DNA of 64,000 bases from Bacteroidia bacterium (GCA_030430385.1 JAUIFO010000008.1:118126-182125); one strand, 5' to 3'. Shown: positions 1-64,000, counted from the stretch's first letter. Numbers and translations are program-made. The notes: generated by a model not told the origin, from the letters alone.

Positions 1-444
1 ATCACTCACAGTTCCGCCACTTACTGTAAGGTCTTTTCCGATGTTATATATTTTTTTATCCAGTTTAATTTCTGCTGTGGTTCGTTCAGCAATGATTTCA
101 ACAGTATCAAGGGCTTCCAAATTGAGTGATAAACCTACAACACCTAGATCAATATCATTATTGAGTATTTTGCTGGCATAGGTTTTGGTTTTATATGATA
201 AGTATTCAATTTTGACGTCATAAGTGCCAGCGGTAATTTCTATATTGAATTTACCATCAATATCAGTAATACCTCCAGTGACAACAGTATTTTCTGAAGC
301 ATTAATAAATGAAATCGTAGCGTATTCTAGCGGAAAATTTTCTTCAGCATCAACAACTTTACCAGAAACAGTAATGCTCTTTTGGGCAAATAAGATGTTG
401 GTGAATAAAAGGAGTAGAAGTGGTAATGTTAGTTTTGTGTTCAT
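1..444 (-). CDS. TonB-dependent / outer-membrane beta-barrel receptor, N-terminal part (gene runs off the window start)
   Basis: Absent from the ORF track because it is open at base 1. My minus-strand translation from ATG 444 reads MNTKLTLPLLLLLFTNILFAQKSITVSGKVVDAEENFPLEYATISF...TVEIIAERTTAEIKLDKKIYNIGKDLTVSGGTVSD. This is a signal peptide followed by a carboxypeptidase-regulatory-like domain. No stop occurs down to base 1. Confidence 0.7.
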   Translation of the reverse strand, partial: MNTKLTLPLLLLLFTNILFAQKSITVSGKVVDAEENFPLEYATISFINASENTVVTGGITDIDGKFNIEITAGTYDVKIEYLSYKTKTYASKILNNDIDLGVVGLSLNLEALDTVEIIAERTTAEIKLDKKIYNIGKDLTVSGGTVSD

Positions 445-559
445 GGTTATCAAGTAAAGTACACAGGCTTTGTGTATGTCAAAGATATAACTACTTGTAA
501 CCGAAAAGGGTTAATTTTATGTTAATTGAAATTTGCGAATCGCACTTTATTTTTCAAGA

Positions 560-988
560 TTAATTTTTAGTCTTCTTCTTTCGCTTTTTGCGCTTTTTTT
601 TGAGTTGCTTTTGATTCTTCTTCCAGTCACCTTTGATCTGATTTAGAATGAAATCAATTTCGTGTTTTTCAAGGATAGATTCAAGGTCTTTAAAATGTGT
701 ACGATCTAAAATATCTCTTAGTTCTTGCTTTTCAAGTGCTTCAATTTTCATCGCGTAGATTCGCTGAATTTCATTGAAATAAGAATACATAGTTTGCGAA
801 ACAATTTGAGTTTCAAATTCGTCTAAGTTTAGCTCTGCACAAACATCATTGATAAGGTTGCTTTTAACTTCTTCAGCTTGCTCTTTAAAACTTTCAATCG
901 CGTATTTGCGTTCTGCTTCGGTTTGCGAGTTCATAGTAAAGCAAGACATTAGAGCAATAATAGAACAGAATAATAGTTTCGTCTTCAT
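560..988 (-). CDS. hypothetical exported protein with polybasic C-terminal tail
   Basis: N-terminal signal peptide MKTKLLFCSIIALMSCFTMNSQ. The body looks helical and the tail is KKNQKQLKKKRKKRKKKTKN. I recognise no family. Confidence 0.55.
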   Translation of the reverse strand: MKTKLLFCSIIALMSCFTMNSQTEAERKYAIESFKEQAEEVKSNLINDVCAELNLDEFETQIVSQTMYSYFNEIQRIYAMKIEALEKQELRDILDRTHFKDLESILEKHEIDFILNQIKGDWKKNQKQLKKKRKKRKKKTKN

Positions 989-997
989 AAAGTAATC

Positions 998-1339
998 TTA
1001 TAAAATATCTAAAATAGTGCTAGGAGGTCTTCCCACAACAGCACTTTGATTGTTAATAACAATAGGTCTTTCAATAAGTTTTGGATGTGTGATCATTGCT
1101 TTTATGATATCAGCATCAGATAAGGACTTTCCTTTATAATCTGATTTCCATATCGCTTCATTTTTTCTCACCAAGTCCAAAGGTTTGATACCTAAAAGTT
1201 TAATGATTTGTTTTAATTCCTTTTCTGAAGGAATGTCTTCCAAATACTTAATAACTTCAAATTCCTTGCCAGAATTCTCAAGAATTTCAAGACCTTCTCT
1301 TGATTTTCTGCAACGCGGATTGTGGTATATGCTAATCAT
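998..1339 (-). CDS. ArsC/Spx-family reductase (arsenate reductase-like, glutaredoxin-dependent type)
   Basis: MISIYHNPRCRKSREGLEIL... and ...HPKLIERPIV match the ArsC/YffB pattern (N-terminal Cys, C-terminal INRPIV-like motif). The 113-aa length is typical. Confidence 0.8.
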   Translation of the reverse strand: MISIYHNPRCRKSREGLEILENSGKEFEVIKYLEDIPSEKELKQIIKLLGIKPLDLVRKNEAIWKSDYKGKSLSDADIIKAMITHPKLIERPIVINNQSAVVGRPPSTILDIL

Positions 1340-1343
1340 AATA

Positions 1344-2454
1344 TTATAATTCGTTTGTGTTTTCCTCTTTTTGTCCCATCATCATAAGATAGGATTTTAA
1401 AAATGGTTCAATATCGCCATCCATAACAGCATCAACATTTCCAGATTCATGACCAGAACGCACATCTTTCACCAACTTATAAGGATGCATGACATAGTTT
1501 CTAATCTGGCTTCCCCATTCAATTTTCATTTTACCAGCTTCAATGTCATCACGTTGTGCCATTTGCTTTTGCAATTCAATTTCATACAATTGCGATTTCA
1601 ACATTTGCATTGCACGCGCACGATTATCGTGTTGCGATCGGGTTTCAGAACAAGAAATTTGAATTCCAGTAGGCTTGTGAGTCAATTGAACTTTTGTTTC
1701 TACTTTATTAACGTTTTGTCCACCTGCACCACTAGAGCGCGCTGTTGTAATTTCAATATCTGCAGGATTGATCTCAATTTCGATAGAATCATCTACCAAA
1801 GGATACACATACACTGAAGCAAAACTAGTATGTCGTTTGGCATTACTATCGAATGGTGAAATTCGAACCAAGCGATGCACGCCATTTTCACCTTTAAGCC
1901 AACCAAATGCATAATCGCCTTCAATTTCTAATGTCACTGTTTTGATACCAGCAACATCTCCTTCTTGGAAGTTTAACTCTTTAACCTTAAAGCCACTTTT
2001 CTCGGCATACATTAAATACATACGCATAAGCATACTGGCCCAATCACAGGACTCTGTTCCTCCAGCACCAGCAGTTATTTGAAGTACAGCACTCAAGCTG
2101 TCAGCTTCATCAGAAAGCATATTCTTGAACTCCAGTTTTTCAATGAGCTGTAAGGCTTTGTCATATCTATTTTGAACGTCTTCAGCAGTGGCTTCCTCTT
2201 CTTTATAGAAGTCATATATAACCTCGAGATCTTCAACAAAGGTTTTACCAGAATTATAGTCGTTTACCCAACTTTTTTTTTCTCGAAGCGATTTCATAAC
2301 CAGTTCGGCTTGCTTTGAGTCATTCCAGAAATTCGGGTCAAAAGTTTGTTCTTCTTCGTTGGAGATTTCTATCAATTTAGCATCGATGTCAAAGGTAGTG
2401 CCTTAGTTTGTCAAGGCGTGTATTAAGATCTTTAATTTGATCAGAAGTAATCAT
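1344..2454 (-). CDS. prfB: peptide chain release factor 2, made by programmed +1 frameshift (join 2454..2392, 2390..1344)
   Basis: The body ORF has SPF (RISPFDS) and GGQ ([11 protein letters not shown]). The first 21 codons ([21 protein letters not shown]) lie in another frame from ATG 2454 and end at TGA inside CTT TGA C. Shifting +1 continues as [15 protein letters not shown], which runs directly into the track ORF. Confidence 0.92.
2388..2394 (-). other. prfB +1 recoding site CTT TGA C
   Basis: On the minus strand 2394..2388 reads CTTTGAC, with the in-frame TGA at 2391..2389. TAAGG lies 6 nt upstream of CTT (2405..2401). Confidence 0.9.
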
Positions 2455-2556
2455 AATTTGTGTTTTCACAAAAGTAAAAACCTAAGCGATTAAGCAAAAG
2501 ATTTTAACTACTTTTTTTGTTTTAATTTATGTAGTTTTATAAACTAATTTTTTACT

Positions 2557-5022
2557 ATGAAAACGCGTATCTTCTCCCTCACATGTATTCTATTATCATT
2601 TAGTATACACGCTCAAATATTGAATAAAACGAATCTGGATTCGTATAAAGGTTTTTTTGATTTTTATTACGAAGGGTCAACAGATAACATATACTTAGAA
2701 GTTAAACATTTAGACGAACCGTTTTTGTATGTCAATTCATTGGCTTCAGGAGTTGGATCGAATGATATTGGTTTAGATCGCGGACAATTAGGACGTGAGC
2801 GTATTGTAAAGTTTCAAAAGGCAGGAAATAAGTTACTTCTCGTTCAGCCAAATCAAAATTACAGAGCCAACACAGATAATGCACTAGAAAAGAAGAGCAT
2901 AGAGCAAGCCTTTGCTAAATCTGTTTTGTTTGGATTTGAAATTAAAGAGCAAAAAGGGAATACTTATATTATTGACATAACACCTTTTTTAATGCAAGAT
3001 GCACATGGCGTGGTTGCTACATTTGGAAGGCAAAACGAAGGGAAATATAAATTAGATAAAAGTAAAAGTGCGTTGGCACTTGAACGAACCAAGGCATTTC
3101 CTAAAAATGTAGAGTTTGAAGCTTTATTGACTTTTTCTGGAATGCCAACAGGAAAAAACCTTAGAACAGTTGCTCCAACCGCTTCATTAGTAAGTGTGAT
3201 ACAGCATCATAGTTTTATTGAATTGCCTGACGATGGTTATCAAATGCGTGAATTTGATGTGAGAAGTGGTGCTATTTCAATGTCTTTTATGGACTACGCA
3301 ACTCCAATTCAGGAAGCGATAAAAAAACGCTTTATTATTCGTCATCGTTTAGAAAAGAAAAACCCAAAAGCAGCTGTTAGTGAAGCTAAAGAACCAATAA
3401 TTTATTATTTAGATCCAGGAACACCAGAGCCTGTGAGGTCTGCATTACTTGATGGTGCACGTTGGTGGAATGAAGCCTATGAAGCTATTGGTTATAAAGA
3501 TGCTTTTCAAGTGAAAATGTTACCTGCAGATGCAGATCCAATGGATTGTAGGTACAATGTGATTCAATGGGTACATCGTTCAACTCGTGGCTGGAGTTAT
3601 GGAGGAAGTGTTATTGATCCTAGAACAGGAGAAATTATTAAAGGTCATGTAAGTCTTGGCAGCTTGAGAATTCGTCAGGATTTTATGATTGCACAAGCAC
3701 TTTTAAATAAACCTTTTTCAGAACGTGATGATAACTATCAACCAATGTTAGATATGGCATTGGCTCGTATCAGGCAATTAAGTGCTCACGAAGTTGGACA
3801 CACTATTGGTTTCGCTCATAATTTTGCTGCGAGTACCAACGGAAGAGCTTCAGTAATGGATTATCCGCATCCTACAGTAAAGTTGACTAATGGAGAAGTG
3901 GATTTGAGTAATGCTTATGCTGTTGGCATAGGTGAGTGGGACAAAGTTACGGTTGCTTATAGTTATTCTGAATTTGAGAATGATTCAAATGAAAAAGAAG
4001 AGCTCAATAAGATTTTAAAAGCAGCGACTTTTGCTGGACATCAATTTATTTCAGATTCTGATGCCAGACCAAAAGGTGGTGCGCATGCTTTAGCACATCT
4101 TTGGGATAATGGTAAATCGGCTTCAGAGGAATTACTTAATGTTTTAAAAGTGAGACAAAAAGCCATCGCAAACTTTTCCGAAGATAATATAAGAGAAGGT
4201 GAGCCATACAGTATGCTTGAAGATGTTTTTGTGCCATTGTATTTTTTCCATCGTTATCAATCCGAAGCTGCTGTTAAACTTATAGGAGGTTTAGATTATA
4301 ATTATGCCGTGAAAGGTGATGGACAAACAATTGTTAAACCTGTAGATGTCACGCAACAGAAAGCAGCTTTAGAGGCTTTGCTCAAGACAATTAATGTTGA
4401 AGAGATTGCCATTCCAAAAGAAAAACTTTCACTTTTTCCTCCAAGAGCATTTAGTTATAATAGAGGTAGAGAGTCCTTTGCTAGTAAAACTGGTGTTGCT
4501 TTTGATGCTTTTGGTGCTGTTAATACTGCAAGTGATATGACTCTAGCATTGCTATTGCATCCTGAACGTGCAAATCGTATGATCCAACAGCATAGCTTAA
4601 ATAGTCAACAATTAAGTTTTGAAGCTGTATTACAAACGCTTTTAGAAAACTCTGTAATGAAAAAGCACACCAATTCATATTATAAAGAATTACAGCATAC
4701 AATTAATGCCAATGTATTGAAACATTTAATGAATCTTGCTGTTCATGATAAATCAACGTTTCAAGTTAAAGCGATTGCCAATCAATTTATTGAGAGATTC
4801 AGGCATGTTGGTATTGGGTCAGTTTTGATAGATAGTTCTGAAGTGAAACCAAATAGTTCAACAATTAAAAGGTTTTATCCTATTTCAACTTATAAGAATC
4901 AATATTTAATTACGATTGATCAGTTTTATAAAAACCCAGAACAATTCAAACTAGAAAGTGCACCAATAATTCCAGATGGTTCACCAATAGGAAGCGATAT
5001 TTGTCACTATAACTCACATTAA
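2557..5022 (+). CDS. secreted zinc-dependent metalloprotease (large flavobacterial DUF5117/DUF4953-type)
   Basis: Signal peptide MKTRIFSLTCILLSFSIHAQ and zinc motif HEVGHTIGFAHNF. The 821-aa architecture is typical of this family. Confidence 0.8.
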   Translation: MKTRIFSLTCILLSFSIHAQILNKTNLDSYKGFFDFYYEGSTDNIYLEVKHLDEPFLYVNSLASGVGSNDIGLDRGQLGRERIVKFQKAGNKLLLVQPNQNYRANTDNALEKKSIEQAFAKSVLFGFEIKEQKGNTYIIDITPFLMQDAHGVVATFGRQNEGKYKLDKSKSALALERTKAFPKNVEFEALLTFSGMPTGKNLRTVAPTASLVSVIQHHSFIELPDDGYQMREFDVRSGAISMSFMDYATPIQEAIKKRFIIRHRLEKKNPKAAVSEAKEPIIYYLDPGTPEPVRSALLDGARWWNEAYEAIGYKDAFQVKMLPADADPMDCRYNVIQWVHRSTRGWSYGGSVIDPRTGEIIKGHVSLGSLRIRQDFMIAQALLNKPFSERDDNYQPMLDMALARIRQLSAHEVGHTIGFAHNFAASTNGRASVMDYPHPTVKLTNGEVDLSNAYAVGIGEWDKVTVAYSYSEFENDSNEKEELNKILKAATFAGHQFISDSDARPKGGAHALAHLWDNGKSASEELLNVLKVRQKAIANFSEDNIREGEPYSMLEDVFVPLYFFHRYQSEAAVKLIGGLDYNYAVKGDGQTIVKPVDVTQQKAALEALLKTINVEEIAIPKEKLSLFPPRAFSYNRGRESFASKTGVAFDAFGAVNTASDMTLALLLHPERANRMIQQHSLNSQQLSFEAVLQTLLENSVMKKHTNSYYKELQHTINANVLKHLMNLAVHDKSTFQVKAIANQFIERFRHVGIGSVLIDSSEVKPNSSTIKRFYPISTYKNQYLITIDQFYKNPEQFKLESAPIIPDGSPIGSDICHYNSH

Positions 5023-5024
5023 TT

Positions 5025-6044
5025 ATGATTATAGATTTAAGAAGCGATACAGTTACAAAACCTACAAAAGGAATGCTTGATGCTATGCTATCGGCAAAAG
5101 TAGGCGACGATGTCTATAAAGAAGATCCAACTGTAAATGCCTTAGAGAATCGTTTAGCTGATATGTTTGGAATGGACCAAGCTTTATTTTTTCCTACTGG
5201 AAGTATGGCTAATCAAGCGGCTTTAAAATTACATACCAATCCAGGAGAGCAAGTGATTTGTGATAAATATGCGCACATTTATAATTACGAAGGAGGAGGT
5301 GCTTCTTTTAATAGTGGTATTTCTTGTAAATTAATTGATGGCGATCGTGGTATGTTTACCGCAAGTCAGGTTGAAGCTTCCATAAATCCTCCTGACTTTT
5401 ATCATAGTCCGCTAACCGCTTTAGTTGAAGTTGAAAATACAACCAATAAAGGTGGAGGTGCTTGTTGGGATTTTGAAGAACTTAAGCGAATTCAAACCGT
5501 TTGCAGAAAGCATAATTTAGGTTATCATCTCGATGGCGCAAGACTATGGAATGCTTTGGTTAATACAAACGAAACTGCTAAAGAATACGGACAATTGTTC
5601 GATACGGTTTCTGTGTGTTTGAGTAAAGGATTAGGTTGTCCAATTGGTTCTGTATTGATTGGTAAAAGCGAGTTGATGAAAAATGCTTTAAGGGTTAGAA
5701 AGATCTTAGGAGGTGGTATGCGCCAAGTAGGATATCTAGCTGCTGCTGGACTGTATGCTTTAGACTATCATATCGATCGTCTATCTGACGATCATAAAAA
5801 AGCTAAGGATATTGGAGCTGTACTTCAAGACATGTCGATCATCAAAAAAGTAGAACCTATTGAAACGAATATTGTCATTTTTGAATTAGAATCGCATATC
5901 GATGAAAATGAATTTGTGGCTCAATTAGCTTCAAAAGACATCCATATCATTAGTATGGGAAGTAACAAACTACGAATGGTGACACATTTAGATTATACAG
6001 ATCAAATGCACAACCGATTATTAGAAATATTAAATGAGTTTTAA
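5025..6044 (+). CDS. ltaE: low-specificity L-threonine aldolase
   Basis: N-terminus IDLRSDTVTKPT and PLP-enzyme body (GSMANQ, SVCLSKGLG). Length is 339 aa. Confidence 0.85.
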   Translation: MIIDLRSDTVTKPTKGMLDAMLSAKVGDDVYKEDPTVNALENRLADMFGMDQALFFPTGSMANQAALKLHTNPGEQVICDKYAHIYNYEGGGASFNSGISCKLIDGDRGMFTASQVEASINPPDFYHSPLTALVEVENTTNKGGGACWDFEELKRIQTVCRKHNLGYHLDGARLWNALVNTNETAKEYGQLFDTVSVCLSKGLGCPIGSVLIGKSELMKNALRVRKILGGGMRQVGYLAAAGLYALDYHIDRLSDDHKKAKDIGAVLQDMSIIKKVEPIETNIVIFELESHIDENEFVAQLASKDIHIISMGSNKLRMVTHLDYTDQMHNRLLEILNEF

Positions 6045-6052
6045 CGCTCTTT

Positions 6053-6376
6053 CTACTTAAATAGATCCATTCCTGGAATATTTGGCATCCCAGCTTTTGC
6101 CACAGCTGCAACTTCAGTTTCGTGAACAGATGTAGCACGTTCAATAGCTTTGTTTAAAGTAAGGATCAAGTAGTCTTCTAACATATCCTTATCACTCAAT
6201 AACTCATCATCTATGTTAATTGCCTTTATTGTTCTGTTGGCAGTAATAGTAACTTTTAGCTTATTGTCGTGACTTGCTTCATCTAATAAGACGCTGTGTA
6301 AACGTTCTTTGGTTTCTTCTACTTTTTTCTGAGCTTCTTTAAGTTTGCCCATCATTCCCATCATATCTCCAAACAT
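6053..6376 (-). CDS. YbaB/EbfC nucleoid-associated protein
   Basis: [26 protein letters not shown]... and the C-terminal PGMDLF are characteristic. The track start at 6406 is a TTG extension, so I trimmed to ATG 6376. Confidence 0.85.
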
Positions 6377-6439
6377 ATTGTTAAGTTTTAAAATTATAAA
6401 AGGCAAAATTACTAAATTGCCTGACTTTTAAAAAGAAAA

Positions 6440-8500
6440 ATGAAGACGACTATTGCTGCTCCAATTGCTAGGAAAATTCCGAAAGAACTTGAGAAACATA
6501 ATGATATCAGGATTGATGAATATTACTGGTTGAATCAACGTGATGATCAAAATGTTTTAGATTATCTCAATGCTGAAAATGCTTATTACCAAAGTGAAAC
6601 AGCTCATACCAAGAATTTTGAAAAGGATTTGTTTCATGAAATGAAGGCGCGTATAAAGGAAGATGATTCCTCAGTGCCTTATAAGTATAATGGGTATTGG
6701 TACATTGTGCGTTATGAAAAAGGAAAAGGCTATCCTATTTATGTGAGAAAGAAGGAGTCTCTTGAGGCTGAAGAAGAATTGTTATTCGATTGTAATGTAA
6801 TGGCCGAAGGTCATGGTTATTTTAAGCTAGTAGGCTTAAGTGTAAGTCCTGACAATACGATGATTGCTTTCGGAATTGATACTACAGGTAGACGACAGTA
6901 TAAGCTTCAAATTAAGAGTTTGATTACGAATGAAGTATTTTCAGATGCTATTGAAAATACAACAGGGTCTTCAACTTGGGCAAATGACAACTGTACCTTG
7001 TTCTATACCAAAAAAGACGAACTGACCTTAAGGTCTAATCGTATTTTTAAGCATAAAATTGGCGATTCAGAATCTGATGATGTTGTCGTATTTGAAGAAG
7101 ATGACGATACCTTTGGCGTGGCAGTGTATAAATCTAAGTCTAGGCAGTACATTATTATTGCTTGTTACAGTACACTTACTAACGAGTATCATATTCTTGA
7201 TGCAAGTACGCCTGATGCTGAATTTAAAGTCTTTCAGAAGCGCATAAGAGGTCTAGAATATAGTATTGCACATTTTGAAACAGATTTCTATATCCTTACC
7301 AATAAAGATGATGCGACTAATTTTAAGTTGATGAAAACTCCTGAAAAGGCGACACGTGTTTCTAATTGGAAAGAAGTCATTCCGCATAGAGATGACGTGT
7401 TACTTGAAGATATTGAGATTTTTAAAACCTATTTAGTGATTAGTGAACGTTCAAACGGTTTAAATCAGATTAGAATTAAACGTTGGGACAATACTGAAGA
7501 TTATTATTTACCATTCAATAGTGAAACCTATACAGCTAATGTTGGAACTAATGTCGATTTTGACACTAATGTTTTAAGGTATAGTTATAATTCACTTACG
7601 AATCCTGCTTCTGTGATCGATTTTAATATGGAAACAAAATCGCGAACCATTATGAAAGAGCAGGAAGTGTTGGATCCAAATTTTTATAAATCCAATTACA
7701 TTTCTGAGCGAATTTGGGCTACTGCTTCAGATGGGACTAAAATTCCAATGTCATTAGTTAAGCGAAAAGATACGTTACTCAATGAAAATACACCATTATT
7801 ACAGTATGCTTATGGTAGTTATGGTTCTACTATCGATCCTTATTTTTCAACGATACGATTAAGTTTGCTCGATAGAGGTTTTGTTTATGTTATAGCACAT
7901 GTTCGAGGTGGAGAATACTTAGGCAGACAGTGGTATGAAAATGGTAAACTGCTAAAAAAGAAGAATACATTTTCTGACTTTATAAGTTGCTCAAAGCATT
8001 TAATTTCTGAAGGCTATACATCTGCAAAGCACCTTTACGCAATGGGAGGAAGTGCTGGAGGTTTACTGATGGGTGTGATTTTAAATGAAGCTCCAGAGCT
8101 ATACAATGGTGTCATTGCAGCAGTACCTTTTGTAGATGTGGTAACTACGATGCTAGATGATTCCATTCCGCTCACTACAGGTGAATATGACGAATGGGGA
8201 AATCCTAATGACAAAACGTACTACGATTACATTAAAAGTTATTCGCCTTACGATAACATTAGTAAGCAGCATTACCCTAATATTTTGGTAACTACAGGGT
8301 TACATGATTCACAAGTACAGTATTGGGAGCCAGCAAAATGGGTTGCTAAGCTTAGAACTTATAAACAAGATACTAACAAACTTTATTTGGTGACCAACAT
8401 GGAAGCTGGTCATGGTGGCGCTTCTGGGCGATTTGAAGCTTTAAAAGAAGATGCTCAAGAATTTGCGTTTTTACTAGAGTTAGAGGGAATTTCTAGCTAG
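6440..8500 (+). CDS. S9A prolyl oligopeptidase family protease (oligopeptidase B-like)
   Basis: N-terminal beta-propeller region followed by a catalytic domain with the nucleophile motif GGSAGGLLMG and a C-terminal HGG. Confidence 0.85.
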   Translation: MKTTIAAPIARKIPKELEKHNDIRIDEYYWLNQRDDQNVLDYLNAENAYYQSETAHTKNFEKDLFHEMKARIKEDDSSVPYKYNGYWYIVRYEKGKGYPIYVRKKESLEAEEELLFDCNVMAEGHGYFKLVGLSVSPDNTMIAFGIDTTGRRQYKLQIKSLITNEVFSDAIENTTGSSTWANDNCTLFYTKKDELTLRSNRIFKHKIGDSESDDVVVFEEDDDTFGVAVYKSKSRQYIIIACYSTLTNEYHILDASTPDAEFKVFQKRIRGLEYSIAHFETDFYILTNKDDATNFKLMKTPEKATRVSNWKEVIPHRDDVLLEDIEIFKTYLVISERSNGLNQIRIKRWDNTEDYYLPFNSETYTANVGTNVDFDTNVLRYSYNSLTNPASVIDFNMETKSRTIMKEQEVLDPNFYKSNYISERIWATASDGTKIPMSLVKRKDTLLNENTPLLQYAYGSYGSTIDPYFSTIRLSLLDRGFVYVIAHVRGGEYLGRQWYENGKLLKKKNTFSDFISCSKHLISEGYTSAKHLYAMGGSAGGLLMGVILNEAPELYNGVIAAVPFVDVVTTMLDDSIPLTTGEYDEWGNPNDKTYYDYIKSYSPYDNISKQHYPNILVTTGLHDSQVQYWEPAKWVAKLRTYKQDTNKLYLVTNMEAGHGGASGRFEALKEDAQEFAFLLELEGISS

Positions 8501-8515
8501 TTTCAAAAAAATTAC

Positions 8516-8523
8516 TAATTTTG
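8516..8523 (+). promoter_or_regulatory. candidate Bacteroidota sigma-A -7 box TAATTTTG
   Basis: Exact match to TAnnTTTG, 42 nt upstream of ATG 8565. Confidence 0.45.
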
Positions 8524-8564
8524 CAAGGTTTTATGTTTCATTTTGAAACTGATAAATAGCATTT

Positions 8565-9602
8565 ATGAATCAAGACAAAAATGTATTTGATAATGTGTTG
8601 CAACTTGTTGGTAAGACACCGCTAATCAAATTAAATAAGTTGACTAAAGATTTTAAAGGCGATTTCTTTGCAAAAGTTGAAGCGTTTAATCCTGGTCATT
8701 CTTCAAAAGATAGAATTGCACTTCATATTATAGAAGAAGCAGAACGTCAAGGTATTCTTACTCCTGGAGACACAATCATTGAAACTACTTCTGGTAATAC
8801 AGGTTTTAGTATAGCAATGGTGAGCATTATTAAAGGATACAACTGTATACTTGCGGTGAGCTCTAAATCTTCAGCAGATAAGATCGATATGCTAAAGTCT
8901 ATGGGAGCACAGGTTTATGTGTGTCCTGCTAATGTTAGTGCTGATGATCCTCGTTCTTATTACCAAGTAGCAAAACGTTTACACAACGAAATCAAAGGTT
9001 CTATTTACATCAATCAGTATTTCAATCAATTAAATATTGATGCACACTACAATACGACTGGACCTGAAATTTGGAATCAAACTGAAGGCCAAATCACGCA
9101 TTTAGTAGCATGTAGCGGAACAGGAGGAACGATTTCTGGAATTTCTAAATACTTAAAAGAGCAAAATCCTAACATCAAAGTTATTGGTGTTGATGCTTAT
9201 GGTTCTGTATTGAAGAAATATCACGAAACTCGTGAATTTGATGATAAAGAGATCTATCCATACAGAATTGAAGGTTTAGGAAAGAACCTTATTCCAACAG
9301 CAACCGATTTTGATGCAATTGATACCTTTGTTAAGGTTACTGATGAAGAAAGTGCACACACAGCACGTGAAATTTCTAAGTCTGAAGGGCTGTTTGTTGG
9401 GTACACTAGTGGTGCTGCAATGCAAGCGATAAAGCAACTCAACGACGATGGTGAGTTTAAAAAAGGAGATAAGGTTGTCGTGATTTTTCCAGATCATGGA
9501 TCAAGGTATATGAGTAAGATTTACAGTGATAAATGGATGGAAGAACAAGGCTTCTTCGATAGCCAAACTGAAGTGTCTGAAAGTATTCAATACGTAAAAT
9601 AA
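8565..9602 (+). CDS. PLP-dependent cysteine synthase / cystathionine beta-synthase family enzyme (no CBS-pair domains); candidate cysteate synthase
   Basis: Fold-type II PLP motifs: PGHSSKDR (Schiff-base Lys), TSGNTG and GTGGTISG. Length is 345 aa. It lies next to an AONS-family acyltransferase. Confidence 0.8.
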
Positions 9603-9622
9603 TTATCAAACATATATAGAAC

Positions 9623-9656
9623 ATCCTACTGCATTGGATTGCGGTAGGATTTTTAT
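9623..9656 (+). terminator. rho-independent terminator
   Basis: ATCCTACTGC / GCGGTAGGAT stem (one G-U pair) with an 8-nt loop, followed by TTTTAT. It sits 21 nt after the stop at 9602. Confidence 0.7.
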
Positions 9657-9713
9657 GTTTTTAGAGGATATCAATAATGGGCTAAAATATTATGTCATCA
9701 TAATATAATTAAC

Positions 9714-9721
9714 TAATTTTG
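9714..9721 (+). promoter_or_regulatory. candidate -7 box TAATTTTG
   Basis: Exact TAnnTTTG, 33 nt upstream of ATG 9754. Confidence 0.45.
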
Positions 9722-9753
9722 CCCAACTAATTAGACTAAAATTAATAGCTTTA

Positions 9754-11013
9754 ATGAAGGATTTATTTGAAAAGATTTATAAAGATAAAGGACCTTTAGG
9801 AAAATGGGCTTCTCAAGCAGAAGGTTATTTTGTATTTCCTAAGTTAGAAGGTCAAATATCTAATAGAATGAAATTTCAAGGTAAAGACGTAATTACTTGG
9901 AGTATTAACGATTACCTTGGTCTTGCTAACCATCCTGAAGTTAGAAAGGTTGACGCTGAAGCTGCCGCAGAGTATGGCTCTGCTTATCCAATGGGAGCAC
10001 GAATGATGTCTGGACATACAGATCTTCATGAACAACTACAAAATGAACTTGCTGAATTTGTACAAAAGGAAGCTGCATATTTGTTAAATTTTGGATACCA
10101 AGGTATGGTATCTACGGTTGATGCATTAGTTTCTAAAGATGATATCATTGTTTATGATGTTGATGCACATGCTTGTATTATTGATGGTGTACGTTTACAC
10201 ATGGGAAAACGCTTCACGTATAAGCATAATGATGTAGAGAGCTTAGAAAAGAACCTTGAGCGTGCTACTAAGATGGCAGAACAAACAGGTGGAGGAATTC
10301 TTGTGATTTCTGAAGGTGTGTTTGGAATGCGTGGTGAACAAGGGCGTTTAAAGGAAATCGTAGCTTTAAAGAAAAAATTCAATTTTAGATTATTTGTTGA
10401 TGATGCACATGGTTTTGGTACTTTAGGTGCTACTGGAGCTGGAGCTGGAGAAGAGCAAGGTGTTCAGGATGATATCGATGTGTATTTTGCTACGTTTGCT
10501 AAATCTATGGCAAGTACTGGAGCTTTTATAGCAGGTGATCAGGAAATCATAGATTATTTAAAATACAATTTACGTTCTCAAATGTTTGCGAAGTCGCTAC
10601 AAATGCAATTGGTAGTTGGTGCTCGCAAGCGTCTACAGATGTTAAAGACCATGCCTGAGTTAAAAGAAAACTTATGGACAATCGTAAATGCGTTACAATC
10701 TGGATTAAAAGAACGCGGATTCGATATTGGAACAACACAAAGTTGTGTGACTCCAGTATATTTAAAAGGAAGTATTCCTGAAGCAATGGCTTTGGTACGT
10801 GATTTACGTGAAAATTACGGGATTTTCTGTTCTATAGTTGTCTATCCTGTTATTCCTAAAGGCTTAATTCTTTTAAGAATGATTCCTACTGCAACGCATA
10901 CTTTAGAAGATGTTAATGAAACTCTTGATGCTTTTGATGCGATTAGAGATCGTTTAGAAAATGGAACTTATAAACGTTTATCTGCTGCATTAATCGCTGC
11001 AATGGGAGAATAA
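9754..11013 (+). CDS. alpha-oxoamine synthase family PLP acyltransferase (AONS / Kbl / serine palmitoyltransferase-like); candidate cysteate-C-fatty acyltransferase
   Basis: WSINDYLGLANHPEV, DDAHGFG and the FAKSMAS Lys motif are typical of the AONS/Spt family. Length is 419 aa. Confidence 0.8.
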   Translation: MKDLFEKIYKDKGPLGKWASQAEGYFVFPKLEGQISNRMKFQGKDVITWSINDYLGLANHPEVRKVDAEAAAEYGSAYPMGARMMSGHTDLHEQLQNELAEFVQKEAAYLLNFGYQGMVSTVDALVSKDDIIVYDVDAHACIIDGVRLHMGKRFTYKHNDVESLEKNLERATKMAEQTGGGILVISEGVFGMRGEQGRLKEIVALKKKFNFRLFVDDAHGFGTLGATGAGAGEEQGVQDDIDVYFATFAKSMASTGAFIAGDQEIIDYLKYNLRSQMFAKSLQMQLVVGARKRLQMLKTMPELKENLWTIVNALQSGLKERGFDIGTTQSCVTPVYLKGSIPEAMALVRDLRENYGIFCSIVVYPVIPKGLILLRMIPTATHTLEDVNETLDAFDAIRDRLENGTYKRLSAALIAAMGE

Positions 11014-11035
11014 TATTACAAAATAATTCAATACA

Positions 11036-11066
11036 AAATCCGATGAATACTCATCGGATTTTTTTG
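11036..11066. terminator. bidirectional rho-independent terminator
   Basis: AAATCCGATGA / TCATCGGATTT 11-bp stem with a 4-nt loop, flanked by an A-run and a T-run. It lies between convergent genes ending at 11013 and 11139. Confidence 0.8.
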
Positions 11067-11138
11067 TTTTAACTCTTAATGGTTTTTAATTTTTAAAATA
11101 TTGATTTTAAATGCATTAAAATACTTTATATGAAGTTT

Positions 11139-11843
11139 TTATTCATTTAAAAACACAACTGAATGACAGGCGACTATAGCAGCAGTTTCAGTTCTTAATC
11201 GTGTATTTCCTAAAGTAACAGGTTTAAAATGTTGTTGTAGTGCCAACTGAATTTCATTAGGACTAAAATCACCTTCAGGACCAATAAGAATCGTTACATC
11301 TGTATTAGGCTCTAAACTTTGTTTTAAGGCACTTTTGTTACTGTCTTCACAATGCGCAATAAAAAGTTGACCATTATGTTGTTGTTGCATGAAACTAGTG
11401 AAATTTACAGCTTCATTTAATTTGGGTAAATAGCAGTTCAGCGATTGCTTCATTGCAGCTAATAGAATTTTTTGATAACGTTCAGGTTTTATCACTTTAC
11501 GTTCACTGTTATCACAAATAATAGGAGTGATGCTATCAATACCGATTTCTGTAGCTTTTTCTAAAAACCATTCATAACGATCATTCATTTTTGTTGGTGC
11601 CACAGCAAGATGAATGTGATAAGAGCGTTTCGGTTGTACTTGATAAGCAGTAATATTAGCAGTGCACAATTTTTGATCTGCCGAGACTATTTCAGAAGTA
11701 AAGTGTATACCTTTTCCATTGGTAATATGAAGTTCATCACCAGCTTTCTTGCGTAATACTCGAACAATATGCTTGCTCTCTTCTTTTGAAAATTGAATAA
11801 ACTCTTGACCTTCTTCTAGTTCAGAATTATAAAATAATTGCAT
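11139..11843 (-). CDS. rsmE: 16S rRNA (uracil1498-N3)-methyltransferase
   Basis: RsmE pattern: N-terminal EESKHIVRVLRKKAGD and C-terminal ILIGPEGDFSPNE...LGNTRLRTETA. Confidence 0.85.
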   Translation of the reverse strand: MQLFYNSELEEGQEFIQFSKEESKHIVRVLRKKAGDELHITNGKGIHFTSEIVSADQKLCTANITAYQVQPKRSYHIHLAVAPTKMNDRYEWFLEKATEIGIDSITPIICDNSERKVIKPERYQKILLAAMKQSLNCYLPKLNEAVNFTSFMQQQHNGQLFIAHCEDSNKSALKQSLEPNTDVTILIGPEGDFSPNEIQLALQQHFKPVTLGNTRLRTETAAIVACHSVVFLNE

Positions 11844-12481
11844 TATTTAACAGTCTCCGTAATTTTAAGCACTTTGATCTCTTCAATGTATTTTGTGTCT
11901 TCTGTTTTAATGATCACATAATACCAATCTTGTTTTGGAACATCAACGGTAAAGATCTCATTTACATTGTGAATATCGTTAAAGGCTTGTTCTTCAAAAT
12001 CGGGATGCAAATCACCTTCAGTAACCCATCCAAGATCACCACCACGCTTAGCATTATCGTCCATTGAATAGTGTTTTGCTAGGTCTTCAAAACGGAATCC
12101 TTGTTGGTATTTATTAATAATACTTTGTCGAAGTGCATTAATCTCTTCAAGGCTTTTCTGTTTGCCATCTAAGAAAATGTAGCTGAATTTTTTATACGGA
12201 ATATCATTTTTCTCAACAACCTTGTAATAGGTCTTTGTCATATCGGTTTTATAGACTTTTTTAGAGCCTTTCCCAAGTCGGAATAATTCATCTGAAATTT
12301 GAGTGTGGTGTTTTTCTTTGTTGAACGTAATGACTTTTCCTTTGATGGACTTATTTTTCTTGACAAAAATTTTAGCTTCATCAAGAGTTTGAATAGAATC
12401 TAATTCGCTTTCAAAATCATCTTGAGCGAAACAAAGGACAGAACTAAAACATAAAGCAATTAAAAATGTATTCTTAAGCAT
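11843..12481 (-). CDS. parvulin-type peptidyl-prolyl isomerase, exported
   Basis: Signal peptide MLKNTFLIALCFSSVLCFAQ and PpiC-type core AKRGGDLGWVTEGDLHPDFEEQAF. The stop overlaps the rsmE start (TAATG). The track start 12508 is TTG, so I trimmed to ATG 12481. Confidence 0.75.
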   Translation of the reverse strand: MLKNTFLIALCFSSVLCFAQDDFESELDSIQTLDEAKIFVKKNKSIKGKVITFNKEKHHTQISDELFRLGKGSKKVYKTDMTKTYYKVVEKNDIPYKKFSYIFLDGKQKSLEEINALRQSIINKYQQGFRFEDLAKHYSMDDNAKRGGDLGWVTEGDLHPDFEEQAFNDIHNVNEIFTVDVPKQDWYYVIIKTEDTKYIEEIKVLKITETVK

Positions 12482-12583
12482 AGTGAGTTTGGTTAGGATT
12501 TGTTTCAAATTTAAAAGGAAACCTAAATCGCAAAACAGGAAAGCAATGAAGTTTTTAAGAATTGATTGTTTATAACTTCTAGA

Positions 12584-13246
12584 TTACTGCTGAATACGAC
12601 CATCTACCATAGTAAGTTTTCGGTCTGCCATATTAGCTAACTCCTGATTATGCGTGACAATCACAAAGGTTTGTCCGAATTCATCTCTCAATTTAAAGAA
12701 CAAATTATGAAGTTGTTCAGCAGACTCACTATCTAAATTACCAGAAGGTTCATCGGCAAAAATGATATCGGGATCATTAATTAACGCTCTAGCTACAGCA
12801 ACACGTTGTTGTTCACCACCAGATAACTCATTAGGTTTGTGATGATGGCGTTCACTTAATCCGAGAAAATTAAGTAATTCCTTAGCGCGAGATTCTACAT
12901 CGCTTTGCTTTTTTCCACTTATGAAAGCAGGAATACAAACGTTTTCAAGTGCAGTAAATTCAGGTAGTAATTGATGAAACTGAAAAATAAATCCGATATG
13001 CTTGTTTCTAAATTCTGCTAATGCTTTATCAGCAAGCTTAGACACTTCAATAGCATTGATCAATAGCGAACTTTGTTCTGTAGTATCTATCTTATCTAAA
13101 GTTCCTAAAATTTGAAGCAGCGTTGTTTTTCCAGCACCTGAAGCGCCAACTATAGATACCACTTCACCTTTTTTAATAGACAAGTCAACACCTTTTAGTA
13201 CGTGTAAATCACCATAGTATTTGTGAATTCCTTTTGCAGCTATCAT
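12584..13246 (-). CDS. ABC transporter ATP-binding protein (LolD/MacB-type)
   Basis: Walker [10 protein letters not shown], signature LSGGEQQR and Walker B IIFADEP. I trimmed from TTG 13255 to ATG 13246. Confidence 0.85.
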
Positions 13247-13295
13247 AAATTTCAAATGTAATTCGAAAATACTATTTTAATATGAAAAATGATAA

Positions 13296-15821
13296 TTAAA
13301 AGAGTACTGCTTCAGGATTTCTATGACGTGATAGCATACTGAGTTTGTCAAGATCTTTAGGCTTCTTCTTAAAGATCTTTTTCAAACCATTATAATCAAT
13401 AAAGTATTGCAATCGTACTGATAGTATATGCTGCATGTCTTGTTTGAATAGATTGTCTAAACTGTCTGAAAAGCCCAAATCGGCAAACTCATCAGAATTG
13501 AACAACTGATTTCTATACAAAGCGGTTAAAAAACTACCAGGTGCAAATTGCCACGAATAACTCAAATCGAGATTCCATGTACTAAAGTTTACATCAGAGC
13601 TTGCTAGACCTAGTTGATCGAATGTACTGGTCGATCTTATGAGTCGTCCATTATCCTGAAGGAAATAAGGTGCTTTATCATATTTTACGGTCGTCCAGTA
13701 ATTTCTGAAGGTGAGGTTTAAGGAATTAAACGGATCAAAGTTATAACCAGCAGATATTCTATTTACGATTGTTTTTTGATTGCGTTCACCAAAAACAATT
13801 TCATCGTCTAAGTCGTTTGAATTGTTAGCGTAACCTCGACTTCCAAGTTCGTTGGTAAAATCAAAACTGTAGGATACTAAAAATTTATCACTGATAAGAA
13901 ACCTTGGACTAAATCCAAACCACCATTGTAAATAATCGCGTCCTTCTTCAAAAAGGGTAGCACCTCCAATGTTGGTGTCTAAAGCTACAGGCTTGTTGTA
14001 GTTAGTAGAAATCCACATGTTTCCATTAATTCGGTTTTCATAAATAAAGAAACGTTTATTTTCAAAGTCTCTTGGCTCAAAGAAATCATACTGTTTTCCC
14101 ATTTGGTAGTTAAGGTTACCACCAAAATCCATTAACTCTTTTTTAGTTTTTCCGTAGACACTTACTCCAGCATTCTGACCAGTAAATGTACTAGGTTTGT
14201 ATAAGCGTCTGTAATTGTACCAAGCATTTATACTGAAGTTATTTAGTTTTTCTGAAGGTTCAAAAATTTGATACCAAATATCAGCGCCAAAATTGTTGAA
14301 GTTATTTCTGAAGTTTAAACCAAGGTCATTAATGTCAAAATTTTCATTAGAAAAACTATGGTCAAAGCTATAACGCAGATTTCCGTGAGCCTTTCTAATA
14401 TAAAAGAATGAACTCAATCCAGTTTCAATTCCTGTATCTAAGTTTCGGTTGCTCATTTTTACATCTGCTCTGATGTTGTAGGTGTTTCGTTTGTTGAAAA
14501 TATTTCCAACTAAAGCAGTAACATTTGCATCTCTAAAACCGCTACCTTCTCTAATGACATTAGTGTTTACAATAGCTACGGAAGAGTTACCATTAAACTG
14601 TTGATCTAAAACCATAATATTGTAATTTGTAAAAGGCTCTACAGTTTCAGTTCTAGTTTCACCAGTAACTGTATTTACAATTTTAGCATCGGTTTTTTCA
14701 GTAATTGCATTAAAGAAGCCAACACCCAAACCATTTTTATTTCGACCTGATATTTTTAAAGCATTTAATACTTTTACTTCATCAGGATAGTCTGAAATTT
14801 CTTCATCATCATCCAATTCAACATCACCAGTTGGAGCGCTTCCAACACGTCTTGAGAAGAACAAATCACCTTTGTTAAAGAGTTCGACACCTTCGGTAAA
14901 AAACTGACGCTGTTCATTGAAGGTTTGTTCAAATGGACCAAGATTTAAGAATAAATTATCAAATCCAGCCTGACTAAAATCAGGAATTAGAGTTGCATCA
15001 AGTGTGATGTTTTCAGTAATCCCAAACTTTATATCCATTCCCAGATTAAAATCAGGTTTATTCTTACTATCAAATACTGTAGATGCAAACGGATAGACAT
15101 TGAGTCGGAGAGGAGGTTCTATATTTTTAATCCCATTAAGTTCACCATGATACAACCCTATATTACCTTTAGTGACATCAAAAGGATTCCAAGTGTATTG
15201 TGATCTGTCACGTTGAAATCGTCTATGGAACTGTAATCCCCAAGTTTCTACATCAGGAGAAAAGCGCAGTGCACGATAAGGGATTTTCATTTCAACAACC
15301 CAACCATCGTCATTAATTTTTACAGCACTATCCCAAACCGCATTCCAACTAAAATCTTCTCCAATATTTGGATTTGCAATAGCATCAGCTTGAGTTCCTG
15401 ACGAGAACACAAAAAACTCTGTATCATTTTGTGCATCATTGTTCGGGTTGATTACAATAAGAAAGAAGTCAGATTGCCCAAAATTATCTCTACTTGTAAA
15501 CTGTTTAGACATCAAGCTAGGGTCATCGTATAAGTATGCAGCGACATAGATTCCAGAGTCGTCATAAGCCATTTTTACGATAGTTTTACGTTCTTCGGTT
15601 GCTGGCAATCCCATTTCTGGTCTAAACTGAATAAAATCCGTTGCAATATCAGCAGTTTTCCAAACGTCATCATCTAAAACACCATCAATTTTAGGCGCAA
15701 TGGCAGTACGTTCAATATGAAGTTGTTTTTTAGGAATTGTATTTTCAGAACTTTCTGATTCTTGGGAATAGCTTTGGAGCACCAATAAAAAGGTCAGAAA
15801 GAGTGTTAAGCGGATTTTCAT
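13296..15821 (-). CDS. large outer-membrane protein, CBM9-like N-domain plus beta-barrel (DUF5916-type)
   Basis: Signal peptide MKIRLTLFLTFLLVLQSYSQ and PKIDGVLDDDVWKTA, as in CBM9-like modules. A long alternating beta-strand region ends in ...EAVLF. Confidence 0.65.
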   Translation of the reverse strand: MKIRLTLFLTFLLVLQSYSQESESSENTIPKKQLHIERTAIAPKIDGVLDDDVWKTADIATDFIQFRPEMGLPATEERKTIVKMAYDDSGIYVAAYLYDDPSLMSKQFTSRDNFGQSDFFLIVINPNNDAQNDTEFFVFSSGTQADAIANPNIGEDFSWNAVWDSAVKINDDGWVVEMKIPYRALRFSPDVETWGLQFHRRFQRDRSQYTWNPFDVTKGNIGLYHGELNGIKNIEPPLRLNVYPFASTVFDSKNKPDFNLGMDIKFGITENITLDATLIPDFSQAGFDNLFLNLGPFEQTFNEQRQFFTEGVELFNKGDLFFSRRVGSAPTGDVELDDDEEISDYPDEVKVLNALKISGRNKNGLGVGFFNAITEKTDAKIVNTVTGETRTETVEPFTNYNIMVLDQQFNGNSSVAIVNTNVIREGSGFRDANVTALVGNIFNKRNTYNIRADVKMSNRNLDTGIETGLSSFFYIRKAHGNLRYSFDHSFSNENFDINDLGLNFRNNFNNFGADIWYQIFEPSEKLNNFSINAWYNYRRLYKPSTFTGQNAGVSVYGKTKKELMDFGGNLNYQMGKQYDFFEPRDFENKRFFIYENRINGNMWISTNYNKPVALDTNIGGATLFEEGRDYLQWWFGFSPRFLISDKFLVSYSFDFTNELGSRGYANNSNDLDDEIVFGERNQKTIVNRISAGYNFDPFNSLNLTFRNYWTTVKYDKAPYFLQDNGRLIRSTSTFDQLGLASSDVNFSTWNLDLSYSWQFAPGSFLTALYRNQLFNSDEFADLGFSDSLDNLFKQDMQHILSVRLQYFIDYNGLKKIFKKKPKDLDKLSMLSRHRNPEAVLF

Positions 15822-16020
15822 TTTAGTTTGATTGATGATTGTCGTTAATTGTATTAAAGACAACTAAAATATGGCATTGTTACAGTTAGTTACGCAAATC
15901 TAAATAGGCGAGCTGCTGAATTTTCATAATAGAACGTTAAAAACAAAATCGGAGTGTTAATGTTTATGTAAGAACTTTTACGAATATTTTACTTACTTTT
16001 AGTTACATAAACACTAGAAT

Positions 16021-16617
16021 ATGCCTTATCACAAATTTGAAGAATACAATATTAAAGTGACAGATGATGTCAAAGCGCGATATAAGAGTATTATTGAAGA
16101 CTTAGGAGAGGATACCAATCGTGATGGTTTATTAAAAACACCTGAACGTGCTTCCAAAGCAATGCAGTTTTTGACTCAAGGTTACCATCAGGATGCTGCC
16201 GAAATTCTTAAAAGTGCTATGTTCAAAGAATCGTATAACGAAATGGTCATTGTTAAAGATATAGAATTGTATTCGTTATGTGAGCATCATATTTTGCCAT
16301 TTTTTGGAAAGGCTCACATTGCCTATATTCCTAATGGCTATATTGTTGGGTTAAGTAAAATCCCTCGAATTGTGGATGTGTTTTCAAGAAGACTACAAGT
16401 GCAAGAACGATTAACACAACAAATTTTAGATTGTATCAATACCACACTGAAACCCGAAGGTGTTGCCGTTGTTATTGAAGCCTCACATATGTGTATGATG
16501 ATGCGTGGTGTTCAAAAGCAAAATTCTACAACAACGACCTCAGGATTTAGAGGAGCATTTAAAAACATTGAAACCCGAACAGAGTTTTTAAAGTTGATAA
16601 GTGAAGACTTGTCATAA
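16021..16617 (+). CDS. folE: GTP cyclohydrolase I
   Basis: [24 protein letters not shown] and HMCMMMRGV are classic FolE motifs. Confidence 0.92.
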
Positions 16618-16668
16618 GTGTCTATTTTGGAATGCTATTTGCTTAACTACAAGTAAATTAAATTGTAT

Positions 16669-16968
16669 ATGAATTTAGAACACTTATCAAAAAACAAGAA
16701 ATTAGTATTAGGTATTTTACTGGATGCTTGTGGTTACTTGTCATTTATTTTTCCTCCTATAGATTTTGTTTGGGCACCAGCTTCAGCATGGTTAATGACC
16801 AAACTGTATAAAGGAAGAACAGGAAAAATAGCAGCAGTAATTACGTTTATAGAAGAAGCACTACCTATGTTTGATGTAATTCCAACATTTACCTTAATGT
16901 GGTTATATACTTATGTGTTTTCTTCGGAAAAAAAGACTTCAGAAAATAAGATTATCGATATAGATTAA
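16669..16968 (+). CDS. small integral membrane protein, unknown function
   Basis: About 99 aa with two or three hydrophobic segments. I recognise no family. The position after folE and the terminator that follows support expression. Confidence 0.45.
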   Translation: MNLEHLSKNKKLVLGILLDACGYLSFIFPPIDFVWAPASAWLMTKLYKGRTGKIAAVITFIEEALPMFDVIPTFTLMWLYTYVFSSEKKTSENKIIDID

Positions 16969-16970
16969 AC

Positions 16971-17005
16971 AAAAAAAAGCCTTGTTTTAAACAAGGCTTT
17001 TTTTA
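16971..17005. terminator. bidirectional rho-independent terminator
   Basis: A-run, then GCCTTGT / ACAAGGC stem with a 5-nt loop, then T-run. It lies between convergent genes ending at 16968 and 17025. Confidence 0.8.
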
Positions 17006-17024
17006 TTTGAATAGACTATGTGTG

Positions 17025-17612
17025 TTATTGAATTACAACGTCTGAAAAGGTAATGTTAACATCTGCGGATCCTCCTGTTTGTGCTCCAAGTCCTTCGTTA
17101 GCGTTACTGTCTACCGTTTCAGATTCGTGAAATAATTGAACTGTAATAGTTCCTGTTCCAGCTGAATTGGCAGTCCAAGTAGTTTCAAAACCAAGGAAGT
17201 TGCCATCCATTCTTTCAATATCATTTGCAGATCTGGCAAATGTCATGTCTAATCCGTTAATACCATAAACAAAGAAATGCTCGTCTGGTTCATCTTCAGT
17301 AACCTCTATGGTAATATCTTCATCTTCAATGGAGTTATACAAATTCACAGTTGCTGTGTAGGTATCACCAACATTGAAAGCACCAGTTACAGATAAGGTT
17401 GGTTCTAACGGTCCATCGTCACCATCTGGATCAACACTTAAAAGTGTTACAACATCAGATGCGTCGGCATTGTTCACGAATCTAAATGTAACATTAGTGA
17501 TGACTTCATCTTCGTTTGGTTCTCCGCCACCACTGCTATCATCATCATTAGAACATGACGCAAAAAGCGCGAGTGAGAGTATTGCGCTTAAAAATAATTT
17601 AGTTGTTTTCAT
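17025..17612 (-). CDS. acidic surface lipoprotein, unknown function (TonB-receptor associated)
   Basis: Lipobox LALFASC followed by SNDDDSSGGGEPNEDE. The body looks beta-rich and contains DEPDEH and FHESE. I trimmed to the ATG giving a 20-aa lipoprotein signal. Confidence 0.55.
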   Translation of the reverse strand: MKTTKLFLSAILSLALFASCSNDDDSSGGGEPNEDEVITNVTFRFVNNADASDVVTLLSVDPDGDDGPLEPTLSVTGAFNVGDTYTATVNLYNSIEDEDITIEVTEDEPDEHFFVYGINGLDMTFARSANDIERMDGNFLGFETTWTANSAGTGTITVQLFHESETVDSNANEGLGAQTGGSADVNITFSDVVIQ

Positions 17613-17679
17613 AGCATTTGTATTTAAGAATGTCATAGATTTTATGTTGTTTATTGAATTATTTGTTTTCATCTTTTTT

Positions 17680-20082
17680 TTAATAATTAAGTTTTAATTG
17701 TAAGGTTATATTTCGACCTAAGTCATCTGCAAAATAGCGCAGACGATTTAGGTAATTTCTGTAGGAAGTATCAAAAATGTTGTTGATGCCTACAGCTATA
17801 TTTAAGCTAGATTTGAGGTTTAGGTCAAAATTAGCTTCCGTATAAAAATGCAATAAATGATAAGCAGGTGGAGGTGTACTTACATCTAATAATTGCAATT
17901 CTCCAGTAGTAGGATTGTCTACTTCAAAATTAAAATCTGGAAATTCATTTTGTTCTAAAACCCATTCCGATTTCAAACTTGCAGAGAAATTATACCAGTC
18001 TTTATTTGAATATGTAATACTATTGGAAGTGCTAAATGCTGGCATATCAATTAGCGGCTGATCATCTTCATCATAACCTTTAATAAAAGCTGTTTTGTTT
18101 AACCAATTGAATTGGTTAGTAAAATCATAACTTATGGTTAGGTCTGTTCCAAATAAATTAGCATTAGTTTGCTTGTATTCCCAAACAGGAAAAGCACCTC
18201 TATTACTCTGTAATACACCTGTTGGTCGTAAGTACATATAGTTATTTATAGCATTGTAAAACACGTCGATAGCAATATTAAGTTTAGAACCTGAATGCTT
18301 ATAAGTTGCAGAAACTCTATTCGCGATTTCTGGGTCTAGTCTTAAATCTCCTAATTCTATACGAGCAGCAGAGTGGTGTAGACCATCACTAAAAAGTTCG
18401 GCAGGATTTGGAGGTCTACTCGCTAAACTATAGTTACCAATAATATGGTTTTCAATATCAATGTCATAACGTGCGCCAACAGAAGCAGAAATATTATGAT
18501 AATCAAAAACAGGATTAGTAAATATGTTTGATCCAGAAATATCATCTCTTGGTATTTCAAATTCAGGAAAATCTATATCATAACCACGTTCTTCCCATCG
18601 CGATCTTTGGTAATATTTAAAAGCATCAATGCGATTAAAATCATAACGCAATCCAGCATCAACAAGCCAATCGTCATTAATTTGCCATTCTGAAGTTATA
18701 TAAGCACCAAAATCATACTTTTCGTAATTTGGAATCAAACGTCTTACACCAGTATTAGGAGCTAAATTATCTTGAAACCTTCCAAGGAAACCGAAGTTTA
18801 ACTTTCTGTCTAGATTAACATCTACGTTTACATCAGCAAGTAAAGTGTGTGTTTGTAGAGTTAAATCTAGCGCAGCTTGATTTCTAAGATCACCTCGTCT
18901 AATATCAAATTCAAGTCGGTTGTTGTTTTGGTAATCATATTGTAAATTGACTTTCCCAAAGTTTTTAAAGCGTTTGAAATACGTTGCTTTAAATAAATGG
19001 TGCGTCACTTCTTGTCTTGGATTGTCAATATCATAACTAAAATCTCTAACAATTGCAGGTTGTTGTGAGTTTATAGCAGTAATCAAATCATTGACATTAC
19101 CAATATGCGAAGAAGCTAGAATTCCAATTTCATTATTGATGTAGCTATAGAATAGTTCAAAGCCAGATTTAAACGTCGATTTTCCTGTTCGAAGAGATAT
19201 GCTTTCCGATTGTAAACCCGTATTGGTGAGTTGGTATTCAGGAGCTTTAAAATCTCCATTTTTTTTGAATGACCCTTGAATACTAGCAAACCAACCATTT
19301 TCATAGCTTTTAGTTAAGGTAGATGTTAGATTATAACCTCGACCATTGGTTTGACCACCAATAATGGTTTTACCAAACAGACTATCTTTTTTGAAGATTC
19401 TATCTGGCTTTATAACAATAACACCGCCTATAGCATCTCCACCATATGCTAAAGCGCCAGCACCTTTTATCACAGATATTTGATCAGCACTATTAATATC
19501 TATATTTGGTGCGTGTTCAACTCCCCATTCATGATCTTGCAAACGTACATTGTTGTTTAAAATTAAAAGACGACTGCTATGCAAACCGTTAATCATTGGC
19601 TTAACAATGCTGTTTCCAGTATTTATAGAAGACACTCCTGAAATTTCTTTTAAAGCATCACCTAAGTTTAGGTGACTGTATTGTTCTAAAGTTTCCGTTT
19701 TTAGAATAGTCTCCTGAGCAGTTTTGGTCTCTTTAACACGACTAGATCCTTTTACAGCAACCTCATTCAATTGTTCAATATGATGTTCTAATAAAATTGT
19801 TTTAAACACATCACCAGATATTGAAATGGTTACTGTTTTAGTCTCACAGCCTATATGAGAGATGACCAAAGTGATATCACCTTTGCATAGTTCTTCAATT
19901 TTGAATTTGCCATCAAAGTCAGAGATGATATACTTGTCTAATTCTTGTATATATATGTTTGCAGCTGTGATTGGTGTGCCATCATGGAAGTCTTTAATTT
20001 CTCCTAATAGCGTGAAATCACAGTTTTGAGCATAATGAAATCCATATATGAATAACATCATACTCGTCAAAAAATATTTCAT
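17680..20082 (-). CDS. TonB-dependent receptor
   Basis: Carboxypeptidase-regulatory-like N-domain, then a plug region (VSSINTGNSIVKPMINGL). The long beta-barrel ends in the aromatic terminal LQLKLNY. Confidence 0.85.
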   Translation of the reverse strand: MKYFLTSMMLFIYGFHYAQNCDFTLLGEIKDFHDGTPITAANIYIQELDKYIISDFDGKFKIEELCKGDITLVISHIGCETKTVTISISGDVFKTILLEHHIEQLNEVAVKGSSRVKETKTAQETILKTETLEQYSHLNLGDALKEISGVSSINTGNSIVKPMINGLHSSRLLILNNNVRLQDHEWGVEHAPNIDINSADQISVIKGAGALAYGGDAIGGVIVIKPDRIFKKDSLFGKTIIGGQTNGRGYNLTSTLTKSYENGWFASIQGSFKKNGDFKAPEYQLTNTGLQSESISLRTGKSTFKSGFELFYSYINNEIGILASSHIGNVNDLITAINSQQPAIVRDFSYDIDNPRQEVTHHLFKATYFKRFKNFGKVNLQYDYQNNNRLEFDIRRGDLRNQAALDLTLQTHTLLADVNVDVNLDRKLNFGFLGRFQDNLAPNTGVRRLIPNYEKYDFGAYITSEWQINDDWLVDAGLRYDFNRIDAFKYYQRSRWEERGYDIDFPEFEIPRDDISGSNIFTNPVFDYHNISASVGARYDIDIENHIIGNYSLASRPPNPAELFSDGLHHSAARIELGDLRLDPEIANRVSATYKHSGSKLNIAIDVFYNAINNYMYLRPTGVLQSNRGAFPVWEYKQTNANLFGTDLTISYDFTNQFNWLNKTAFIKGYDEDDQPLIDMPAFSTSNSITYSNKDWYNFSASLKSEWVLEQNEFPDFNFEVDNPTTGELQLLDVSTPPPAYHLLHFYTEANFDLNLKSSLNIAVGINNIFDTSYRNYLNRLRYFADDLGRNITLQLKLNY

Positions 20083-20119
20083 TGAAAATAATTTAACGTA
20101 ATAAAATAGGGAATAGAGT

Positions 20120-20452
20120 TTACGTTAAATGCGGTGGGCCTCTGAGACTAGAGGTTAATTGCTTATGACTCTTTAAGAAAGAGTAGTAGTTGACTTTTGT
20201 AGTACTAGTTTCGGTAGTAGTCTTTAATTCGTAATTAAAAAACTCAAAGATGGAATTGTGATTGATTTTAAATTTATAAAATTCACAATCCAAATCTATT
20301 TCATGAAAATGTGATTGGTTTTCTATAAGACATATCTCATGTTCATGATGTTTTAAGAGATGCGTAAACTTTACAGCAATAGGTAGCATAAGACAAGCTA
20401 TTAGTGCAATAGCTGAAGCTTTAAACCCAAGATGTATTTTAGTGTTACTCAT
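20120..20452 (-). CDS. small membrane-anchored His/Cys-rich protein
   Basis: One N-terminal TM segment followed by KHHEHEICLIENQSHFHEIDLDCEF. The start overlaps the upstream gene stop by 8 nt (ATGAGTAA). It lies 37 nt upstream of the TonB-dependent receptor. Confidence 0.5.
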   Translation of the reverse strand: MSNTKIHLGFKASAIALIACLMLPIAVKFTHLLKHHEHEICLIENQSHFHEIDLDCEFYKFKINHNSIFEFFNYELKTTTETSTTKVNYYSFLKSHKQLTSSLRGPPHLT

Positions 20453-20948
20453 TTTTTAAAAACCTTCCAAGACCAAATCGTCTAAGCATTTTCTTTTCAA
20501 ATTCCCAAAAGAATTGGAACTGACCAAAAATCCAGCCAAAGATAACCAAAAGAATTTGATAAAATAAAAGTCCAATAATAATAAATAAGACCCAATAAAG
20601 CATTGGATTTAAGTTTTCTTTAGTAATTCCTATGAGCTTCATTATTGGTCTTCCAACAAACATTGATGACGACCCTGTTACCGCAAATACTATAAACACT
20701 CTTATCATTTCCCACTTGTAATCCAAGATCCATTTGTTTTCAAGTTTTTTAAAAATGAAGAGTGTAAGTTTTAGCAATGCAAAAAATAAAGCTATTGTAG
20801 CAATGATAGTGAAAGCAACGTGGTAGTTTGACGTAAACATCAATGCCAACTTATAGGCACTATATATTAAAACGATTAGTCCTAAAAGCGGAAAAAGTAA
20901 TTGCCAATTATGCTGGATTTCCCAACGCGATTTGAAGTTTTCTAACAT
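20445..20948 (-). CDS. integral membrane protein, unknown function
   Basis: Four predicted TM helices and a conserved-looking tail FGQFQFFWEFEKKMLRRFGLGRF. Confidence 0.55.
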   Translation of the reverse strand: MLENFKSRWEIQHNWQLLFPLLGLIVLIYSAYKLALMFTSNYHVAFTIIATIALFFALLKLTLFIFKKLENKWILDYKWEMIRVFIVFAVTGSSSMFVGRPIMKLIGITKENLNPMLYWVLFIIIGLLFYQILLVIFGWIFGQFQFFWEFEKKMLRRFGLGRFLKNE

Positions 20949-20975
20949 AGCAGAATTTTGCTATGCAAAGATACT

Positions 20976-21410
20976 CTAAATTCTAGGAAGATATGATGAT
21001 AATCGTTGCTTATAAGTGATTTGAAAATAAATGAAATAGTTATAGAGTTTATAATTCAAATCATAACCATAATTAATTCCAGGTCTGTAATCAATTTGTA
21101 ATTGGTACATATTAGGGTCATATCTTCCAGGTTGTAGAACTCTAGTATTCCATTCTTGAACCATAACATTGTTTCGAGATTCAAGATAAGGTTGTGAATA
21201 GTATCCTTCAGGTCTGGCCATTGTAGATAACCATGCATTAAATCCAGGTTCAATAATGATGATCTCATATTCGAGAGCATCACTTTCTAAACGCACTAGG
21301 TCTTCTTCAGGGACATTATCTATATCTTGAGTATTATTTGTTAACGATTGAGAACTTCCGCAGCTCGTTAAAATCGAAATAAAAAGGCAATATGTAAAAA
21401 AAAGTCTCAT
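20976..21410 (-). CDS. lipoprotein (DUF6146-like)
   Basis: Lipobox ILTSCGSS and the motif run YEIIIIEPGFNAWL...YSQPYLESRNN..EWNTRV...NYKLYNYFIYF. Confidence 0.55.
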   Translation of the reverse strand: MRLFFTYCLFISILTSCGSSQSLTNNTQDIDNVPEEDLVRLESDALEYEIIIIEPGFNAWLSTMARPEGYYSQPYLESRNNVMVQEWNTRVLQPGRYDPNMYQLQIDYRPGINYGYDLNYKLYNYFIYFQITYKQRLSSYLPRI

Positions 21411-21530
21411 AGTCTTATAAAGTATTAAAGTTACAAAATTTGATAGCTCTAAACTACATGTTAACCTGAAGATATAAAATCTACATTGAGTGTAGTGTAC
21501 ATTTGGTTGAGTAATGCTTATAGGTTTTCA

Positions 21531-21559
21531 TAAAAAAAGTCAGGCTCATGGCCTGACTT
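21531..21559 (-). terminator. rho-independent terminator
   Basis: AAGTCAGGC / GCCTGACTT stem with a 5-nt loop, followed on the minus strand by a T-run. It sits about 30 nt after the stop at 21591. Confidence 0.75.
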
Positions 21560-21590
21560 AATTAATGATTTATAGTGTAGTGTTTAAGAA

Positions 21591-22229
21591 TTACTTTCCG
21601 CCAAAAAGACCACCTAGTAATCCACCAAGTCCACCTTTTCCTTTAGCGCTTCCTAGAACCATACCAGCAACATCATCAATAACGCTACCATCACCATCAG
21701 CATCTAAAATCTTTTCAAGAAAGCTTTGTTCGTTCTTAGTTTCATTACCACCTAAAAGGCCACCTAATAATCCGCTTAATTCACTTGGATTGCTAACGTT
21801 ATTTTGGCGTGATTGTTTACCTAAAACTCCCATTAAAATTGGAGCAGCTACTTTTAAGATATTTCCAACAGAACTCGCATCAACACCAGCTTTCTGTCCG
21901 ATAACTTGTTGTACACCACTTTGTCTATTTCCAAGTACGTGACCTAATATTTTAGCACCATCGTTGGTAACTGCTTCATCAACACCACCACCAAATAAAC
22001 CTCCAAGGTTATCTAGGATGCTTCCATCGTGCTTACCGCTTAAAGCTCCCATTAAGCCTTGCGCACCTTCTGGAGTAGAAGCATTACGCTCCATTGCTTT
22101 CATTAATACTGGAAGCGCCATTGTAAGTACGCTACTTGTTTTGTTTTGATCTGTTCCAGTAGATCCAGAGACACCACTGATGATAGTTTTTCCTAGGTCA
22201 CTGTTTAATAAGTCTAAAATTCCTGACAT
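21591..22229 (-). CDS. Gly-rich DUF937-like protein
   Basis: MSGILDLLNSDLGK..., repeated LGGLLGG/LGGLFGG segments and an ILDADGDGSVIDD segment. There is no signal peptide. Confidence 0.6.
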   Translation of the reverse strand: MSGILDLLNSDLGKTIISGVSGSTGTDQNKTSSVLTMALPVLMKAMERNASTPEGAQGLMGALSGKHDGSILDNLGGLFGGGVDEAVTNDGAKILGHVLGNRQSGVQQVIGQKAGVDASSVGNILKVAAPILMGVLGKQSRQNNVSNPSELSGLLGGLLGGNETKNEQSFLEKILDADGDGSVIDDVAGMVLGSAKGKGGLGGLLGGLFGGK

Positions 22230-22272
22230 AATATATATAATTAGGGTTAATAAAAGTTGAACTTTAAAGATA

Positions 22273-22299
22273 CAAAAAGTCCTAACACTAATTAGGACT
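22273..22299 (-). terminator. rho-independent terminator of serA
   Basis: AGTCCTAA / TTAGGACT stem, followed on the minus strand by TTTTTG. Confidence 0.7.
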
Positions 22300-22329
22300 C
22301 ATATATAAATAAAAAGTCACATTTAAGAC

Positions 22330-23280
22330 TTATTTTAAAATACTTATGATTTGATCTGCTAATTCAGTTCCAATTCTATCTTGCGCTTCATTTGTTGCTG
22401 CACCTGTATGAGGAGTTAGTGATAGCGCAGAATTCATCAGTAATTGAATTTCAGGTTTTGGTTCATTTTCAAACACATCTAAAGCAGCTCTTGCAACTTT
22501 ACCACTTTCGATAGCTTTTACTAAAGCAACTTCATTGATAACACCGCCTCTTGCTGCATTGGCGATTATCACACCATCTTTCATTTGGTTAAATTCAGCC
22601 TCATCAATCACATAATCTTTTTGGGCAGGTACATGTAATGTTAAAAAGTCAGCTTGTTTAAGAACCTCTTCTTTAGACACCGTATTTATTTTAAATGAAA
22701 GTTTCTGACCATCGAAAAAATCTAGTTCTAAATCGGTAGTTTCTATGTAAGGATCAAACGCTACGACTTTCATTCCTGCACCAATTGCAATTTTAGCGGT
22801 AGCTTGACCAATACGACCAAAACCAATAACTCCTAAAGTCTTGCCTTTAAGTTCGGTACCTTTTGCATAGGCTTTCTTTAAAGTTTTAAAGTTAGCATCA
22901 CCTTCTAGAGGCATCTCTCTGTTGGAGTTATGTAAAAAACGTGCAAGTCCGTAAAAATGCCCAAAAACTAACTCTGCTACGGAATGAGAAGAGGCTGCTG
23001 GTGTGTTTATAACATTCAAACCTTTACTTCGCGCATAATCAACATCGATGTTATCCATACCAACACCACCACGACCAATCACTTTTAGGCTAGGGCAGTT
23101 GTCTATAAGGTCTTTACGAACTGTTGTTGCACTTCTTACAAGGAGTACAGTAATCTCATTTTGATTAATATAGTTTTGAAGTTGTTCTTGCGCAACTTTT
23201 GTAGTGATGACTTCAAATCCTGCGTGTTCTAAAGTGTCAATTCCACTTTGTGAAACACCATCATTTGCTAATACTTTCAT
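22330..23280 (-). CDS. serA: D-3-phosphoglycerate dehydrogenase (short form)
   Basis: D-2-hydroxyacid dehydrogenase fold with NAD motif GVIGFGRIGQ and a catalytic RGG...E...H pattern. It lies directly downstream of serC. Confidence 0.8.
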   Translation of the reverse strand: MKVLANDGVSQSGIDTLEHAGFEVITTKVAQEQLQNYINQNEITVLLVRSATTVRKDLIDNCPSLKVIGRGGVGMDNIDVDYARSKGLNVINTPAASSHSVAELVFGHFYGLARFLHNSNREMPLEGDANFKTLKKAYAKGTELKGKTLGVIGFGRIGQATAKIAIGAGMKVVAFDPYIETTDLELDFFDGQKLSFKINTVSKEEVLKQADFLTLHVPAQKDYVIDEAEFNQMKDGVIIANAARGGVINEVALVKAIESGKVARAALDVFENEPKPEIQLLMNSALSLTPHTGAATNEAQDRIGTELADQIISILK

Positions 23281-23362
23281 ATTTAAGTAAAAAGTTAAAA
23301 GCTAAAAGTTAAAAGTTCTGTAAACTATTAATCATTCAACTTGAAATTAAATTTATTTTTTT

Positions 23363-24424
23363 CTATGCTTTTCTTTCTAATTCACTCATAACATCTACAA
23401 GTACACCAACACTTTCTAATGAAAGTGCATTGTACATAGACGCTCTGTAACCTCCAACACTTCTGTGACCATTTAAACCATTAATGCCAGCTTCTTCAAC
23501 CATAGTTTCAAAGGTTTCTTTTAGGTCTTCATTAGCTAAGGTAAATGTAGCATTCATATTTGAACGGTCTGCCTTAGTAGCAAAACCTTTGAATAATGGA
23601 TTCAAATCAATTTCAGAATATATCAATTGTGCTTTCTTGTCATTTTCCTTTTCAATTTCAGCAATACCACCTAAATCCTTTAACCATTGCAGTGTGAGCA
23701 TTGATACATAAACAGAAAACACAGGAGGTGTGTTGAACATACTGCTTTTACTAATATGTACTTTGTAGTCCATCATTGATGGAATTTTTCGAGAGACTTT
23801 CCCTAAAATATCTTCTTTAACCACAACTAAAGTAGCACCAGCTGGTCCCATATTTTTCTGAGCGCCAGCATAAATGAGATCAAATTTTGAAAAATCTAAC
23901 TGTCTTGAAAAGATATCACTACTCATATCACAAACCATTGGAATAGGAGAGTCTGGAAACGCTTTCATTTGCGTTCCAAAAATAGTGTTGTTAGATGTAC
24001 AGTGAAAATAATCGTAATCTGTTGGGATATCGTATCCTTTAGGAATATAATTGTAATTAGCATCTTTAGATGAAGCTACTTCGTAGATATCATCATAAAT
24101 TTTAGCTTCTTTAATTGCTTTGTCGCTCCAGGTTCCTGTGTTTAAATAACCTGCTCTTTTTTCAAGCATATTAAGTGCCACCATTAAAAATTGCGTACTC
24201 GCTCCACCTTGTAGAAATAAAGCTTTATAGCCTTTGCCTTCTAAGCCTAAAAGCTCAAGAGCTAGAGCACGAGCCTTTTCCATAACATCAACAAAAGGTT
24301 TGCTTCTATGTGAAATTTCTAAAAGTGACAACCCATTATCAAAATCGATAACAGCTTCAGAAGCTTTTTGAATAACCTCTTTTGGAAGAATGCATGGTCC
24401 TGCACTAAAATTATGTCTTTTCAT
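23363..24424 (-). CDS. serC: phosphoserine aminotransferase
   Basis: HNFSAGPCILP and YAGAQKNMGPAGATLVVV motifs. Length is 353 aa. Confidence 0.9.
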   Translation of the reverse strand: MKRHNFSAGPCILPKEVIQKASEAVIDFDNGLSLLEISHRSKPFVDVMEKARALALELLGLEGKGYKALFLQGGASTQFLMVALNMLEKRAGYLNTGTWSDKAIKEAKIYDDIYEVASSKDANYNYIPKGYDIPTDYDYFHCTSNNTIFGTQMKAFPDSPIPMVCDMSSDIFSRQLDFSKFDLIYAGAQKNMGPAGATLVVVKEDILGKVSRKIPSMMDYKVHISKSSMFNTPPVFSVYVSMLTLQWLKDLGGIAEIEKENDKKAQLIYSEIDLNPLFKGFATKADRSNMNATFTLANEDLKETFETMVEEAGINGLNGHRSVGGYRASMYNALSLESVGVLVDVMSELERKA

Positions 24425-24512
24425 GATTTATTTTTAAAAAAATTGAATGAATTTTAACGTTTACAAAGGTCACAATTTCTTACAAAACAAGTGTTATATA
24501 ATTGATAAATTA

Positions 24513-25574
24513 TTAACAGATTTTCAACGAAAACGAAATAGTATCCACGCCATCTGCGTAATCCGATAATTTAGGAGATTGTGTTTGTCCAAATGCGATC
24601 TCATTATCAGTAAATCCATTTGAAACTACACATTGTATTTGATCTGAAGCCTCATCTAAACGCGATTTTAAATCTGATAAATCGTTGTAGGTTTCATAAA
24701 ATAGAGTCGCTATTGGAGACGCAAAGCTTTCGTCTTCTTTTAGCATTAAGAATCCGTTTTCTAGCATGTCAAATTCACTCATCAAGTAAACCGCTTTATT
24801 GTAGTCGTAATTGTTAGCGTATTTAGTTTGATTTATAATAGGATGCCATTCATACATTGCCTTAAAGAATGCATCAAAATTATAGTTGTTTGGTATAAAA
24901 AGTTTAGAAACATTTCTGCAACCTAAGCCGTAATATCTAAAAATGTCTTCAGATAAAGCAGCGAGTTCGTTTTCGGTTTCATTGCCAGTTAAAATGGCAA
25001 CAGAGTTTCTGTTTTTTCTAATTATTGAAGGTTTATTCTTAAAATAATATTCAAAATAACGTGCAGTGTTATTACTTCCTGTAGCAATTACCGCATCAAA
25101 ATTTTCAAGCTGTTGTTCAGTAAACTGTATACGACCTTTAAATTCAGGTTCAACATATTCTAGATATTTTGCAAGAAATGGTAATAAGTGTTTATCATTA
25201 GAAGATTGCTTTACTAAAACATTCTGACCAGAAATTAGAACACTCAAGAAATCATGAAATCCAACAAGTGGAATATTCCCAGCCATAATAATGGCTATGG
25301 TTTTAAGATTTTCTTGATTAAATGAATACTTTGACAACCATTCGTTAATATTGCTTTCAGTCAAAGAGTTAGACCATCCATTTATCGCATAAATAATATT
25401 GCTTTTATTAAACCATCCATTGTGTTCTTCAGCAAGTTTTAATTGATGTATAAAACCATCAAAAAATACATCGTTATGTGGAATTGTTTCCTCTTTTATA
25501 AAGTCTTCTGAAGCAAATTGTTTTAGGAACTGACCTAATCTTACAAAAGCGTTAATTCTTTGTTGTAAATCCAT
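24513..25574 (-). CDS. acyl-CoA reductase (LuxC-like) family protein
   Basis: Length and motifs (IAIIMAGNIPLVGFHD, GLGCRNVSKLF) resemble the flavobacterial LuxC-like family. I trimmed from TTG 25631 to ATG 25574. Confidence 0.65.
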   Translation of the reverse strand: MDLQQRINAFVRLGQFLKQFASEDFIKEETIPHNDVFFDGFIHQLKLAEEHNGWFNKSNIIYAINGWSNSLTESNINEWLSKYSFNQENLKTIAIIMAGNIPLVGFHDFLSVLISGQNVLVKQSSNDKHLLPFLAKYLEYVEPEFKGRIQFTEQQLENFDAVIATGSNNTARYFEYYFKNKPSIIRKNRNSVAILTGNETENELAALSEDIFRYYGLGCRNVSKLFIPNNYNFDAFFKAMYEWHPIINQTKYANNYDYNKAVYLMSEFDMLENGFLMLKEDESFASPIATLFYETYNDLSDLKSRLDEASDQIQCVVSNGFTDNEIAFGQTQSPKLSDYADGVDTISFSLKIC

Positions 25575-25634
25575 GATGTGTTTGGTAAAACGATGTTTTG
25601 GCTTTATTTTTGCAACTGCAAATTTACGCAATAA

Positions 25635-26003
<369 letters not shown>

Positions 26004-26022
26004 ATCAAATATGATATAAATA

Positions 26023-26055
26023 AAAAACCCAAACTTAAATGTTTGGGTTTTTTAT
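26023..26055. terminator. bidirectional rho-independent terminator
   Basis: AACCCAAAC / GTTTGGGTT 9-bp stem with a 6-nt loop, flanked by an A-run and a T-run. It lies between convergent genes. Confidence 0.8.
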
Positions 26056-26071
26056 TTATATGTGACATATA

Positions 26072-27199
26072 TTATTCTGTATCAGACATCTCTAAAACTA
26101 AGAACTGCATTATGCGTTCTACATCTGTAACTTCATCGACATCGTGGTTTTCAGTATGAAATGAAGAATAGAGTACAGCACCTTCACCATGTAAAAATGT
26201 AAACGCTAAATCTTTGTCTTCAAAAACTTCTGTACCTGTATCATCAGTATAACTAACTGGACCATTTAACCATGAAATTGCTGTGTTTGAATCATAAGTA
26301 TCAATCACTTGCCACGAATATAAAAAGTCGTCAATCAAGACAGTCTGATCAATAGTGATGTTAAAATTCTGAAGTAACCAATCATTTAAATCATCATTTA
26401 AGATGGTTGCAACAGTAGAGGTAGATGTACCACTTTTTTCTGGAACATATGGCGTAATATAATCTGCGCCTGAATTAGTAATGGCATCTAAATATCCTGA
26501 AGCCCAATCTGTAGCATATAAAATACCACCATTAGAAACATAAGTGTCTAATGCATCTGATTGATCTTCATAACTTTCGTTTACACCACAATTTAAGAAT
26601 ACGATATCATAACCACCAAGTAGTTCCTGGTCTGAAATTAAATCTTCGAAATTAAAATCAACATTGGGCTGCAATAAAGGGTTGTCAGAGTTTCGTTCAA
26701 GTGTTTGACGACCATGTTGGTGTTTGCTATGTCCAACAGATTGTCTATCTAAAAATCCGCTACCATCAATAATATCAAATAAAGGTTCGCTAGTTACTGG
26801 ATTAAAAAGTCCGATGCTATATAAGACGCTTTCAATATTATCGTAAGAACCTGTTACAACAGCGATATTTGGTAACGATTCAATAGCAATGGAATCTAAA
26901 CTGAAATTTCTATCAACGGTTATCGTTCTTTCAGATTTAAACTTTCCTTTGTTGATTACAAGATTGTAATCGCCTCTGTTTAGATCAATAGCAAATTTTC
27001 CTTGTGCATCTGTAGACGTTTGAGATTGTAATTGTCCGTCAACATAAGCTCTTACATGAGCTCCTGAGACTGGGTCTAAACTGTTTGGTGTGAAAAACTC
27101 ACCAGTTACTGTAAATTCTTCTGTAGATTCAGAACTATCGTCCTTATTACAGGCAACTAATATGAGGCAAGACAATAAAAGTAAGAGATACGATTTCAT
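26072..27199 (-). CDS. lipoprotein with carboxypeptidase-regulatory-like domain, unknown function
   Basis: Lipobox LILVACN followed by KDDSSESTEE. The N-domain (AHVRAYVDGQ..TDAQGKFAIDL..GDYNLVI) is followed by a roughly 250-aa alpha/beta domain. Confidence 0.55.
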   Translation of the reverse strand: MKSYLLLLLSCLILVACNKDDSSESTEEFTVTGEFFTPNSLDPVSGAHVRAYVDGQLQSQTSTDAQGKFAIDLNRGDYNLVINKGKFKSERTITVDRNFSLDSIAIESLPNIAVVTGSYDNIESVLYSIGLFNPVTSEPLFDIIDGSGFLDRQSVGHSKHQHGRQTLERNSDNPLLQPNVDFNFEDLISDQELLGGYDIVFLNCGVNESYEDQSDALDTYVSNGGILYATDWASGYLDAITNSGADYITPYVPEKSGTSTSTVATILNDDLNDWLLQNFNITIDQTVLIDDFLYSWQVIDTYDSNTAISWLNGPVSYTDDTGTEVFEDKDLAFTFLHGEGAVLYSSFHTENHDVDEVTDVERIMQFLVLEMSDTE

Positions 27200-27464
27200 G
27201 TGGATTAATTTTTAGAGTTGTTAATAAAGATAACTTAAATATTTAATTATCTATTATTTAAACAGTTAATCATCTGTTTTTCCTACCTGTAATGTTGTGT
27301 GCATATATATGATTGTGATTTAAAAATGAGGTTAAGTCAGTGTGTGTAAAGCCTAAATGTACTTTGATTTTTTTTGATTAAATTATCAGATGCTGATTTT
27401 TTTGCATTACTACGATGTTGTTTTTTTTAAGTTTGAGTTGTAATAAATATCCATTTTGAAAACC

Positions 27465-27472
27465 TATATTTG
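27465..27472 (+). promoter_or_regulatory. candidate -7 box TATATTTG
   Basis: Exact TAnnTTTG, 21 nt upstream of the ychF ATG at 27493. Confidence 0.45.
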
Positions 27473-27492
27473 CAATCGCAAATTCTCAAATT

Positions 27493-28587
27493 ATGAAAGC
27501 AGGAATCGTAGGCTTACCAAATGTTGGAAAATCGACATTGTTTAATTGTTTATCTAATGCAAAGGCACAAAGTGCTAACTTTCCGTTTTGTACAATAGAA
27601 CCTAATATTGGTGTTGTAAATGTGCCTGATCCAAGACTTAAAAAGTTAGAAACCTTAGTTAATCCTGAACGTGTTATTCCAGCAACGGTTGAAATTGTTG
27701 ATATTGCTGGTTTAGTTAAAGGAGCAAGTAAAGGCGAAGGTTTAGGAAACCAATTTCTAGGAAATATTAGAGAAACAGATGCAATTCTTCACGTATTACG
27801 TTGCTTTGATAATGACAATATAGTTCATGTTGATGGTAGTGTAGATCCATTACGCGATAAAGAAACTATCGACATGGAGTTGCAACTGAAAGACTTGGAA
27901 ACGGTTGAAAAGAAATTAGATAAAGTTGGTAGAGCTGCAAAAACAGGAAATAAAGATGCTCAAAAAGAAGCTTCAGTGTATGAGGTTATTAAAACGGGAT
28001 TGGAAGCTGGTTCATCAGTTAGAGCTTTAGATTTTTCTGAAGAAGATTATAATGATTTTGTAAAACCACTTCAGCTAATAACAGCAAAACCAGTAATGTA
28101 TGTATGTAACGTAGATGAAGCTAGTGCTGTGTCTGGTAATGCCTATGTAGATCGCGTTAAAGAGACTGTTAAAGATGAGCATGCCGAAGTATTGGTGCTT
28201 GCAGTTGGTACAGAAGCAGACATTAATGAATTAGACGATTACGAGGAACGTCAAATGTTCTTGCAAGATATTGGTTTAGATGAACCAGGATCTTCAAAAT
28301 TAATTCGTTCGGCTTATAAGTTACTTAATCAGCAAACGTATTTTACAGCAGGAGTTAAGGAAGTTCGTGCGTGGACTGTAACTATTGGAGCTACTGCACC
28401 TCAAGCTGCTGGTGTGATTCATACCGATTTTGAAAAAGGTTTTATTAGAGCTGAAGTTATTGCTTATGATGATTATGTTGACTACGGAAGTGAAGCCAAA
28501 GTAAAAGAAGCTGGTAAAATGCGAGTAGAAGGTAAGAACTACATCGTGAAAGATGGCGATGTCATGCACTTCTTGTTTAACGTATAA
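27493..28587 (+). CDS. ychF: redox-regulated ATPase YchF
   Basis: [16 protein letters not shown]-loop, [10 protein letters not shown], and C-terminal TGS-like [15 protein letters not shown]. Confidence 0.93.
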
Positions 28588-28626
28588 AAAAAAGATGTAT
28601 CATATACAGATACATCTTTTAAAAAA
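28588..28626. terminator. bidirectional rho-independent terminator
   Basis: 11-bp stem AAAGATGTATC / GATACATCTTT (28591..28601 pairing with 28609..28619) with a 7-nt loop. An A-run lies before it and TTTTAAAAAA after it. Confidence 0.8.
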
Positions 28627-28647
28627 CTTCTTTTAATACGAAACGTA

Positions 28648-29910
28648 TTATTCTTTTATAATTTGTTTGTGGTATTCACCATTTTCAGTTTTAATAACAA
28701 ATAAATACATTCCAGAATCAAATGACGACAAATCAATGTTTGTTGCACCATAAGGATTACTGGTCATATCATTAGCAAGGATTAATCTTCCGTTAATATC
28801 ATAAATATTTACAGATTTCATCTTTAATGAACCTGGATTGCTAATTGATACGATATTATTTGTTGGATTTGGATATACCGTTAAATCTGAATCACTAAGT
28901 TGGTTGTCTTCAACACTCAACACTTGATTAAAATACCAATTTGATCCTGTGTTAAAATAAATTCTATTTGTAGTGATTCTCACGTGATCACCAGTAATAA
29001 AAGCAGCACCACTTTGAGATACGGCAAAACCAGTTTGAGCATTATCAAAATCTATTAAAATATCAGCAGAATTGGTCTGACCTACATAGTTTAAAACAAT
29101 GGTGTAATCATCTGCAGTACCTGCTATTTCATCAACGCCAGCTTCAGCATAACTTAATCCAGCAACATCGTCTGGTATCAATGTGCGTTGTGCTTCGCTA
29201 TTATTTGTTCCTTGATTCATAACAGATTCAGTTCTATTAAATCCTAAAGACACTCCAACATCTCTAGCGCCATTAGCTGAGTAAACACCAGATGGTAAAT
29301 CAGCTAAATCACGACTATAAGTTGTTTGATCCATAATAGCAGTGGAGGTAAATGGATTATTATCCGCAATTTTAAAATAATTCAAGTTAACATCATCACT
29401 TCTTACATCATCTTCAGAACCAATGATTCCGTCAGGGCCAGAACTGTAATCAAACGTATTATTAGCACCATTTGTTGATTTAGTGTAATCTTGAACAACA
29501 AAAGGAAGTTGCGACTCAGTTGCTAAATTACAATGTGCCAAACCTAAAGAATGTCCCATTTCATGTAATAAAACCGATTGAAAATCTACAGTTCCATTAG
29601 GGATTAAAAAGAGAAGTATATTAGGTGTAGTACTTGTTAACTGATTGAATTGTGTAACAACATTTTGTACAGCAATTTCCATATCATCAGCATGTGTGCT
29701 GGTTGCATCGACTCCAACGGTTAAACTCACAACACCTCCAGTACCAAAGTATCCTATTGGATGCGCAACAACATCAACTCCATTTGCTTCACCAGCAAAA
29801 ATATAAGCAAATGAAAACGCAGCATTTAAAGGTGTTAGTAACAGTGTAATTAAAACAAAATATAAGCCTAACGACTTTGACTTTAAGTTATTTAATGTAA
29901 TTTTTTTCAT
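28648..29910 (-). CDS. matrixin-like zinc metalloprotease with type IX secretion C-terminal sorting domain
   Basis: HEMGHSLGLAHC zinc motif. The C-terminal ~80 aa (LTVYPNPTNNIVSISN...GMYLFVIKTENGEYHKQIIKE) is a typical T9SS CTD. Confidence 0.75.
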   Translation of the reverse strand: MKKITLNNLKSKSLGLYFVLITLLLTPLNAAFSFAYIFAGEANGVDVVAHPIGYFGTGGVVSLTVGVDATSTHADDMEIAVQNVVTQFNQLTSTTPNILLFLIPNGTVDFQSVLLHEMGHSLGLAHCNLATESQLPFVVQDYTKSTNGANNTFDYSSGPDGIIGSEDDVRSDDVNLNYFKIADNNPFTSTAIMDQTTYSRDLADLPSGVYSANGARDVGVSLGFNRTESVMNQGTNNSEAQRTLIPDDVAGLSYAEAGVDEIAGTADDYTIVLNYVGQTNSADILIDFDNAQTGFAVSQSGAAFITGDHVRITTNRIYFNTGSNWYFNQVLSVEDNQLSDSDLTVYPNPTNNIVSISNPGSLKMKSVNIYDINGRLILANDMTSNPYGATNIDLSSFDSGMYLFVIKTENGEYHKQIIKE

Positions 29911-29938
29911 AATTGATACGATTATAAATCTTTAAATA

Positions 29939-30418
29939 TTATGGTGTTGAGTTAAACAAACGATAGGTTAAAACAGACTCTAAGCTAGCATCCTTTTTGC
30001 TAGTACATTTGCAGTGGTCTTGGGTGTCAGCAAAAACAATAGTATTGCAATTAGAAGCAATAGCCATCATTGCATTACGAGATTCTGTAATCACTAAGGT
30101 GTCATTAATAACAACAAGTTCTTCTTTATAAATACCTGCATATAGAGGTGTGTGAAATTCATATTGCAGATACCAACCTTTATCAAGTTCATTTACTAAT
30201 GTAGGATTGATTAATTCGAAATCTTCTGATTTCAATTCAAGAATCCAACTAATTTTAGATTTGATTAAAAGGTTAGATACATCATAATCAGCTAGTGCAT
30301 AAGAGTTGTCAACAGCGTTAGCAATAACATGAATGCGTTCTGAATGACCAACATTTTGAGATGACAAGCAATTATAATTAAAAACAAGAACTAATGTGAA
30401 TAGTAGTATTTTTTTCAT
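29939..30418 (-). CDS. hypothetical exported protein
   Basis: Signal peptide MKKILLFTLVLVFNYNCLSSQ. I recognise no family. It lies 28 nt upstream of the T9SS protease. Confidence 0.45.
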   Translation of the reverse strand: MKKILLFTLVLVFNYNCLSSQNVGHSERIHVIANAVDNSYALADYDVSNLLIKSKISWILELKSEDFELINPTLVNELDKGWYLQYEFHTPLYAGIYKEELVVINDTLVITESRNAMMAIASNCNTIVFADTQDHCKCTSKKDASLESVLTYRLFNSTP

Positions 30419-30664
30419 AATTAAAAAACGATATATATTAATAGTAAAGTTGCTAAGTTAAGCTATTATAATGTTTTATTTGCAATAATTGCTCCATAAA
30501 TCTCTATATAAATGATTATCCTGATAATAAATATCAATTTATAGATATGTTTAAAGATTGATTTTGTTACCTACATACAATTGTTAATTACTTTGTGAAA
30601 ACCCTGTTTTATTATTTAGGACGTTATGTTATATTAGCGTTCTATCTAAATTTTTCATTGATTT

Positions 30665-32524
30665 ATGGCAGAGCAAACCAATTATACCGAAGACAATATA
30701 CGTTCACTAGACTGGAAAGAGCATATTAGAATGCGTCCAGGAATGTATATAGGTAAGTTGGGAGATGGTTCATCACCTGATGACGGTATATATATCTTAC
30801 TTAAAGAGGTTTTAGATAACTCTATTGACGAGTATGTCATGGGAGCTGGTAAAACCATTGAAATTTCTATTCAAGGAAACAAAGTTATCGTTCGTGATTA
30901 TGGACGTGGTATTCCTCTAGGAAAAGTAGTAGATGTAGTTTCTAAAATGAATACTGGTGGAAAATACGATTCAAGAGCTTTCAAGAAATCGGTAGGATTA
31001 AATGGTGTTGGTACAAAAGCTGTTAATGCCTTATCCACTTATTTTAGGGTCGAATCAACTAGAGATGGAAAATCTGCGTCTGCCGAATTTGAGCAAGGGA
31101 CGCTTACGAATGAAGAACTCCTAGATGATACATCAAGACGAAAAGGTACCAAAGTATCTTTTGTTCCTGATAATAGTATTTTTAAAAACTACAAGTACCG
31201 CAATGAGTATGTAGAAAAAATGCTGAAAAACTATGTGTACTTAAACCCAGGTTTAACCATAGTTTTTAATGGAGAGAAATATTACAGTGAGAATGGATTA
31301 AAAGACCTTTTGGCTGAAAATATTACTGAAACAGATCGACTTTATAACATCATTCATCTTAAAGGTGATGATATTGAAGTGGCAATCACACACAGTAAAA
31401 CGCAGTACAGTGAACAATACCATAGTTTTGTAAATGGGCAGAATACCACGCAAGGCGGTACACATTTATCTGCTTTTCGTGAAGCTTTAGTAAAAACCAT
31501 TAGAGAGTTTTTTGGAAAGAATTACGATGCGTCTGACGTTAGAAAATCGGTTGCTTCAGCAATTTCTATCAAGGTTATGGAACCAGTTTTCGAAAGTCAA
31601 ACAAAAACCAAACTCGGTTCTACAGATATGGGAGGCGAACTACCAACTGTAAGAACTTATGTCAATGATTTTATGAAGACCTATCTCGATAATTACCTTC
31701 ATAAAAATCCGGATGTTGCTGAAAAGATTCAAAAGAAGATCCTTCAGGCAGAACGTGAACGAAAAGAACTTTCTGGCATTAGAAAGCTTGCACGAGATCG
31801 TGCCAAGAAAGCGAGTCTTCACAATAAAAAATTAAGGGATTGTCGTGTGCATTTTGGAGACACTAAAAATGAACGAAATCTTGAAACAACCTTATTTATC
31901 ACTGAGGGAGATTCGGCTTCAGGAAGTATTACTAAATCGAGAGACGTCAACACTCAAGCGGTGTTTAGCTTAAAAGGAAAACCTCTGAATTCTTATGGAT
32001 TAAGCAAGAAAATTGTTTATGAAAATGAAGAGTTCAATCTACTACAAGCAGCGCTTAATATTGAAGAGTCACTCGAAGATTTACGCTATAATAATATTGT
32101 AATTGCAACAGATGCTGATGTGGATGGCATGCACATTAGACTCTTGTTAATTACATTCTTTTTGCAATTCTTTCCTGAATTAATCAAGGAAGGTCATTTG
32201 TATATCTTACAAACACCATTGTTTAGAGTACGAAACAAAAAGGAAACCATTTATTGCTATTCCGATGAAGAGCGTCGTAATGCTATAGAGAAACTAAAAC
32301 CAAAACCTGAAATCACACGATTTAAAGGTTTGGGTGAAATTTCTCCTGATGAATTCCAGCACTTTATTGGTGAAGACATCAGATTAGATCCTGTAATGTT
32401 AGATAAGGACATGTCTATTGATGAGTTGCTGTCTTTTTACATGGGAAAAAACACACCAACACGTCAAGAGTTTATTATTGAAAACTTAAAAGTAGAGTTA
32501 GATCTTGTAGACCAAGACGCCTAA
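30665..32524 (+). CDS. parE: DNA topoisomerase IV subunit B
   Basis: GHKL ATPase ([17 protein letters not shown]) and Toprim ([17 protein letters not shown]). The 619-aa short form in an operon with parC is typical of Bacteroidota topo IV. Confidence 0.88.
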
Positions 32525-32587
32525 TCATGATAAAAATCCTTTAACCTTCATTTTTTAAACAATACCAAACTAAACTTAACAACAAGA

Positions 32588-33070
32588 ATGAGAACCAATA
32601 ATTCAAAAACCAAAAATGCAATAATATCTGTATACTTTGTAATTCTCGTTCTTGCTATCGCTGCACCAATCTTTATAAAATCCTTAAGATTGTTTGGTGC
32701 AAATGCTACGATGAGTTCTGTAGTGATTGGAGTGCTATTGATAGGGTTATTTTTCTTAGTGCACTTTATTTGTAGATTTTTTGAATATGATAGTGATGGA
32801 ACAAAGGTGATTGTAACAAATAGAGGGTTATTATTATCTGACTATATGAATTACAGAGAACATGTTGTGGAGTTCGATAAAAAGGACTTAGTGGCTTACA
32901 GTTTTAAAAATTATATCATATACAGAACGCTAACGCTTTATTTGTTAAACTCCAGAGGAAAAAAGCGAAAAGAAACGTTTAACATATCATTAGTTAATAA
33001 AAGAAAACGAAAATACATAAGACAATCATTAAAGAAAATTGTTAAAGCCAACAAAAAAGCTGCTATGTAA
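32588..33070 (+). CDS. small membrane protein embedded in the parE-parC operon
   Basis: Two TM helices, a soluble ~80-aa domain and a polybasic tail (RGKKRKE..NKRKRKYIRQSLKK). Its stop overlaps the parC ATG (TAATG). Confidence 0.5.
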   Translation: MRTNNSKTKNAIISVYFVILVLAIAAPIFIKSLRLFGANATMSSVVIGVLLIGLFFLVHFICRFFEYDSDGTKVIVTNRGLLLSDYMNYREHVVEFDKKDLVAYSFKNYIIYRTLTLYLLNSRGKKRKETFNISLVNKRKRKYIRQSLKKIVKANKKAAM

Positions 33071-35748
33071 TGAGTGAGGAGAATAACGATTTAATTAACA
33101 ACACACCCGAAGATAATAATGAAACGATTACCAGAGTAACTGGTATGTATAAAGACTGGTTTTTGGATTACGCCTCTTATGTAATCCTTGAACGCGCTGT
33201 ACCTGCCATTGAAGATGGTTTCAAGCCTGTGCAACGTCGTATTATGCATTCTATGAAAGATCTGGATGATGGTCGATACAATAAAGTTGCTAATATTGTG
33301 GGGCATACGATGCAGTATCATCCTCATGGCGATGCTAGTATTGCGGATGCTATGGTGCAAATCGGTCAGAAGGATTTGTTGATCGACACACAAGGAAACT
33401 GGGGAAATATTTTAACAGGAGATAGTGCAGCGGCTTCACGTTATATTGAAGCACGTTTGTCTAAGTTTGCTTTAGATGTGGTCTATAACCCTAAAATCAC
33501 AGAATGGCAAGCGAGTTATGATGGCAGACGAAAGGAACCTGTAAACTTACCTGTAATGTTTCCGCTGTTATTAGCGCAAGGTGGAGAAGGAATTGCTGTT
33601 GGTTTGTCTACTAAAATCTTACCACACAATTTTATAGAACTTATAGAGGCTTCTGTGAAGCACTTACAAGGAAAACGTTTTAAACTAGTTCCTGACTTTC
33701 CAACAGCTGGTATTGCGGATTTTACAAATTATAATGATGGCCAACGTGGTGGAAAGGTTCGAGTGAGAGCTAAGATTTCTCAACTTGATAAAAACACATT
33801 AGTCATTACTGAAATCCCTTTCGGAACCAATACGTCTTCATTGATTGATTCCATTCTGAAGGCTAATGATAAAGGAAAGATCAAGATCAAGAAGATTGAA
33901 GACAATACTGCTGCTGATGTTGAAATTTTAGTGCATTTACCTTCTGGAATTTCGCCTGACAAAACGATTGATGCGTTATATGCTTTTACCAATTGTGAGA
34001 CTTCAATTTCACCTTTAGGCTGTGTTATTGAAGATAATAAACCCTTGTTTGTTGGTGTGTCTGAAATGTTACGACGCTCGACTGATAATACGGTTCAATT
34101 ATTAAAAAGTGAGCTGGAGATTAAACTTGGCGAGTATGAGGAGCAATGGCATTTTGCATCCTTAGAACGTATCTTTATTGAAAATAGAATCTATCGCGAC
34201 ATTGAAGAAGAAGAGACTTGGGAAGGTGTAATTCGTGCGATTGACAAAGGACTTCAGCCACATATCAAGCATTTAAAACGTGCAGTTACTGAAGAGGATA
34301 TCGTTCGACTTACCGAAATTAGAATTAAACGTATTTCGAAATTCGATATCGATAAAGCGCAACAAAAAATTGAAGCGCTTGAAGAACAAATTGCTGAAGT
34401 AAAACACCATTTAGCGCATCTTATTGATTATGCCATTGCCTATTTTCAGCGTTTGAAAAAAGAATATGGCGAAGGTCGTGAGCGTAAAACAGAAATTAGA
34501 ACCTTTGAAGATGTCGATGCTACCAAAGTAGTCATTAGAAATACCAAGCTCTATGTCAATAGAGAAGAAGGCTTTATTGGTACATCATTACGACGTGACG
34601 AATACGTATGTGATTGTAGTGATATTGATGATATCATTGTATTTACAAGAGAAGGTAAAATGATGGTAACCAAAGTGGATAGTAAAACCTTTATTGGTAA
34701 AGATATTATTCATGTTGCAGTCTTCAAGAAAAAAGACAAACGAACCATTTATAATATGATCTATCGCGATGGTAGCAAAGGGCCAACTTACGTTAAGCGC
34801 TTTGCTGTGACCTCTGTGACACGTGATCGCGAGTATGATCTAACCAATGGAAACAAAAGCTCAAAGGTTTGGTATTTTTCTGCAAATCCTAATGGTGAAG
34901 CTGAAGTTATAACGGTTTATTTACGACAGGTTGGTAGTATCAAGAAATTGAAATGGGACTTAGATTTCGCTGAAATTCTAATTAAAGGTCGCGCATCTAA
35001 AGGTAACCTGGTAACTAAATATTCGGTTAAAAAGATCGAATTAAAAGAAAAAGGCTTATCAACACTTAAGCCACGCAAGATCTGGTTTGATGATACTGTA
35101 CAACGTTTAAATGTTGATGGTAGAGGTGAACTTGTTGGTGAATTTAGAGGCGAAGATCGTTTGCTAATTATCACGCAATCTGGAATAGTTAAAACCATAC
35201 TTCCAGAACTCACTACACACTTTGATGATGATATGATCGTATTGGAAAAATGGATTCCTAAAAAACCAATTTCTGTAATTTACTTTAATGGTGAACGTGA
35301 GTTGTATTATGTCAAACGTTTCTTGATAGAGAATGAAGGTAAAGAAGAAAGCTTTATCACAGATCATCCAAAATCACAATTAGAAATTGTGTCTACAGAT
35401 TGGAAGCCAATGGCAGAAATTGAATTCACAAAAGAACGTGGTAAAGACAGAAAGGACAACGAAGAAATCAATCTTGAAGAATTTATTGCAGTAAAAGGAA
35501 TTAGCGCTATTGGAAATCAGCTCACTAAAGATAAGATCAATCAGATTAATCTTCTAGAGCCTTTGCCTTATGAAGCGCCTGAAGAGGTCCCAGCTGAAGC
35601 GATTGAAGTGGTTGATGAAACTGACGTGAGTTCTGAGCCTGCAGACGAGACTGCATCAGAAACTCAAAAACCGTCTACAGACACCAAAGCATCATCAGAA
35701 GGTGAAGATCCTAATTTTGATGATTCTGGTCAAGCATCGTTGTTTTGA
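33070..35748 (+). CDS. parC: DNA topoisomerase IV subunit A
   Basis: LDYASYVILERAVPAIEDGFKPVQRRI and the active-site region AASRYIEARL. The C-terminal tail is acidic. Confidence 0.88.
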   Translation: MSEENNDLINNTPEDNNETITRVTGMYKDWFLDYASYVILERAVPAIEDGFKPVQRRIMHSMKDLDDGRYNKVANIVGHTMQYHPHGDASIADAMVQIGQKDLLIDTQGNWGNILTGDSAAASRYIEARLSKFALDVVYNPKITEWQASYDGRRKEPVNLPVMFPLLLAQGGEGIAVGLSTKILPHNFIELIEASVKHLQGKRFKLVPDFPTAGIADFTNYNDGQRGGKVRVRAKISQLDKNTLVITEIPFGTNTSSLIDSILKANDKGKIKIKKIEDNTAADVEILVHLPSGISPDKTIDALYAFTNCETSISPLGCVIEDNKPLFVGVSEMLRRSTDNTVQLLKSELEIKLGEYEEQWHFASLERIFIENRIYRDIEEEETWEGVIRAIDKGLQPHIKHLKRAVTEEDIVRLTEIRIKRISKFDIDKAQQKIEALEEQIAEVKHHLAHLIDYAIAYFQRLKKEYGEGRERKTEIRTFEDVDATKVVIRNTKLYVNREEGFIGTSLRRDEYVCDCSDIDDIIVFTREGKMMVTKVDSKTFIGKDIIHVAVFKKKDKRTIYNMIYRDGSKGPTYVKRFAVTSVTRDREYDLTNGNKSSKVWYFSANPNGEAEVITVYLRQVGSIKKLKWDLDFAEILIKGRASKGNLVTKYSVKKIELKEKGLSTLKPRKIWFDDTVQRLNVDGRGELVGEFRGEDRLLIITQSGIVKTILPELTTHFDDDMIVLEKWIPKKPISVIYFNGERELYYVKRFLIENEGKEESFITDHPKSQLEIVSTDWKPMAEIEFTKERGKDRKDNEEINLEEFIAVKGISAIGNQLTKDKINQINLLEPLPYEAPEEVPAEAIEVVDETDVSSEPADETASETQKPSTDTKASSEGEDPNFDDSGQASLF

Positions 35749-35755
35749 TTTAATT

Positions 35756-36487
35756 ATGCACGCTTACAGTAACATCGATACAGAATTTGGATTTAACAAT
35801 GAAGCCTTGTTTTTGGGATTACCAGAACATGTTTGTTCTATTTTAAAATCTAATATGTCTTCGATACAGTATAAAGCTGGAGATTATATTTTCAAAGAAT
35901 ATGACCAGCCTTTAGGTATTTACAGGGTGTCTTCAGGTAAGGTTAAAAAATTGACTACTACAGATTTCGGAACAGAGCATATATTTTATATCTGTAAGCA
36001 AAAAGAATTCTTAGGTTATCATGCAGTTATAAGTCAAGAAAAATATGCTGATTCAGCTGTAGCATTGGTGGATAGCTCTATTGATTTTATACCAATCAAA
36101 GACTTTCAGCGTGCAATGGAAGCTTCAAACGAATTGATACAGCGTTTATTAAAAACGCTAAGCCATGAATTTAGAGTCTATATTAATGCTACTAAGATAT
36201 TGGCTAAATATACTGTTAGAGAACGTACTGCACTAAACCTACTAATACTTGAATGCAAATTTAGAAGTGGTACTCAAGATCAAACCGAAATCATCATAAC
36301 TCGTGATAATTTAGCAAATATGGTAGGAACTGCTAAAGAATCTCTTGTGAGAACACTAAAAGAATTTAAGGACGATAATTTAATTTCCACTAATAGGAGT
36401 AGTATTTTTATTAAGGATTATAAAAAGTTATTAAAAGTATCATGCTTTAATAAACCTCAAGTTGATAAATATCAATATAAGATTTAA
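35756..36487 (+). CDS. Crp/Fnr family transcriptional regulator
   Basis: cNMP-binding-like beta-roll, then an HTH (RDNLANMVGTAKESLVRTLKEFKDDNLI). I trimmed the track start 35702, which overlapped parC, to ATG 35756. Confidence 0.75.
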   Translation: MHAYSNIDTEFGFNNEALFLGLPEHVCSILKSNMSSIQYKAGDYIFKEYDQPLGIYRVSSGKVKKLTTTDFGTEHIFYICKQKEFLGYHAVISQEKYADSAVALVDSSIDFIPIKDFQRAMEASNELIQRLLKTLSHEFRVYINATKILAKYTVRERTALNLLILECKFRSGTQDQTEIIITRDNLANMVGTAKESLVRTLKEFKDDNLISTNRSSIFIKDYKKLLKVSCFNKPQVDKYQYKI

Positions 36488-36553
36488 AGTTGTTTTCCGT
36501 TATTATCAATAATATTGAATATTATATAATAACCAATTTTGAATTTAAAACGT

Positions 36554-36991
36554 ATGAAATGTCTTGTTTCTTTTGTATTGCTATTCTTTATCCAAACATC
36601 CTTAGTGAACGCTCAAGATTGGATTACCAATTTTGACGAAGCTAAAGCGATAGCTAAAGCAGATCAAAAGCCTATTATTTTAGTATTTCAAGGATCTGAT
36701 TGGTGTGCACCTTGTATCAAATTAGAGAAAGAAATATTGAGTACATCAACGTTTCAAAATTATGCCAAATCGCATTTTGTGATGCTTCAAGCTGATTTTC
36801 CTAAAAGAAAAAATAACAAGTTATCTGATGAGCAACAAGCTCATAACAATGCGCTTGCCGAAACGTATAATAAAAATGGTTTTTTTCCTTATGTTGTGAT
36901 TTTAGATGCAAATGGAAAAATGCTAGGTTCTACTGGATATAAAAAGATGTCGCCTTCAGATTATATTGATTTGTTGAACTCATTTAAATAG
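36554..36991 (+). CDS. exported thioredoxin-fold protein (WCAPC)
   Basis: Signal peptide MKCLVSFVLLFFIQTSLVNAQ and redox motif GSDWCAPC. Confidence 0.75.
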   Translation: MKCLVSFVLLFFIQTSLVNAQDWITNFDEAKAIAKADQKPIILVFQGSDWCAPCIKLEKEILSTSTFQNYAKSHFVMLQADFPKRKNNKLSDEQQAHNNALAETYNKNGFFPYVVILDANGKMLGSTGYKKMSPSDYIDLLNSFK

Positions 36992-36996
36992 GAATT

Positions 36997-37980
36997 TTGA
37001 AACAGTTTATTGCAATAGTTCTTACATTAATTTCTGTTGTTGCTCTTGAAGCGCAAGAGACTCATAAACGTGTTTTGAAGTTAATGGGAAGTCGTTTTGA
37101 GATTACTGTGGTGGCTAAAGATTCTATTGAAGCGAGTTCATATATCGATTTAGCTATAACCGAAATTTCTAGGATAGAGGCTTTAATTTCATCTTGGGAT
37201 GAAAACTCACAAACTTCTAAAATAAATTTAAATGCAGGAATACAACCTGTAAAGGTTAATCAAGAGCTCTTTGATTTGATTGAGCGTTCAATAAAAATTT
37301 CTGAATTGACTGATGGTGCATTTGATATTTCCTACGCTTCTATGGATCGTATATGGAAATTTGATGGCTCTATGACTCAAATGCCTTCAGAGATAGATAT
37401 TAAAAATTCTGTTGCAAAAGTTGGTTTTAAAAATATAGTCCTTAATAAAGAAAACACAACAGTTTACTTGAAACATGAAGGAATGCGAATTGGTTTTGGA
37501 GCTATAGGAAAAGGTTATGCCGCAGATAAAGCCAAAATGTTATTACAAGATAAAGGTGTTAAGTCTGGTATAATCAATGCTTCAGGTGATATGACTACTT
37601 GGGGAAAACAAATTAATGGAGAGGATTGGAAAGTTGCTATCACTAATCCTCTAAATAAGCACAAAGCTTTTGCGTTGTTACCAGTTAAAAAAGGAGCTGT
37701 TGTAACTTCAGGAAATTATGAAAAATTCGTCACTTTTAATGATAAGCGTTATACACACATCATTGATCCTAGAACGGGTTATCCTTCATCAGGAATTATA
37801 AGTGTAACTGTATTTGCACCAAAAGCTGAGCTTGCTGATGCTTTGTCAACTTCAGTTTTTGTTATGGGAAAAGAAGTTGGTTTGAATAGAATCAATCAAC
37901 TACCTAACATAGAATGTATCATTATTGATGATCAAGGACAAATAATAACATCAACTAATATTAAAATTAATAAAATATGA
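36997..37980 (+). CDS. apbE: FAD:protein FMN transferase
   Basis: ApbE motifs GAIGKGYAADKA, ASGD and HIIDPRTG, with a signal peptide. The apparent start is TTG; the next in-frame ATG would delete the signal peptide. Confidence 0.85.
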   Translation: MKQFIAIVLTLISVVALEAQETHKRVLKLMGSRFEITVVAKDSIEASSYIDLAITEISRIEALISSWDENSQTSKINLNAGIQPVKVNQELFDLIERSIKISELTDGAFDISYASMDRIWKFDGSMTQMPSEIDIKNSVAKVGFKNIVLNKENTTVYLKHEGMRIGFGAIGKGYAADKAKMLLQDKGVKSGIINASGDMTTWGKQINGEDWKVAITNPLNKHKAFALLPVKKGAVVTSGNYEKFVTFNDKRYTHIIDPRTGYPSSGIISVTVFAPKAELADALSTSVFVMGKEVGLNRINQLPNIECIIIDDQGQIITSTNIKINKI

Positions 37981-38189
37981 CTAAGAGGATTTTAATGGTA
38001 ATCGTTACGCTTTTAAGCTTGTCTTCTTGTGTTGCTGTAAAGGAATATGAGAAGGTTAATCTGAATGATCCTGATATGTTGTTGGCGGAAAAGAAATCTG
38101 ATAGAAATATATCAACATTTCATTCATACAGAGAAGCTGCGTCTGGTGGTAATGGAGGAAAGACAGGTGGAGGTTGTGGTTGTAACTAA
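37977..38189 (+). CDS. small lipoprotein, DUF4266-like, C-terminal GGGCGCN
   Basis: Lipobox LSLSSC. The 70-aa protein ends in ASGGNGGKTGGGCGCN. Its start overlaps the apbE stop (ATGA). Confidence 0.6.
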   Translation: MTKRILMVIVTLLSLSSCVAVKEYEKVNLNDPDMLLAEKKSDRNISTFHSYREAASGGNGGKTGGGCGCN

Positions 38190-38203
38190 TTATTGATAAC
38201 GAT

Positions 38204-39511
38204 TTGAAAAAGATACTAACCCTATTGTTTTGCTGTTATGCGTGTCAGTTTTACGCGCAAGATTCAACTGCTACCTACAAGAAGCGCGTGCTTGAAACTA
38301 CTGAAATAGATTTCTTAACAAGCTATTATACTCAAGATGGAGAGAATGCTGCTGTTAGTGGTGGTATTGGAACTGAAGAACTTAGTGATGTGACAGCTGC
38401 TTTTGTGGTATCGATTCCTTTAAATGACGATGATGTACTTACTATTGACGCAGGTATTTCTGCATATACTTCAGCGTCATCGAGTAATGTTGGTCCTTTT
38501 GATTCTAGTGGTAGAGCTAACCCTTATGACGCGAGTACTGGAGCTTCCCAAGGTGATGTTTGGGCAAATATAACAGGAACTTATTCGCATAGTTCTGATG
38601 ATAGAAATGACATCTGGTCTGCCAAATTATCGATATCAACAGAGTATGATTACTTTTCGGCTGGTGTAGGCGGAAGTTATACGAAATTATTGAATGAAAA
38701 AAATACTGAGTTAAGTATTAATGGTAATGTTTTTATTGACTCTTGGAATGCATTATACCCAACAGAGTTACGACCATTTGCCGATGGAGGAGACGGATTA
38801 AACAATGTGTTGTTTAATCAGTATATGATATCAGGAAACCCTAATTATAACCCAAATTTTTCTGAGTTTGATAGTGAAGGACGAAATACTTACAGTCTTG
38901 GATTTGGATTTTCTCAGATCATGTCTAAAAAACTTCAAGGGTCATTAGCACTTGATTTAGTAATGCAGGATGGTTTATTATCGACACCTTTTCAGCGAGT
39001 TTATTTTTTAGATGTGGCAGATTCTTTTATTGAAGATTTTCATTTGGCGGATGATATAGAAAGACTCCCAGACTCGCGCTTTAAAGTAGCAATAGGAGGA
39101 CGACTTCATTATTATATAAATGAAACATTTGTGTTGCGAACATTTTACAGGTACTATTTTGATGATTGGGGAATTGCATCTCATACAGCTAGTTTAGAAG
39201 TTCCAATCAAGCTAACAGATAAGTTTACAATCTATCCATCGTACAGATTTTATACACAAACTGCAGCAGATTATTTTGCACCTTACAATACACATTTGTC
39301 TACAGATGAGTTTTATACTTCTGATTATGATTTGTCAGATTATAGTGCTAATCAATTTGGGTTTGGAGTAAGTTATACGGATATCTTTACTAAATTCCAT
39401 ATATACAAATTTGGATTAAAAAGTATAGACTTAAAGTTTACGCAATATGACAGAAACAACTCGCTAAGTGCTAGTATGTTTTCAGCAGGTTTCAAATTTA
39501 TTATGGACTAA
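38204..39511 (+). CDS. predicted outer-membrane beta-barrel protein, DUF3570-like
   Basis: Signal peptide MKKILTLLFCCYACQFYAQ and alternating-hydrophobic strands throughout. The start is TTG. It completes the Trx-ApbE-DUF4266 gene order. Confidence 0.6.
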   Translation: MKKILTLLFCCYACQFYAQDSTATYKKRVLETTEIDFLTSYYTQDGENAAVSGGIGTEELSDVTAAFVVSIPLNDDDVLTIDAGISAYTSASSSNVGPFDSSGRANPYDASTGASQGDVWANITGTYSHSSDDRNDIWSAKLSISTEYDYFSAGVGGSYTKLLNEKNTELSINGNVFIDSWNALYPTELRPFADGGDGLNNVLFNQYMISGNPNYNPNFSEFDSEGRNTYSLGFGFSQIMSKKLQGSLALDLVMQDGLLSTPFQRVYFLDVADSFIEDFHLADDIERLPDSRFKVAIGGRLHYYINETFVLRTFYRYYFDDWGIASHTASLEVPIKLTDKFTIYPSYRFYTQTAADYFAPYNTHLSTDEFYTSDYDLSDYSANQFGFGVSYTDIFTKFHIYKFGLKSIDLKFTQYDRNNSLSASMFSAGFKFIMD

Positions 39512-40305
39512 TTTGCTTTTTGTTTCCGCTTTGCGGCTTTGTAGTTTAAAAATTCTACAAACAATGAAAACGCAATAGCGAAATATAAATACCCTTTAGG
39601 AATAGCGCCAACCTGATTTCCGAAGAATGCTGTATGCGATAAATGTGCAGCTTCAGTGACAAGCATAAATCCTATAAGAATTAAAAAGGCTAGTCCGAGC
39701 ATCTGTATACTTGGATTCTTTTCTATGAATTTACGAATTGGATTAGCAAAGCCTATCATAATGATAATCGAGATCACTACAGCAATGATCATTAATACTA
39801 AGGTGTAATTATGATTAGGATGTAATCCATTGGTCATTCCAACAGCCGTTAAAATAGAATCGATTGAAAAAATAAAATCAATAATCAAAATTTGAGTTAA
39901 TGCCTGGGATAAGGAAGTGATTTTTTTTCCGCGAACCTGATCTTCATCATGCTCTGGAGTATTTACTTTTTCTCTAATTTCAGACGTACTTTTGTAAATT
40001 AAAAACAATCCACCTACAAATAAAATAATGGCTTGCCAACTTATGTGGAGTTCAATCCAAGAGTTTTCTAAAGAAAAAAACGGTTTCGATAATCCTACTA
40101 AAAAGGACACAAAAAATAACAAAACGATGCGTTGCACCATAGCTAACAGTAATCCAATATTTGTAGCTTTACCTCTTTGGTGTTCAGGAAGTTTATTGGC
40201 TGCTATTGAGATAAACACAATATTATCGATGCCCAAAACAATTTCTAAAAAGGTTAAGGTCAATAAGGCAATAATAGCATCACTCGTGAGTAAAAACTCT
40301 ATCAT
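39508..40305 (-). CDS. TerC family integral membrane protein
   Basis: LGIDNIVFISIAANKLP and a second repeat IDFIFSIDSILTAVG. There are 7 or more TM segments. Confidence 0.85.
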   Translation of the reverse strand: MIEFLLTSDAIIALLTLTFLEIVLGIDNIVFISIAANKLPEHQRGKATNIGLLLAMVQRIVLLFFVSFLVGLSKPFFSLENSWIELHISWQAIILFVGGLFLIYKSTSEIREKVNTPEHDEDQVRGKKITSLSQALTQILIIDFIFSIDSILTAVGMTNGLHPNHNYTLVLMIIAVVISIIIMIGFANPIRKFIEKNPSIQMLGLAFLILIGFMLVTEAAHLSHTAFFGNQVGAIPKGYLYFAIAFSLFVEFLNYKAAKRKQKAN

Positions 40306-40306
40306 T

Positions 40307-40693
40307 TTAGTTTATTTTTTTTGCAGTTCCTTTCTCAATACGTGCTTTCTTGTATGGATCTTTAACTGCTAGTTGGTATTCAAAGGTGTAAGTATCTTCA
40401 GTGGTACTTAAGATTTTAAAGTGTATGGCTTTTTCTTCGGCAATAGATTTTGGGTGTAAAGCTTTTTGAATAAACTCACAATCGTTGATCCAGCGCACTG
40501 AAGCAGAATCAACCTTATTTTCAAAATAATCAATGTTTAAGTCTTCAGTTCTTTTAAATGTACCTGTTTGTTCCTTGCCATCAATAGTGTAGGTGAATTC
40601 AAACGTACCAGTTTTGAAATCGTTACAATGACGTTGCGGTTCATAACAACTCAATAACATAAGGCACACTAAAAGACTTAAAAGACATCTCAT
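40307..40693 (-). CDS. hypothetical lipoprotein
   Basis: Lipobox CLMLLSC when started at ATG 40693. The longer track ORF would overlap the upstream HTH gene by 86 nt. Confidence 0.5.
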   Translation of the reverse strand: MRCLLSLLVCLMLLSCYEPQRHCNDFKTGTFEFTYTIDGKEQTGTFKRTEDLNIDYFENKVDSASVRWINDCEFIQKALHPKSIAEEKAIHFKILSTTEDTYTFEYQLAVKDPYKKARIEKGTAKKIN

Positions 40694-40754
40694 TTTTAAA
40701 GTTTTGTCAAAATTACAAAATGAGAATCGTGTATTTGATAAATTGTATTTAAAA

Positions 40755-41126
40755 TTATGAATTATTGAAGTTTTGAAAGGTACCATCCTTGTAAAAAATA
40801 ACAATACGTTCAATAGTTTTTTCTGAAGAAGTAGTGACATTGTTATGATCTATTTCTGAAGATCTAGAACTAGTTTCAATAATCTCTTCTTTAATCGGAA
40901 CTTTTGGAAATGATCCTTTGCCATTCATGAGCCAATACAATTCGACTTCAGGAAAAGAGGAGAGGACTTTCAAAACAAAATCTAAACTCGGTTTATTTCT
41001 TCCTGAAAGTATATGAGAAATACTAGAACGTTGCACACCAATTTTTTCAGCAAAAGACGATGCAGATTCATTGTAATATTCCATCACTTTTTGGAGTCGT
41101 TTTGTAAAATCTTCGGTGTTTATCAT
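40755..41126 (-). CDS. XRE-family helix-turn-helix protein
   Basis: N-terminal HTH: SASSFAEKIGVQRSSISHILSGRNKPSLDFVLKV. Confidence 0.7.
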   Translation of the reverse strand: MINTEDFTKRLQKVMEYYNESASSFAEKIGVQRSSISHILSGRNKPSLDFVLKVLSSFPEVELYWLMNGKGSFPKVPIKEEIIETSSRSSEIDHNNVTTSSEKTIERIVIFYKDGTFQNFNNS

Positions 41127-41404
41127 TGTAAACAGTATTAGACGCGTAGTTTATGATACAAATGTAAACATAATTAGGTTTATTCGCTAAACAATATTAC
41201 TTAATATAAATAATATATTGAATAATAACTTTATGTTTTAATATTTAAATAATTGATAATAAATAATATAAATTAATAATTTTGTTTGTATTGAATATTT
41301 CGCAATGATAATTGTGTAGATTAGGTGTTAGTTCTCCTATTTGTTGAATATTGTAACTTCATAAAGTTAAATTTTGTGTTTACAAATGTGAATTTCAATT
41401 TATT

Positions 41405-41412
41405 TACCTTTG
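41405..41412 (+). promoter_or_regulatory. candidate -7 box TACCTTTG
   Basis: Exact TAnnTTTG, 20 nt upstream of ATG 41432. Confidence 0.45.
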
Positions 41413-41431
41413 TGATTAAGAACTGAAGTTT

Positions 41432-42571
41432 ATGCAAATAGATCACCTTAATCATCTCTTTGATACTTATAAAGAATCATCATTATTTGGACGCTATATT
41501 CATACAGATTCCATTGCGCCTTTATTAGAAAAACGATCTTTAAAAAAATACGTGTCTCAAATCGGAACTTCTGTAAATGCAATTTCAATTTATGATATCA
41601 CCATTGGAAGTGGGCCAAAACATATTTTATTTTGGTCTCAAATGCATGGTAATGAAAGCACGACAACTAAAGCTTGCTTTGATCTTTTAAACACCTTATT
41701 GGCTTCAGATCAGATTTCCGAACAAATTCTTAAGCAATGCACTATTAAAATCATTCCAATTTTAAATCCTGATGGTGCAAAGGCTTACACGAGACTTAAT
41801 GCAAATGGGATTGATCTAAATAGAGATGCGCAACATTTGTCGCAACCTGAGAGTAAAGTGTTGCGACAGGTTTTTGATACGTTTAAACCTCAATTTTGCT
41901 TTAATCTTCATGGTCAACGTACAATTTTTAGTGCTGGCAATATCAATAAACCAGCAACAGTATCATTTCTAGCACCTGCACAAGATGAGGCTTGTACAGT
42001 TACTGAAACTAGAAAAGTTGCAATGGAACTCATTTCAGTTTTAAATCGAAACTTACAATTACAAATTAAAGACCAGATAGGGATTTATGATGATGCTTTT
42101 AATTTGAATTGTGTTGGTGATACTTTTCAAAGTTTAAATGTGCCTACGATTTTATTTGAGGCTGGGCATTTTCAAAACGATTATCATAGAGAAGTAACTC
42201 GAAAATTTATTTACCAGTCGTTAGTGTTGGCTTTGCATACCATTGCAACACATGATATTGATGGAAGCAATTATGAAGCGTATTTTGATATTCCTGAAAA
42301 CAAAAAGTTATTTTTTGATATTCTTATCAGGAATACTTCCGAAGGTGATATGGCTATACAATATGTAGAAAAATGTATAGATGATCAGATAGCATTTGTA
42401 CCAACAATTGAAAAAATAGGGGACTTATCCTCTTATTTTGGTCATATTGAATATGAGGCCAATGGTTTTAAGGTGTTTGATTCAAAAAAAGTACCTGTAC
42501 AAGAGCATAACGAAATCGATTTCGTGTGTATAAATAATGAAAAATTCTCATTGAAATTGAAAAAAAACTAG
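41432..42571 (+). CDS. M14-family zinc carboxypeptidase-like protein (cytosolic)
   Basis: Zinc-binding HxxE in WSQMHGNESTT, NPDG, DLNRD and a distal LHG. I see no signal peptide. Confidence 0.7.
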   Translation: MQIDHLNHLFDTYKESSLFGRYIHTDSIAPLLEKRSLKKYVSQIGTSVNAISIYDITIGSGPKHILFWSQMHGNESTTTKACFDLLNTLLASDQISEQILKQCTIKIIPILNPDGAKAYTRLNANGIDLNRDAQHLSQPESKVLRQVFDTFKPQFCFNLHGQRTIFSAGNINKPATVSFLAPAQDEACTVTETRKVAMELISVLNRNLQLQIKDQIGIYDDAFNLNCVGDTFQSLNVPTILFEAGHFQNDYHREVTRKFIYQSLVLALHTIATHDIDGSNYEAYFDIPENKKLFFDILIRNTSEGDMAIQYVEKCIDDQIAFVPTIEKIGDLSSYFGHIEYEANGFKVFDSKKVPVQEHNEIDFVCINNEKFSLKLKKN

Positions 42572-42603
42572 GTTTTTGTACATTATCTTCACTCTTTTTA
42601 CGT

Positions 42604-42611
42604 TAATTTTG
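42604..42611 (+). promoter_or_regulatory. candidate -7 box TAATTTTG
   Basis: Exact TAnnTTTG, 25 nt upstream of ATG 42636. Confidence 0.45.
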
Positions 42612-42635
42612 TATAAAATTTAAAGAAACTGGAAA

Positions 42636-43115
42636 ATGGCAAAATACAAATTAGATGAAATAGATCACCAGATTTTAGATATGTTGATCGATAATACACG
42701 AATTCCGTTTACTGATATTGCAAAAAAATTGGTGATTTCAGCTGGAACGGTTCACGTACGTGTTAAGAAAATGGAAGAAGCTGGAATTATTAAAGGCTCG
42801 TCATTAACTTTAGACTACAAGAAACTCGGATATTCATTTATCGCTTATGTTGGTGTATTTTTAAATAACACATCGCAAACTAAATTTGTATTAGAACGCA
42901 TTCAGGATATTCCTTACGTGACTGTTGCTCATATCACAACAGGAAAGTTTAATATTTTCTGTAAGGTAAGAGCTAAAGACACGTCTCACGCTAAAGATAT
43001 CATATTCATGTTAGATGATATTGAAGGAATATATCGCACCGAAACTATGATTTCGTTAGAAGAGAGTATTAATGATAAAAAACGATTAATGCACACTATT
43101 TTTAACGAACTATAA
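42636..43115 (+). CDS. Lrp/AsnC family transcriptional regulator
   Basis: LDEIDHQILDMLIDNTRIPFTDIAKKLVISAGTVHVRVKKMEEAGII followed by a RAM-type ligand domain. Confidence 0.9.
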   Translation: MAKYKLDEIDHQILDMLIDNTRIPFTDIAKKLVISAGTVHVRVKKMEEAGIIKGSSLTLDYKKLGYSFIAYVGVFLNNTSQTKFVLERIQDIPYVTVAHITTGKFNIFCKVRAKDTSHAKDIIFMLDDIEGIYRTETMISLEESINDKKRLMHTIFNEL

Positions 43116-43149
43116 CTTAACGCTAGTAACTATTTTAACATTTATTAAG

Positions 43150-43181
43150 CCCTTTGTCTTTAATCGATAAAGGGTTTTTTA
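43150..43181 (+). terminator. rho-independent terminator
   Basis: CCCTTTGTC / GATAAAGGG stem (one G-U pair) with a 7-nt loop, then TTTTTT. Confidence 0.7.
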
Positions 43182-43206
43182 ATTTAAGAACAAACACAAA
43201 AATACT

Positions 43207-43722
43207 ATGACAATAGCTGATTTAAACACTATGGAATACAATACATATTATCAAACTTATATAGATAAAGTGGATCACACTGAATTGGTGTCTGGTTTGA
43301 TATCTAGTAATGCAAAATTTTCTGCTTTTTTAGAAGCCATACCTGAAGCTAAATTTGATTTTGCTTATGCTGAAGGCAAATGGACGATCAAAGAAGTGGT
43401 ACAGCATATTATTGACACAGAGCGTGTGTTTTCGTATAGAGCCATGTGTATCGCTAGGAAGGAGCAAGTAGAATTACCTGGATTTGATCAGGATGATTAT
43501 GTCTTAACGAGTAATGCTAATGAGAGAACTAAACAGAGTTTACTGAACGAATTGCGAGTATTAAGACAGTCTTCTGTAGCGTTATTTGATAGTTTGTCAA
43601 ATGATGCCTTACAACGAATAGGAACAGCCAATGGCAATCCCATTTCTGTAAGAGCATTAGGATTCATTCTTATTGGTCACGAAAACCATCATTCTGAAGT
43701 AATAAAAGAACGTTATTTATAA
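43207..43722 (+). CDS. DinB family protein
   Basis: Four-helix DinB pattern with His residues spaced as in the family (VVQHIIDTE ... GHENHH). Confidence 0.75.
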   Translation: MTIADLNTMEYNTYYQTYIDKVDHTELVSGLISSNAKFSAFLEAIPEAKFDFAYAEGKWTIKEVVQHIIDTERVFSYRAMCIARKEQVELPGFDQDDYVLTSNANERTKQSLLNELRVLRQSSVALFDSLSNDALQRIGTANGNPISVRALGFILIGHENHHSEVIKERYL

Positions 43723-43760
43723 AAAAAAGCCATCATAATTATGATGGCTTTTAATTTTTA
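43723..43760. terminator. bidirectional rho-independent terminator
   Basis: Palindrome AAGCCATCATAA / TTATGATGGCTT, flanked by an A-run and T-rich sequence. It lies between convergent genes. Confidence 0.8.
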
Positions 43761-43770
43761 AGTTTAGGAT

Positions 43771-44265
43771 TTAGAATTGATATCTAATTCCGAGTGCAAT
43801 ATCAAAATCTAGATCGTTTGTATCAAAATCGTCATTACCGAAACCAATTTCTGGTCTAAAGTCTAATGACAATAATAAGGGAATATCAAAATTGTATTCA
43901 ATACCAATATCTCCAGCAGCAAATATAAAGGTATCACTGTCGTCAACACCTCTAGGAACATTATCTACACTTATAGAACCAATTCCTCCACCAGCACCAA
44001 CATACCAATTAAAATTCCCGTCAAGTTGCCATACCCATTGGTACAATCCTGCTAGTTTAAAAGCATCATACTTGCTGCCATCTCTCCAGCCTAGATCTAA
44101 TTCTAATCTATTATTTTCGCCTAATGCACGTTGGTAATTTATTCCAGGTCCAACACCATCACTATCTCCTAGACGAAGACCGATAGCATTTTTTGAAATA
44201 TCTTGAGCGTTAGAAAAAGCTACAAATCCAAAAATACCAAGTGCTACTAAACATAATTTCCTCAT
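43771..44265 (-). CDS. small outer-membrane beta-barrel protein (OmpA-like/OmpW-like 8-strand type)
   Basis: Signal peptide MRKLCLVALGIFGFVAFSNAQ, alternating strands and a C-terminal aromatic (GIRYQF). Confidence 0.7.
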   Translation of the reverse strand: MRKLCLVALGIFGFVAFSNAQDISKNAIGLRLGDSDGVGPGINYQRALGENNRLELDLGWRDGSKYDAFKLAGLYQWVWQLDGNFNWYVGAGGGIGSISVDNVPRGVDDSDTFIFAAGDIGIEYNFDIPLLLSLDFRPEIGFGNDDFDTNDLDFDIALGIRYQF

Positions 44266-44439
44266 AAAATTTTAAGTTTTTTTAGTTATTAATTAATTGA
44301 TTAATGAAGTGTGACCACTTCTTGAAGTTTATTGATGATACAAAAATAAGACCAAAACAGACTTACTATTGAAGTTTTTTTAACATTTATAGTATATACG
44401 TTTTGTTTTAACATATAGATTTCTAAACCAAAATTTTAA

Positions 44440-44447
44440 TAATTTTG
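44440..44447 (+). promoter_or_regulatory. candidate -7 box TAATTTTG
   Basis: Exact TAnnTTTG, 58 nt upstream of ATG 44505. Confidence 0.35.
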
Positions 44448-44504
44448 AATTCATAAGCTTTATTTTAATTTTTGATTTAAAAAGCTGTTATCTTGTCTTC
44501 AATT

Positions 44505-45896
44505 ATGGAAAAACTCATTACGGATTTCTTAGATATTCTCAATCATGAACAAGTGCTTACAGGTGACGATTTAAAATCGCGTTACCATCATATTTGGCAT
44601 ATGGATAAGCCTTTAAAGGTTAAAGCGCTATTACTTCCTGAATCTACTGAGCAAGTCTCAGAAATTATGAAAATTTGCCATAAAAATGATCAGCCTGTTA
44701 TTGTGTTTGGTGGACTCACTAATTTAGTTGGAAGTACCGAAACCTTAGAGCGAGATGTTGTAATTTCGATGGAGCGTATGACTACTATTGAAGCTCCTGA
44801 TTTGCAAAGTAGAACCATAACCGTTGAAGCAGGAGCCATACTAGAAAATGTTCAGCAAAAAGTTTCTGATGCTGGTTTACTGTTTCCTTTAAATTATGGT
44901 GCTAAAGGTTCTGCTCAAATAGGAGGAGCTATTTCTACTAACGCTGGAGGCTTACAAGTAATACGCTATGGGATGACTCGAAATCTGGTACTCGGACTAG
45001 AAGTTGTTCTTGCTGATGGTACGATATTATCGTCCTTAAAAACCATTATTAAAGACAACTCAGCTTATGATCTAAAGCAGTTATTTGTTGGTTCGGAAGG
45101 CACTTTAGGAATCGTTACCAAAGCGGTTTTAAAATTGGTGGAAGCTCCAAAAAGTCGCGTCAGTGCTTTTGTTGGTATAAACGATTTTTCTAAAGTTGTT
45201 GAATTTATGCGCTTTGTAGATCAAGGTCTAGCAGGTACCTTAAGTAGCTATGAATTGATCTGGAAAACGTCTTTTATAACCTTAACTAAAGATCCTTCGG
45301 TTGAGCGTTCTCCTTTACCTTATTATTATAATTATTACATTTTATTAGAGGGCTTGGGAAGTGATCAAAATGTAGATCAACAGCGTTTAGAACACCTTCT
45401 TGAAGAAGCCCTTCACCAAGAGATGATATTAGATGCAACACTTGCGTATTCTCAATCGGAATTGAATTGGTTTTGGCGCATTCGTGAAAATGTTGATGCT
45501 TTAGTTGCTGTATGTCAGTTTGACCAGCATTTTGATATTAGTTTACCCATTCACAGTATTGGAGACACTATAGCTTCAATGACAGAACAATTGGAACAAG
45601 TAGAAGGTGTCACTCATGTGTTTCCATTTGGACATGTAGGTGATGGAAATATTCATTTCATCATTGGTAAAACTTCAGAAGCAGACACACTTAGAAAACG
45701 CATCAATGCTATTGTTTATGAGCCAATCAAATCTTTAGGTGGTTCGGTTTCAGCAGAGCATGGTATCGGACTCCACAAAAAAGCATATTTGCATTTGTGT
45801 AGAACCGAAGCAGAAATAGCTGTGATGATTCAGATTAAAAAAACCTTAGATCCAAAAAATATTCTTAATAGAGGCAAAGTGTTAGACTTGAACTAA
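44505..45896 (+). CDS. FAD-linked oxidase (GlcD / D-lactate dehydrogenase family)
   Basis: PCMH-type FAD-binding domain (VIVFGGLTNLVG, GGAISTNAGG), then a C-terminal oxidase domain (SAEHGIGLHK). Confidence 0.85.
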   Translation: MEKLITDFLDILNHEQVLTGDDLKSRYHHIWHMDKPLKVKALLLPESTEQVSEIMKICHKNDQPVIVFGGLTNLVGSTETLERDVVISMERMTTIEAPDLQSRTITVEAGAILENVQQKVSDAGLLFPLNYGAKGSAQIGGAISTNAGGLQVIRYGMTRNLVLGLEVVLADGTILSSLKTIIKDNSAYDLKQLFVGSEGTLGIVTKAVLKLVEAPKSRVSAFVGINDFSKVVEFMRFVDQGLAGTLSSYELIWKTSFITLTKDPSVERSPLPYYYNYYILLEGLGSDQNVDQQRLEHLLEEALHQEMILDATLAYSQSELNWFWRIRENVDALVAVCQFDQHFDISLPIHSIGDTIASMTEQLEQVEGVTHVFPFGHVGDGNIHFIIGKTSEADTLRKRINAIVYEPIKSLGGSVSAEHGIGLHKKAYLHLCRTEAEIAVMIQIKKTLDPKNILNRGKVLDLN

Positions 45897-45897
45897 A

Positions 45898-46740
45898 TCA
45901 CTTTTTGTCTTTGTTGTCAAAAATGGTTATGGCTGCAATGAGATCTTTCATTTCCATATCCTTAACATCTTCATCAGCATAGAATGCTCTTAGCTTGTCT
46001 TCGTTGTAGTTGTATATTTTCCAACGCTTAAATTGGTATTCTAAAGCAGTAAAGTTTTCAACCCAATCACCAGAATTCAAATACGTGGTTTTGCCATATT
46101 TGTTTTCTTTGGTCAACATTTTTGGCTGATGAATATGTCCGCAAATCACATAATCATATTCATTTTCTATAGCTAAATCGGCAGCAACTTGTTCAAAATC
46201 ACTAATGTATTTTAAAGCACCTTTAACGCTATTTTTAATGCGCTTTGATAAGGAATAGCGCTCTTTTCCTAAGCGAACCAAACACCAATTTACAAGTCGG
46301 TTTATTAAAATTAAGAGATCATATCCATAGCCACCAAGCTTTGCGAGCCATTTTGCATTTTGAATAGACACATCAAAAACATCGCCATGAAAACACCAGG
46401 CTTTTTTACCATCTAAATTCAACACAGCCTTATCTACAATGGAAATATTTCCAATGGTAGTATCACTAAACTTACGAAGCATTTCATCGTGATTACCTGT
46501 GATGTAAATAATATTGACACCATCTGAAGCCATATCCATAATCTTTTTGATCACTCTCAAATGCGATTTTGGAAAATACCGTTTGCTAAATTGCCAAATA
46601 TCTATGATATCGCCATTAAGTACTAGTGTTTTTGGATCTATACTGTTGAGATAGGTAAGTAGTTGTTTGGCGTGACATCCATAAGTACCAAGATGCACAT
46701 CAGAAATAACAACTACTTCAATTTTTCTTTTTATTTTCAA
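45898..46740 (-). CDS. UDP-2,3-diacylglucosamine diphosphatase-like metallophosphoesterase
   Basis: Calcineurin-like motifs SDVHLG, NGDIID, GNHD and GHIH. It matches the Bacteroidota LpxH-like form. Confidence 0.75.
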   Translation of the reverse strand: MKIKRKIEVVVISDVHLGTYGCHAKQLLTYLNSIDPKTLVLNGDIIDIWQFSKRYFPKSHLRVIKKIMDMASDGVNIIYITGNHDEMLRKFSDTTIGNISIVDKAVLNLDGKKAWCFHGDVFDVSIQNAKWLAKLGGYGYDLLILINRLVNWCLVRLGKERYSLSKRIKNSVKGALKYISDFEQVAADLAIENEYDYVICGHIHQPKMLTKENKYGKTTYLNSGDWVENFTALEYQFKRWKIYNYNEDKLRAFYADEDVKDMEMKDLIAAITIFDNKDKK

Positions 46741-46920
46741 AAGGCTACCAATCTTAATTTATGCTGCAAATAAATACGTTCTTTATTAACTGAAAGTCAA
46801 ACAATTATTAATAAACATTCAGCATATTGTTAAGCTATTGTTATGGGTTTTATGAATTAGAGCTTAGATATCTGTTTTTGTTTCTCTATTTTTACCTTTA
46901 ACTTCGTAAAAAAAGCATTT

Positions 46921-47982
46921 ATGGCAGGAAATACCTTTGGTTCAGTTTTCAAATTAACCACATTTGGAGAGTCGCATGGTTTGGCTATTGGTGGTATTAT
47001 TGATGGATGTCCTCCAGGAATTGTATTGGATTTTGAAGCCATTCAGGATGAAATGAACCGACGTAAACCTGGTCAATCTAAAATTGTGACACAGCGTAAA
47101 GAACCAGATACAGTTGAGTTTTTATCTGGAATCTTTGAAGGTAAAACAACAGGTACTCCAATAGGTTTTGTGATTAAAAACACTAATCAAAAGTCTAAAG
47201 ATTACTCGCATATCAAAGATGTATATCGACCAAGTCATGCCGATTTCACCTATCAAAAGAAGTATGGAATCAGAGATTATAGAGGAGGAGGGCGAAGCTC
47301 TGCACGTGAAACCGCATGTCGTGTTGTTGCTGGTGCCATTGCGAAGCAACTGTTAGCACAAATTAAAATTAATGCCTACACATCTTCAGTTGGTGATATC
47401 TTTCTGGAAAAGCCTTATCAGGATTTAGATTTTTCAAAAACCGAATCTAATGCTGTGCGTTGTCCTGATGATGCTGTGGCTGAACGTATGATCAAAAAGA
47501 TCGAAACCATAAAAAAAGATGGTGATACTATTGGAGGTACCATAACTTGTGTGCTTCAAAATGTACCAATCGGACTAGGAGAACCAGTATTTGATAAGCT
47601 ACATGCCGAATTAGGAAAAGCCATGCTATCCATCAATGCTGTTAAAGGTTTTGAATATGGAAGTGGATTTTGTGGTGCTAAAATGAAAGGAAGTGAACAT
47701 AACGATTTGTTTAATACAGATGGTACTACCAAAACAAATTTGTCTGGTGGTATTCAAGGAGGTATAAGCAATGGCATGGATATTTACTTTAGAGTAGCCT
47801 TTAAACCTGTGGCTACAGTTATTCAGAAACAAGATGCCCTAAATAGTTCTGGAGATATTGTTGAAATGCAAGGAAAAGGACGTCATGATCCTTGTGTGGT
47901 ACCAAGAGCAATTCCAATTGTTGAAGCTATGGCTGCACTGGTTCTAGCAGATTTCTATTTGCTGAATAAAATGTACAATTAA
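46921..47982 (+). CDS. aroC: chorismate synthase
   Basis: [30 protein letters not shown] and GRHDPCV motifs. Confidence 0.93.
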
Positions 47983-48007
47983 ATGGGTCTTTTTTAAGAC
48001 GATAGAT

Positions 48008-49333
48008 ATGAAAAAATTAGCACTACACTGGAAGATTATTATTGGAATGGTATTAGGACTTGGCTTCGGCTTTGTAATGAATACGGTTGAAAATGGTAAA
48101 GATATTGTGACAGATTGGATAGCGCCTTTTGGAACAATCTTTATCAATCTGCTAAAATTAATAGCTGTTCCGTTGATTCTAGCCTCGTTGATAAAAGGAA
48201 TTTCTGATCTGAAAGATATTTCTAAAATCCGATCAATGGGATTGCGAACCATATCCATTTACATCACTACAACATTAGTAGCCATTATAATAGGATTATC
48301 CATTGTAAATCTCGTGAAACCTGGCGTAGGAATGTCTTCTGAAACGATTAACAAAATAAAGCTCAAATACGAAAATGATTCTGGAGTTGTAGATAAATTA
48401 GAAAAGGCAACTGCGCAAACCGATGCTGGACCACTTCAGGCTTTAGTAGATATTTTTCCTAGTAATATTTTTACAGCCCTTGGTGAAGCAAAAATGTTAC
48501 AAGTCATTTTCTTTGCCTTATTTGTCGGAATTTGTTTATTGTTAATTCCAGAGAAAAAAGCAGAACCCTTGGTCAAGTTTTTTGATGCTTTAAATGAGGT
48601 TGTTATGAAAATGGTTGACTTGATCATGCTCTTTGCACCTTATGCTGTTTTTGCGTTAATGGCCAATGTAATTATTGCATTTGATGATACTGAAATTCTT
48701 CTCAAATTATTGAATTACGCCATATGTGTGTTTGGCGGATTGGTACTTTTGATTGGGTTCTATTTGATCTTAGTAAAGGTGTTTACAAAAAAATCACCAC
48801 TTTGGTTTTTGAAACAAATCTCTCCTGCTCAATTATTAGCATTTTCAACAAGTTCAAGTGCTGCAACGCTTCCTGTAACGATGGAACGTGTTGAAGAACA
48901 TATAGGTGTTGATAAAGAAGTATCAGGATTTGTATTGCCTGTTGGTGCTACAGTAAATATGGATGGTACAAGTTTATATCAAGGCATTGCTGCTGTCTTT
49001 ATCATGCAGGTCATTTGGCCTGAAGGTTTGACCTTCACAAATCAGTTGGTCATTATTGCTACAGCATTATTAGCGTCAATTGGTAGTGCTGCAGTGCCTA
49101 GCGCAGGAATGGTAATGCTCGTTATTGTTCTTGAATCTGTTGGGTTTCCATCAGAATTATTGCCTATCGGACTCGCTTTGATTTTTGCAGTTGATCGACC
49201 TTTAGATATGTGTCGTACTGTTGTGAATGTTACTGGAGATGCGACAGTGTCTATGATGGTTGCAAAATCTTTAGGTAAACTTCACGAACCTAAACCTAAA
49301 GAATGGGACGATCATTATGATGCTGTAAAATAG
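48008..49333 (+). CDS. dicarboxylate/amino acid:cation symporter (DAACS family)
   Basis: SSSAATLPVTM and VGATVNMDGT motifs. The topology is typical of GltP/GltT. Confidence 0.88.
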   Translation: MKKLALHWKIIIGMVLGLGFGFVMNTVENGKDIVTDWIAPFGTIFINLLKLIAVPLILASLIKGISDLKDISKIRSMGLRTISIYITTTLVAIIIGLSIVNLVKPGVGMSSETINKIKLKYENDSGVVDKLEKATAQTDAGPLQALVDIFPSNIFTALGEAKMLQVIFFALFVGICLLLIPEKKAEPLVKFFDALNEVVMKMVDLIMLFAPYAVFALMANVIIAFDDTEILLKLLNYAICVFGGLVLLIGFYLILVKVFTKKSPLWFLKQISPAQLLAFSTSSSAATLPVTMERVEEHIGVDKEVSGFVLPVGATVNMDGTSLYQGIAAVFIMQVIWPEGLTFTNQLVIIATALLASIGSAAVPSAGMVMLVIVLESVGFPSELLPIGLALIFAVDRPLDMCRTVVNVTGDATVSMMVAKSLGKLHEPKPKEWDDHYDAVK

Positions 49334-49392
49334 TTTTTAAATAACAGATTATTCTTTTTAAATTTATAAAATAACCAACGCGCTATAAGATT

Positions 49393-50430
49393 ATGAATAT
49401 ATGTTTTATCATGTATCCTTGGGAAAATATCGATCCTGAAAACGATACAAGTTTGGCCTTAATAAAGGAATGTGTGAAACGTCATCATGGTGTGGCTATG
49501 TGTACACCTGCAAACCTTACCATTAGAGATAGTGTTACCAACGCTTTTTGTACGGTTATTGGTCGAATGGATAAAGTACCATCGTCTTTGAAATCCTTCT
49601 ACAATAAAGCAAACTTAAGGGAAGAAATGTTGCCGCTGGCTGGTTTTGACGCGATCTTCTTTAGAGCAAATCCGCCTCTTGATCCTTTAATGTTAAACTT
49701 TTTAGATTCGGTAAAAGATGATGTGTTTATTGTAAACTCTTTACAAGGAATGCGTGAAGCTAATAACAAACTATATACTGCTGCATTTGGTGATGCGCAT
49801 AGTAACATTATTCCTAACACGCATGTGTCAAAAAATAAGAATTATTTGATTCAGCAAATTAAAGAATCAAAATCTGATAAGATGATCTTAAAACCGCTTA
49901 ACGGATTTGGTGGTTCAGGTGTTATTCTTATTGAAAAGTCGGCAATGAGTAATATCAATTCGCTTTTAGATTTTTACATTACCAGTGGTGACGGAACGTC
50001 AAATTATGTGATTCTTCAAGATTATATTGAAGGTGCCGATCAAGGTGATGTTCGTATTTTATTACTTAATGGTGAACCTGTTGGTGCTATGAAACGAGTT
50101 CCTGGTAGTGACGACCATCGTTCAAATGTATCTGCTGGTGGTTCGGTTCAAAGACATACGCTTACTAAAGCTGAAAAAGCTTTGTGTAAACAAATTGGTC
50201 CTAAACTGGTTAAAGACGGTTTATACTTTGTTGGTATTGATGTGATTGGCGGAAAACTTGTTGAAGTTAACGTGATGTCTCCTGGCGGAATTACTTACAT
50301 CAATAAAGTCTATAAAGCTAAGGTTAAAGTAGAAGAACGCGTTATTGATTTTCTAGAAAGTAAAGTACTAGATCAACTTCAAGCTTTTGATAGACGTGTG
50401 CGCCTAAGAAAGACCGTTGAAGACGCCTAA
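49393..50430 (+). CDS. prokaryotic glutathione synthetase-like ATP-grasp ligase
   Basis: By eye it aligns with E. coli GshB along its whole length: FFRANPPLD vs MRKDPPFD, NKLYTAAF vs EKLFTAWF, ILKPLNGFGGSG vs ILKPLDGMGGAS, GDVRILLLNGEPVG vs GDKRVLVVDGEPV, VGIDVIGGKLVEVNVMSP vs VGLDIIGDRLTEINVTSP. Confidence 0.8.
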   Translation: MNICFIMYPWENIDPENDTSLALIKECVKRHHGVAMCTPANLTIRDSVTNAFCTVIGRMDKVPSSLKSFYNKANLREEMLPLAGFDAIFFRANPPLDPLMLNFLDSVKDDVFIVNSLQGMREANNKLYTAAFGDAHSNIIPNTHVSKNKNYLIQQIKESKSDKMILKPLNGFGGSGVILIEKSAMSNINSLLDFYITSGDGTSNYVILQDYIEGADQGDVRILLLNGEPVGAMKRVPGSDDHRSNVSAGGSVQRHTLTKAEKALCKQIGPKLVKDGLYFVGIDVIGGKLVEVNVMSPGGITYINKVYKAKVKVEERVIDFLESKVLDQLQAFDRRVRLRKTVEDA

Positions 50431-50443
50431 ATAAAACCATTTC

Positions 50444-51496
50444 ATGCAAAAAATAAACAGATGGTTGATTGACCACATTTTTGAGGTATCAGCATACTTA
50501 TCATTAACAACACTTTTACTAATTGTGTTGACGTTTTCAGGAATGGATCATTCTCTTTTTGTCTATCCCAATATATTCAACTTCATTGCCTTGGAGCTTA
50601 ACTTTTTTGAGTTTGATATCTTTAGGTTAGAAATCGATAGAGAAGATGGATATATTACATCATTTAGTTATTTAGGAATAGCATTTAAAATACTTTTCAT
50701 TTTGGCCACTATTGTCTACAAAATATCAGACCATAAGCAAACTAAAATACTAAAATTCTGCTATTCTATTTTTTTAATAGTACCTGCAATTACCTTTATA
50801 CACCATATTGGTTTCTTTGTGCTTCTTGATGAGGTATATTATAACGAAGATTTTAACTTCACTAAAGAAATTTTATTTTCATTATTCCTATTCATTAAGA
50901 TTTTCATTTTGACCTATATCAGTTATTTATATTTGAATCATTGGCAAAAAAACACTGCTAATTTGAATAGCGAAAAACTTACAGTAAAGAACTTTTCAAA
51001 GTTTACACTTACTCCAGCTAGCTCGGCTCAACGATTTGTACATTTGATTATTGACTCATTTTTGATACTTAGTATTTTTTCTTTTGTGGGAACCTCTTTT
51101 ATTTACAGAGATCTACTAGGAGATGTCGAAGAAATATTTGGAGAACGTTTTGGCTTATGGATATTAGTAGTTTTCTTCAGTTCGATTTACTATTTAATTA
51201 CAGAAGGATTAGTTAAAGGATCTCCAGCTAAGTTTATTACCCAAACTACGATTGTAAATCTCAACAATGAGAAAGTTAGCTTTACCAATATCATTGGTAG
51301 AACTTTGTGCAGACGTATTCCGTTTGATGCCTTTTCGTTTCTAGGTCAGCCTGGATGGCACGATACACTGGCTTTTTCAACTGTAGTTAAACAAGAAAAA
51401 GAACCAAGTAAATACAACTGGATTTATATCATCTATTTCGTTTTATTTCTAGGTTTGTTGATATACAGAATTCTAGAAGAAAATCACTTTTTTTAA
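50444..51496 (+). CDS. polytopic membrane protein with C-terminal RDD domain
   Basis: An N-terminal half of about 5 TM segments, then an RDD-type module (AQRFVHLIIDSF ... GRTLCRRIPFDAFSF ... GWHDTLA). Confidence 0.6.
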   Translation: MQKINRWLIDHIFEVSAYLSLTTLLLIVLTFSGMDHSLFVYPNIFNFIALELNFFEFDIFRLEIDREDGYITSFSYLGIAFKILFILATIVYKISDHKQTKILKFCYSIFLIVPAITFIHHIGFFVLLDEVYYNEDFNFTKEILFSLFLFIKIFILTYISYLYLNHWQKNTANLNSEKLTVKNFSKFTLTPASSAQRFVHLIIDSFLILSIFSFVGTSFIYRDLLGDVEEIFGERFGLWILVVFFSSIYYLITEGLVKGSPAKFITQTTIVNLNNEKVSFTNIIGRTLCRRIPFDAFSFLGQPGWHDTLAFSTVVKQEKEPSKYNWIYIIYFVLFLGLLIYRILEENHFF

Positions 51497-51505
51497 TTTG
51501 AGATT

Positions 51506-64000: not shown

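Follow-up and report, generated by a model that had tools for sequence, protein, structure and literature searches.

The locus at 36554-39511 of the window (the whole 64-kb stretch of DNA that was analysed) contains four ORFs for exported proteins lying back to back on the + strand. The positions and the gene content given in a first-pass annotation of this DNA were confirmed, as were the four Pfam assignments. The first ORF (36554..36991, +) encodes an exported, DsbH-like Thioredoxin_7 protein (PF13899, E 4.6e-16), the second (36997..37980, +) an exported ApbE, an FAD:protein FMN transferase (PF02424, E 2.1e-85), the third (37977..38189, +) a DUF4266 lipoprotein (PF14086, E 8.1e-19) and the fourth (38204..39511, +) a 435-aa DUF3570 protein that is predicted to form a 16-stranded outer-membrane beta-barrel (PF12094, E 2.2e-41). 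The thioredoxin gene ends with a TAG at 36989-36991 and is separated by 5 nt from the TTG start codon of the ApbE gene at 36997, the ApbE stop and the DUF4266 start share an ATGA overlap at 37977-37980, and the TAA of the DUF4266 gene at 38187-38189 is followed after 14 nt by the TTG start codon of the DUF3570 gene at 38204. N-terminal signal peptides ending at an A/Q junction were found in the thioredoxin-like protein, ApbE and DUF3570, and a lipoprotein signal in DUF4266, so the annotated export of the four products also stood. A Crp/Fnr-family regulator (cNMP_binding E 1.1e-13 and HTH_Crp_2 E 1.4e-12 in Pfam) is encoded upstream (35756..36487, +).

The thioredoxin-like protein, ApbE and the DUF4266 lipoprotein

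The signal peptide of the thioredoxin-like protein ends with ...LVNA/QD, and its translated WCAPC active site is located at 36701-36715. WCxPC was found in 74 of the 75 thioredoxin orthologues, 65 of which have WCAPC. Among solved structures, its closest relative is 2JU5 (E 1.9e-21), the chlamydial periplasmic disulfide reductase DsbH, with which the window protein shares the thioredoxin fold and a reductase-like CxxC and from which it differs in genomic context, being part of an ApbE/DUF3570 module. DsbH was also the best NCBIfam match (NF043050), at 100.5 bits and under the 190-bit equivalog cutoff. The protein is DsbH-like in its fold and closest solved structure, yet it is not filed as DsbH.

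ApbE starts with a type I signal peptide (MKQFIAIVLTLISVVALEA followed by QE, ending with ...LEA/QE) and matches Pfam PF02424 over its whole length (positions 1-266 of 266). Solved FAD:protein FMN transferases, including 7ESA, 1VRM, 4XGW and others, match it with E values from 2.8e-46, that of the best match 7ESA, to 4.6e-25. Against the E. coli-type NCBIfam equivalog it scored 143.7 bits where the cutoff is 498, and it is accordingly classed by score as a member of the family, not an orthologue of the E. coli type.

The lipobox of DUF4266 is an LSSC at 38019-38030, with the lipobox cysteine, Cys18, at 38028-38030, and the protein closes with a glycine-rich C-terminal tail, GGNGGKTGGGCGCN (38145-38186), ending in a CGC at 38175-38183 and then Asn. 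In an alignment of the window protein with 78 orthologues (n = 79), C18, the N59-G60-G61 block and GGGCGCN (64-70) were invariant in 79/79 sequences, which upholds the CGC dithiol that had been noticed beside a thioredoxin gene. The window protein reads GGNGG where 76 of the 79 sequences read GANGG. The conserved CXC of the family has been described as possibly redox-cycling (PMC8238504).

The predicted DUF3570 barrel and its predicted flavinylation motifs

The AlphaFold2 model of DUF3570 (pLDDT 90.5, pTM 0.86) contains 16 long strands, and the best 50 Foldseek matches of the model were all outer-membrane barrels with a probability of 1.00, including FadL, OmpG, OprD and AlgE (TM 0.35-0.44). 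The dyad hydrophobic contrast of the sequence was 2.05, compared with 1.02±0.19 in shuffles and reached by 0 of 2000 of them. The connections follow the turn-and-loop alternation of classical outer-membrane proteins (OMPs): the even-numbered ones are 2-4 residues long, with the exception of T7, which has 10 residues in the query and a median of 14 (range 4-23) in the family, and the odd-numbered loops L1, L2, L4, L5 and L7 are long, with 14-44 residues in the query. L1 has exactly 14 residues in 104/104 DUF3570 sequences with a mean conservation of 0.74, while the other long loops differ in length among family members and reach up to 130 residues. In a check for a C-terminal beta-signal ending in an aromatic residue, the query C-terminus was ...GFKFIMD and those of the family were mixed (LGFVF, LNFEF, KLVLD and others). 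The DUF3570 protein of C. luteolum expressed in E. coli was recovered in the insoluble pellet (PMC8238504), which fits the expectation for a signal-less OMP. The beta-barrel of the first-pass annotation was supported by AlphaFold2, Foldseek and sequence periodicity alike, and an outer-membrane beta-barrel of 16 strands is predicted for DUF3570 with confidence. The conserved face of the modelled barrel is predicted to be a polar, Arg-rich lumen.

The operon had been described as having no recognisable flavinylation substrate, but DUF3570 itself is the substrate, as shown in a homologue: the C. luteolum protein is biochemically shown to be flavinylated by its cognate ApbE, and both Ser-to-Ala changes in its two [S/T]GA[S/T] motifs were required, and sufficed, to abolish flavinylation (Méheust et al. 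2021, PMC8238504). In the window DUF3570, ApbE-type cores are located at residues 89-92 (TSAS) and 112-115 (TGAS), and exactly two ApbE-type motifs were conserved across 104 diverse DUF3570 representatives. Predicted motif 1 of the alignment, S86-A-Y-T-S-A-S92 (38459..38479, +), departs from the canonical ApbE motif D-x-x-[S/T]-G-A-[S/T] (PMC12052999) with Ser for Gly at -2 and Ser for Asp at -6; among the 104 representatives A91 and S92 are invariant, S90 is more than 90% conserved, and the family consensus is D-x-Y-[TS]-S-A-S. Predicted motif 2, D109-A-S-T-G-A-S115 (38528..38548, +), likewise from the alignment, is a perfect match to the canonical motif, with S115 more than 90% conserved in the same representatives and a family consensus of [ST]-[SG]-A-S-x-x-D. 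From these motifs we infer that S92 of SAYTSAS and S115 of DASTGAS are the flavinylated serines, each predicted to carry an FMN.

The FMN sites were placed relative to the membrane by applying the topology rule usual for OMPs to the AlphaFold2 secondary-structure string. The two predicted sites flank loop L2, motif 1 at the strand 3/L2 boundary and motif 2 at the L2/strand 4 boundary, and both would be on the side of the barrel that carries the long loops, at its mouth or in its lumen. Loop L1 carries a further conserved motif, AAVSGGIGTE (38348..38377, +), identified by translation and alignment, for which the family consensus is SAV[TS]GGxG[TS]E with G54 invariant and V51, G53 and G56 more than 90% conserved (n = 104). 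Rich in glycine, this motif may serve to pack a cofactor or the loop.

Synteny and the lineage-specific regulator

Synteny was counted in 80 related loci and, for the upstream genes, in those 75 Bacteroidota loci whose upstream flank was long enough. In the latter, the thioredoxin gene was found in 75/75, ApbE in 74/75 and DUF4266 in 74/75 loci with constant order and strand, and ApbE was placed between the thioredoxin and DUF4266 genes in 74/75. The four-gene order was kept even at 30-34% identity (L082, L083 and L085), and one locus (L039) has the thioredoxin, DUF4266 and DUF3570 genes without ApbE. The conserved flavin/thiol module proposed in the first-pass annotation, together with a synteny check, was thus borne out by near-perfect synteny. 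No further neighbour recurred in more than 15 of the 80 loci. A convergent TerC gene that adjoins the window module is conserved in Psychroserpens only. The hosts of the module are mostly aerobic marine Flavobacteriaceae.

The 64-kb window contained no DsbD-like polytopic Cys protein and no DsbD/CcdA, its only two polytopic ORFs being an SDF symporter and an RDD protein, and no multi-gene nqr/rnf-like membrane operon. FMN_bind, NqrB/C and RnfD/G were not detected among the operon and its neighbours in a profile scan covering part of the 56 window ORFs.

The Crp/Fnr regulator, noted immediately upstream in the first-pass annotation, neighbours the operon in only 2 of the 80 loci (L001 and L002), both from Psychroserpens, and is a lineage-specific neighbour outside the conserved module. 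It missed every NCBIfam equivalog cutoff, with 58.8 bits against the 228 bits of the Fnr model, and its four cysteines are at positions 27, 79, 176 and 236, an FNR-type N-terminal Cys cluster being absent from the sequence. Judging from its sequence, the regulator is a generic member of the Crp/Fnr family, not FNR.

A perfect palindrome of FNR/CRP type, TTGATAAATATCAA (TTGAT-N4-ATCAA; 36462..36475, no strand assigned), is located 92 nt upstream of the thioredoxin ATG. This was the single match in the window, where 0.46 were expected and at least one was obtained in 34% of shuffles, so the count alone is not significant. The box was exactly conserved, within an island of ∼27 nt, only in the two regulator-bearing loci. 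It is the probable operator of the adjacent regulator, and the operon appears to be controlled through it in this lineage only.

Proposed electron path and alternative explanations

Clusters of ApbE, DUF3570, PF13899 and DUF4266 genes have been reported by Méheust et al. (2021; eLife 10:e66878, PMC8238504) at 543 loci, of which 227 include DsbD and 316 have no neighbouring DsbD. The window locus shows no essential difference from these clusters: it has the same four Pfam families with export signals, an extracytosolic ApbE, a PF13899 thioredoxin, a DUF4266 protein with a C-terminal CXC and a DUF3570 protein carrying two conserved [S/T]GA[S/T]-type motifs. DsbD (PF02683), which belongs to the "DsbD system" proper, was absent from the window, and the locus is therefore placed among the 316. 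Very probably, it is a standard member of this extracytosolic electron-transfer cluster, of the subclass without co-located DsbD, with a proposed path from thiols to FMN. The first-pass annotation had regarded the module as functionally unassigned; this holds for its physiological role, which is undefined in the literature, but not for the cluster and its substrate, which were published in 2021, and the barrel was found to belong to an already characterised system (PMC8238504).

In the periplasm, ApbE would attach FMN from FAD covalently to the two DUF3570 serines, as in the experiment on the homologue. Electrons would come from an inner-membrane DsbD/CcdA encoded elsewhere, a source that is assumed because neither was found in the 64-kb window. 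The exported thioredoxin, DsbH-like with its WCAPC site, would receive them and hand them to the CGC dithiol in the flexible, Gly-rich tail of DUF4266. From there they would reach the FMNs of DUF3570 and finally some acceptor located at the outer membrane or outside it. We infer the order from thioredoxin through CGC to FMN as well as the direction of flow, which is more likely to be reductive.

Partial parallels to such a path are found in other systems. Yeast Erv2p and mammalian TrxR are flavoprotein disulfide oxidoreductases whose mobile C-terminal tails are redox-active, with a CGC shuttle next to the flavin in Erv2p and a GCUG tail in TrxR. They share with the window module the di-cysteine motif, the flexible Gly-containing C-terminal tail and a presumed shuttle between a thioredoxin fold and a flavin. 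There is no homology, the tail and the flavin of the window module are on separate polypeptides (the lipoprotein and the outer-membrane barrel), and the flavin would be phosphoester-attached FMN instead of bound FAD. In the Listeria FmnB/PplA system of flavin-based extracellular electron transfer, an ApbE-family transferase (7ESA, the best solved match of the window ApbE) likewise flavinylates an exported lipoprotein, which passes electrons outward. Unlike the window module, however, that system is Gram-positive with no outer membrane or barrel, has an FMN_bind-domain substrate and receives electrons from a quinone pool via EetA/EetB/Ndh2, where the window module would use a thiol relay.

Two alternatives concern the substrate of ApbE. 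The first-pass annotation had pointed to the A-[AV]-S-G-G segments, AAVSGGIGT in the barrel and AASGGNGG in the lipoprotein, as candidate novel flavinylation sites of a module without a recognisable ApbE substrate. Both segments exist and that of the barrel is strongly conserved, but this explanation is very improbable given that DUF3570 is a published ApbE substrate through two [S/T]GA[S/T] motifs (PMC8238504), which are present here as the TSAS and TGAS cores. AAVSGGIGT belongs to a separate, length-invariant loop without a G-A-[ST] core. The serine of the DUF4266 AASGG (Ser56) cannot be a conserved FMN acceptor because it is Ser in 36, Ala in 26 and Val in 16 of the 79 sequences, i.e. Ala or Val in about half, and the segment common to the two proteins vanishes at the family level, where the consensuses SAVTGGxGT (DUF3570) and AAxGANGG (DUF4266) are not related. 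It is scarcely credible that the adjacency is coincidental, in which case ApbE would serve an Na+-NQR or RNF complex encoded at a distance and the DUF proteins would be unrelated envelope proteins. The classical ApbE clients are indeed NqrB/C and RnfD/G, and the locus without ApbE implies that an ApbE from elsewhere can presumably substitute. Against this stand the position of ApbE between the thioredoxin and DUF4266 genes in nearly all loci, where the reading frames overlap or abut, the conserved canonical ApbE motifs in DUF3570 and the flavinylation of DUF3570 by its cognate ApbE in experiment (PMC8238504).

The other two alternatives concern the direction and the destination of the electrons. 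An Erv2/Ero1-type sulfhydryl oxidase introducing disulfides in the outer envelope would run the path oxidatively, from substrate or thioredoxin dithiols through the mobile CGC tail and the FMNs to O2 or another oxidant. The invariant CGC on the flexible Gly-rich tail of DUF4266 resembles the Erv2p shuttle, the host family is mostly aerobic, and DsbD was not found in the locus. We nevertheless consider this direction unlikely, as the WCAPC motif is of the reductase type, the best relatives of the thioredoxin-like protein are DsbH and DsbD gamma-like domains, and DsbD, the supplier of reductant, is co-localised in 227 published clusters (PMC8238504). Metal handling is also quite improbable as the function of the module. 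In this reading, the CGC tail and the thioredoxin would bind or reduce either a thiophilic metal (Cu, Ag or Hg) or Fe(III), with the flavins as its reductase and the barrel as its passage through the outer membrane. CXC motifs are metal ligands, and a CusB-type adaptor, an AcrB-family RND pump fused to an OEP domain and an OmpR-type two-component system are encoded near the module in 8-12 of the 80 loci. These neighbours occur, however, in no more than 15% of the loci at variable distance and orientation, and nothing metal-related adjoins the window module save the convergent TerC gene, itself limited to Psychroserpens. Metal handling would moreover be compatible with the thiol-to-FMN path as its terminal step, not exclusive of it.

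For this thiol-to-FMN path, a functional comparison would be with conduits for electron transfer across the outer membrane, the fused cytochrome-porin Cyc2 and the porin-cytochrome MtrAB/Pcc, which, like DUF3570 by hypothesis, combine an outer-membrane beta-barrel with a covalent redox cofactor at or in the lumen; in Cyc2, as in DUF3570, the barrel is a single polypeptide. These conduits have no sequence or close structural relationship to DUF3570, use heme c where DUF3570 would use phosphoester-linked FMN, and draw electrons from periplasmic cytochromes where DUF3570 would draw them from a thiol relay; trans-outer-membrane electron transfer by DUF3570 is, by comparison, hypothetical. In sum, the cluster is already known, and what is added here is the 16-stranded barrel predicted for DUF3570, the placement of its predicted FMN motifs at either end of loop L2, and the Crp/Fnr regulator with its putative box. 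A barrel with a conserved, Arg-rich lumen and these predicted FMN sites hints at a flavin-based conduit through the outer membrane, though it falls short of demonstrating one.

Gene content and conservation of the module

The four back-to-back open reading frames that the first-pass annotation had described on the + strand were all recovered at exactly its coordinates, with Pfam matches for an exported thioredoxin-like protein (Thioredoxin_7; 36554..36991, E = 4.6e-16), ApbE (36997..37980, E = 2.1e-85), DUF4266 (37977..38189, E = 8.1e-19) and DUF3570 (38204..39511, E = 2.2e-41); the Crp/Fnr regulator upstream of the thioredoxin gene also had a Pfam match. The thioredoxin stop codon (TAG, 36989–36991) lies 5 nt from the TTG start of ApbE at 36997, the ApbE stop overlaps the DUF4266 start in an ATGA at 37977–37980, and the end of DUF4266 at 38189 is separated by 14 nt from the TTG start of DUF3570 at 38204, which ends at 39511, convergent with a TerC-family gene. 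Three of the operon proteins carry type-I signal peptides ending in A followed by Q, and DUF4266 carries the lipobox LSSC. The best DUF3570 identities were 82–87% to Psychroserpens, the host being a member of Flavobacteriaceae near that genus. The database gene call for DUF3570 (P0001, 428 aa) starts at 38225 and is 7 codons shorter than the frame read from the TTG at 38204. We preferred the longer form because it restores a normal signal peptide (MKKILTLLFCCYACQFYA followed by Q) and matches the orthologue lengths of 437–438 aa; a TTG start is also used by ApbE.

Neither this gene cluster nor its ApbE–substrate pair is new. Starting from ‘orphan’ apbE genes, Méheust et al. (2021, eLife; PMC8238504) recognized in DUF3570 a previously undescribed substrate of ApbE and reported 227 clusters containing DsbD, ApbE, DUF3570, a PF13899 thioredoxin-like protein and DUF4266, with a further 316 clusters containing the same four genes without a neighboring DsbD. 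No DsbD-like membrane protein was found in the 64-kb window, and the locus is a textbook member of the published subclass lacking DsbD. The barrel, which had been read as functionally unassigned, thus belongs to an already characterized system (PMC8238504).

We scanned one genome per species and obtained at least 587 loci with DUF3570 relatives, 80 of which were fetched; the search used 20 closer sequences and returned only Bacteroidota-like loci with an identity of at least 52%. Where enough upstream sequence was available, the thioredoxin gene was present in 75 of 75 loci, and ApbE and DUF4266 each in 74 of 75, with order and strand always kept. The order was also kept in three distant metagenomic homologues of only 30–34% identity (L082, L083 and L085), on which, together with the published survey (PMC8238504), the cross-phylum synteny is based. 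No further gene family, including DsbD, VIT1 and a TonB receptor, recurred in more than 15 of the 80 loci, and the module is therefore a self-contained four-gene unit. At L039, a locus of an uncultured Aquimarina, ApbE was absent from between the other three genes despite full flanks, and this copy may be served by an ApbE encoded elsewhere. DUF3570 is present as two paralogues in some genomes, such as P0021 and P0113 on a single contig of Psychroserpens ponticola.

Flavinylation sites and predicted barrel architecture

The first-pass annotation had found no recognizable flavinylation substrate in the operon, which was wrong: DUF3570 is a biochemically demonstrated ApbE substrate with two conserved [S/T]GA[S/T] motifs, the Chlorobium luteolum protein is flavinylated in Escherichia coli by its cognate ApbE, and both serines had to be replaced by alanine to abolish this modification (PMC8238504). 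A whole-library phmmer search with the window DUF3570 gave 1758 representative clusters at 50% identity (E ≤ 0.001), and an alignment of 104 full-length representatives with 29–65% identity showed three conserved segments in the N-terminal quarter. Segment m1 has the consensus SAV[TS]GGxG[TS]E (AAVSGGIGTE at residues 49–58 of the query, G54 invariant), m2 has D-x-Y-[TS]-S-A-S (SAYTSAS at 86–92, A91 and S92 invariant), and m3 has [ST]-[SG]-A-S-x-x-D (TGASQGD at 112–118, S115 conserved in more than 90%). In the canonical ApbE motif, D-x-x-[S/T]-G-A-[S/T], the final residue receives the FMN, and substitution of the Asp has only minor effects (PMC12052999). D109-A-S-T-G-A-S115 of the window protein fits this motif perfectly, while S86-A-Y-T-S-A-S92 fits its [ST]-x-A-[ST] core with a family-invariant Ser in place of Gly. 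Since m2 and m3 are the sole ApbE-type motifs conserved in the family and their number agrees with the two published sites (PMC8238504), we predict FMN on S92 and S115, an assignment made relative to the C. luteolum mutants by motif rather than by residue number. The AAVSGGIGT previously proposed as the acceptor in the barrel corresponds to m1, which is conserved yet contains no ApbE motif.

For DUF4266, we compared 79 sequences, namely the window protein and 78 orthologues from the related loci. The lipobox Cys and the C-terminal GGGCGCN were invariant, and the preceding Y-R-E-x-x-x-G-A-N-G-G-K-[TS] was also mostly invariant. The Ser of AA-S-GG, the other proposed acceptor, was kept in 36 sequences and replaced by Ala in 26 and by Val in 16; it cannot be a conserved flavin acceptor, and the motif thought to be common to both DUF proteins is lost at the family level. 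The initial reading was thus correct in its observations and in recognizing a conserved four-gene module, but not in its substrate or proposed sites.

No sequence relative of either DUF4266 or DUF3570 was found in the PDB. AlphaFold2 with the 104-sequence alignment predicted 16 long β-strands for DUF3570 (pLDDT 90.5, pTM 0.86), and all of the 50 listed Foldseek matches were outer-membrane barrels at a probability of 1.00, including FadL, OmpG, OprD/Occ, AlgE, TodX and chitoporin. Their TM-scores were only 0.35–0.44, indicating a generic fold without a close solved relative. The sequences gave independent evidence for the barrel. The even-numbered connections were tight turns of 2–4 residues, T7 alone being longer (10 residues in the query; median of 14 across the family), and five of the eight odd-numbered connections were long loops, of which L1 was length-invariant and L2, L4, L5 and L7 ranged across the family over 14–62, 16–130, 22–65 and 26–56 residues, respectively. 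The alternating hydrophobicity contrast in the strands was 2.05 compared with 1.02 ± 0.19 for shuffled sequences, none of 2000 shuffles reaching 2.05. Conservation was 0.57 on the polar face and 0.34 on the other, with near-invariant Arg residues of the polar face at R120, R227, R292, R300, R312, R316, R348, R411 and R417 and other near-invariant residues at K294, D118, E147, D179, D320 and E332. DUF3570 is thus confidently predicted to be an outer-membrane barrel with a conserved, Arg-rich lumen face.

In the DSSP string of this model, from which alone the FMN sites were placed, m1 fills L1, and the other two segments flank loop L2, m2 where the loop meets strand 3 and m3 where it meets strand 4. 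Outer-membrane proteins usually have both termini in the periplasm and their long loops directed outward. Applied to the model strands, this rule would place m1, m2 and m3 either at the extracellular side of the barrel or tucked into its mouth. The C. luteolum DUF3570 expressed in E. coli was recovered in the insoluble pellet (PMC8238504), as would be expected of an outer-membrane protein expressed without its signal peptide. The literature searched contained no description of DUF3570 as an outer-membrane barrel and stated neither an outer-membrane location nor a trans-membrane role for it.

Regulation and neighboring genes

A perfect FNR/CRP-type palindrome, TTGAT-N4-ATCAA (TTGATAAATATCAA), was found at 36462–36475 over the last codons of the Crp/Fnr gene. 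Its single occurrence in the window, with 0.46 expected, is not significant alone; the box is meaningful through its co-conservation with the regulator. The palindrome was kept exactly only in L001 and L002, within an island of ∼27 nt amid diverged DNA, and these two Psychroserpens loci are precisely the others among the 80 with the Crp/Fnr gene. It lies at −72 from the thioredoxin ATG in both, a spacing that differs from that in the window by 20 nt, or two turns of the helix. Downstream, at 36534–36541, is a sequence resembling the Bacteroidetes −7 box (CAATTTTG); a scan for sigma-70 promoters and terminators gave 35 sites with 29.5 expected and was uninformative. The regulator has no Cys cluster of the FNR type, and its scores fall below all equivalog cutoffs. 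The regulator and its box are a genus-level addition outside the module.

Directly upstream of the regulator are topoisomerase IV-like GyrB/ParE- and GyrA/ParC-type genes (30665–35748, +), housekeeping neighbors of which the ParC-type gene was syntenic only in Psychroserpens, and a matrixin-like metalloprotease with a T9SS tail (Por_Secre_tail) is encoded at 28648–29910 (−). On the other side, a TerC/YkoY-YjbE-like membrane protein gene (39508–40305, −) is convergent with DUF3570, their stop codons overlapping. TerC was found beside the module in 3 of the 80 loci, with conserved adjacency only in Psychroserpens, and an Rfam search of 30000–45000, including the region upstream of TerC, detected no riboswitch or other RNA and no yybP-ykoY despite the ‘R_switched’ NCBIfam names. 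At 40307–41126 (−), a 177-aa open reading frame without a Pfam match overlaps an upstream 123-aa HTH_3 (XRE-type) frame by 86 nt; its annotated start is probably too far upstream, since a start at an internal Met would yield a leader resembling that of a lipoprotein (MRCLLSLLVCLMLLSC).

Other redox and transport genes were found near the module in particular lineages. The metagenomic locus L082 encodes two proteins of DUF2271, another ApbE substrate class (4908–5681 and 12083–12940): one, with DAITGST and a T9SS Por_Secre_tail, is inserted between the thioredoxin and ApbE genes, and a second DUF2271/T9SS protein, with DAVSGAS, lies 4 kb downstream adjoining a DUF5777 gene. These proteins hint at a link between the module and flavoproteins of the cell surface, but such a partner was seen in only 1 of 85 loci. 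In 14 Muricauda/Flagellimonas-clade loci (L044, 5845–6285, and 13 others), a gene for an exported 147-aa Rieske protein with a [2Fe-2S] domain and a Tat-like/lipoprotein leader lies directly upstream of the thioredoxin gene and in its orientation. The protein may be a redox partner particular to this clade, or its position may be mere housekeeping synteny, with purM, glnA and prfA nearby. Within 8 kb of the module, 8–12 of the 80 loci, from several genera, encode an AcrB-family RND pump with a fused OEP domain (about 1445 aa), an adaptor of the CusB type and a two-component system of the OmpR type (for example, L009 623–4963, L004 258–1424 and L030 3537–5578), a weak association with metal efflux.

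A possible route for electrons

The published clusters were proposed to transfer electrons through a combined thioredoxin/flavin system with DsbD as the donor, the function being left uncertain (PMC8238504), and our literature searches under other names found no functional data on the module. ApbE would attach FMN to the two DUF3570 serines, as shown on the homologue. In vivo, flavinylation probably precedes barrel assembly, because in E. coli the C. luteolum substrate received its FMN in the cytoplasm and was non-native when recovered (PMC8238504). The thioredoxin appears to be reductase-like, given its WCAPC, its closest solved relative DsbH (2JU5) and its NCBIfam matches to DsbH and DsbD-type domains, all of which were below cutoff. 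A DsbD/CcdA encoded elsewhere would presumably keep it reduced, as in the 227 published clusters, and it would exchange with the CGC dithiol on the flexible Gly-rich tail of DUF4266, leading to reduction of the FMNs. Mobile CGC or GCUG tails adjoin flavins in Erv2p and mammalian thioredoxin reductase. Electrons might instead flow in the oxidative direction, opposite to that from thioredoxin through CGC to FMN. VIT1 in 25 of the published clusters (PMC8238504) and the CusB, RND and two-component genes near 8–12 of the 80 loci weakly suggest Fe(III) or other metals as the terminal acceptor.

A bolder and, in our judgment, rather improbable extension of the model is that DUF3570 acts as a ‘flavo-porin’, in which two covalent FMNs, located at the mouth of the barrel or within its lumen, would pass electrons through the outer membrane. 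On the periplasmic side, they would be supplied by a thiol relay from DsbD through thioredoxin to the CGC tail of DUF4266, which would thread into the barrel. Such a protein would be an analogue of Cyc2 and the MtrAB porin-cytochromes that uses flavins and thiols and no heme. The predicted barrel with FMN sites at its mouth permits but does not establish such a conduit, which we consider doubtful.

As a further example of a cluster known from hundreds of genomes, the window locus by itself matters little. Of wider concern are the physiological function, electron acceptor and phenotype of the family. What is new here is a flavinylated protein predicted to be an outer-membrane barrel with FMN sites at its mouth, in an architecture that combines an Arg-rich lumen, both FMN serines at the ends of one loop and a lipoprotein with an invariant GGGCGCN. 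Confirmation of this architecture would establish the first redox conduit of an outer membrane to be based on flavin and would open the function of a widespread pair of DUF families to direct tests; if the conduit is real, aerobic marine Bacteroidota, along with many other diderms, would have a hitherto unrecognized route of extracellular reduction, for example of Fe(III).
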